Positions 1-39,357 of a stretch of DNA of 39,357 nucleotides are shown here, one piece after another; the stretch's first letter is position 1, and the number at the start of each line of letters is the position of its first letter. The DNA lies in contig JBBQDJ010000001.1 of the NCBI GenBank assembly GCA_038319595.1, positions 1-39,357 on the forward strand, given 5' to 3'. The notes under the pieces are model-generated. The model was not told the origin of the DNA, made no database searches, and saw only the letters and a program-made list of their open reading frames with translations. Made by a program: the position numbers and the translations under genes. Source of the stretch: Verrucomicrobiales bacterium (GTDB lineage Bacteria; Verrucomicrobiota; Verrucomicrobiia; Verrucomicrobiales; Akkermansiaceae).

Positions 1-222
1 CGGATCGCAAGCTCCGCCCAACAAGATTTCGTGCGTCGCCGGGTCAGCGCCCGTCCGCAGCCAGAGCTCCAGCGCCCGTTCACGGCTGACCCGTGCGCTG
101 CCAGCATCCGTGGCCGGCAGGCCATTGAAATCCGGCAGCAATCGCACCGCCATCGCTTCGAGGCTTTCCGCACCCAGCATGCTCGCCGCGTGATCCTGCG
201 TCAGTCCTCGCTTTCCGGTCAT
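1..222 (-). CDS. N-terminal 74 codons of a CDS running off the left edge; weak resemblance to the N-terminus of bacterial class I HMG-CoA reductases
   Basis: Not in the ORF track. The minus strand from ATG 222 reads MTGKRGLTQDHAASMLGAESLEAMAVRLLPDFNG...ERALELWLRTGADPATHEILLGGACDP with no stop to position 1. An in-frame TGA lies at 247-249 upstream. The CDS is fairly likely; the product guess rests on recalled similarity only. Confidence 0.45.
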   Translation of the reverse strand, partial: MTGKRGLTQDHAASMLGAESLEAMAVRLLPDFNGLPATDAGSARVSRERALELWLRTGADPATHEILLGGACDP

Positions 223-299
223 CGGAAAAACGATTGTCGGAGGCGATCACGGCGTCAATGGATTTGAAAAACCGACTCCGAGGGGCGGGAAATCAATCC

Positions 300-328
300 T
301 TGCCAGACCCAGGTTCGGTGGCTAAAGG
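300..328 (+). promoter_or_regulatory. Putative sigma70-type promoter of the RRM gene
   Basis: TTGCCA (300-305), 17 nt, TAAAGG (323-328); the same TTGC-type -35 recurs at other promoters in this window. Confidence 0.4.
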
Positions 329-436
329 CATGGCGTTCATTTTGCAAAATCGCGGATGGACGCGCTTCGTCTGGTCTCCCACGCCATGGTCTCAGGAAGT
401 GATGAATGTGATGGCGTGACGAAAGAATAGACGAAA

Positions 437-934
437 ATGGACATCTACGTGGGCAACCTGCCCTACACCGCTACAGAAGAAGACGTTTCAGGCCTCTTCG
501 CCGCTTATGGACCTGTCGAACGGGTAAAAATCATCACCGACCGTGAGACTGGCCGATCCAAGGGATTTGCTTTCGTCACCCTCGGTGACCAGAGCCAGTT
601 GAATGCCTCGATCGAGGCGCTCAACGGCTACGACTATCAGGGCCGCGCGCTCCGCGTGAACGCTTCTGAACCGAAAGAAGCCAAGCCGGGCGGCTTCCGT
701 TCCGGTGGTGGTGGCGGCGGCGGTGGCTACGGCGGAGAACGCCGTGGTGGTGGCGGCGGCGGCGGCGGTGGCGGTGGCTACGGTGGCGGCGGCGGAGAAC
801 GCCGTGGCGGCGGTGGCTACGGCGGTGGCGGCGGCGGCGGAGATCGCCGGGGTGGTGGTGGCGGCGGCTACAAAGGTGGCGGCGGTGGCGGCTACAAAGG
901 TGGCGGCGGCGGCGGCGGCGGTGGCTGGGATTGA
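437..934 (+). CDS. RRM (RNP-1) RNA-binding protein with a Gly/Arg/Tyr-rich low-complexity tail
   Basis: RNP2 IYVGNL, RNP1 KGFAFVTL, DRETGRS and LRVNAS motifs, then about 75 aa of GGGGY/GERRGG repeats. Confidence 0.95.
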   Translation: MDIYVGNLPYTATEEDVSGLFAAYGPVERVKIITDRETGRSKGFAFVTLGDQSQLNASIEALNGYDYQGRALRVNASEPKEAKPGGFRSGGGGGGGGYGGERRGGGGGGGGGGGYGGGGGERRGGGGYGGGGGGGDRRGGGGGGYKGGGGGGYKGGGGGGGGGWD

Positions 935-966
935 TCCCTGACACGCAGCTCCAACAGCTTTTTCAC

Positions 967-1005
967 AGCGCCTGGTTTTCCTCACGGAAAACCAGGCGTT
1001 TTTTT
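967..1005 (+). terminator. Rho-independent terminator of the RRM gene
   Basis: Perfect 13-bp stem CGCCTGGTTTTCC (969-981) / GGAAAACCAGGCG (986-998), loop TCAC, then a T7 run. Confidence 0.9.
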
Positions 1006-1170
1006 ATGCTGGCCCAAGACATCGCAGGTCGGATCAACATCCCTCCTTTCTGAACATCTGAAACGACGGTTCAACTCGGTCGCCTTCGAGCAATCACGAA
1101 CTGCCCAGTTTTATCCCGTCGCCGACACATTTTCGAAATAGCGTTAATGAATGCGCCGTAAATCGGACCC

Positions 1171-2019
1171 ATGATGCGCCCCATTCTCCTGCTCAGCCTC
1201 GCCCTAGCGGCGAATCTCACCGCCGCTCCGATCCCAAAGGAAGCTTATGAAAACGGCCTCGCCATTGGATGCCAGGCGTATTCCTTCAAGGAATTCAGCG
1301 CCTTCGAGGCGATCGAAAAAACCAAGGAGGCCGGCGGCAAGACCATCGAGTTTTACCCCGGCCAAAAGCTGCGTCCAGACTCACCCAAGGGTGAGGTGGT
1401 CTCCCACAATGCCGGCGATGACCTCGTCAAAGCGCTCAAGGACGAGTGCACCCGCCAAGGGATTTTCCCGGTCAACTACGGGGTCGTAGCAGCCTCCAAT
1501 GCCGCAGAGATCCGCAAGATCATGGAGTTTGCCAAGAAGATGGGGCTTTATAGTGTCTGCTCCGAGTCCACCGAACTGGTGGAGGAGTGGGAGAAGGCGG
1601 TGAAGGAATTCGACATCAAGGTTGCCTTCCATGAGCACGGCGGCTCCATGTCGAATCCGAGATACAAGGTCTGGAACCCGCTCTACATCCGCGGCGTTGT
1701 CGAAAGCCGCGATCCGCGCATCGGGGCCTGTGCCGACCTCGGTCACTGGTGTACCTCCAATCTAAAACCCATCGAATGCCTGCGCATCCTCGAAGGCCGC
1801 GTGATCAGCGTGCACCTCAAGGACAAGTCCGAGTTCGGTCCAAAAGGGGAAGTGGTCCCCGCCGGTCAGGGAGTCGTCGATGTGGCCGCCTGCATCGCTG
1901 AGCTGAAAAAGCAGGGCTTCAACGGCCATTTCTCCGTCGAGTATGAGAACGATTGGAAAAACAACGTACCGAAGATCAAGGAAACGATCGATTTCACCAA
2001 GGCCGAGTGGGTGAAATGA
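1171..2019 (+). CDS. Secreted sugar-phosphate isomerase/epimerase family (AP endonuclease 2 TIM-barrel) protein
   Basis: Signal peptide, GCQAYSF, IEFYPG and the family metal ligands FHEH, ADLGHW, VHLKD, SVEYE. Confidence 0.88.
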   Translation: MMRPILLLSLALAANLTAAPIPKEAYENGLAIGCQAYSFKEFSAFEAIEKTKEAGGKTIEFYPGQKLRPDSPKGEVVSHNAGDDLVKALKDECTRQGIFPVNYGVVAASNAAEIRKIMEFAKKMGLYSVCSESTELVEEWEKAVKEFDIKVAFHEHGGSMSNPRYKVWNPLYIRGVVESRDPRIGACADLGHWCTSNLKPIECLRILEGRVISVHLKDKSEFGPKGEVVPAGQGVVDVAACIAELKKQGFNGHFSVEYENDWKNNVPKIKETIDFTKAEWVK

Positions 2020-2065
2020 TTTGATACGGCTCCTAGAAATCAGGTGTGGAAAGCCCACCCAGCTC

Positions 2066-2111
2066 AGGATGATCAAGCTAGGGAAAACCTGTGGTTGATC
2101 ATGCCTTTTTT
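2066..2111 (+). terminator. Probable terminator after the TIM-barrel gene
   Basis: AGG-ATGATCAA ... TTGATCAT-G-CCT stem with inner AGG/CCT pairs, followed by a T run. Confidence 0.55.
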
Positions 2112-2243
2112 ATCGCGAATGGACGCGAATTCAATTCATTTGGCTTGGGAAAATCACCTTGAGCAGGATTCCCCCTGATTTCAAGAGGGGTAATCGGCTC
2201 AATCCATCAGCCATTCGTGTCCATTGGCGTCCATTCGCGGTTT
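2111..2243. repeat. Inverted-repeat element built from a tandem 10-mer (CCATTCGCGT-like) with an internal hairpin; MITE/REP-like
   Basis: The right end has three 10-mers: CCATTCGTGT CCATTGGCGT CCATTCGCGG (2211-2240). The left end ATCGCGAATGGACGCGAAT (2112-2130) is their reverse complement at 17/19. An inner stem pairs TTGAGC..GATTCCCCCT with AGGGGTAATC..GCTCAA. Confidence 0.75.
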
Positions 2244-2467
2244 CCTTCTCCCTCACTTAATCGCCCTGGCCCCCGGTTGCCCTGAAATGGATTGACGGGA
2301 AGGACAAACTGGTGTGCCTTGGGTGTGCAAAACCGCTAACATCGCGTAAGCGATATTCTTTTTTGGAAGCTTGAATCTCCTCTCCCGTAATCGTGCTTTC
2401 CCCAGCGTTATTGCTGACGGAGCACGCTTTCCCCGAAAATTGAAACCAACCCCGAATCATCAAACCA

Positions 2468-3322
2468 ATGAAAACCATTCAATCCCGCATCGGAGTCTGT
2501 ATCATCGCGACCCTCGGTCTCGGTATGGCTGCCGCATCCGCCCTTCAACAATCCGTCAAAGTCCCGCTGGCCGGCAAGGAATTCGGGAAAGGTCTCGAAA
2601 TTCATGTTTCCAGCGGCGACCTGCTGCTGGCGGCATCCAACTCCTACTCCTACGGGGTGGTGGGGTCGTGCGTCGGCACCGGAGACTTCTCCAGACTGAC
2701 AGGAATTCCGATCAGCACTTTTTTGAACAACCTATCGCCAGGCAATTCAAAATACATTTCTGGAATTTACGCCAACCCAGGTGGCAAGCTGCCGATCACC
2801 GTCATCGACAAGACTTTTTCTGGAAAGTTGACCCTGCCTAAAGGAGTCGTGAACCTCTCGGCCACCGTCAGGGCTGGAATCACCAAAACCGGAGAAGCCT
2901 ATCTCGATGTGGTCGATGTGGTGGTGCAATCAACCGCCAAGATCAACGGCACGATCAAGTTCCGAAGTGGCTCGAAGTTCAACATCGGCACCGCTCCGCT
3001 GATCCAATTCAAAACGCCGACCCGCAGCGTCCGCGAGGATGAGGGGCAGGTCATCATTTATGTCACCCGGTTCGGCAATACCAAGGGATTTGCCTCGGCC
3101 GAATACACCACGATGCCCACCGAGAGCAGTGACTTCACGCCGGTCAGCGGCACCGTGGAATTCGGCGACAGGGATACCGAAATAGAAATTCCGGTCACCA
3201 TTCTCAACAATGCCATCAAGGAAGGTAACCGAAGCTTCACGCTGGTCCTGAGCGCGCCTAACGAGGGCACGGAAATCGGCCCCAAGAGCGTGATCACGGT
3301 CGAAATTCGCGATGACGATTGA
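2468..3322 (+). CDS. Secreted protein with a C-terminal Calx-beta domain
   Basis: Signal peptide; the C-terminal ~105 aa (IQF..VREDEG..VTR.G..EYTT..SDFTPVSGTVEF..IPVTILNN..EGNRSFTLVLS..VEIRDDD) follow the Calx-beta pattern. Confidence 0.85.
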   Translation: MKTIQSRIGVCIIATLGLGMAAASALQQSVKVPLAGKEFGKGLEIHVSSGDLLLAASNSYSYGVVGSCVGTGDFSRLTGIPISTFLNNLSPGNSKYISGIYANPGGKLPITVIDKTFSGKLTLPKGVVNLSATVRAGITKTGEAYLDVVDVVVQSTAKINGTIKFRSGSKFNIGTAPLIQFKTPTRSVREDEGQVIIYVTRFGNTKGFASAEYTTMPTESSDFTPVSGTVEFGDRDTEIEIPVTILNNAIKEGNRSFTLVLSAPNEGTEIGPKSVITVEIRDDD

Positions 3323-3351
3323 TCGTCAGCATTTCCCATAAAAATCAACCT

Positions 3352-3382
3352 GGCCGGCATCCTCACGGGTGTCGGCCTTTTT
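3352..3382 (+). terminator. Rho-independent terminator between the convergent Calx-beta and addA genes
   Basis: GGCCGGCATCC-TCAC-GGGTGTCGGCC-TTTTT, an 11-bp stem whose two G-U pairs form only on the + strand. Confidence 0.8.
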
Positions 3383-3389
3383 CGTGGCA

Positions 3390-6300
3390 TCACACCGCCA
3401 ACGCCTGACGGAGAGAAGTGGAAATCAGCACGCATTCGATCCGGGCGTCCGGATAGGCCCGTTGCATCACCTCGCGGTAGGAGCTCATCTGGCCTGCGTA
3501 TTTTTCGCCCAGCGCGGCGAGGTCAACGGTGGCGTCGGTTTTGAAATCGATGATTTCAACGAGATCCACGGCGTCTTTGGCGGTGCGGTGAAGATGGACG
3601 CGGTCCATCACGCCGCTCAGCCATTTTCCATCGAGCAGGGCGTCGACCGGTTGTTCGCGCAGGCATTCGATGGATCTGCCGTTGCGCTCGAAGTAGCCGC
3701 GCAGCACCGGGGTTTTCAAAAGGTCAGTGACGAGCTGTCCGGCGGTGCCATCCGGCAGGCGAGGCGTTTCCTCGTCGATCCAACCGACCCTTTCAAACGC
3801 GGCGTGGACCTCGCTGCCGAAGCTCATTCCCGGGGTGGTGCTGCGGTTTTTCCCACCACTCGGAGTCGCCCGGATGCGGCGTGGGGTCGCCCCGGCCAGT
3901 TCCGGAAATGCGGCGATCCGCTTCGCCGGCGGAGTGCACGGGATTGCGTCGATCCAGTCCGGCGAGCCCGCCTGATAGACGATGCCGGTCCGGCCGTCAG
4001 CTTCGAGCGATCTCACCAGCCAGTTCGCCAGCGAGGGCTTGTCCGCATCCTGCTTTTCCGAGGGCGACTCTAACAGGACATACAGCCCGCGTTTCGACCG
4101 AGTGAGCGCGACGTAGAGCATGCAGAACGATTCATACCGCTGCGCCGCGCCCCAGCGCTCCTCCGCGGCGCGCATTTCGGGAATCAGTCCGCGCGCCCAT
4201 TTCGGCGGAGTCTCGCTGAGCCAGCCGTCTCCCTCCGCCACATCGAAATGCTGGGCCTCGGGAATGTTGTTGTTAGGGACATCCGGCAGGATGACGATGT
4301 CGAATCCCAGCCCCTTCGCCTTGTGAATGGTCATCACCTGGACGGCAGCCACGCCGGGACTTTGGGAAACCTCTAACCGCTCGATCCAGTCCGCCGCTTC
4401 CCGGGCGGTCGCTCCGCCCTGTGCGTCGAGTTGGGCGAGCGAGGAAACGAGGTCACCCGCACGGCGTCGACCGAAGTCCGACCAGCCGGACCAGAGCGGC
4501 TCGATCAACGCCTCGGCCATCGCCGCAAAGCCGGACTCCGCCGCATTTCCTAACAATCCCTCCCACGCCTGCTGCCAATGCTCCCCGAACCTCGCATGGA
4601 GGACGCCGCCGATCGGCGACATTTCCACGACCTCGCGCGAAAAATGGTCCGCTGGATTCGCGAGCCATTTCAACAGGTGGCCCAGTGCAATGCCTACCGG
4701 ATTATCCTTCGCAGGTTCACGCCGACCTTCTTCGATGACGTCAAATCCCTTGGCACGGAGGTCATCCGCGACTTCCCTCACCTTCGAATTGCTCCGCACC
4801 AGCACCCCGCAAGTCATCGGCCGCGCGCCGACACCGAGTTCACCTAACAATCCACCAAGTCGCTCCAAGCGTTCCTCCCATTTCCCCGCCACGACTTCGA
4901 CCCGCGCCTCACCGCGCTTGGCGGAATCCTGCAAACGGGAGGTGGCAACATGCTCGGGACAGTCCCAGCGATCCGCGACGCTGCCGAACAGTTCGTGCAT
5001 CGTCCGGGTGTCCCGGCAGACGTGGTTCACTAGGGAAAGAACTTCCGGGCAGGAACGCCAGGACTCGGCCATCGCCGCGATTTCCAGCCCGCCCCGATAC
5101 CGCTCCGTCACCTCGTCGAACAGGCCGACCTCGCCGCCACGCCACGCGTAGATGGCCTGCTTGGTGTCGCCGACGATGAAGACCGAGCCACCGACCTCGC
5201 CCGCCGCCTCGTCGATGAGCGGCAACAGGCCCGCCCAGTCGGCGCGACTGGTGTCCTGGAACTCATCCAGCAGCCAATGCTCGTAGCGGGCATCTAACCG
5301 GAAATCCACGGTCTCACGCCGCAGGCGGGCGTCTTCGTTTTTCATCCATCCGCCCATCAGAATCTTAACGTCCTCGAATCCTAACAACCCGCGCCGGCGG
5401 AGCTGGCTCTCGCAGCGGGCGTCGTGAACGGAAACCACCTCGCGCACCGCGCGCGTCCGTTGCAGCGCGGCCGCCATCTCGCAACGGGCGGCGAGATGGA
5501 CCATCTCGCGCAGCGCGTCTCCGGCCGGTCCACTGATCTGGAAATCCTTGTAAAACTTGACACTCAACGGTCCGTTAGACGTGGCGGCGGATGCTTCCAT
5601 CACGCTCGCTAACAGGCCGGTGATTCCACCCAGGCTACCGCTGCCGATGGTGTGGTCCGTTAGGGTGAGGATCAGCTTCTCCAGCGCGGCGCGTTGGCGC
5701 TTGTCGTTGGTTTCAATGCCGTCGAGTCCACGCGACACCTTGGCGGCGAGATCGTGTTTGTGTTTCTCCCAGTCGTCCAGATTCACACCCGCCAACGCGG
5801 CGGGCCCCCACTCCACACCTTGGGCGGTGCGGTAGCGGCTTTGCCAGCTTTTGACGAAGCCGCGCAGGCCCTCGATCACGCCCTGCTGCTCCTTGCCCAG
5901 GGTCGCGCGGCGAAAGGCGTGCAGGAATTCATCGCCCCGGTCGGCTTCCAAGGTTTCACCGAGAATGGCCCCGAGGATTCCGTCCGCAGCGGCAGTCGCG
6001 CGGGCTCCCTCTAACAAATCGAATTTTCCGCCGGTGAGTCCGAGTTCGTATTGGAAGCCGCGCACCACCTTCGAGAAGAAACTGTCCATGGTCCCCAGCG
6101 TGAAGCGGGGCAGCGCGCGGACGACCTTTTCCAAGGCAGCGGAGAAGTCCGCATCGTTCAGTGCGAGTTCCTTGCGCAGCGCGGCGGCAGCCGTCTCGTC
6201 GCCAGCGGCCGCCGCGAGCTTCGTTAGCACGGAGTCCGCGAATTCCCCGGCGGCCTTGCGGGTGAAGGTGAGAGCGACGATTTTTTCCGGGGCCACGCCC

Positions 6301-6395
6301 ATCGCCACCAGGCCAATCACGCGGTTTCCTAACTGGAAGGTTTTTCCCGATCCGGCAGACGCGAGGATGAGCAGGTTCGGTGCGAGGATGTTCAT
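3390..6395 (-). CDS. addA: AddA/RecB-like SF1 helicase-nuclease (UvrD family with a C-terminal PD-(D/E)XK nuclease)
   Basis: ASAGSGKT, LTFTRKAA, LDEFQDT, VGDTKQAIYAWRG, SWRS, MTIHKAKGL, YVALTR, then GVMDRV..IIDFKT..QMSSY. Start moved to ATG 6395 (MNILAPNL) because the track's 6524 start overlaps the GT4 gene. Confidence 0.85.
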   Translation of the reverse strand: MNILAPNLLILASAGSGKTFQLGNRVIGLVAMGVAPEKIVALTFTRKAAGEFADSVLTKLAAAAGDETAAAALRKELALNDADFSAALEKVVRALPRFTLGTMDSFFSKVVRGFQYELGLTGGKFDLLEGARATAAADGILGAILGETLEADRGDEFLHAFRRATLGKEQQGVIEGLRGFVKSWQSRYRTAQGVEWGPAALAGVNLDDWEKHKHDLAAKVSRGLDGIETNDKRQRAALEKLILTLTDHTIGSGSLGGITGLLASVMEASAATSNGPLSVKFYKDFQISGPAGDALREMVHLAARCEMAAALQRTRAVREVVSVHDARCESQLRRRGLLGFEDVKILMGGWMKNEDARLRRETVDFRLDARYEHWLLDEFQDTSRADWAGLLPLIDEAAGEVGGSVFIVGDTKQAIYAWRGGEVGLFDEVTERYRGGLEIAAMAESWRSCPEVLSLVNHVCRDTRTMHELFGSVADRWDCPEHVATSRLQDSAKRGEARVEVVAGKWEERLERLGGLLGELGVGARPMTCGVLVRSNSKVREVADDLRAKGFDVIEEGRREPAKDNPVGIALGHLLKWLANPADHFSREVVEMSPIGGVLHARFGEHWQQAWEGLLGNAAESGFAAMAEALIEPLWSGWSDFGRRRAGDLVSSLAQLDAQGGATAREAADWIERLEVSQSPGVAAVQVMTIHKAKGLGFDIVILPDVPNNNIPEAQHFDVAEGDGWLSETPPKWARGLIPEMRAAEERWGAAQRYESFCMLYVALTRSKRGLYVLLESPSEKQDADKPSLANWLVRSLEADGRTGIVYQAGSPDWIDAIPCTPPAKRIAAFPELAGATPRRIRATPSGGKNRSTTPGMSFGSEVHAAFERVGWIDEETPRLPDGTAGQLVTDLLKTPVLRGYFERNGRSIECLREQPVDALLDGKWLSGVMDRVHLHRTAKDAVDLVEIIDFKTDATVDLAALGEKYAGQMSSYREVMQRAYPDARIECVLISTSLRQALAV

Positions 6396-6457
6396 CGTGG
6401 ACCCACCATGGACGGATCGCAGGAAATGAAAATCCCCGAAGTGTCGAAAATCATCCG

Positions 6458-7804
6458 CTAGATCGATGGCGCGAGCGATGGTTCGTCGAGGAAAGCGGCG
6501 AGTTTCGCAAAATGGCCGTCCCACGTCGGCGGGCGGTAGTTTTTCATCCGCTCCATCTGGGCGAGGCGGGCGGGGGAGCCGTCGCGGGAGTATTCACGGA
6601 TGGCCTCCGACCAGCCGTTTCCATCCAAGGGCGAGAGCAAGGTTGGAATGCCCTGGCCAGCTTCTAAAAAGGGCGGGATGTTCGAGCCGATCACCGGCAC
6701 GCCCATGGCCAATGCCTCCACCAGCGGCATCCCCCAGCCTTCGACGAAGGAGGGGAACAACATGGCACGGGCGCGGTGGAGCAGCGGCCAGAGCTCGGCA
6801 TCAGGGACGTCGTTCATCTCGCGGACATGGCCACGGAGGGCCTCGCAGCGGTCGAGAATCCGAAACAGCGCTTCGTTTTCCCAGCCACGGCGGCCGATGA
6901 TGCACAACTCCGGGATGTCTCCGGGCGGGAGGGTTTCCGCAAACTCCCGCCAAAGGTGGACCACCAGCGCGTGATTCTTCCGCGGCTCGATGGTGCCGAG
7001 CATGACGAAATACGGCCGCGGCGAGGGACTTGGGGAAGTCTGGCCATTCGCGTGGGCCAGCACCCCGGGGTCCACGCCGATTGGAATCACCGCGACGGGC
7101 AACTCAGGCGCGCCCATGGCTTCCCGCCAGTGATCCATCCGCGCGGCGGTGTATTCCGAGTTCACCACCAAGTGGGTGGCGTAGCGGAACGCGTTGCGGA
7201 GCCGCAGCAGATGCTTCGGCCCCTCAAGCTCGCGGCAATATTCGGGAAAATCGCAGGGAATCGTGTCATGGATGAACATCACCCGTTTCAGATCCCGGTG
7301 GCGGGCGAGAGCTGACAGATAGGCGCTGCGCCCGAGCATCGAATGAGAGATCCCGAAAAAGCAGCCGGCTCGCGCTTGGGTGCGCCAACGTTGGTCCACC
7401 CGGTAGGCACCCTCACCCGCCGAAACGTCCAGCAGGTCGAGCGCCGCCAATCCGGAGTCGCAGAGTTCGTGCAGGCTGCGGGACGCTTGAAGGTTGGCGA
7501 GGCCACGGCGGCGCGCCTGCCATTTTCCAGCCATCCTTACGCGCCGGGCATTGTCGCACAGCGGCGCTAGCTGCCGCTCGGTGAACGGCTCCTGCTCACC
7601 CCGCCAGACGGCTTCGAGCTTGTCGGCGAACGCCTCTCCCAGCCGATGATCGATCACGGAAAATCCGGCCGCGCTGTTGACGATGTATTCGACGGATCCC
7701 ATCGTCCGCAGATGCTTGAGGTAAGCTAGGTCCACCCGGTCGATGCCGCTGGGTCCGGGAAAGGTCGCTCGCTTGCACAAGCGGGTGATGTCGAAAACTC
7801 TCAT
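6458..7804 (-). CDS. GT4 glycosyltransferase, capsule-associated WcbB-like type
   Basis: DITRL..SGIDRVDLAY N-terminus, IHDTIP, VVNSEYT, LGTIEPRKNH, FPSFVEGWGMPLVEAL (EX7E). Confidence 0.9.
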   Translation of the reverse strand: MRVFDITRLCKRATFPGPSGIDRVDLAYLKHLRTMGSVEYIVNSAAGFSVIDHRLGEAFADKLEAVWRGEQEPFTERQLAPLCDNARRVRMAGKWQARRRGLANLQASRSLHELCDSGLAALDLLDVSAGEGAYRVDQRWRTQARAGCFFGISHSMLGRSAYLSALARHRDLKRVMFIHDTIPCDFPEYCRELEGPKHLLRLRNAFRYATHLVVNSEYTAARMDHWREAMGAPELPVAVIPIGVDPGVLAHANGQTSPSPSPRPYFVMLGTIEPRKNHALVVHLWREFAETLPPGDIPELCIIGRRGWENEALFRILDRCEALRGHVREMNDVPDAELWPLLHRARAMLFPSFVEGWGMPLVEALAMGVPVIGSNIPPFLEAGQGIPTLLSPLDGNGWSEAIREYSRDGSPARLAQMERMKNYRPPTWDGHFAKLAAFLDEPSLAPSI

Positions 7805-8019
7805 GCGTCTCTTGGGAATGGAGTTCTAGGGCAGAAACACGGTGGGGTCCAAGCCGATACTCCAAGTTTCCATGTTTCACAAAATCAATTGAATGGTGAG
7901 GCAGCAACCGCCACCGGGCTTGACATGGCAGCGTCAAAATCATCTTCCTTTCTGCGGCGTCCAACGGTCAACCGGATACGCTTTCCTCGTTGAAACCTCG
8001 CATTCATCCCTGCCATCCC

Positions 8020-9087
8020 ATGACTCAAGACCGGTCCCTTTGCCGACTTCTCCCGTTGACCTGCCTTTCCCTGATCACTTCGTGCGCTTACATGTCCCAG
8101 ACCGGCCCGCAGAAATCGGCCATCGAGGGCGAGCAGGCGCAGTATGAATTGATCGAGGTGAAATCCCGGGCCGACCTGCCAGCGGCGGGCCGCACTTACG
8201 GCATGGGAGATATTCCTCCCCGGATCAAGGGTGGTGGCTATTCCGACAAGGTCCGGACCCGCGACAATCTCCACTTCGTCATCACCGACCTGACCGAGCA
8301 GAGTCCGTTCTTCACCCGCGGCGTGCCCTACGATTTCGGCCCGGTCGAGGTGCCGGAGGATGGGCTGGTGACCATCCCCTACGCGGGGGAAATCCAGGTG
8401 CTTAACCAAAGCCTGTCGGCCATTTCATCCAGCTTGAATGAGAAACTGAAGCCGATTTCCAACACTGCACAAGCCTCGGTGACCCGCTCCAACCGCATCT
8501 CGCGCACGGCCAACGTCATCGGAGAAGTGAAAAGCCCCGGTCCGATTCCGCTCGAAAAGAGCAACATCAGCTCGCTGGATCTGCTCGCCGCATCGGGTGG
8601 ACCGGTCGAGGCAGAGCACCTTTATAAATATACCCTGCGGCGAAATGCTCAGGACTACATATTCGACTATCAGGGATTCCGGCAACGGGCATTTCCCGTG
8701 GAAGAAGGTGACCTGCTGAGTGTCACCACGGACATGGCGAACCGTTTCTACGTGATGGGAGCCATCGTGAAACCCACCACGGTGCCGTTTCCGGTGCCAT
8801 CCCCCACCCTTGCAGACGCACTGGGTGCTGCGGCGGGATTCGACGTGCGCACCTCGGATCCATCCGGAGTGTTTGTTTTCAGAAAAGGAAATCCGGACCG
8901 GGTGTATACCGTGAATCTCAAGGATCCGGGAGCCATGTTCCTGACCCAGCGCTTTCCGATCCGGGGCGAGGATCTGGTCTATGTGACGGAGGCGCCGCTG
9001 GCCCGTTGGAACAGACTCATCGCCCAGCTCCTGCCGTTCTCGCAACTCTCGCAGGCGGCTTACAACATCGACCGCGTCTCCCAATAA
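8020..9087 (+). CDS. Outer-membrane capsule export lipoprotein (Wza/CtrA/BexD/WcbC-type OPX)
   Basis: Lipobox LITSC, PES motif VPEDGLVTIPYAGEIQV, SLBB repeats (VIGEVKSPG, YVMGAIVKP, TLADALGAAAG), DPSGVFVFR, DLVYVTEAP. ATG 8020 preferred to TTG 7990. Confidence 0.9.
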   Translation: MTQDRSLCRLLPLTCLSLITSCAYMSQTGPQKSAIEGEQAQYELIEVKSRADLPAAGRTYGMGDIPPRIKGGGYSDKVRTRDNLHFVITDLTEQSPFFTRGVPYDFGPVEVPEDGLVTIPYAGEIQVLNQSLSAISSSLNEKLKPISNTAQASVTRSNRISRTANVIGEVKSPGPIPLEKSNISSLDLLAASGGPVEAEHLYKYTLRRNAQDYIFDYQGFRQRAFPVEEGDLLSVTTDMANRFYVMGAIVKPTTVPFPVPSPTLADALGAAAGFDVRTSDPSGVFVFRKGNPDRVYTVNLKDPGAMFLTQRFPIRGEDLVYVTEAPLARWNRLIAQLLPFSQLSQAAYNIDRVSQ

Positions 9088-9103
9088 TCTGCATCTCAAT
9101 TTC

Positions 9104-9577
9104 TTGAAGATTCGCCTCCGCCAAGCCCTCGTTCCCTGCGTCCTGCTCTTCGGCTGCGCACCCATGGGCGCTCCTTACACAGGAGCGCCACCTTCCACCG
9201 TTTCCCGGAAAGTGGGAGTTTCGGCACCCGTTCCTGACGCGCCACAGCTGAAAAAACTGGCCAACGGCCACTACCGGGTCCGCAAACCCTGGACCGTGAA
9301 CCTTGGCGGCCGCCAATGGCAGGTTCCCGCCGGCTACTCCTCTAACGGCCTAACGGTGCCATCCTTCCTCAAAGGCTCCCTAGGCGATGGCGTGCAATAC
9401 AAGGAAACCTGGTCCGCGGTGTTTCATGACTGGCTCTTCACCCAGCCCGGCGTCACCCGGGCCCAAGCCGACCGGATGTTTTATGATCTGATGATCGCCT
9501 ACGGGGTTTCCGCGGAAAAGGCCCGGCTGATGTATAACACCGTCGCCGCTTATTCCCTCACTAAATCTAACCGGTAA
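9104..9577 (+). CDS. DUF1353-family lipoprotein
   Basis: Lipobox LLFGC; VPAGY..G..VP, AVFHDWLF, RAQADRMFYDLM..GV..ARLMY pattern; TTG start 16 nt after the export gene. Confidence 0.75.
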   Translation: MKIRLRQALVPCVLLFGCAPMGAPYTGAPPSTVSRKVGVSAPVPDAPQLKKLANGHYRVRKPWTVNLGGRQWQVPAGYSSNGLTVPSFLKGSLGDGVQYKETWSAVFHDWLFTQPGVTRAQADRMFYDLMIAYGVSAEKARLMYNTVAAYSLTKSNR

Positions 9578-9600
9578 TCGTTCCAACCGGAACCATCGTC

Positions 9601-10401
9601 ATGCCCGCCGCGCCTATTTCCATCCCGAAACACTCACCATGGGTGACCCAGCGACTCGTGATCGGCGCGCTTCTCAGGCGCGAGGTCTCCACCCGCTTCG
9701 GCGAATATCGGCTCGGGTTCTTCTGGATGCTTGTCGAACCCTTGCTCGGCGTGCTCACCGTCGGGGTGCTCATCGGTAGCCTCGCCCAACGCAGCGTGCC
9801 GGAAATCCCCTACCCGTTCTTTGTGCTCAACGGCTTTCTGCTGATGAAACTGCTCACCGGCCCGATGAACATGGGGATCAATGCGATCGGCTCGAACAAG
9901 GGGCTTCTGGTCTATCCGGCCGTCCGGCCGCTTGATACATTCATCGCCCGTTTCCTGTTCGAGTTGATGAGTCAGATGTTTTCCTATTCCCTGTTCTGCT
10001 TGCTGGGCATGTTCTTTGGGATTTTTGTCTCGCTGGCCAACCTACAGATCGTGCTGGCCTGTCATTTGCTCACTTGGTGCACCGGCTGCGGCCTGGGACT
10101 GATCTTCGGTGTCGCATCCGCTTATTACAATGAAGTGGACAAGCTGGTAATGATCATCCAACGCCCCCTACTTTTCATCTCAGCCGTGCTGTTCCCCTTA
10201 AGCGCGCTGCCGTTGAGCGCGCAAAATCGGCTGCTTTACAATCCACTGGTTCACACCATCGAACTGAGCCGCAAGGCGCTCTTTCCTTACTACAATGCGG
10301 GGGACGCGAACATGATCTATCCGGCCGTTTTCGCAGTCGTCGTCCTTGCCATCGGCCTCACCCTATTTTACGGGAACCGGAATTACCTGAGCCAGCGCTA
10401 G
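9601..10401 (+). CDS. kpsM: Capsule ABC transporter permease KpsM/Wzm
   Basis: VIGALLRREVSTRFG..LGFFWMLVEP, six hydrophobic segments, LYNPLVHTIELSR. Confidence 0.93.
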   Translation: MPAAPISIPKHSPWVTQRLVIGALLRREVSTRFGEYRLGFFWMLVEPLLGVLTVGVLIGSLAQRSVPEIPYPFFVLNGFLLMKLLTGPMNMGINAIGSNKGLLVYPAVRPLDTFIARFLFELMSQMFSYSLFCLLGMFFGIFVSLANLQIVLACHLLTWCTGCGLGLIFGVASAYYNEVDKLVMIIQRPLLFISAVLFPLSALPLSAQNRLLYNPLVHTIELSRKALFPYYNAGDANMIYPAVFAVVVLAIGLTLFYGNRNYLSQR

Positions 10402-10414
10402 ATCGTCCCGCCAC

Positions 10415-11227
10415 ATGATCGAAATCCGCAATCTCACGAAATACTACCCGGTCAAGGGTGGCTTGCGTTACGTTTTAAACAACGTTTCCTTAACGATCCC
10501 CAGCCGGACCAATCTCGCCATCCTCGGACCCAATGGCGCGGGAAAGTCGACGTTTCTGCGGATGATCGGCGGCGAGGAACCCGCGAACAGCGGCACCATC
10601 CTAACCGACCAGAATATCTCCTGGCCGCTTGGCCTGACTTCCGGATTCCAAGGCTCGCTAACAGGCCGCGAGAACGTCCTCTTCGTTTGCAGGATCAACG
10701 GCCTCAACTTCGACGAAACCCGCTATGTCATCAGCTTGGTCGTGGACTTCGCCGAAATCGGTGAGTATTTCGACATGCCAGTAGGCACCTATTCCTCGGG
10801 AATGAGGGGCCGTCTCAGCTTCGGATTGTCGATGGCGTTCGAGTTCGACGTCTATCTCATCGACGAACTCACCTCGGTGGGGGACACGATTTTCCGGGAG
10901 AAAGCGAAGGCAGCGTTCGAAAGCATCCGCAAGCACGCCTCATTGATTTTCGTTTCCCACAACATCAAGATGTTGAAGCAATCCTGCCAATCCGCCCTCT
11001 TCATGCGGAATGGAATGGCTGATTTCTATCCGAATATCGATGATGGCATCGAAGCCTACAACGAATACGTCAAGGAACACCGGAACAACTCGAACCCGAA
11101 AAACCGGGAGGGCAAAGACCGCACCAAATCACCTTCGGAAAAGTCCGCCAAAAAGGAACGGCGCAAAGCCCGCCGCCTCGAGAAGAAACTCAACAACCCC
11201 ACCGATCCATCCTCACCTCCAAATTGA
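10415..11227 (+). CDS. kpsT: Capsule ABC transporter ATP-binding protein KpsT/Wzt
   Basis: Walker A GPNGAGKST, ISWPLG..GFQGSLTGREN, YSSGMRGRL, Walker B YLIDE, VSHN. Confidence 0.94.
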   Translation: MIEIRNLTKYYPVKGGLRYVLNNVSLTIPSRTNLAILGPNGAGKSTFLRMIGGEEPANSGTILTDQNISWPLGLTSGFQGSLTGRENVLFVCRINGLNFDETRYVISLVVDFAEIGEYFDMPVGTYSSGMRGRLSFGLSMAFEFDVYLIDELTSVGDTIFREKAKAAFESIRKHASLIFVSHNIKMLKQSCQSALFMRNGMADFYPNIDDGIEAYNEYVKEHRNNSNPKNREGKDRTKSPSEKSAKKERRKARRLEKKLNNPTDPSSPPN

Positions 11228-12348
11228 TGAGCGCATCTTACATCCACACCGAACACAAAGCCGGATTTTCCCGGTTCATCGTCCGCACTCTCGGCGTGCT
11301 CTACGCCCTCGCGCTGGCCGCCGCCATTGCTTATCTTTGGCTCTCCACCCAGGACCGTTTCATCAGCACCGCGGAGTTCAAGATCTCGCAGCAAAACTCA
11401 TCGAGCGTGGACTCGGGCTTGCTTTCACTCGCTTTGCCGGGACTCTCCGATTCCGGGTCGGTGGACTCACAAATTGCCATCGGCTACATCAATTCGGCAG
11501 ACCTTCTGTTGGAGCTCGAAAAGCGTTTTGATCTCATCGCGCACTACACCTCGCCCAAGACCGATTACGTTTTCCGGATGAAAAAAGACGCCAATCTTGA
11601 AGAGCGTCTGGAATATTACCGAAACAGGATTATCGCCCATTTCGATTCCGAAACCGGAATGACGGTCATCACCGTGGACAGTTTCAGTCCGCAGTTATCC
11701 AAGGACATCGCGACCACCCTTTTGAAACAGGCGGAAAAATTCATCAATGTGATCAATCAACAGATCGCCGACCAGCAGCTCGGTTTTGTCCGCAGCGAGG
11801 TGGAGCACACCGCGAAACGGGTGGAGGAACTCAATAAGAAGCTGATTACCCTCCAGAATGAGAACAACCTCATCAACCCGGACGCAGTGATTTCCGCAAA
11901 CCTCCAAGCCGTCCAAGAACTCAGACTCGACCTGCTGCGCTCCGAAGCGGAATTGTCCTCCATCCTGCGTGACTCGCCCAACTCCCCGCGCATCGCCACC
12001 CTCCGTAGCCATATTCGGTCCGTCAACGAGTTGATCGACATCGAATCCGCCAAACTATCAGGTCCGGAAAAGGACCGGATGAACCAGATCCTGCTCCAGT
12101 TCAAGCAACTCACCCTTGAGATCGATTTTGCCACCCGCCTCCGCACCGGTGCCGAGACCATGCTCGAAAAGAACCGTGTCGAAGCCATCGCAAACTCCAA
12201 GTTCTTCACGGTCATCCAAGTTCCCTATCTGCCGGAGGATGTTGCGATCCCGCGCCGCACCTACTCCACGGCGGTCATTTTGGTGGTGGGGTTTCTCTTA
12301 TTCCTCATCCTCCGTGTCCTCGCCTTGTCGATTTTAGAGCGAGTCTGA
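11224..12348 (+). CDS. kpsE: Capsule export co-polymerase-like inner-membrane protein KpsE/WcbD
   Basis: N- and C-terminal TM helices around a coiled-coil periplasmic region, YINSADLL, Pro-rich motif before the last TM; directly after kpsT. Confidence 0.87.
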   Translation: MMSASYIHTEHKAGFSRFIVRTLGVLYALALAAAIAYLWLSTQDRFISTAEFKISQQNSSSVDSGLLSLALPGLSDSGSVDSQIAIGYINSADLLLELEKRFDLIAHYTSPKTDYVFRMKKDANLEERLEYYRNRIIAHFDSETGMTVITVDSFSPQLSKDIATTLLKQAEKFINVINQQIADQQLGFVRSEVEHTAKRVEELNKKLITLQNENNLINPDAVISANLQAVQELRLDLLRSEAELSSILRDSPNSPRIATLRSHIRSVNELIDIESAKLSGPEKDRMNQILLQFKQLTLEIDFATRLRTGAETMLEKNRVEAIANSKFFTVIQVPYLPEDVAIPRRTYSTAVILVVGFLLFLILRVLALSILERV

Positions 12349-12408
12349 CCTCTTGCCGCCCTCCAGCTTCCTGGGCGACTCCTCACCAGTTATCACACCG
12401 ACGAAACC

Positions 12409-13227
12409 ATGATTGATTTCCTATGCATCGGCGCACAGAAGGCGGGAACCACCTGGCTGATCGCGAATCTGAAGAAACATCCGCGGATCTGGACCCCGCC
12501 CTTCGTCAAGGAATTGCATTACTTTGATTCGGTCTATCTCGATTATGGAAAAGCCCGCGTCCTGAAAATCTATCAGAAACGCGGACGGACCATGTTAGAA
12601 AAGAATCCCGACCGGAAGGAATACTTCGAGCGCGTGCTTAACCCGGATTTCGCCTTCACCGATGACTGGTACCAGCACATTTTCTCGATCGCGCCGAAGA
12701 ATAAAATCAAAGGCGAATGCACGCCCCTCTATTCCGCCATCGGCGAGGCGGGTGCCGAGCATGTGAAGCGGCTCCTGCCCGACGTGAAGCTGATCTACAT
12801 CATCCGCGATCCGCTCGCGCGGGCGCTGTCGTCATTCCGAATGCAGCGGGACAATCGGGCGAAGCTCGAAAAGGACACGACCGGCGATCTGATGAGCCTG
12901 GTGACCAAGAAGCTGTTCAGGAAACGTGGGGACTACGCCACCAACATCCCGGCTTGGGAAAAGCACTTCGATCCACGGCAAATCCTCTACATCCCGTTCG
13001 GAGCGGTAAAAGCAAACCCCACCGGTGTGATGCGCGATGTGGAGGCGCATCTCGGGCTGCCGAAGTTCGATAAATACCCCAAGCTGACCCAAGCGGTCAA
13101 CCAGACGCGGAATGCGGGAACGACGATCGACGAGGCCATTGTCACGAAGATCAAGTCCATGGTCGAACCCCAGTATGCCTATCTAACCGATCGTTTCGGG
13201 CCTGATTTCCTGAAGCAAATCCTGTAA
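12409..13227 (+). CDS. PAPS-dependent sulfotransferase (resembles heparan-sulfate sulfotransferase domains)
   Basis: 5'-PSB loop CIGAQKAGTTWL, HPRI..KELHYFD, GECTPLY, 3'-PB motif IYIIRDPLARALS. Confidence 0.88.
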   Translation: MIDFLCIGAQKAGTTWLIANLKKHPRIWTPPFVKELHYFDSVYLDYGKARVLKIYQKRGRTMLEKNPDRKEYFERVLNPDFAFTDDWYQHIFSIAPKNKIKGECTPLYSAIGEAGAEHVKRLLPDVKLIYIIRDPLARALSSFRMQRDNRAKLEKDTTGDLMSLVTKKLFRKRGDYATNIPAWEKHFDPRQILYIPFGAVKANPTGVMRDVEAHLGLPKFDKYPKLTQAVNQTRNAGTTIDEAIVTKIKSMVEPQYAYLTDRFGPDFLKQIL

Positions 13228-13250
13228 TCCCCCCACAGAAGTTATTCCCG

Positions 13251-14003
13251 ATGTTCGCTAAAAAACAAAAAGGCAAAAAGGTCCAGAAAGTGAAGGACCA
13301 GCTCAAGAACGGAAGGTCCAAAGAACACGGATTCCTGCACATTCCGAAAACCGGAGGGTCCGGTGTGAATGCGTTCGGCCGGTCTCTTCACGAACGCGGT
13401 TACCACAGTCCGTGCGTGTTCAGCCATGGATGGAAAATGGAGGAGATCCTCGAGCACTTCCCGGACATCAGGATCAGCTTTGTTCTCCGTGATCCCCTGT
13501 CCCGCATGATCAGCGGATTCAACTCCCGGATTCGCCAAGGCCGCCCCACCTACCACAGCGTCTGGACACCTGCCGAGGCCGCCGCCTTCAACCTTTTCCC
13601 ATCCATCGGAAGACTGCTGGACGCCATCTTGGCCGATGACGAATTCAGCAAATCCGCCGTCGCCTACACGATGAAGGCCATTACCCACCTGCGTTGGAAC
13701 TATGCATTCTATTTCAAGAATCCGCAAACCATCCGAAGCCACCGTGGCAGCTTTGACCTGATCGGCTCGATGGATCACATGGACGATTTCATCAATGGCT
13801 ACACCAGGTTGGCCGGGGCTTCCGAATCTGTGGCCGCAGACCTTTACGAAAAACGTCATGAGGCCAAAGTCCGGTCGGAAGACGCGCTCGCACGATTTAC
13901 CGAAGAGGACATTTTGCGCATCAAGGACTCCATGGAAAAAGAGTACCGGATTTACGACGAACTTCTGTCCATCGCCAGCAAGTCCACCCCCCGGAAACCG
14001 TAG
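13251..14003 (+). CDS. Sulfotransferase family 2 type protein
   Basis: FLHIPKTGGSGV and FVLRDPLSRMISGF, FDLIGSMD. Confidence 0.82.
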   Translation: MFAKKQKGKKVQKVKDQLKNGRSKEHGFLHIPKTGGSGVNAFGRSLHERGYHSPCVFSHGWKMEEILEHFPDIRISFVLRDPLSRMISGFNSRIRQGRPTYHSVWTPAEAAAFNLFPSIGRLLDAILADDEFSKSAVAYTMKAITHLRWNYAFYFKNPQTIRSHRGSFDLIGSMDHMDDFINGYTRLAGASESVAADLYEKRHEAKVRSEDALARFTEEDILRIKDSMEKEYRIYDELLSIASKSTPRKP

Positions 14004-14098
14004 CCCTAACAAAAACCAGCTTTCTCGCACCGGCCATGACTGCCAACGCCGGTCTGGCCGGCCAAGCGCCGGCAAGGCGGCACCCATCATTTCTTCTC

Positions 14099-14950
14099 AT
14101 GAAAGACCCTGCGTCCTCGACCCTCCCTTCATTTCTCTGCATCGGTGCCCAAAAGGCGGCGACCTCGTGGCTATGGGTCATGCTCCGCCAGCACCCCGAG
14201 ATCTGGATGCCGCCTCTCAAGGAGATTCATTTTTTTGATCATCTTTACGTCCCCGAAAACCGTGCGTGGACCTTGAACCACATCAAGAAGGGGGTCAGCG
14301 ATGCTTTGAAATGGCATGTCGAACACGAGGCGATCCATCTGGATCACTTCAAGTATCTCGTGGACCTGGCCATGGAACGTCCTTTTACGGAAGATTGGTA
14401 CCGCTCCTGTTTCGACCGCCCGGGAGCCCATGGTAAGAAAACGGGGGATGTCACCCCGGAATACTGCACGATCCCACCGGAAGGCATCCGCCATGTGAAG
14501 GAATTGTTAGGTGAGGAGTTGAAGCTCATTTACATCATCCGCAATCCAGTGGATCGGGCGCTCTCCCAACTGAAGATGAATCTGACCCGGCGTGGCAAGG
14601 AATCTGAGGGGGTGGATTTCTGGATTGCTTCCGCCAAGGATCCTGTGATCGCGCAACGCGGTGATTACAAAACCTACATTCCGCAGTGGGAGGCGGCTTT
14701 TCCCAAGGCTAACATTCTGTATCTCCCGTACAAGCTGGTCAAAGCGGATCCGGCGAGATTCCTCAGCCAAATCGAAGCGCACCTTGGGATTTCCCGATTC
14801 CCCAGCTACTCGGGAATCGGCAACCGGGTCCACGAAACCCGTGAGGCGAAAGTTCCTTCCGCCGTCCTCCAGCATCTGGCGGAATCCCTGGCTCCGCAGT
14901 CCGGTTTCCTGAAAGAGCGCTTTGGAGAGGAATTCTATTCGCTCACCTGA
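14099..14950 (+). CDS. PAPS-dependent sulfotransferase, paralogue of 12409-13227
   Basis: CIGAQKAATSWL, HPEI..KEIHFFD, GDVTPEY, IYIIRNPVDRALS, RGDY. ATG 14099 preferred; 14036 possible. Confidence 0.88.
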   Translation: MKDPASSTLPSFLCIGAQKAATSWLWVMLRQHPEIWMPPLKEIHFFDHLYVPENRAWTLNHIKKGVSDALKWHVEHEAIHLDHFKYLVDLAMERPFTEDWYRSCFDRPGAHGKKTGDVTPEYCTIPPEGIRHVKELLGEELKLIYIIRNPVDRALSQLKMNLTRRGKESEGVDFWIASAKDPVIAQRGDYKTYIPQWEAAFPKANILYLPYKLVKADPARFLSQIEAHLGISRFPSYSGIGNRVHETREAKVPSAVLQHLAESLAPQSGFLKERFGEEFYSLT

Positions 14951-14997
14951 CGCTACGGTTGCATTCTCACCTCACCGAATCTCCCCACACGCACATC

Positions 14998-15915
14998 ATG
15001 TTCAACCGCCTGCTGCAATTTGGCAAATCGAAGAAGCTGGGGATTCTCGGTGACCGCCAGATTCATCTGCATCTGGGAGCCCACAAAACCGCCACCACCT
15101 ATCTCCAACAGATTTTGGCGACTCATAAAGAGGTCTTGCTGAAGAACGGTGTTCTTTACCTGCCTTTGGCCCAGACCCGAGTCAGCCTTTCCAAACAGAT
15201 CATCGCACTCTCCAAGGCGTCCCGGAACATCTCCAGCTTGAAATCCTGCCGCAAGACGATCCTTGATGAACTGAATAGCAAGGGCCTGGAAGGCTGCCAC
15301 ACCGTCCTGATCTCTGACGAAAATCTAATGGGAAGTCCCAGAAGATTCAAGGAGGGCACAGTTTACAACTCGATCCCGGACAATTGGAAACATGTCCACG
15401 AGGAACTTGGACCGAACATCAAGGTTTCGTTTTCGATCCGCGAATACCCCGGATTCCTTACCTCGATTTATTCGGAAATCCTCCGGAGGAATTACTATTT
15501 CCCGTTCGAAATAATCTCGGATTTTTACGGAAAATACCCCTCCTTATGGTCCGATGTTCACCAAGGCCTGAGCACTGCCTTCGGGGCGCAGAACGTCACG
15601 CTGTGGGATTTCAAGGATACGATAGCGCATCCCTACAAAGTGATTGCGATGCTGGCTGGCGTGAAGGTGCCGTTGAAAATTGTTTCAACTCCAGTTCGCG
15701 AGTCACTTTCGAAAAAGGCCATCGAGTTCATCCGGGATTTCCAGCAACTTCCGGGTAAATCCCTTCCGCCCAATCTGGTGACCGAAGTCGGCAAACGGCT
15801 CTATCCGTTAGCGGAGCATCCTGAGAAATTCGACCCGTTCGGAGCAGATGAACGGGCAGCGCTGCTCGCCCACTATCAGGCGGAGAAGGCGCAGCTGCCG
15901 GTCATGAAATTCTAA
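14998..15915 (+). CDS. Sulfotransferase-like P-loop protein
   Basis: IHLHLGAHKTATTYLQ, LISDENLMG, FSIREY..S.YSE; visibly more AT-rich than its neighbours; ATG 14998 preferred to TTG 14959. Confidence 0.72.
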   Translation: MFNRLLQFGKSKKLGILGDRQIHLHLGAHKTATTYLQQILATHKEVLLKNGVLYLPLAQTRVSLSKQIIALSKASRNISSLKSCRKTILDELNSKGLEGCHTVLISDENLMGSPRRFKEGTVYNSIPDNWKHVHEELGPNIKVSFSIREYPGFLTSIYSEILRRNYYFPFEIISDFYGKYPSLWSDVHQGLSTAFGAQNVTLWDFKDTIAHPYKVIAMLAGVKVPLKIVSTPVRESLSKKAIEFIRDFQQLPGKSLPPNLVTEVGKRLYPLAEHPEKFDPFGADERAALLAHYQAEKAQLPVMKF

Positions 15916-17453
15916 CGAATCGCCACCCCCGACGACGGGTCGGCCAGCAGCGCCTCGAACATCGCTGGGATCCGGTCGGCCGGAACCTGCACCGTACGGG
16001 CGAGGATGCGGGGCGAGATCTCGAACAACGAGGCCTTCACCCGGGTGACAACATGCGCCATCGAATCCGGCGGGATCACCTGCACCGGCAGCAGCCGTTC
16101 CGCCTTGTCAAAAACCTCAAGATCCGGGCGGGATTCCAGCGGATGAATCACCATCACCGGAATCATCGACGCCGGTGTCGCATCGACCAGGTAACGGCAG
16201 AACTGCCTGGGAAATCCGTCGCGGGTCTGCCAGCTGCGGACGGTCAGCCCCATGCGGGCCAGCTGCTCCTCGGGCATCCGGATGGCTTTCGGCGCGAAGG
16301 GCCGGCCCAGCCAGCACAGGCCGGAATGGGATTTCGTGATCCGCTCGAGTTCCTCGATGTGATCGGTGTTTTCGAGAAAAAGCATGACCACCGGACGGGT
16401 GATCGGGGAACGCACGACGGGCGGTTTTGGCAGGACTCCCTGATCATCGCCCTTGACGACAAGCACCTGCTGCTTGTCCTGATAGTAGCCGGGAACACCG
16501 GTGGTGAAGATGTGGTTCTCGTCGATCTTCGCTTGGATCAGGTCGCGGGTTTTCACCAGCGCCTTCAACTGAGGGATCGGCTTGGCGTGGCCGTCCTGAC
16601 GATAAAGGCTCTCCAGCAGAACGGATGCTTCCGGCGACACCTTGCGCACGAAGAAGTGTGGCAGCCGTCGGAGCAGCGACAGGTGATCGTTGTAGAAAAC
16701 GTAGGGCCGCCCGGCAGGTGTTAGGTGGTGGAACATCAACTGGAGATCCGCGATCTGCCACTTGGGGATGATTTTCGCGATGACCGTCTGGAAGTACGAT
16801 TCGTCTGGAATCCAGGTGGATCTGAAAAACTTCGGCACCTCGGGATGATCGCGAGTGAAATCCAGCACCTTCTTGCAGGTGGACCAGCGTAGAGTCCACC
16901 ACTGCGAACCCATGTGCGTTTTCAGGTCCATCGGCAGCCGCCGCCGGATCTTGAGTTTCCGCTGCCAGCGCACTAACCGATCAAAAGCTCTTCGGCTGGT
17001 TCTAAAGTTGAACGGATAGAAAAACCGCAGACGTTCGGAGCCGAGGCCGCCCTTGACCCAGGTTTTCTGGGTGATGTCGCAGCACTCGATGAAATCCCGG
17101 TTGGAATTGCGGCGGAGAAATTCCCTAAGCTCGGAAACCGGGCGGATCGGGAAATCCGCGCCGCTCATCAGGTGGATGTATTCCGGCTGCTTCGGGAGTT
17201 TCTCGAACTCGCGCAGGGCATGCAGCACGGCATCGACAAGGCTCCACTCACCCCAGACGCAGTGGACTTTTGAAATCACGGTGACCTGATCCGGCTTTTC
17301 CGCAGCGATCCGCGCCACGGCCTGCTGGTCCAGCTTGGTGGCGCTGGTGTCGAAATGGATGACCACACGGTTGCCATCGGTCGCCAACAGATCGACCAAG
17401 CGCCGGATGGCGTCCGGTTGGTGATGGGCGAGGATGATGAATCCGAGGTTCAT
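15912..17453 (-). CDS. GT14 (core-2/I-branching family) glycosyltransferase with a C-terminal extension
   Basis: GFIILAH, VIHFD, WGEWSLVDA, LMSGADFPIRP, GSQWWTL, IPDESYFQT, FFVRK; its stop overlaps the stop of the convergent sulfotransferase-like gene. Confidence 0.87.
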   Translation of the reverse strand: MNLGFIILAHHQPDAIRRLVDLLATDGNRVVIHFDTSATKLDQQAVARIAAEKPDQVTVISKVHCVWGEWSLVDAVLHALREFEKLPKQPEYIHLMSGADFPIRPVSELREFLRRNSNRDFIECCDITQKTWVKGGLGSERLRFFYPFNFRTSRRAFDRLVRWQRKLKIRRRLPMDLKTHMGSQWWTLRWSTCKKVLDFTRDHPEVPKFFRSTWIPDESYFQTVIAKIIPKWQIADLQLMFHHLTPAGRPYVFYNDHLSLLRRLPHFFVRKVSPEASVLLESLYRQDGHAKPIPQLKALVKTRDLIQAKIDENHIFTTGVPGYYQDKQQVLVVKGDDQGVLPKPPVVRSPITRPVVMLFLENTDHIEELERITKSHSGLCWLGRPFAPKAIRMPEEQLARMGLTVRSWQTRDGFPRQFCRYLVDATPASMIPVMVIHPLESRPDLEVFDKAERLLPVQVIPPDSMAHVVTRVKASLFEISPRILARTVQVPADRIPAMFEALLADPSSGVAIR

Positions 17454-17478
17454 GAATGCATTTGAAACGTCCGACTAC

Positions 17479-18519
17479 TTACTTCCAACAGCCGGACGTC
17501 ATGATGTTAGCCTTGATCAGTGACTGGGTTCCTTCATAGCGCGTGGATACCGGCGAGAAGAGGGAGTAATTTTCGGAGGTTTTCAGTTGATCGAGATATT
17601 TCTGATACTCCTTGGAGTCGTTGTAGTGATTCTTGTGATGGAGTGCGTGGTCGATTTTCTCTTGGAACGAGGAAACGAATTTGAAATGCAGCAAGGCTCC
17701 CGTCGGCTCATGGTATTTCTTGTGCGCGTGGTTAAGCATCGCCGGATAGGCGACATGGGTGCTCAGGTAATAGGCGAAGCGCGAATGCCATTTGATCAAC
17801 GGAGTTTTGTTCAGTGCGGGTGCCGCGCTGAAGTTCTCCGTGTTGAACGCGCGCAAGCGGGGGCCGCCGCGAACGAAGGTGTCCTCGTGTCCGCCCTTGA
17901 TCGAGTAGTAGCCGAATTGGTCGAAATACGGTGCGTATTCCAGTGGAGCCCTGCCCGGCGGAACATGCGCATCCATGATCGGCCCTTGCGGATACATATC
18001 CACGAGCTGGGTATAGAAGCTGAGCCGCTCGGAGTCGGTTAGAAACGCAAGCAGCTCGCCATACGAACGGCTTTCCATGAACGGATAGACGAAGAACTCG
18101 TCGAGATCGACGGTCAGCGTCCAGTGGCCAACGGCATGGGCACCGAGGAGCGCATTCATCCAGTCCACGCCGAAGCGGGTATCCGCGTAGGCCTCTTCGG
18201 AATGCCACAGGGAGGTGTCGCTCTCGTTGGCGAGGACGTCGGCCATCGGCGGATCCGACTGGTTGTCGACAAAGAGGAAATGGTCGATTCCGAGGTTCCG
18301 GTAATACTCAAGGAAATAGGGAATGCGGCTGTTCTCGTCCCGCCCCATGGTCATGAGCAGCTCGGCTCCCGGCTTGATGAACTGGGTCCGGTCATACACC
18401 GGGGTGAGATGGTTGAACGCCCGTGCCGCCCGCCGTTTCATTTCCTTCACCGCAGGATGCCAGAACAACCGTCGACGTCTCTCGTGGAGCGGGTCAAGAA
18501 TTCGGGTGACCGGTGACAT
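17479..18519 (-). CDS. GT-A glycosyltransferase (Glyco_tranf_2_4-like)
   Basis: RDENSRIPYFLEYYRNLGIDHFLFVDNQS, RFGVDWMN, WTLTVDLDEFFVYP, DMYP, GGPRLR, LNKTPL, LLHFKF. Confidence 0.85.
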   Translation of the reverse strand: MSPVTRILDPLHERRRRLFWHPAVKEMKRRAARAFNHLTPVYDRTQFIKPGAELLMTMGRDENSRIPYFLEYYRNLGIDHFLFVDNQSDPPMADVLANESDTSLWHSEEAYADTRFGVDWMNALLGAHAVGHWTLTVDLDEFFVYPFMESRSYGELLAFLTDSERLSFYTQLVDMYPQGPIMDAHVPPGRAPLEYAPYFDQFGYYSIKGGHEDTFVRGGPRLRAFNTENFSAAPALNKTPLIKWHSRFAYYLSTHVAYPAMLNHAHKKYHEPTGALLHFKFVSSFQEKIDHALHHKNHYNDSKEYQKYLDQLKTSENYSLFSPVSTRYEGTQSLIKANIMTSGCWK

Positions 18520-18537
18520 TGCTGCAAGGCATTGGTT

Positions 18538-19779
18538 CTATGAAGGACACGAGGGGGCGGAAAGGCTGGATGAATCCGGGGGTGAGTCGAGTCTTAATTC
18601 AGCTGCCACAGCCGCTAGATACTGCCTCTGCAGCTTGCCACATTGCGAATCCCACAGCGCGCTGCCACTGCAATCCCAAGCGATTTTTTCCAGATCCAAA
18701 AGCACGCGTTCCCAGATACAGGCTTCGATCTCGCCGACTGGAAATGTCGATTTCCCGAATTTCCCGATGTAGTGGATCTGACTGCGAACAACGACGACCC
18801 GGCCTTCCGGATCGAAGCCGGGCGTGCGGGCGGTATTCGATCCGAGCCGGTGAAGCACCTTGCTGTCCGGTGAGATCGCGCATTGGAATCCGGCAGTGAG
18901 CGCCCGCCGGACCAAGTCGGTTTCCTCGAGAAAATACTGATAGAACGGATCGAACCCGCCGATGACTTCTAGCATGGAGTTGCGGAATGCCATGTTGCAG
19001 CCGGTGGCGGTGAGGAATGCGCGCTGCGGACCGAGCTGTTGGATTTTTTCCCGGGCCGCTGAGGCATCCTCCAGCCAGAAGGCACGGCCGAGCGTGTCAG
19101 CTACGACATAGCGGTTCAGGTAGTGCTGTCCGTTGCCATCGAGCACGAAACCCGCCGAAATCCCGACCTTGGGATCCTCGTCCAGCGGCTGAAGTAACGC
19201 ATCAAGCCAGCCCGCCGCCGGCGAAGCGTCATCATCGATGAAAGCAACAAAACGTCCGGATGCCGCTTGCAGTCCGAGATTTCTCGAAATGGCGAGGTTT
19301 CGCTCGGGGCAATGGATCAACTGACACGGGACCGGTGAGCGGCTGACGATTTCCTCACTGAGGTCAGCGGTGGGGCCGAGCACGACGATGAGTTCGTCGG
19401 CGGAGTTCCAATCCGCCTTCAAGGAGGCAAGTGTTAGTTCCAGGTCCGCCGCACGGTCCACCGTATTGATGATGACGGAACAGCGCTTGGAGCCCGTCCG
19501 TAGTGCTATGAAATGGGGGGGGGTCGTGACCGGACTGATTCGGGACCAGGTCTCTAACGCGATCTTAAAATCACGTCCACAGTCGTGTTTCAGGATTTCC
19601 ACGATCCATTCGGCCTGCTGCGGGCTTTTGATACGCGCGATGAAGCGCTTGCGGCCGACACGAAGATATTTGGCAACTGCGGAAACCTCGCCCCATCGCC
19701 CGAGGAGTCGCCCGAGGCGACCACGCCGGGGAATTCTTAGAAGGTCATGGCCATCCACGGCGGCATTGCTACTGGTCAT
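18538..19779 (-). CDS. GT2 glycosyltransferase with a ~95-aa N-terminal extension
   Basis: SVIINTVDR, ELIVV, NLAISRNLGL, VAFIDDDA (DxD), GCNMAFR, GGFD..LEETDL. Confidence 0.88.
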   Translation of the reverse strand: MTSSNAAVDGHDLLRIPRRGRLGRLLGRWGEVSAVAKYLRVGRKRFIARIKSPQQAEWIVEILKHDCGRDFKIALETWSRISPVTTPPHFIALRTGSKRCSVIINTVDRAADLELTLASLKADWNSADELIVVLGPTADLSEEIVSRSPVPCQLIHCPERNLAISRNLGLQAASGRFVAFIDDDASPAAGWLDALLQPLDEDPKVGISAGFVLDGNGQHYLNRYVVADTLGRAFWLEDASAAREKIQQLGPQRAFLTATGCNMAFRNSMLEVIGGFDPFYQYFLEETDLVRRALTAGFQCAISPDSKVLHRLGSNTARTPGFDPEGRVVVVRSQIHYIGKFGKSTFPVGEIEACIWERVLLDLEKIAWDCSGSALWDSQCGKLQRQYLAAVAAELRLDSPPDSSSLSAPSCPS

Positions 19780-19823
19780 GAGCTTTCCGACACAAGGACG
19801 GAGTTGCCGGCAGGGCGGGCAGA

Positions 19824-21197
19824 TCAGGATTCCTTTTCGGGCTTGGAAGACGCCTTTGGATAGTCCGGGAAGAACTCCTTTCGGAACGGCTCAGGCCACT
19901 GAATCCTGCAGCGCCCTGCAACATCGAAACATCTCTGGGAGAGGGTTCCCCGGCCTTGGCTGGTCGCGAGAAGAAGATTGATGAAATGCCGCACCCGCGG
20001 GCCCTTGGGGCGCTCCGCCTGGGTCCAGAAGGCATCGAGGCCGTCCTGATAGGTCAACTCGACCAAGTCATATACGGCGATTCCCAGGGTGATCACCGGC
20101 ACATGGTGAACCAGCCCGGAAATACCCACCGAGCTGTTGATATTCACCACCCCGCGCGAGTGGCCGAGCAGCGTCGGCAATTGCACCCGGTCAACGTAGA
20201 AAATCCGGCCACCTCCGAGGCGATGGTCGAGGCCCGCGATGAGATCGGTGTAGTCCTTGTAGCCGCGGTCCATCGGGTGGACCTTGAAAACCAGCTTGGT
20301 ATCCGCCGGGGCGAATTTCTCAAACGAGCGCACCACTTTTTTAATGAACTGCTCGATCGATTGGAAATCCGAGCATTTCGTGATCTGAGTATCACTGTGA
20401 ACCTGCAGGGGCACGGCATAATACTGCCCGGACCATTCCCCGGCGAAGATCGGATCCATTTCGCAATCTCGGGTGCGTTCGAGGGAGCGCCAGAGGTGGA
20501 TCACGCCGTGTTTGAAATGGCTGCCGAGTTTCATTTCCCGCTGGTCCACGAAGTTTGGGAACAACGGTGAAGTGACCCGGCTGAGGAAAAAGTTCGTGCA
20601 GAAGGCCAGCAGCTTGGCGGTGGTGCTGACTTGGCAAAGGGCCGTTGGCGTCTCCACGTGATCCGGCGGCGGTGCTCCATGAAGCAGTTTCTTCCACGCC
20701 TTCGCCATCGTCGGCAGCGGCAACGTCTTCCGGCTGAAGACCGTCACGCAATTCGGGCGGATCAATCCCAGCTCGAAAACATGACACCCGAGATCCATTT
20801 CCCCGGCGAGGTTCCAAGCCACCTGATTGTAGGGCCGGTAGTGGTTGTAGAGGAAAAACGTGTCGTAGTTTTCGGTTTGGACCAGCTCGCGAAGCCAGGC
20901 CTCAAAGTCCGCCAGCCGCTTGCGATACAGGTGGGTCTGGATACCCCTGAATTTGTAAATCAGGTCAGGCGCGCAGAAAAACACCTTTCCCACTTCATGC
21001 CCGGCATCCTTGAGATCCAACGCCAGCCGCGACATGCCTGCTTCCCAGTCGCCCTGCACAATCAACACCTTCCGCTTGACGCTCTCCTTGGGGCCTCCCA
21101 CATGGTCCATCACATCGGCAGCAGGCAGTGTCAGGGAAGTTAATTCGCCAACGCTTGAGTCCAGACGGAAAGTTCCAACGGAAATTGAGGGCAACAT
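19824..21197 (-). CDS. kpsS: KpsS/LipB/WcbA-type beta-Kdo transferase (capsule lipid-anchor priming)
   Basis: VLIVQG, FELGLIRPNCVT, VPLQVHSDTQI, FKVHPMDRGYKDY, NINSSVGISGL, G.AVYD; the true start may be ATG 21110 (MDHVGG). Confidence 0.85.
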   Translation of the reverse strand: MLPSISVGTFRLDSSVGELTSLTLPAADVMDHVGGPKESVKRKVLIVQGDWEAGMSRLALDLKDAGHEVGKVFFCAPDLIYKFRGIQTHLYRKRLADFEAWLRELVQTENYDTFFLYNHYRPYNQVAWNLAGEMDLGCHVFELGLIRPNCVTVFSRKTLPLPTMAKAWKKLLHGAPPPDHVETPTALCQVSTTAKLLAFCTNFFLSRVTSPLFPNFVDQREMKLGSHFKHGVIHLWRSLERTRDCEMDPIFAGEWSGQYYAVPLQVHSDTQITKCSDFQSIEQFIKKVVRSFEKFAPADTKLVFKVHPMDRGYKDYTDLIAGLDHRLGGGRIFYVDRVQLPTLLGHSRGVVNINSSVGISGLVHHVPVITLGIAVYDLVELTYQDGLDAFWTQAERPKGPRVRHFINLLLATSQGRGTLSQRCFDVAGRCRIQWPEPFRKEFFPDYPKASSKPEKES

Positions 21198-21454
21198 AAG
21201 GATGATTCGTCAAACCATGGGGTTTTGTGCAACTTGGATCTTATTTTTTAGCTCTGATGCAAAGAGCTTCGATGGGGTGATGCGATGGGAAACCCTAAGA
21301 ACTGCCACTGTTCCGTCAACTCTCAAAAGACTGTTTCGAGGCCGGAGCTTATTCAACACCCTCCGCGCCAGTTCGATTTTGATGCCGACGGAACTGCGGC
21401 AGTTTTCGAACGATCGCCTCACCCCGTTGCGGGAAGCGGGAGGAAGGCCGCCAC

Positions 21455-22456
21455 TCACCAGCGGATGGCAGCCGCAGCCCAGGTCAATCCCGCTCCGAAC
21501 ACCACCAGAACGATGTGCTCTCCGCGCTTGAAGGCACCGCTGCGATTCGCCTCGTCGAGGGCGATGGCAACCGCGGCGGCCGAGGTATTGCCGTATTTGT
21601 CGAGGTTCACGAAAACCCGCTCGTTGGGCACTGCGAGCCGGTCAGCGATCGCGTCGATGATCCGCAGGTTCGCTTGATGGGGAATCACGCAGGCAATGTC
21701 CTCGGGCCGCAAGCCGGCCCGCTCGATGACTTTTTCCGCCGCTTCCTTCATCCGGTTGACCGCATGTTTGAAAACTTCCTTGCCCATCATGGTGAGCGAG
21801 AAAAGGTGCTCGTCCACATTGCTGCTGGTGATCGGGCAGGCCGATCCACCGCCGGGAATATTGAGAAGATGCGTCAGGTTGCCATCGGTTCCCATTTCCG
21901 TCGCCAGGATGGCGCCTTCGCCCGGTTTCGCCACCCGCAGCACGGCGGCACCCGCACCGTCACCGAACAATACGCAGGTGGCGCGGTCGTCCCAGTTGGT
22001 GACCGTGGAGAGTTTCTCCGCACCGATGATCAGGGCATTCTTGAAGGCACCGTCGGAAATCAAGCGCTTCGAGATTTTCATCGCGTAGAGAAATCCCGAA
22101 CAGGCGGCGGAAATATCAAACGCCACCGCGTTGAAGGCTCCGAGATTTTTCTGCACGTAACAGGCCGTGGCCGGCGTCGGCGTGTCCGGGGTGATCGTCG
22201 CCACAATGATCAACTCGATGTCCTCGGCGGCGAGCCCCGCCTGCTCGAGCGCCCGCTGAGCAGCTTTGGTCGCCAGATGGGACGTGAACTCATCATCCGC
22301 CGCGATCCGCCGTTCACGGATGCCGGTGCGGGTGACGATCCACTCGTCGCTGGTGTCCACCCGCTTCGCCAACTCGGCGTTGGTCAGGATTTTTTCCGGG
22401 AGATAGCTGCCGGTCCCTGCGATGCAGACCTCGATAGCGGACGTCGATTCACTCAT
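21455..22456 (-). CDS. fabH: 3-oxoacyl-ACP synthase III
   Basis: DTSDEWI..RTGI.ERR, catalytic AACSG, PHQAN, GNTSAA, FGAGLTW. Confidence 0.95.
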   Translation of the reverse strand: MSESTSAIEVCIAGTGSYLPEKILTNAELAKRVDTSDEWIVTRTGIRERRIAADDEFTSHLATKAAQRALEQAGLAAEDIELIIVATITPDTPTPATACYVQKNLGAFNAVAFDISAACSGFLYAMKISKRLISDGAFKNALIIGAEKLSTVTNWDDRATCVLFGDGAGAAVLRVAKPGEGAILATEMGTDGNLTHLLNIPGGGSACPITSSNVDEHLFSLTMMGKEVFKHAVNRMKEAAEKVIERAGLRPEDIACVIPHQANLRIIDAIADRLAVPNERVFVNLDKYGNTSAAAVAIALDEANRSGAFKRGEHIVLVVFGAGLTWAAAAIRW

Positions 22457-22477
22457 GCGGTGGTAAAAGGCACCCTA

Positions 22478-25400
22478 TTACTTCAGGCGGATGTAGCGTT
22501 TTTGACCTTCCACGATCGGAGTGTTGTCACGGACTTTCAGCGTCGTGCCGTTGTCCACGAGAATGGTCGTATGCTTCGCGCCGCTGAACCAATCGACGAG
22601 GTTTGAAGAAACCTGCACCGTGTGTGGCGACAATGCCCAACCCGCGGTTTTCTCGACGGTGAGGACAAGGTATTTGCTGCCATCGGGAGCTGAGACGCTT
22701 TTGATGGTATCAGCGACAGGCGACGTGGCGTTGGCTTGGAGAGGCGAGGTCGGAACCAAAGACGCCGCGGCGGCCGCAGTCCTTTTTCTACTGGCGAATT
22801 TAGAAATGCCGCTGCCGATCAAGGTGACGTCAATTTGGCTTTCATCGAAGTCGTTGCTCTTAATTTGCAGGGCCGCGGTCTTGTCGCCTGCCCCAGCCGG
22901 TTTGAAAGTCACGATAAAATCTTTTTGTGCTCCCGGCAAAAGTTTGGTGACGGGGAACACGGTCTGGCTGAAGGTGCCGGAGCCAGTAAGGGAGATGACA
23001 ATGTTCTTCAACGTAGCCGTTCCCGTATTTTTGACGGTGAAAGTCTTGCTGTAAGTCGAGCCGATTACCACCGGGCCGAAGTCATTGATATCACCATCCA
23101 CCAATTCAGGAGAGAACGGTTGTCTGACGGAGATTTCAGGAGACCCGACGACATTCGCCGTGAGATCGATGCTGAAGAAAGCCTCTGCATCCGGATCCGT
23201 GCTTTCGATGATCAAGGTCGCTGCCTGAACTCCAATCGCGGAGGCCGTGAAGGTCAGGTCGAACGTCGTGAATTGTCCGGCGGTCAGGAATGTCGAACCC
23301 GGTGCCGTGGCGACGTAACTTGAGGCAGCTGCGCCAGCGATCGAAATATTGAGGATTGAGAGATTTCCTAGACCGGTATTTCTGATCGTGAAGGTTCTTG
23401 TCGAGGTGCCAGACAATCCAACGATTCCATAATCCACCGTTGAACTATCATCCACGAGTGGAGTCCCCGCAGGATACTCGACGGCAATGTCAGGCAAGAG
23501 GGCGGTTCCTGTAAGATTGATATCAAAAGGATTTTCATTGGCATCGTTGCTCACGATGTGAATCGCCGCGTTCCGAACTCCGACCGCACTCGGTGCGAAG
23601 GTGACGGTGAAAGTGGTGCTACTGCCCGCCGGCACCACTGCTATGACGGGCTGGCTGAATTTGAAGTCGGAGATATTCACTCCGTCACCGGTGATGGAAA
23701 GGGTCTTGAGATCCGACCCACCCAAGTTTTTGATCACGAAGGTCGTGGAAACGCTCGCAAGTGCGGTGAAATCAATCGTGGACGTCCCATCGACCAAGAT
23801 GGTTGCGGCAGGATACTCGACAGAAATTTCCGGCGCGTTCAACAAGTCACCGTATTCGTAAGCACCCATGTCAAGGTAGGGAGTCAGTACTTGAGGAAGT
23901 GGAACTAGAATGTTTTGCACCCGTGAATAGGCGGCGATATCGGCAGGAGTCAGTTCGGTCACGTCACCATCGCCATCAATGTCCAAAGTGTCTTTGAGCA
24001 AAAAGTTGCGGTACGGGACGAGCCGGCCGCGATTCATGATGGTACTGGTCGTTCCAATCGCCGAACTACCGGCCTTGATGCGCAACCCATCGTCCGCCGT
24101 TCTCCAAAGGTTATCGACACCGTCTGGATCGGCAGCGTTGAAAAACAGCGGATCACCGGCGACGAGGTTATCCACTGGATCACCAATGTAGGAATCCGCA
24201 CCGCGAAACGTGGTGATCGCCAAGGCACGCAGTTTCACCACATTGCGGGCAAACTCCGTGGATACGGGATAATTATCATAGGTGTTTCTCAGCACGCCGC
24301 CCTTGGTCACGCTGATCATATCACTTTGATTGAAGGCACCGGAAGTGGCGACGGTATGCCAGAAGATGTTGTTCGCAATCCGGACAATCCCCATACAGCA
24401 AAGCGCCGCCCCTTTGGAGCCCGTGGTGGCAACTCCGTTGTCCAGGAAGGTGGAGTCCGTGACTAGAAGGGAGGATGAAGTGGAACTTGTCCCGGCCACG
24501 ATGGCGCCACCGCGGATGCCGCTGGTGTTCTTTACGAAAACGCAATTTACCAAGCTCGAAGAACCTTCTTCTGTATAAAGGGCTCCCCCCCCACCGGCAC
24601 CAGTCCCGTCGAGTAGGTCAGCGATGGTACCTGCGGTGCTGAAATTAGCAGAGAAGACGAAATTGGCAGCAACAATAGACCCGCGGATGGCTCCGCCGGA
24701 GGCGACAGTGGACGTGGCGGTATTTGCAGTGAAGGTGCAATTCTTGCCGATCACATCACCTGAAATCGCACCACCCGAAGCATTGGCTTCAAGTAACACC
24801 ACGCTGGTGGTCAGTGTATTGCCGGTGAAAACACAGTTTGTCCCGTTGACGTCGCCAAAAATGGCACCACCACTTGCTCCCACCGCGGCCGTGATTTGGT
24901 TCGCAGTGAATGTGCAATTGGTTGCCGTGACGTTTCCGAAAATCGCTCCACCTTTACAACTGCTTGGCCCTAGGGGAGTAGAGTTGACTAGATTTTGATC
25001 AAAGGTGCAAGTCGTGGCGATGACCCTCCCAGCGGATGAGGAAGAGTCTCCCCCTTCGATCATGATGGCTCCTCCAAACTCCACGGAGCGGTTGTTACGG
25101 AAAGTACATCCCTGCAAGGTCAGGACCTTATCCTTGGTCACGTAGCAAGCGCCGCCACTGTCGTAAGCTGGAATTCTTGGCAGAATCCAAGAGAGTGACC
25201 CGTTCGCGTTGCCATTTTGGAGGGTCAGGCCGTCCAAAGTCGAATCCGCAAGCACTGACGCAACATGAAAGGACGAGTAAAGAATCTGCCCGGGCCAGAT
25301 CTCTCCTGTCAAAATGGTCGGGTTCAACACCGGATTTCGGTCAGTCAAAAGGGATTCCGTGCCGACAAAGCCACCGTAGACTTTTTGCCCTTTGATTTGG

Positions 25401-25735
25401 AAAGACACCTCGCGGTCACCGTAGATTAAATCCGTGTCAATGCCGAGGGTGTTGTCGGGATAATAAGTGCCTTTCGCCACCCAAATCTCATCGTTGGTCG
25501 TCGTGGCCGCCAGCGCATCGCGGAGGTATTTGAAGGCAGTTGCCCAGGAATTCCCGTTGCCAGGGGTGACGATCGCGTCGTTGACGTAAACGGTTTTCGC
25601 ATTCGCAGCACCGCAGCACAGGACCGCCATTGCCAACAGCGCCATTCTACGAATCGGACGGGTTTGGGCCAAGCGGCGCGACCAGCGATTCGAAAAGAGC
25701 GATGCGCCCGACGGGTTAGGGTTCAATTCCATCAT
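22478..25735 (-). CDS. Large secreted/surface protein: GGAI/FxxN beta-helix repeats, a choice-of-anchor-Q-like motif, three ASH/choice-of-anchor-D Ig-like domains and a verrucomicrobial-type C-terminal domain
   Basis: Signal peptide ending ANA-K; VYVND..GNSWATAF..LRDAL; eight GGA(I/L/C) motifs alternating with FxxN; DMGAYEY; three P(E/D)IxV..F.(I/V).N.G...L repeats; C-terminal VQVSSNLVDW..VRD..KRYIRLK. Confidence 0.85.
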   Translation of the reverse strand: MMELNPNPSGASLFSNRWSRRLAQTRPIRRMALLAMAVLCCGAANAKTVYVNDAIVTPGNGNSWATAFKYLRDALAATTTNDEIWVAKGTYYPDNTLGIDTDLIYGDREVSFQIKGQKVYGGFVGTESLLTDRNPVLNPTILTGEIWPGQILYSSFHVASVLADSTLDGLTLQNGNANGSLSWILPRIPAYDSGGACYVTKDKVLTLQGCTFRNNRSVEFGGAIMIEGGDSSSSAGRVIATTCTFDQNLVNSTPLGPSSCKGGAIFGNVTATNCTFTANQITAAVGASGGAIFGDVNGTNCVFTGNTLTTSVVLLEANASGGAISGDVIGKNCTFTANTATSTVASGGAIRGSIVAANFVFSANFSTAGTIADLLDGTGAGGGGALYTEEGSSSLVNCVFVKNTSGIRGGAIVAGTSSTSSSLLVTDSTFLDNGVATTGSKGAALCCMGIVRIANNIFWHTVATSGAFNQSDMISVTKGGVLRNTYDNYPVSTEFARNVVKLRALAITTFRGADSYIGDPVDNLVAGDPLFFNAADPDGVDNLWRTADDGLRIKAGSSAIGTTSTIMNRGRLVPYRNFLLKDTLDIDGDGDVTELTPADIAAYSRVQNILVPLPQVLTPYLDMGAYEYGDLLNAPEISVEYPAATILVDGTSTIDFTALASVSTTFVIKNLGGSDLKTLSITGDGVNISDFKFSQPVIAVVPAGSSTTFTVTFAPSAVGVRNAAIHIVSNDANENPFDINLTGTALLPDIAVEYPAGTPLVDDSSTVDYGIVGLSGTSTRTFTIRNTGLGNLSILNISIAGAAASSYVATAPGSTFLTAGQFTTFDLTFTASAIGVQAATLIIESTDPDAEAFFSIDLTANVVGSPEISVRQPFSPELVDGDINDFGPVVIGSTYSKTFTVKNTGTATLKNIVISLTGSGTFSQTVFPVTKLLPGAQKDFIVTFKPAGAGDKTAALQIKSNDFDESQIDVTLIGSGISKFASRKRTAAAAASLVPTSPLQANATSPVADTIKSVSAPDGSKYLVLTVEKTAGWALSPHTVQVSSNLVDWFSGAKHTTILVDNGTTLKVRDNTPIVEGQKRYIRLK

Positions 25736-25741
25736 GCAGCG

Positions 25742-25769
25742 TGGTTACCAGATTGGTCGAAGCCCGCAA
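25742..25769 (-). promoter_or_regulatory. Putative promoter of the surface-protein gene
   Basis: Minus strand TTGCGG, 16 nt, TAACCA, 6 nt before ATG 25735; an inverted repeat GGGAAATTT-N17-AAATTTCCC lies upstream at 25787-25821. Confidence 0.35.
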
Positions 25770-25890
25770 CCAGAATCATCCAAAAGGGGAAATTTCACGT
25801 TTCGATGTGGTCAAATTTCCCTACATCGCCCGCGCATCAGGACGGGTGTGAAATGACTCCTTGGCTTGCGCGTCCGAGCCGTGGGGTGAC

Positions 25891-25978
25891 TTGGACTGCG
25901 TGCAGCCTGCTGCGAGCCGGATGGCGAGATGGCATTCTCCCGGACATTCGACCTCCACTCCGGGCCAGCAGGCTTGCA
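25891..25978. repeat. Degenerate REP-like element (TTGGACTGC family)
   Basis: TTGGACTGCGTGCAGCCTGCTG with partner CAGCAGGCTTGCA; 14-nt inverted match to 35773-35786. Confidence 0.5.
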
Positions 25979-26108
25979 GGTGAATCGCAAATCCTCATGC
26001 GCGGCATTCTAACAAATCAAGAATGGGTTAGCGTGGCACGACCATCGATGGGTCCGGCTCCGACTTTGAAAAATTTCCCAAAAAATGTCATTCACCGACA
26101 AGCGCCTG

Positions 26109-26137
26109 TTGCCATCTCCAAGTAAAGCTGGTAGGCG
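26109..26137 (+). promoter_or_regulatory. Putative promoter of the SprT gene
   Basis: TTGCCA, 17 nt, TAGGCG, 8 nt before ATG 26146. Confidence 0.4.
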
Positions 26138-26145
26138 TTCTCTCA

Positions 26146-26736
26146 ATGGGAGGAAGCATGCCGCAACTTGAATTCCGCTGGACTTCATGGTTCCGCGTTT
26201 TGAAGTCCCAGGAGACTCCGCAAACCAAGCCACCCCGCGAAGACAGCGGTCTAACTGCATGGTGCTGTGAATCCTCCAAAACCCTTGGACTCCATGAGCT
26301 GGCGCGCAAGGTCCGCGTCTCTTGGAACCCCCGCATGCAGACCACCGCGGGCCGTGCGTGGTGGCCGGACCGGGCCATCGAGCTCAATCCCAAGCTCAGG
26401 GACTGCGAGCCGGAGGAACTGTGGCGCACCCTGAAGCACGAACTCGCCCACCTCGTCGCCTACGAACGCTGTGGCCGCCGACGGATCGATCCTCACGGAC
26501 CGGAATGGCAGGCCGCCTGCGTGGACCTCGGGATCGCCGGGGAGCAACCCTATCACACACTGCCTTTCGAGCGTCGCAAAATGAAGCGCAATCACGCCTA
26601 CATCTGCTCCAACTGTTTCGCAGTGATTCATCGCGTGAAGCCAATCAAGCGTGCCGTCGCTTGTTATGACTGTTGCCGGAAATTCAATCAAGGGGTCTAC
26701 CATGACCGCTTCCGTTTGATCAAAAACAAGCCCTGA
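26146..26736 (+). CDS. SprT-family zinc metalloprotease with a C-terminal Zn ribbon
   Basis: WNPRMQTTAGRA, IELNP, TLKHELAH (HExxH), PHGPEW, CSNC...CYDC. Confidence 0.9.
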   Translation: MGGSMPQLEFRWTSWFRVLKSQETPQTKPPREDSGLTAWCCESSKTLGLHELARKVRVSWNPRMQTTAGRAWWPDRAIELNPKLRDCEPEELWRTLKHELAHLVAYERCGRRRIDPHGPEWQAACVDLGIAGEQPYHTLPFERRKMKRNHAYICSNCFAVIHRVKPIKRAVACYDCCRKFNQGVYHDRFRLIKNKP

Positions 26737-26744
26737 GCCCCGCC

Positions 26745-27413
26745 TCAATCCCGATCCGCCACGAACAAGGTGTGCGTGAATCGTTTCGCCTTAGGATAGG
26801 CCTTCGCACTGATGCATTCGACGTGCTTGAACAGGCCTTGCAAGGACTTCGCGAAAGACTTGTCGGGATGCGCCGACCAGAAAATCACCCGCCCGCCTGG
26901 CTGCAGCGCGTTTTTGATCCGAATGATGCCGGGCTTCGCATAAAGCCGCTCATTCACGTTTTGCACGAACGGGTCCGGGCCGTTGTCCACGTCCAGCAGG
27001 ATCGCGTCGTAACGGTCATTTCCGCAGCGGTCGATGAGATCGTAGACGTCACCGATATGGATCCTCACTCGGGGATCGTCTAGCAGTCTGCCATTGATCT
27101 CACCGAGAAATTCGCGATTCCACGCCACCACTTCCGGCAGCAGTTCGGCAACCTCTACAATCGCGTCGGATCCGGTCAGCGCGAGCACCCGCTTCAGCGT
27201 GAAACCGAAACCAAGCCCGCCGATCAGCACCCGCGGCTTCACGGGCAGGCGGGCACAGGACAACTCGGCCATTTGCTCCTCGGAGGAGGACGCTGTGGTG
27301 CTCATCAACTGCAACCCGGCGACCTTGAGAAAATAGTGACCGTCGTGCTCATGGAGCGTGAGTTTCGCCCCGTCGGGTGTATTGCAGGTCGCTAGGGTCC
27401 GGGTGATTTTCAT
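26745..27413 (-). CDS. Spermidine-synthase-like SAM-dependent methyltransferase
   Basis: LMST..SEEQMA, VLIGGLGFGFTL, VAEL.PEVV.WN, YDAILLDVDNGP; start set at ATG 27413 (MKITRTL), downstream of a promoter. Confidence 0.82.
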   Translation of the reverse strand: MKITRTLATCNTPDGAKLTLHEHDGHYFLKVAGLQLMSTTASSSEEQMAELSCARLPVKPRVLIGGLGFGFTLKRVLALTGSDAIVEVAELLPEVVAWNREFLGEINGRLLDDPRVRIHIGDVYDLIDRCGNDRYDAILLDVDNGPDPFVQNVNERLYAKPGIIRIKNALQPGGRVIFWSAHPDKSFAKSLQGLFKHVECISAKAYPKAKRFTHTLFVADRD

Positions 27414-27443
27414 GAAATAACAATGCGCTGCGGACGCGCGCGG

Positions 27444-27472
27444 ATTCTGGAACGATCTTCGCGGCGGAGCAA
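27444..27472 (-). promoter_or_regulatory. Putative promoter of the methyltransferase gene
   Basis: Minus strand TTGCTC, 17 nt, CAGAAT. Confidence 0.4.
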
Positions 27473-27571
27473 ACCATTCGCACGATTCGAGATCCCCTGC
27501 CCGGCCGGAGGGCACACATCACGAACTCAAGTTACTTATTTCAAATGACATTTGCAAAATGATCATGAGAC

Positions 27572-27600
27572 TTGCGTGGCTGGCCGCAAGACCCCAAACT
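27572..27600 (+). promoter_or_regulatory. Putative promoter of the fabF-thioesterase-rsmI operon
   Basis: TTGCGT, 17 nt, CAAACT, 12 nt before ATG 27613. Confidence 0.4.
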
Positions 27601-27612
27601 TCGCTACTAATT

Positions 27613-28860
27613 ATGAGCGAACGACGCGTCGTCATCACCGGTATCGGCTGTATCACCCCACTTGGCAACGATTTGAATACCACTTGGGCTGGGCTCAAGG
27701 AAGGACGCAGCGGGATCAGCACCATTTCCCAAATCGATGTCACCCCTTTCGATTGCAAGATCGCCGGCGAGGTGAAAAATTTCGAGCCAGATGGCTATTT
27801 CGGGGTCCCTAAGGATGCGCGCCGCTCCGACCGCTACGTGCAACTCGCAGTGGCGGCCTCGAAAATGGCGATGGCGGATTCTGGAGTCGATATTTCAAAA
27901 ATCGATCCCCGCCGCTTCGGCGTCATGGTCGGCAGCGGCATCGGCGGCCTGTCCACCTTGGAGCGTGAGCACAGCACTTTTCTGAACAAGGGTCCAAAAC
28001 GGGTTTCCCCCTTCACCATTCCGATGATGATTTCTAACATCGCCAGCGGAATCATTTCGATGGAGTTCGGCCTACTCGGACCCAACATGGTGATCGTCAC
28101 CGCGTGCGCCACCTCGAACCACAACATCGGTGAGGCCTGGCGCATCATCAAGTTCGGCGATGCGGACGCGTTTGTTTGCGGCGGAGCCGAAGCGGCCGTG
28201 CTGCCGATGGGCCTATCAGGATTTGCCAGTATGAAGGCGCTGAGCACCCGCAATGACGAGCCGGAGCGCGCGTCGCGTCCGTTCGACAGAGGCCGTGACG
28301 GTTTTGTCATGGGTGAGGGCGCCGGTGTCGTCGTCATTGAAGAACTCGAACACACCCTCAAGCGCGGGGCGCAAATTTATGCCGAACTCATCGGCTACGG
28401 CGTCAGCGCCGATGCCTATCATCTCAGCGCGCCATCACCGGATGGCAGCGGCCCCGCTTACGCCATCGGCATGGCGCTAAAGCATGGCAAAAAGAATCCC
28501 GAAGAGGTCGACTACCTGAACGCCCACGCCACTTCGACCGGTCTCGGCGATGTTGCGGAAACCAAGGCGATCAAGCTCGCTTTCGGCGACTATGCGAAGA
28601 ACGGCCTGATGGTCAGCTCCACCAAGTCAATGACCGGCCACATGCTCGGCGCGGCCGGTGGGGTGGAGCTTATTGCCAGCGTGATGGCGATCAAGGACGG
28701 CGTCATCCCGCCGACGATCAACGTGGACGATCAGGATCCCGAGTGCGATCTGGACGTCGTTCCCAATGTCGCCCGCGAGGTGCCCGTCAAGGTCGCGCTC
28801 AGTAACAGCTTCGGCTTCGGCGGTCACAACGCGTCCGTCCTGGTCAGCAAGTTCGAGTGA
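27613..28860 (+). CDS. fabF: 3-oxoacyl-ACP synthase II
   Basis: MSERRVVITGIG..TPLG, catalytic TACAT, NAHATST, STKSMTGH, SNSFGFGGHN; start moved from 27559 to 27613. Confidence 0.95.
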   Translation: MSERRVVITGIGCITPLGNDLNTTWAGLKEGRSGISTISQIDVTPFDCKIAGEVKNFEPDGYFGVPKDARRSDRYVQLAVAASKMAMADSGVDISKIDPRRFGVMVGSGIGGLSTLEREHSTFLNKGPKRVSPFTIPMMISNIASGIISMEFGLLGPNMVIVTACATSNHNIGEAWRIIKFGDADAFVCGGAEAAVLPMGLSGFASMKALSTRNDEPERASRPFDRGRDGFVMGEGAGVVVIEELEHTLKRGAQIYAELIGYGVSADAYHLSAPSPDGSGPAYAIGMALKHGKKNPEEVDYLNAHATSTGLGDVAETKAIKLAFGDYAKNGLMVSSTKSMTGHMLGAAGGVELIASVMAIKDGVIPPTINVDDQDPECDLDVVPNVAREVPVKVALSNSFGFGGHNASVLVSKFE

Positions 28861-28868
28861 GGTCGTCC

Positions 28869-29264
28869 ATGGAAAATCCCGTGCATCGGCAGGCAGGTGA
28901 AATCGCATTTGGCGACACCGACGCCAGCGGCTGGATGCACTTCCCTAACATTTTCAAATACGTCGAGGCCGCCGAGCACGCGTTCCTCCGCTCGCGGGGC
29001 ATCCTGGTTTTTGACAGGGCGCAAGGCGGCTGGCCACGGGTGAAAGTTTCCTGCGACTACAAGCGGCCGTTTCGCTGCGGCGATTCCTTTGAAGTTCTGT
29101 TGGAGATTTCACGCATCGGCGCGTCATCGCTCACTTGGAATTTTCAGGTGCTCAATGCCGCCGGAGAAATCGCCGCATTCGGCAGCATGACCAATGTCCG
29201 CGTCGATCATGAAGGAAGGCCGGCGCTGATCTCCGAGGTCGATCGGGCCAAACTGGCGGAATAA
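28869..29264 (+). CDS. Hotdog-fold acyl-CoA thioesterase (YbgC/4HBT family)
   Basis: FGDTDASGWMHFPNIFKYVEAAE, WPRVKVSCDYKRPFRCGD, IGASSL. Confidence 0.87.
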   Translation: MENPVHRQAGEIAFGDTDASGWMHFPNIFKYVEAAEHAFLRSRGILVFDRAQGGWPRVKVSCDYKRPFRCGDSFEVLLEISRIGASSLTWNFQVLNAAGEIAAFGSMTNVRVDHEGRPALISEVDRAKLAE

Positions 29265-29282
29265 ATTCCGCGCTCCCATTCC

Positions 29283-29978
29283 ATGGAAAACTCTCTCGAA
29301 ATCTCCGGTCGCGTCATCCTCGTCCCGACGCCCATCGGCAATCTAGCAGACATCACGCTGCGGGCACTGGAGATCCTGAAAAGCGCTGACCGCATCGCCT
29401 GCGAGGACACCCGGCATTCGGGACAGTTGTTAGCCCACCACGGTATTTCCGGAAAATCACTCGTTTCCCTGCATGAGCACAATGAAGCCCGCCGCGCGCC
29501 GGAACTCATCGCCGCCGCGAGGGCGGGAGAAACCATCGCCGTCATCAGCGACGCGGGGATGCCCGGCATTTCCGATCCTGGCTACCGGCTCGTTCAGGGC
29601 TGTATCGAGTCCGGCACGCCGCTCGAAGTGCTGCCCGGCCCGTCGGCGGTCATCACCGCGCTCATCGGTTCGGGGTTCCCCTGCCATGCTTTCCGGTTCG
29701 GCGGTTTTCTATCCGTGAAATCCGGCAAGCGCCGCAGCGCCCTAACTGCCGCCCTCGATTCTGGTGAAACCGGCATCTTCTTCGAATCTCCGCATCGCAT
29801 CGTCTCGACCCTTGAAATTCTAACGGAAATCAACCCCACCGCCCGCGCCTGTGTTGCCCGTGAGCTGACGAAGAAATTCGAAACCTACCACCGCGGCACC
29901 GCGGCCGAGCTGCTCGCCCATTTCAAATCGCATCCGCCGAAGGGCGAGATCGTGCTGCTGGTTCACGCGGCGGAGTGA
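29283..29978 (+). CDS. rsmI: 16S rRNA C1402 2'-O-methyltransferase
   Basis: LVPTPIGNLADITLRAL, ACEDTRHS, SDAGMPGISDPG, PGPSA, FESPHR, ARELTKKFE, KGEIV. Confidence 0.95.
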   Translation: MENSLEISGRVILVPTPIGNLADITLRALEILKSADRIACEDTRHSGQLLAHHGISGKSLVSLHEHNEARRAPELIAAARAGETIAVISDAGMPGISDPGYRLVQGCIESGTPLEVLPGPSAVITALIGSGFPCHAFRFGGFLSVKSGKRRSALTAALDSGETGIFFESPHRIVSTLEILTEINPTARACVARELTKKFETYHRGTAAELLAHFKSHPPKGEIVLLVHAAE

Positions 29979-29987
29979 TTGAAACCA

Positions 29988-30091
29988 TAAGGAGCCGCGA
30001 CACTCCTGTCGCGGATGCGAAAGGCAAAGAGCGAACGCACTCTTCTTTCGCGTCTCAATGGCTGGGTGGACAGAAATGTCCACCCTCCTTA
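29988..30091. repeat. Three-hairpin REPIN/MITE-like element (AAGGAG family), copy 1
   Basis: TAAGGAG...CTCCTTA termini; arm hairpins CCGCGACA-CTCC-TGTCGCGG and GGGTGGACA-GAAA-TGTCCACCC; middle hairpin GATGCGAAAG/CTTTCGCGTC; lies between convergent stop codons. Confidence 0.8.
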
Positions 30092-30095
30092 CCGC

Positions 30096-30977
30096 TCACG
30101 CCGTCCCGGCGAGGCGGTGGTTGAGAGCGATTGAGCGGCGGAGGGCGCGCATCACATCGATGAGCCCGCGGTGAGATGAAGCGGCGGCGGCGCAGGCCGG
30201 TTGGTGCAGCGCATGGCGGCTGACAAAGCGACCGATTTCTGCGTAGAGCTGGCGCATCTGCGTGTCGAGCAAGGCGCTCTCGGCACGGAGGGTGGACATT
30301 TCCTTGTTCCCGTCACCAATCAGTTGGAAGGCTTCGGACGCGTGGACCCGGCGGGCCAGCCTCTTCTCGTCGAGTTTCGCGTCGACGAGGTCCACCTTGG
30401 CATCACCCTCCTCGATATCGATTCCGATCTGGATGCGCCGCTGCTTGAGGTCGGAGAAACTGGATTTGAGTCCGGCAAGCCGGGTTTTCACCTCATGGAT
30501 CGCCTGTGTTTGAGTCGCGGTATTCGAAGACTCCTTGGTGAGCACCTCAAGTTTCATTTTTAAGCCATCATAGGTACGGCGGACGTTGCGGGCTTCGGCG
30601 ACGATCTCATCCCGCCGCATGGCGAGTTCCTCAAGTTCGGTCAGGAGGTTGACGCGCTCATCCATCATCTCCTGATGGTATTCCGGAACATTGTTGATCA
30701 CCGTGGCACGCTCCACGTGAGTCAGATCGAGCCGCGCTTGGCATTCTTCGAGTTTCGTCCCGACGATCTCCCTTTCCTTGATAAATCTTCGCAGGTTCCA
30801 GTATTCCACCGACAGCTCTTCAATCCCTTCCACTTTCTCCCAGATCGCCGCACCCAACTGCGCTTCCGCCTCGCGCAGAAGATGCATTTCACTCGCCGCA
30901 TCCGCCATCCGATGGTTTTTGCGGAAATAGCCGAATGCCTGGGCGAAACGGGCGACGTAGTAGCGGGATGAAGTCAT
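30096..30977 (-). CDS. Hypothetical coiled-coil protein
   Basis: 293-aa ORF, E/R/L/K-rich with a heptad pattern, starting 21 nt after the acs stop; no recognised motif. Confidence 0.75.
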   Translation of the reverse strand: MTSSRYYVARFAQAFGYFRKNHRMADAASEMHLLREAEAQLGAAIWEKVEGIEELSVEYWNLRRFIKEREIVGTKLEECQARLDLTHVERATVINNVPEYHQEMMDERVNLLTELEELAMRRDEIVAEARNVRRTYDGLKMKLEVLTKESSNTATQTQAIHEVKTRLAGLKSSFSDLKQRRIQIGIDIEEGDAKVDLVDAKLDEKRLARRVHASEAFQLIGDGNKEMSTLRAESALLDTQMRQLYAEIGRFVSRHALHQPACAAAASSHRGLIDVMRALRRSIALNHRLAGTA

Positions 30978-30998
30978 GGGGGGAGGGGGGATTTCGAA

Positions 30999-32951
30999 CT
31001 ATTTTCTGATCTGGCACTGGAGAGCCTCGATTACGGAGAAATCTTCGAGGGTGGTGACATTCCCGGAGATCTTGCCAGTGCAAACGAGTTCTTTCAAGAG
31101 CCGACGCATGATTTTTCCAGATCGCGTCTTGGGTAGTCCCGGTGAGAAAAACAAGTCATCCGGCTTGGCGATCGCACCGATCACCTTGCCAACGTGGCCC
31201 TTCAGCTCGGCACGCAGGGCTTCCGATTCCTGGAAATTCCCCTTCAGCGTCACGAAAGCCGCAACCGCCTGGCCCTTCATGTCGTCCGGGCGGCCGACCA
31301 CCGCAGCTTCCGCAACGGCGGGGTGGGAAACGAGCGCGCTCTCGATTTCCGCCGTGCCGAGACGGTGGCCGGAAACGTTGAGCACGTCGTCAAGCCGGCC
31401 GATGATCCAGAAGTTCCCGTCCTTGTCGCGCCGTGCGCCGTCGCCAGCCGTGTAGATGCCGGGGTAGTCGGACCAGTAGGTTTTTTTGTAGCGCTCCTTG
31501 TCACCGTAGATCGTGCGGATCATCGACGGCCAAGGCTTGCGGATGACAAGCCGACCGTCTTGGCCGGGTTTGCACTCGTTGCCGGCGTCATCGAGGATCG
31601 CGGCGTCGATGCCGAAAAACGGATGGGTCGCGGTGCCGGCCTTGCACGGAGTCGCTCCCGGGATCGGTGAAATCAGGATGGCGCCCGTCTCCGTCTGCCA
31701 CCACGTATCGACGATCGGGCATCTGCCACCGCCGATGTGCTTGTGATACCAGTTCCAAGCTTCGGGGTTGATCGGTTCTCCAACAGAACCTAGCAGGCGC
31801 AGCGAAGAAAGATCGTGAGCCGCAGGGAAATGGTCGCCCGCCTTGATGAAGGCGCGGATCGCAGTCGGTGCGGTGTAGAAGATGGTCACACCGTATTCCT
31901 CGATCATTTTCCAGAAACGTCCGAAGTCCGGCATGTTAGGCGCCCCTTCATACATCACCTGGGTGACACCGTTGGCCAGCGGTCCGTAAACAATGTAGGA
32001 GTGCCCGGTGATCCAGCCGACATCGGCCGTGCACCAGTAAACATCCTCGTCGTTCATGTCGAAAATGTATTTGCAGGTCGAATAGGTGCCCGTTAGATAG
32101 CCGCCAGACGTGTGGAGAATTCCTTTGGGTTTCCCGGTGGAACCGGACGTATAGAGCACGAACAGCGGGTGCTCCGAGTCAAAGGCCTTCGGCACGTGTT
32201 TCGATGAGGCGGTAGCGACTTCCTCGTGCCACCACTTGTCACGGTTCGGTTCCATGGCGATCTCGTTGCCGCAACGGTTGAGCACGATTACACGCTTCAC
32301 GTGCTTGTATTTCACCATCGCCTCATCCACCACCGGCTTCAGCGGGACGACCTTGCCGCGCCGCCAGCCACCGTCGGCGGTGATGATCACCGTCGCACCG
32401 GAATCCTCTAACCGATCCACCAACGCTTCCGAAGCGAACCCGCCGAAGACCACGTTGTGCACGGCCCCGATGCGGGCACAGGCGAGCATGGCGATGGCGG
32501 CTTCCGGCACCATCGGCATGTAAATGAGAACTCGGTCCTTGGCCTTCACGCCGTTTTTCAACAACACGTTGGCAAAGCGGCAGACGTCCTTCTGGAGCTG
32601 GCCATAAGTGATGATGCGTTTGTCACCCGGCTCACCTTCCCAGATGATGGCCGCTTTGTTTTTCCGCGGTCCAGTGGCATGGCGGTCCACGCAGTTTTCA
32701 CAAACGTTGAGCTTGCCACCTTCGAACCATTTCGCGTTCGGCGCTTTCCAGTTCAGCACTTTCGACCATGGCTTCTGCCACGTCAGCTCCTTGGCCTCGC
32801 CCGCCCAGAACTTATCGGGCTTCTCGATGGATTCCTTGTAGAGCTTTTTGTAAGCCGCCATCGATGGGATGCGGGCTTTTGCGGAAAACTCCTTGGACGG
32901 CTTGTGAACGGCGTCCCCGTCGTGGCTGGTGATGGCTTTTTTGGCGCTCAT
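30999..32951 (-). CDS. acs: AMP-forming acetyl-CoA synthetase
   Basis: [73 protein letters not shown]; ATG 32951 gives 650 aa and fits the promoter. Confidence 0.95.
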
Positions 32952-32999
32952 GGGTTGGAAAATTTTCATGCGAAAAATCAATTTCCGCAAGGCGCGGAA

Positions 33000-33028
33000 A
33001 CTCTAGGAAGCCAGTCTGCGCTCGGCAA
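33000..33028 (-). promoter_or_regulatory. Putative sigma70 promoter of acs
   Basis: Minus strand TTGCCG (33028-33023), 17 nt, TAGAGT (33005-33000). Confidence 0.55.
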
Positions 33029-33038
33029 GTCCCCAGAA

Positions 33039-33188
33039 CCGCTCAATCCGGTCTTTTTTTCCGTGGCTCGTCTCCATCACCGTAGTGGCGATCACCGGTC
33101 GCCGCGAATGCCCGGTTTCGTTGATTCGCGGCGACCGGTGATCTCCGCCACATTCTCCGCTCAATCCGGTCTTTTTTTCCGTGGCTCG
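33039..33188. repeat. Perfect 32-bp direct repeat (33039-33070 and 33157-33188) enclosing a GTAG-type REP doublet (33082-33151)
   Basis: CCGCTCAATCCGGTCTTTTTTTCCGTGGCTCG occurs twice, 118 bp apart. The arm GTAGTGGCGATCACCGGTCGCCGCGAAT and its inverted partner match 25/28. Confidence 0.9.
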
Positions 33189-33925
33189 GTTGCAGTCTCG
33201 CGTTTCTTTGCAGGCTTCGGATTGCCCAGCAACATCTGGACCTCCATCGCGTTGAGCGCCGCCCAAGCTCCGGGCTCCAAGTCGCCGAGCCACAAGGCGC
33301 CGATGCGCACGCGCAATAATTTCGTCACCTGATAGCCGAGCGTGTCGAACATCACGCGGATCTGCCGTTTCGCGCCGTGATCGAGCACCACCTTGATGCG
33401 GCGTGACGAAAGGCGCTCGATGGATTTCGCCTTCAAGCGGCCTTCAGGCGTGTAAACGCCTTCGAGAAACTGGTCGAGATGGGCGTTCTCGAACGCTTGA
33501 TTCGAAGTGACGAGGTATTCCTTTTCCACCGACTTCGACGGATGCATCAACTGCTGCGACAGGTCGCCATCGTTGGTCAAAATGAGCAGCCCTTCCGAGT
33601 CCATGTCCAGCCGCCCGACGTGATGCAGCGAGTGGAGCGATGCCGGCAGCATCGCGTAAATCGTATCCCGCCCGAGCTCATCTTCGCGGGTGCAGACGAA
33701 CCCGCGCGGCTTGTGAAACGCGATGATCATCGTCTCGCGCGGAGCCACCCGTTTGCCATCCACCTTCACATGATCGCCTGCTGAGATGCGGGTACCCATG
33801 TTGATGCAGGGGGTGCCGTTCACCTCCACGCGACCGGCCTTGATCAGTTCGTCGCAAGCGCGGCGCGAGCCCACAGCGCAGGACGCGAGGTATTTGTTGA
33901 GGCGGGTTCCGTCGTTGGTGGCCAT
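33161..33925 (-). CDS. RsuA/RluB-family rRNA pseudouridine synthase
   Basis: S4 domain RLNKYLA..GSRR..DELIKAGRV.VNG, HKPRG, catalytic VGRLDMDSEGLLILTNDG, KEYLV, RQIRVM, L.RVRIG. Confidence 0.93.
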   Translation of the reverse strand: MATNDGTRLNKYLASCAVGSRRACDELIKAGRVEVNGTPCINMGTRISAGDHVKVDGKRVAPRETMIIAFHKPRGFVCTREDELGRDTIYAMLPASLHSLHHVGRLDMDSEGLLILTNDGDLSQQLMHPSKSVEKEYLVTSNQAFENAHLDQFLEGVYTPEGRLKAKSIERLSSRRIKVVLDHGAKRQIRVMFDTLGYQVTKLLRVRIGALWLGDLEPGAWAALNAMEVQMLLGNPKPAKKRETATEPRKKRPD

Positions 33926-33939
33926 GAGGTTCTCAATGC

Positions 33940-33972
33940 AAAAGGCGCGAAACCCGGTGGGATCCGCGCGCT
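33940..33972 (-). terminator. Possible weak terminator after the small basic protein gene
   Basis: Minus strand GCGCGGATCCC-ACC-GGGTTTCGCGC-CTTTT; imperfect stem, short U tract. Confidence 0.4.
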
Positions 33973-33997
33973 TTGGAAATTCAAACGAGGGGAAGGA

Positions 33998-34153
33998 TCA
34001 ACCTTCGCCCTTGGTCTTCGGCAGTCCGACAGGGGACCGGCCGGCTTTCCACTCGCCACGCTCCTTGAGGAGTTTCACGCGCTCGAAGCGCTTGAGGACG
34101 GAACGTTTGCCGCCGACGGTGGCGCTGGACTTGAGGCTGTTGTGCTTGGACAT
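33998..34153 (-). CDS. PVC-superphylum small basic (signature) protein, 51 aa
   Basis: Below the ORF-track cutoff. Translates as MSKHNSLKSSATVGGKRSVLKRFERVKLLKERGEWKAGRSPVGLPKTKGEG, with the family pattern MSxHxSL..R.VLKR.ER...L...G.W....S..GLPK, and has its own promoter. Confidence 0.9.
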   Translation of the reverse strand: MSKHNSLKSSATVGGKRSVLKRFERVKLLKERGEWKAGRSPVGLPKTKGEG

Positions 34154-34187
34154 CTCGGAATGAGGTTAAAATGGTCGCGGGAGGCGG

Positions 34188-34216
34188 AAGCTAGGGACGA
34201 CTTCCCCGGCTGGCAA
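34188..34216 (-). promoter_or_regulatory. Putative sigma70 promoter of the small basic protein gene
   Basis: Minus strand TTGCCA, 17 nt, TAGCTT, with an A/T-rich UP-like tract upstream. Confidence 0.6.
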
Positions 34217-34252
34217 TCCGAAAAAGGGGAAATTTTTAAAAGTTCCGGCAGC

Positions 34253-34966
34253 TCACTTCGGCCATTTCACGTCCGGGGCTTTGCCGTTCCAAAGCGGATT
34301 CTGTGGATCGAGAATGCCAAAGCCGTTGATCATGATCCTGCCAGACGAATCGATGGTTGTGCTTCTGATTGAGCCAGACACATCCAAGATGACTGCTTTT
34401 CCATCGAATGACTTCATATCGATAGTCTTGGTTCCAGGAATCACCGGACCGAACACAATGGGACACGAGGGATTGTCTTTCGAGGAAAGACCGGAAATGA
34501 AGGCGAAGCCGGTTTCGCCATGTTCGAGCGCGGTGTCGTCCGAACTCCAATTCTCATCAGGTTTTCTGGAGGTGCCCGAGTGGGTGTTGAAAACAGTTTC
34601 CGTAAAAAGCAATTCACTCGCAAGCAACTGGACGAAAATATCGTTTGATGTCCTATCAGAAAGCGTGAGCCGAGTCCCGGTTTTCTGTTTGATCTTCGAC
34701 GCAGTCGTGGCGTCTGGAAATCTCCCATATTCGGATTCGAACTCGTAAAGCGCGAATCCAACTCCGCGCAGACTGCTGACTGCCGACGTTTGATTGGCTT
34801 TGATCCGCTGCCTTTTAACCATCGGAAGGGTGATCCCCACCGAAAAGACGACGATCGCTCCAAGCAAGAGCCACATCCATTGGTTGATCGGTTGCCGCTT
34901 CCGGACTCCATCAAATGGAGGTTGTGTCTCAGATTGATCCTTCATCTCGTGATGTATCGATTCCAT
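34253..34966 (-). CDS. Membrane-anchored pilin/type II secretion pseudopilin-like protein, paralogue A
   Basis: Single TM, then KRQRIKANQTSAVSSLRGVGFALYEFESEYGRFPD (pilin-like helix); no G-FTLxE cleavage motif. Confidence 0.7.
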   Translation of the reverse strand: MESIHHEMKDQSETQPPFDGVRKRQPINQWMWLLLGAIVVFSVGITLPMVKRQRIKANQTSAVSSLRGVGFALYEFESEYGRFPDATTASKIKQKTGTRLTLSDRTSNDIFVQLLASELLFTETVFNTHSGTSRKPDENWSSDDTALEHGETGFAFISGLSSKDNPSCPIVFGPVIPGTKTIDMKSFDGKAVILDVSGSIRSTTIDSSGRIMINGFGILDPQNPLWNGKAPDVKWPK

Positions 34967-34988
34967 TCTAGATTTTTCGTCTTCCCTC

Positions 34989-35750
34989 TCACTTCGGCCA
35001 TTTCACGTCTGGGGCTTTGCCGTTCCAGAAGGGCTGGCGGGGATCGAGGAGGTCCATGCCGTTGTAGATGATTTTCCCGGACGAGTCGATTGGCAGACTC
35101 GTCACCGAGTTGTCCAGTTTCAGAATGATCGCCTTCCCGTCATTTGAAAGAGTGTCGAGGGTTTTGGTTCCAGGCATGACGGGACCGAAAATGAGCGGAG
35201 TACTGAGATTGGCCGAGGCATCCACCCCGGAAATGTAAGCATAAGCGCACTCGCCGTGAACAATCGCGCTGGCGTCGGTATCCATGATCCCGTCGGGTTT
35301 TACTGTGCTTTTGGCCTTGGTGTAAAAAATAGCCTCAGTTTGGCAAATCCCGGAGGCGATCAGTTGGGCGAAAAAATCATTGGATGAATTTCCTGCAAGA
35401 GTCAGCGGGGTGACGCATTTCCGCTTCACTTCAGAGATGGTGGAGGTCTCAGGAAATTTGCCGTATTCGGTCTGAAACTCAAAGAGCGCCATGCCGATCT
35501 GCCGGGCGTTGTTTATCGCTTCAGTTTGGTCACATCCGGTAATTCTTTTTCGAGTGAGGACGGGCAGCGCAAACAGAATAACTACCGAGAGCATTGAACA
35601 AAGGCCGCCCCCGATCAGCCATTTCATTTTCCTCCTCGATTGCAGCGCCGCCTCGCTCGCCGGGGGCGCGAGGACATCCGGCGGTGGCTGCGGCAAAAGT
35701 TGATCCGGCATTCCGCTAACATCTTCCACCGATGCCCCCGCATCAAGCAT
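34989..35750 (-). CDS. Membrane-anchored pilin/type II secretion pseudopilin-like protein, paralogue B
   Basis: Single TM, then DQTEAINNARQIGMALFEFQTEYGKFP; colinear with paralogue A (SND.F.QL.AS, KPD, HGE, ISG, FGPV.PGTKT.D, DGKA.IL, WNGKAPDVKWPK). Confidence 0.72.
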   Translation of the reverse strand: MLDAGASVEDVSGMPDQLLPQPPPDVLAPPASEAALQSRRKMKWLIGGGLCSMLSVVILFALPVLTRKRITGCDQTEAINNARQIGMALFEFQTEYGKFPETSTISEVKRKCVTPLTLAGNSSNDFFAQLIASGICQTEAIFYTKAKSTVKPDGIMDTDASAIVHGECAYAYISGVDASANLSTPLIFGPVMPGTKTLDTLSNDGKAIILKLDNSVTSLPIDSSGKIIYNGMDLLDPRQPFWNGKAPDVKWPK

Positions 35751-35764
35751 TCAATCGCCGCTAG

Positions 35765-35792
35765 GCCTTGGACTGCACGCAGTCCATGGACC
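35765..35792. repeat. Short hairpin directly after the lpxK stop; collapsed TTGGACTGC-family REP-like remnant
   Basis: CCTTGGACTGC-AC-GCAGTCCATGG. Confidence 0.5.
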
Positions 35793-37004
35793 TCACGGCC
35801 GATACGCATCCCGGTTCCGCAGCACGGACTGAAACGCCGGCGGCGGGTGGCAGATCCGCTCGATCAGGCCGTCCCAAATTTCCTGACCTTTAAGAATTTC
35901 CACCTCGATCCGCAGGAAAACCACCGGCACGTCGATGGATCCCGGCTTCGGGAAACGCACAGCATCCTTTTCCGTCGTCACGATCAACTGCATATCCCGC
36001 TCCACGCAGCGCTGCATGAACTGCTCCACCTCTTTGCGCGAAAACCGATAGTGATCGGAAAAACGCCGCCGGATCTCCACCCGCGCACCGAGTTTTTCTA
36101 ACGCCTCTTCGAACGCCTCAGGCACCGCGATCGCACTGATGGCCCCGACCCATTTGTCCTGAAGGAAATCCAGCGGATGGCGTTCCCGGGTGAAGACGTC
36201 TTCCAGATAGATCGGACCGTGGGTGCACTCGATGATTTCCGCGGTTCTGTTATATTTTCGGATGCGGGAAATCAGCGCGTCGTTCGAACTGCCGTCGCAC
36301 TTGGTGATGAGAATGTAGCTCGCGCGGCGAAGGTTTTTCGGTGGCTCGCGCAAGGTGCCTCGAGGCAAAAGCGCCTCCGTCCCGAACGGCGATCCGGAAT
36401 CGATCAGCACGATATCCATCGAATGCGCGAGATCGAGATACTGCATCCCGTCGTCGAGCAGCAGCGTGTCCGCACCAAGCTGGCCGACCGCGAAAAGCCC
36501 GCCTTTCACGCGGTTTTTGTCCACCACCACCGACACGCCGTCGAGGTTCTTCGCCAGCATGAACGGCTCGTCGCCGGCGTATTTCGAGTCGAGCAGAAGC
36601 GCACTACCGGTCGATACCACCTTCGGCATTTTATCGCCGGAAATCGCCCGGCCTCGGGTGTCCTGCCATTTCTGCGGGCGGTCGAGTTTCTTGCTTTTGT
36701 AGCCGCGAGAAAGGATCGCCACGCTGCGACCGCGATCGCGGAGGGATTTCGCCAGCAATTCAACCACCGGCGTCTTACCGGTGCCGCCCACCGTGATGTT
36801 ACCGATGGCCACCACCTGCGTCCCAAGGTGCGCCTGCGGTCTCCAGCCCTTGCGGTAGCGCCGCAGCCGGACCTGCACGATGATCCGGAAAATCCCGGAA
36901 AACACCCGCATCGCGAAGCGCATCAGCGTCGCCCGGAAGCCCTTGGCACGACCGAAAATCACATCCGCTCCCCAGCGTTCGAGTTCTTCGATTTGATCCT
37001 TCAT
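35793..37004 (-). CDS. lpxK: Tetraacyldisaccharide 4'-kinase
   Basis: [56 protein letters not shown]; ATG 37004 preferred. Confidence 0.94.
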
Positions 37005-37048
37005 GGCCTGCAAGGACCATGTCCCGGCGCGTCACCGCCGGGCAAGCG

Positions 37049-37161
37049 CCAAAGGAGGGTGGCACTTCGGCCCACCCAGCGGAAACATGCGAAAGAAGCA
37101 ACTTCGCGTGATCCTTTTGCACCGCATTGGCTTCGTGGCCCGAAGTGCCACGCTCCTTTGG
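37049..37161. repeat. REPIN/MITE-like element (AAGGAG family), copy 2
   Basis: CCAAAGGAG...CTCCTTTGG termini; arms match 25/28 as inverted repeats; middle hairpin CATGCGAA/TTCGCGTG; begins at the base after the Zn-peptidase stop. Confidence 0.8.
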
Positions 37162-37908
37162 TCAGTCCCTCCGTCCCAGCGCCTGCATCAGGAAATACAG
37201 GAACTGCGCGATGGAACCAACAGCGGCGGCGACGTAGGTCATCGCGGCCCAGAAGAGGGCGTTTTTCGCACGTTCGTGCTCGATGCTGGAGGCGATGCCG
37301 CTGGACTCCATCCAGACGAGCGCCCGCTTGCTGGCGTCGAACTCGACGGGCAGAGTGATGATGGAGAACAAGGTCGTGATGCCGAAGAGGACGACCCACG
37401 CCCACAGCATGTAGGAGTTATGGAACAATCCCATTCCCAGAATACTTGCCCACATCAGGTAGTTGAGCAGTTTGCTGGAGAACTGGACGGCGGGTACCAT
37501 TTTTGAGCGCATACCAAGCCAAACATAGGCCTGTTGATGCTGGACCGCGTGGCCGCACTCATGCGCGGCGACGGCAGCGGCGGCGACCGAGTTCATGTGA
37601 TAGACCGACTCGCTAAGGTTGACCGTTTTTTTGATCGGGTCGTAGTGATCGGTGAGTTGGCCCGGGGTACTCAAGACCTTCACGTCGGTGATGCCGTTGT
37701 CGCGCAGCATTTTTTCTGCGATCTCCGCACCCGTCATGCGGATGGGGATCTGCGAATACTCGGCGAACCGGCGCTTGAGGGTCCCGCTGATGAGGAAGCT
37801 CGCCAGCATGGAAACGCCGATGATCAGGATGTAGGTCATCGAGAAGCCACCCATCGCGCTTCCTTGGCCCTGGCCGATTTGTGCAAGAGAGAAGAGTTCA
37901 GTAATCAT
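37162..37908 (-). CDS. Membrane zinc metallopeptidase (YugP / Zn_peptidase_2 family)
   Basis: MTGAEIA..ML, G.LTDHYDP, LS..VY, AVAAHECGHAVQH, TLPVEFDASKRAL, AAMTYVA. Confidence 0.92.
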   Translation of the reverse strand: MITELFSLAQIGQGQGSAMGGFSMTYILIIGVSMLASFLISGTLKRRFAEYSQIPIRMTGAEIAEKMLRDNGITDVKVLSTPGQLTDHYDPIKKTVNLSESVYHMNSVAAAAVAAHECGHAVQHQQAYVWLGMRSKMVPAVQFSSKLLNYLMWASILGMGLFHNSYMLWAWVVLFGITTLFSIITLPVEFDASKRALVWMESSGIASSIEHERAKNALFWAAMTYVAAAVGSIAQFLYFLMQALGRRD

Positions 37909-37914
37909 GCGCGC

Positions 37915-37942
37915 AGAATACGTTCCATCGCATGGGTCGCAA
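37915..37942 (-). promoter_or_regulatory. Putative promoter of the Zn peptidase gene, leaderless geometry
   Basis: Minus strand TTGCGA, 16 nt, TATTCT, 6 nt before ATG 37908. Confidence 0.45.
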
Positions 37943-37983
37943 CAGAAAAGCCGTTGGAAAATGAAGGGGATTTTCCAATAGAA

Positions 37984-38052
37984 GAATGTGTCCCGGCTGT
38001 CTCAGCCGGTTCTTCATGCACGGCACCCGGCTGAGACAGCCGGGACACATTC
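37984..38052. repeat. Perfect 26-bp inverted repeat of self-palindromic arms (REPIN-like)
   Basis: GAATGTGTCCCGGCTGTCTCAGCCGG (37984-38009), 17-nt spacer, exact reverse complement (38027-38052); each arm contains CCGGCTG-N3-CAGCCGG. Confidence 0.9.
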
Positions 38053-38055
38053 ATG

Positions 38056-39357
38056 CTACAACGACTTCACCCGCAGGGTGAACGAGTGGACGACGCCGGT
38101 CGCCGGATCCGTGGCGGTGACGATGTGCGTGCCAGGCGTGAGATGGATGATCGGCTCGGGCGCGCCGGGCTCGATGCGCAAGGTGTCGGATTGCCACTGG
38201 GCGGTGCCCGGGAGATTGGTGACCGGCCGCAACTTGTCGGAGCCGGATGGAATCTCTGGATCTAGCAGAAACGTCGCGTCAGCGGCGGGAGTGATGATTC
38301 GCAACGGCTCCCGAGCGGGGGCGGCGGCATCGAGGGCGAGTTCGTGGTGGCGGAGATTATAGCGACTGCCGAACCATCCGGCGTAGGTGGGATCGAGCAG
38401 GGCCTTACCGTTAGAATCGTAGTCGTTCGCGGTGGCGAGAAGCGGCAGTTGGTCCTGCGGAGCGAGGTCCTTGCGGGCGGATTTCGCGTCGGCGGGGACC
38501 AGTTTTCCGTTGCGTGGATCGATGGTGATCTCGGCGATTCCGTTAGGCCGCTCGAACCAAGTCGGCGGGGTGTCCTTGTGGAGTCGGAGCATGGCGCGGT
38601 GAAAGATCGGCCCGGCCCCGGCAATGCCGGAAATGCCCTTCATTGGCTGTTGCTCGAAGTTTCCCGCCCACACACCGACGGTGAAGCGTGGGGTGTAGCC
38701 GATGCACCAATTGTCGTGGAAATCGGAGGAGGTCCCGGTTTTTACCGCGCACTTGAACGGAAAATCGAGCGGGCCGCCCGGCTGGAACGAGGGCGCGCGG
38801 GCAAAAGAATCGGATAGAATATCAGCGATGAGCCAAGCATGACGGGCATCGAACAAGGTTCGGCGTTCGGAGGGCTGATCCGGGAAAAGCACGGGCGGGA
38901 AATAAAGCCCCAAGCGGGCGAGAGTGGCGTAGGCGTTGGTGAGTTCCAATAATCTAACCGGAGCGTTACCGAGGGTGAGGCCGAGACCGTAGAGATTCGG
39001 ATCGGTGCCGAGGGTGGTGATACCGAGGTTTTCCAACAGCTCGAAAAGCGGCTTCGGCCCGCCGAGGACATTGAGTTCGCGCAACGCCGGGACATTGAGC
39101 GAACAGGCCAACGCGGTGCGCAGCGTGACGGGGCCGCGGTAGCCACGGTCGTAATTTTCCGGCAGGTCAAGTCCCTGCGGCGTGCGGAACGGACTCGGGA
39201 TATCGGCAAGAATGGATGAAGGAATGCGATGGTTCCGCTCCATCGCTAACAGATACATGAACGGCTTGAGGGTGGAGCCGGGCGAGCGCGGCAGGAGCGC
39301 ACCGTTGATCTGGCCACCATGCGGATCATTCCAATCCGCAGAGGAAACCAGGGCGAG
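38056..39357 (-). CDS. pbpC: Penicillin-binding protein 1C, 5' end outside the window
   Basis: Frame is open to the window edge: GQINGA..RSPGSTLKPFMY (SxxK), ALACSLNVPA (SxN), GLGLTLG, AVKTGTS (KTG), VGVWAGNF, plus a PBP1C-like C-terminal beta domain. Confidence 0.87.
   Translation of the reverse strand, partial: LALVSSADWNDPHGGQINGALLPRSPGSTLKPFMYLLAMERNHRIPSSILADIPSPFRTPQGLDLPENYDRGYRGPVTLRTALACSLNVPALRELNVLGGPKPLFELLENLGITTLGTDPNLYGLGLTLGNAPVRLLELTNAYATLARLGLYFPPVLFPDQPSERRTLFDARHAWLIADILSDSFARAPSFQPGGPLDFPFKCAVKTGTSSDFHDNWCIGYTPRFTVGVWAGNFEQQPMKGISGIAGAGPIFHRAMLRLHKDTPPTWFERPNGIAEITIDPRNGKLVPADAKSARKDLAPQDQLPLLATANDYDSNGKALLDPTYAGWFGSRYNLRHHELALDAAAPAREPLRIITPAADATFLLDPEIPSGSDKLRPVTNLPGTAQWQSDTLRIEPGAPEPIIHLTPGTHIVTATDPATGVVHSFTLRVKSL

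What the first reader, a model, noticed from the sequence alone, without database searches (positions are those of the whole stretch)
6458..21197. Kps-type capsule locus with four tandem sulfotransferases: candidate pathway for a multiply sulfated, GAG-like bacterial capsule
Seen: an export lipoprotein and kpsM-kpsT-kpsE run directly into four sulfotransferase-type genes, facing GT14, two GT2-type enzymes and kpsS, with a divergent GT4. Established: KpsMTE plus KpsS define lipid-anchored ABC-exported capsules. The classic GAG-mimic capsules of this class (E. coli K4/K5, Pasteurella) are unsulfated, and GT14 includes animal branching and xylosyl-transferases. Inference: this verrucomicrobium, from a phylum known for degrading sulfated glycans, makes its own sulfated and possibly branched surface polymer. 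The sugar composition cannot be read from sequence.
Basis: partly seen in the sequence, partly recalled or inferred. Interest (0 to 1): 0.85.

Follow-up and report, generated by a model that had tools for sequence, protein, structure and literature searches.

The report
Capsule locus with swappable sulfation cassette
This is a real capsule-export gene cluster in a Luteolibacter-like bacterium, with four intact sulfotransferase-fold genes that differ from relative to relative, so it likely makes a multiply sulfated sugar capsule; that is a known kind of product, and nothing here shows it resembles animal heparan or chondroitin.

Summary
The gene layout is real. An export lipoprotein, kpsM, kpsT and kpsE precede four sulfotransferase-fold genes, facing GT14, two GT2-type enzymes and kpsS. 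An unnoticed DUF1353 gene lies before kpsM. All four keep both PAPS-binding motifs. ST4 has no Pfam hit, but its model matches sulfotransferases (Z 13). kpsC and cysC/cysD-like genes lie on other contigs.

In the genus, 18 of 19 genomes with this GT14 carry kpsE. A sulfotransferase directly follows kpsE in 12 of those 18, against 0 of 27 GT14-negative Kps loci. The cassette varies (1-7 genes, mixed with pyruvyl- and methyltransferases) while the glycosyltransferases stay conserved. GT14 carries a C-terminal P-loop/sulfotransferase-like domain without its PAPS loop.

Best reading: a Kdo-lipid-anchored capsule, likely sulfated in the cytoplasm, with strain-specific decoration (0.7). Sulfated Kps capsules are chemically proven in Vibrio and Cobetia, and sulfated GAG-like exopolymers in the verrucomicrobium Pontiella, so the class is not new. 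'GAG-like' is unsupported: the locus has no GAG polymerase or uronic-acid gene. The scan noted Kps-plus-sulfotransferase loci before on other DNA. New variant of a known kind.

The parts
6458..7804 (-). GT4 glycosyltransferase, divergent from the export operon; candidate adaptor between the Kdo linker and the repeat unit (inferred)
   Evidence: PF00534 E 5e-18; homologs sit next to kpsC in five loci of relatives (L096, L106, L110, L135, L023)
7990..9087 (+). Outer-membrane polysaccharide export (OPX) lipoprotein, Wza/BexD/KpsD role
   Evidence: SLBB, Poly_export, Wza_C; PRK15078 E 2.5e-35, below cut-off
9104..9577 (+).
   Evidence: PF07087 E 1.8e-13; translation; present between kpsD and kpsM in 30 of 40 kpsE loci of the genus
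9601..10401 (+). KpsM ABC permease
   Evidence: PF01061; NF050053 E 6e-38
10415..11227 (+). KpsT ATPase, motifs intact, 270 aa with a lysine-rich tail and no C-terminal sugar-binding module
   Evidence: PF00005; GPNGAGKST, YSSGM, YLIDE; translation
11224..12348 (+). KpsE polysaccharide co-polymerase / periplasmic adaptor
   Evidence: TIGR01010 E 4e-66
12409..13227 (+). ST1, PF13469 sulfotransferase (PSB GAQKAGTT, ELHYFD, PB IIRDPLARALS)
   Evidence: best PDB hit heparan 3-O-sulfotransferase 3A1 E 3e-11, bacterial 3rnl E 7e-9
13251..14003 (+). ST2, PF03567-like sulfotransferase (PSB HIPKTGG, PB VLRDPLSRMIS)
   Evidence: PF03567 E 5e-4, below cut-off; motifs; 58% homolog passes cut-off; no PDB hit
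14036..14950 (+). ST3, PF13469 sulfotransferase, 37% identical to ST1; likely start at 14099 (inferred from homolog length)
14959..15915 (+). ST4, sulfotransferase-fold protein of a family without a Pfam model (PSB GAHKTATT, PB SIREYPGFLTS); recorded start 14998; overlaps the GT14 stop by 4 bp
   Evidence: 32 other relatives; K30, T31, R148, S156 invariant; model and fold search
15912..17453 (-). GT14 (Branch) glycosyltransferase, residues 4-226, plus a C-terminal (about 350-510) P-loop/sulfotransferase-like domain lacking the PAPS loop
   Evidence: PF02485 E 2e-18; profile hits XylT1 E 2e-15, C2GnT E 2e-8; C-terminus
17479..18519 (-). GT2-like (Glyco_tranf_2_4) glycosyltransferase, the most conserved partner of GT14
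   Evidence: PF13704 E 5e-28; 90-91% identity in the two closest relatives
18538..19779 (-). Single-domain GT2 glycosyltransferase
   Evidence: PF00535 E 1e-17; only PDB hit chondroitin synthase, E 8e-4 over 109 residues
19824..21197 (-). KpsS beta-Kdo transferase that primes the lipid anchor
   Evidence: PF05159 E 9e-45, NF050054 E 6e-63 below cut-off; QVHSDTQ and KVHP motifs (motif meaning recalled)

Best explanation
The locus encodes an ABC-transporter (Kps) capsule system whose polymer is likely decorated with several sulfate groups by four sulfotransferase-fold enzymes, held in a cassette that differs between strains while the glycosyltransferase module stays conserved. Steps: (1) KpsS, with KpsC from contig C94, would build the phosphatidylglycerol-oligo-Kdo primer (genes shown; chemistry from PMC12220298). 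(2) GT4 likely adapts the primer, and the two GT2-type enzymes with GT14 likely build a possibly branched repeat (genes and linkage shown; roles and sugars inferred). (3) ST1-ST4, none with a predicted membrane segment, would transfer sulfate from cytoplasmic PAPS before export (motifs and fold shown; substrate inferred). (4) KpsMT, KpsE and the OPX lipoprotein would export the chain (established for the family). (5) Exchange of the cassette likely yields strain-specific sulfation, pyruvylation or methylation patterns on a shared backbone (variation shown; chemical effect inferred). The GT14 C-terminal domain is predicted to be a non-catalytic sulfotransferase-derived module.
For: Complete Kps export set with intact ATPase motifs. 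kpsC in the same genome. APS kinase gene and a neighbouring cysD-like ORF on C480 (the cysD label is my reading of the sequence). All four STs keep the PSB lysine and the PB serine that define the family (PMC11625862). ST4 fold Z 13.1. STs follow kpsE at 60 bp with 8-60 bp gaps between ORFs. GT14 co-occurs with kpsE in 18 of 19 genomes against 29 of 153 without GT14. ST is the first gene after kpsE in 12 of 18 against 0 of 27; three or more STs within 9 kb in 10 of 18 against 0 of 27. 20 of 25 tested candidate STs of relatives hit a Pfam sulfotransferase family at E<=0.05. The closest kpsE relatives G125 and G132 keep GT2_4 at 90-91% and kpsS at 86-87% but share only ST4 (61%) and carry a pyruvyltransferase. 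GT14 is paired with a divergent PF03567 gene in 57 of 58 non-verrucomicrobial loci. Precedent: NMR-proven sulfated capsules from kps loci.
Against: No biochemistry and no expression data. kpsU/kdsB and cysN were not found in this 70%-complete assembly. No PAPS genes are in the locus, whereas the Vibrio and Cobetia clusters carry them. ST2 and ST4 are below Pfam cut-offs, and ST4's Foldseek TM-scores are only about 0.35. The GT14 label is clustered on the kpsE tree (8 changes against 14 in shuffles; quick tree, careful search unfinished), so the counts are not independent events. 13 of 27 GT14-negative Kps loci also hold 1-2 ST-like genes within 9 kb. My ST seeds came first from GT14-positive loci; seeds from the negative set were added. 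A second GT2-ST-ST cluster on C115 shows that the genome has STs outside the kps locus.
Confidence: 0.7

Rival explanations
1. The capsule is a true glycosaminoglycan mimic: a hexosamine-uronic acid backbone, N- and O-sulfated by heparan-type enzymes.
For: Best PDB hits of ST1 and ST3 are heparan 3-O- and N-sulfotransferases, and both keep the E-x-H-x-F-D segment that aligns to them. ST4's model ranks 3-OST5 and NDST1 at Z 12-13. The GT14 profile is closest to XylT1. The GT2's only PDB hit is chondroitin synthase. A UDP-glucose dehydrogenase family gene exists on C513. Pontiella makes N-sulfated exopolymers.
Against: All hits are remote (E 1e-11 or weaker for the STs; 11-17% identity in the fold matches), and a bacterial enzyme (3rnl) scores as well. 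Reference sets are biased to GAG enzymes. The GT2 match is one generic domain at E 8e-4. The locus has no two-domain polymerase, uronic-acid or epimerase gene. Solved sulfated Kps capsules are Rha-Glc and Rha-Man.
Confidence: 0.1
2. The export operon and the sulfotransferases serve different glycans: the STs sulfate LPS, a glycolipid or another exopolymer, and sit next to kpsE because surface-glycan genes accumulate together.
For: Rhizobial NodH and Mesorhizobium KpsS are described as glycolipid sulfotransferases. Relatives carry an ST class whose best PDB hit is titled 'LPS sulfotransferase NodH'. The 57 of 58 loci with the GT14-ST pair show no kpsM, kpsE or kpsS match within the fetched flanks. 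In G132 kpsE lies about 75 kb from GT14.
Against: An ST is the first gene after kpsE in 12 of 18 genomes, and in G132 the STs stay with kpsE when GT14 is far away. In the window no other polysaccharide pathway (wzx, wzy, O-ligase) is present.
Confidence: 0.12
3. Only some of the four are sulfotransferases; ST4 (and perhaps ST2) is a P-loop kinase, chain terminator or non-catalytic partner, so the capsule is singly or doubly sulfated.
For: ST4 lacks any Pfam sulfotransferase hit. An ST4-like domain is fused to an FkbM methyltransferase in G132, which recalls chain-capping enzymes (recalled). Sulfotransferases and NMP kinases share the fold.
Against: ST4 has the invariant PB-helix Arg and Ser as well as the PSB Lys, and its fold scores Z 13 for sulfotransferases against 7 for kinases.
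Confidence: 0.08

Closest known systems
Sulfated CPS locus of Cobetia marina KMM 1449 (PMC11766843)
   Same: kpsDMTE and kpsSC with a sulfotransferase; NMR shows a 2-O-sulfated rhamnose repeat.
   Different: Carries PAPS genes, sugar-nucleotide genes and wcbPQRT in the cluster; the passages read name no GT14 and no tandem ST array.
Sulfated CPS locus of Vibrio sp. KMM 8419 (PMC11641403)
   Same: kpsDME, kpsT, kpsS and three sulfotransferase genes; NMR shows 3-O-sulfated rhamnose; ST content differs between close strains.
   Different: No kpsC and WecA priming proposed; STs are scattered over an 80-gene locus; PAPS genes are inside it.
Pontiella sulfatireligans F21 cluster (Verrucomicrobiota; PMC7356697)
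   Same: Same phylum; PF13469 STs similar to GAG enzymes next to GT2/GT4 genes; sulfated exopolymer shown by a dye assay.
   Different: Released EPS of a Kiritimatiellae anaerobe; one ST in the cluster; no Kps export named in the passages read.
E. coli group 2/3 capsules, including the GAG mimics K4 and K5
   Same: KpsMTED export and the KpsS/KpsC Kdo-lipid primer.
   Different: There the serotype region varies in its glycosyltransferases (recalled); in this sub-type the GTs are conserved and the modifying enzymes vary. No KfoC/KfiAC-type polymerase pair here. PMC13171606 calls K5 kfiB a 'putative sulfotransferase' in one passage.
Synechan xss cluster of Synechocystis PCC 6803 (PMC8205485)
   Same: Two STs in a polysaccharide cluster with genetic support; the paper also notes ABC-type cyanobacterial clusters with STs.
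   Different: Wzx/Wzy-dependent released EPS, not a Kdo-anchored capsule.
Rhodobacteraceae GT14-DUF5928 gene with its divergent PF03567 sulfotransferase
   Same: GT14 37-41% identical over the catalytic domain and tied to an ST gene in 57 of 58 loci.
   Different: No kps genes detected in the flanks; one fixed partner, not a variable cassette; no paper found.

Membership tests
ABC-transporter-dependent (Kps, group 2/3) capsule | KpsM/KpsT transporter with intact ATPase | tested here: met
ABC-transporter-dependent (Kps, group 2/3) capsule | KpsE adaptor and OPX outer-membrane protein | tested here: met
   TIGR01010 E 4e-66; Wza/SLBB domains; both below NCBIfam cut-offs, as expected for a distant phylum
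ABC-transporter-dependent (Kps, group 2/3) capsule | KpsS and KpsC Kdo transferases | tested here: met
   kpsS in the window; 672-aa two-domain PF05159 protein on C94
ABC-transporter-dependent (Kps, group 2/3) capsule | CMP-Kdo supply (KpsU/KdsB) | tested here: inconclusive
   not found in the 70%-complete assembly
ABC-transporter-dependent (Kps, group 2/3) capsule | Polymer attached to lyso-PG-oligo-Kdo | not testable with these tools
   needs chemistry
PAPS-dependent sulfotransferase | PSB loop with Lys/Arg | tested here: met
   all four: GAQKAGTT, HIPKTGG, GAQKAATS, GAHKTATT; definition from PMC11625862
PAPS-dependent sulfotransferase | PB helix with Arg and Ser | tested here: met
   all four; invariant in the ST4 family
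PAPS-dependent sulfotransferase | Sulfotransferase fold | tested here: met
   ST1 and ST3 by sequence to PDB; ST4 by model; ST2 not folded, supported only by Pfam and homologs
PAPS-dependent sulfotransferase | Sulfate transfer to a polysaccharide | not testable with these tools
   needs assay
PAPS-dependent sulfotransferase (GT14 C-terminal domain) | PSB loop with Lys/Arg | tested here: not met
   the R-T-G-S loop of the Stf0/NodH-like profile aligns to FLENTDH in the window protein
GAG-mimic capsule (K4, K5, Pasteurella types) | Two-activity GAG polymerase (KfoC/PmHAS type, or KfiA plus KfiC); family definition recalled | tested here: not met
   single-domain GT2, a GT2_4, a GT14 and a GT4 only; chondroitin synthase hit E 8e-4 over one domain
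GAG-mimic capsule (K4, K5, Pasteurella types) | UDP-glucose dehydrogenase in the locus; family definition recalled | tested here: not met
   family matches only on C513 and C460
GAG-mimic capsule (K4, K5, Pasteurella types) | HexNAc-uronic acid disaccharide repeat | not testable with these tools
   needs NMR

The most novel reading that the evidence does not exclude
A bacterial 'sulfation code': a conserved GT14-branched, hexosamine-containing backbone is diversified by a swappable set of regioselective sulfotransferases, including soluble bacterial counterparts of heparan 3-O- or N-sulfotransferases, organised by a GT14 enzyme that reads the chain through a dead sulfotransferase domain. It would give a one-operon route to a multiply sulfated GAG-like polymer.
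Probability: 0.12. Interest if true: 0.8.

Novelty: new variant of a known kind. Interest (0 to 1): 0.48.

Why it matters
Few bacterial polysaccharide sulfotransferases have been characterised (PMC11625862; PMC11641403). This genus offers at least six sequence classes of short, soluble candidates in natural combinations on what looks like one backbone. That is a ready comparison set for assigning regioselectivity and for engineering sulfated polymers. It also suggests a way to diversify a capsule by swapping decorating enzymes instead of glycosyltransferases. ST4 marks a sulfotransferase family that Pfam misses. The plain claim that a bacterium makes a sulfated Kps capsule is not new.

Tried and rejected
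Promoter and terminator scans gave no more sites than shuffles (3 against 5.6; 19 against 18.5), so they say nothing on operon structure. No RNA holder was listed. The ESM Atlas gave no usable hit for the GT14 C-terminus and only generic GT2 clusters for GT2_4. PDB searches gave nothing for ST4 alone, GT2_4 or ST2, and only E 0.03 for the ST4 profile. The idea that the GT14 C-terminus and Rhodobacteraceae DUF5928 are one dead sulfotransferase domain was only partly upheld: the mixed profile matches the Stf0/NodH-like class at 93%, the verrucomicrobial rows alone at 61% (E 8e-5), the Rhodobacteraceae rows at 2%, a reversed control at 0.2%, and the two sets did not align to each other. Its fold search does not separate kinases from sulfotransferases (Z 8.4 against 8.0). 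fabH next to kpsS recurs in relatives, but it is a full-scoring FabH, so I did not count it as a capsule gene. The careful kpsE tree did not finish; the quick tree was used. A phylum-wide draw found this GT14 type in only 2 of 350 other genomes, both weak. Look-ups of earlier findings by place and by sequence returned nothing. No complex prediction was run, as no binding is claimed.


Full report
Observation. The window is contig C1 of a 3.73 Mb, 70%-complete assembly. One gene was missed: DUF1353 at 9104-9577, found at the same spot in 30 of 40 kpsE loci fetched from the genus. The nearest named relatives of GT14 and ST4 are Luteolibacter, Akkermansiaceae and Verrucomicrobiota MAGs (up to 84% and 62% identity), so the phylum guess holds (lineage).

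Are the four ORFs sulfotransferases? ST1 and ST3 pass PF13469 and PF00685 and are 37% identical to each other. ST2 scores just under PF03567; a 58%-identical homolog passes. ST4 has no Pfam support. Its model (pLDDT 90.5) aligns best to sulfotransferases: Z 13.1 to the bacterial 3rnl (rmsd 3.7, 198 residues) and 13.0 to human 3-OST5; the first 19 rows are all sulfotransferases and the first kinase scores 7.2. Foldseek agrees in rank but with TM near 0.35. The family definition in PMC11625862 (section 4 read) is a PSB lysine or arginine, a PB-helix serine and the sheet. All four have both motifs, and in ST4 K30, T31, R148 and S156 are invariant over 32 rows. None has a hydrophobic window above 1.6, against 2.4-3.0 for KpsM and KpsE, which fits cytoplasmic enzymes.

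Rest of the genome. A 672-aa KpsC is on C94. An APS kinase and an adjacent ORF that I read as cysD are on C480. A UDP-glucose dehydrogenase family gene is on C513. kdsB/kpsU and cysN were not found; the assembly is incomplete. C115 holds a separate GT2-ST-ST run.

Comparative evidence. Among 172 genomes of the genus (own included; others at least 80% complete), 19 have this GT14 and 47 have kpsE. 18 of the 19 GT14 genomes have kpsE, against 29 of 153 others. I fetched the DNA after kpsE for the 18 GT14-positive genomes and for 27 of the 29 negative ones (the two weak kpsE matches, G186 and G187, were left out). An ST-like gene is the first gene after kpsE in 12 of 18 against 0 of 27. Three or more lie within 9 kb in 10 of 18 against 0 of 27; 13 of the 27 hold one or two. 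Less than 9 kb was available for 7 loci of each set. Of 25 candidates checked in Pfam, 20 hit a sulfotransferase family at E<=0.05. Over all fetched capsule loci, 17 of the 18 other GT14 genomes have 1-7 ST-like genes; G021, whose GT14 is at a contig end, shows none. The window's set of four was seen in none of them. ST1 has a 60% match in G190, ST2 45-58% matches in three genomes, ST3 56-70% in five, ST4 48-61% in four. G125 and G132 form a well-supported kpsE clade with the window. They keep GT2_4 at 90-91% and kpsS at 86-87% (GT14 84% in G125) but carry PF03567, Stf0/NodH-like, pyruvyltransferase, a distant ST3 paralog (36-37%) and ST4. Other members add methyltransferases and GSCFA proteins. 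GT14-negative Kps loci carry other polymer genes such as glycerophosphotransferases, WsaF, WcbI and galactofuranose genes. The cassette is a little lower in G+C (0.52-0.56 against 0.58 for the genome). Caveat: the GT14 label needs 8 changes on a quick kpsE tree against 14 in shuffles, so relatives are not independent.

The GT14. Its profile is nearest human XylT1 (E 2e-15) and core-2 GlcNAc transferase (E 2e-8) among solved structures; this is family-level and gives no sugar. Pneumococcal WcrG adds a beta-1,6-Gal branch to a capsule (PMC7142292, passages); that WcrG is a GT14 is recalled and not in that paper. Residues about 350-510 fold with high confidence (pLDDT 93.4) into a P-loop kinase/sulfotransferase-type domain (Z 8.4 adenylate kinase, 8.0 sulfotransferase 4gox). 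Its profile matches the Stf0/NodH-like STs of the cassette at 93%, or 61% with verrucomicrobial rows alone and 0.2% for a reversed control. The R-T-G-S loop is absent. I read it as a likely dead sulfotransferase domain, moderately supported. Outside the phylum, 57 of 58 loci, mostly Rhodobacteraceae, pair the GT14 with a divergent PF03567 gene without kps genes in the flanks. The GT14-sulfotransferase link is thus wider than the Kps link.

Mechanism. Shown: gene content, intact motifs, linkage and cassette variation. From established knowledge: KpsS and KpsC build the PG-Kdo primer (PMC12220298, passages) and KpsMTE with the OPX protein export it. Inferred: GT4 as adaptor (it sits next to kpsC in five loci); GT2, GT2_4 and GT14 as backbone and branch builders; cytoplasmic sulfation by up to four enzymes; strain-specific decoration. 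Confidence 0.7. Rivals: true GAG mimic 0.1; STs acting on another glycan 0.12; some STs not catalysing sulfation 0.08.

Known systems. Vibrio sp. KMM 8419 has an NMR-solved sulfated Rha-Glc capsule with kpsDME, kpsT, kpsS and three ST genes (PMC11641403, passages). Cobetia marina KMM 1449 has a sulfated Rha-Man capsule with kpsETMD, kpsSC and an ST (PMC11766843, passages). Pontiella strains of Verrucomicrobiota make mostly N-sulfated exopolymers, with a putative ST-GT cluster in strain F21 (PMC7356697, passages). Synechan is a Wzy-type case, and that paper notes ABC-type cyanobacterial clusters with STs (PMC8205485, passages). So neither a sulfated Kps capsule nor a verrucomicrobial producer of sulfated glycans is new. 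GAG membership fails on the two locus features I could test. The review warns that Pfam seeds favour GAG enzymes, and the PDB hits have the same slant. Searches listed no paper on this locus, on Luteolibacter capsules or on the GT14-ST module; the library holds only open-licence PMC and bioRxiv texts, I read passages only, and no supplements were opened, where cluster maps of the Vibrio, Cobetia and cyanobacterial papers could show a GT14.

Earlier notes of this scan describe a Rhodobacteraceae sulfated-glycan operon and two cyanobacterial Kps-plus-ST loci. They are unchecked AI notes; they agree that the theme recurs.

Verdict. Observation confirmed, interpretation partly supported. New variant of a known kind: conserved GT14-based module, variable sulfotransferase cassette, one ST family outside Pfam, and a likely dead ST domain on GT14. 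Interest 0.48.

Noticed in passing
window 9104-9577 (+): DUF1353 gene with a lipobox-like LFGC lies between the OPX gene and kpsM in 30 of 40 kpsE loci of the genus, with or without GT14; a candidate accessory of capsule export.
   Followed up: partly
window 15912-16436 (-): GT14 C-terminal domain folds like a P-loop kinase/sulfotransferase and resembles Stf0/NodH-type STs without the PAPS loop.
   Followed up: yes
L036-L093, about 9000-11570: Rhodobacteraceae-type GT14-DUF5928 gene is divergently paired with a conserved PF03567 sulfotransferase in 57 of 58 loci; no paper found.
   Followed up: partly
L094:16010-17701 (G132): FkbM methyltransferase fused to an ST4-like domain, inserted between kpsS and GT2.
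   Followed up: no
L103:7000-9372 (G106); L143:6118-7791 (G135): Other fusions: sulfotransferase-GT2, and WcbI-sulfotransferase.
   Followed up: no
G000 contig C115 1598-3994 (L009): Second GT2-ST-ST cluster outside the kps locus.
   Followed up: partly
window 21455-22456 (-): fabH sits directly upstream of kpsS here and in several relatives; it may be chance synteny or a link to lipid-anchor supply.
   Followed up: no
L113-L150: GT14-negative Kps loci of the genus encode very different polymers (glycerophosphotransferase, WsaF, WcbI, galactofuranose, CST-I-like), a K-type-like diversity.
   Followed up: partly
L068: A gammaproteobacterial locus (Seongchinamella) has GT2_4-GT14 with several STs related to those of the cassette.
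   Followed up: no
window 22478-25735 (-): 1085-aa secreted-type protein with Chlam_PMP repeats and three HYDIN/ASH Ig-like domains.
   Followed up: no
G000 contig C480 about 215-720: A small ORF and a nucleotidyltransferase-looking ORF follow cysD where cysN would be expected (my reading of the translation).
   Followed up: no
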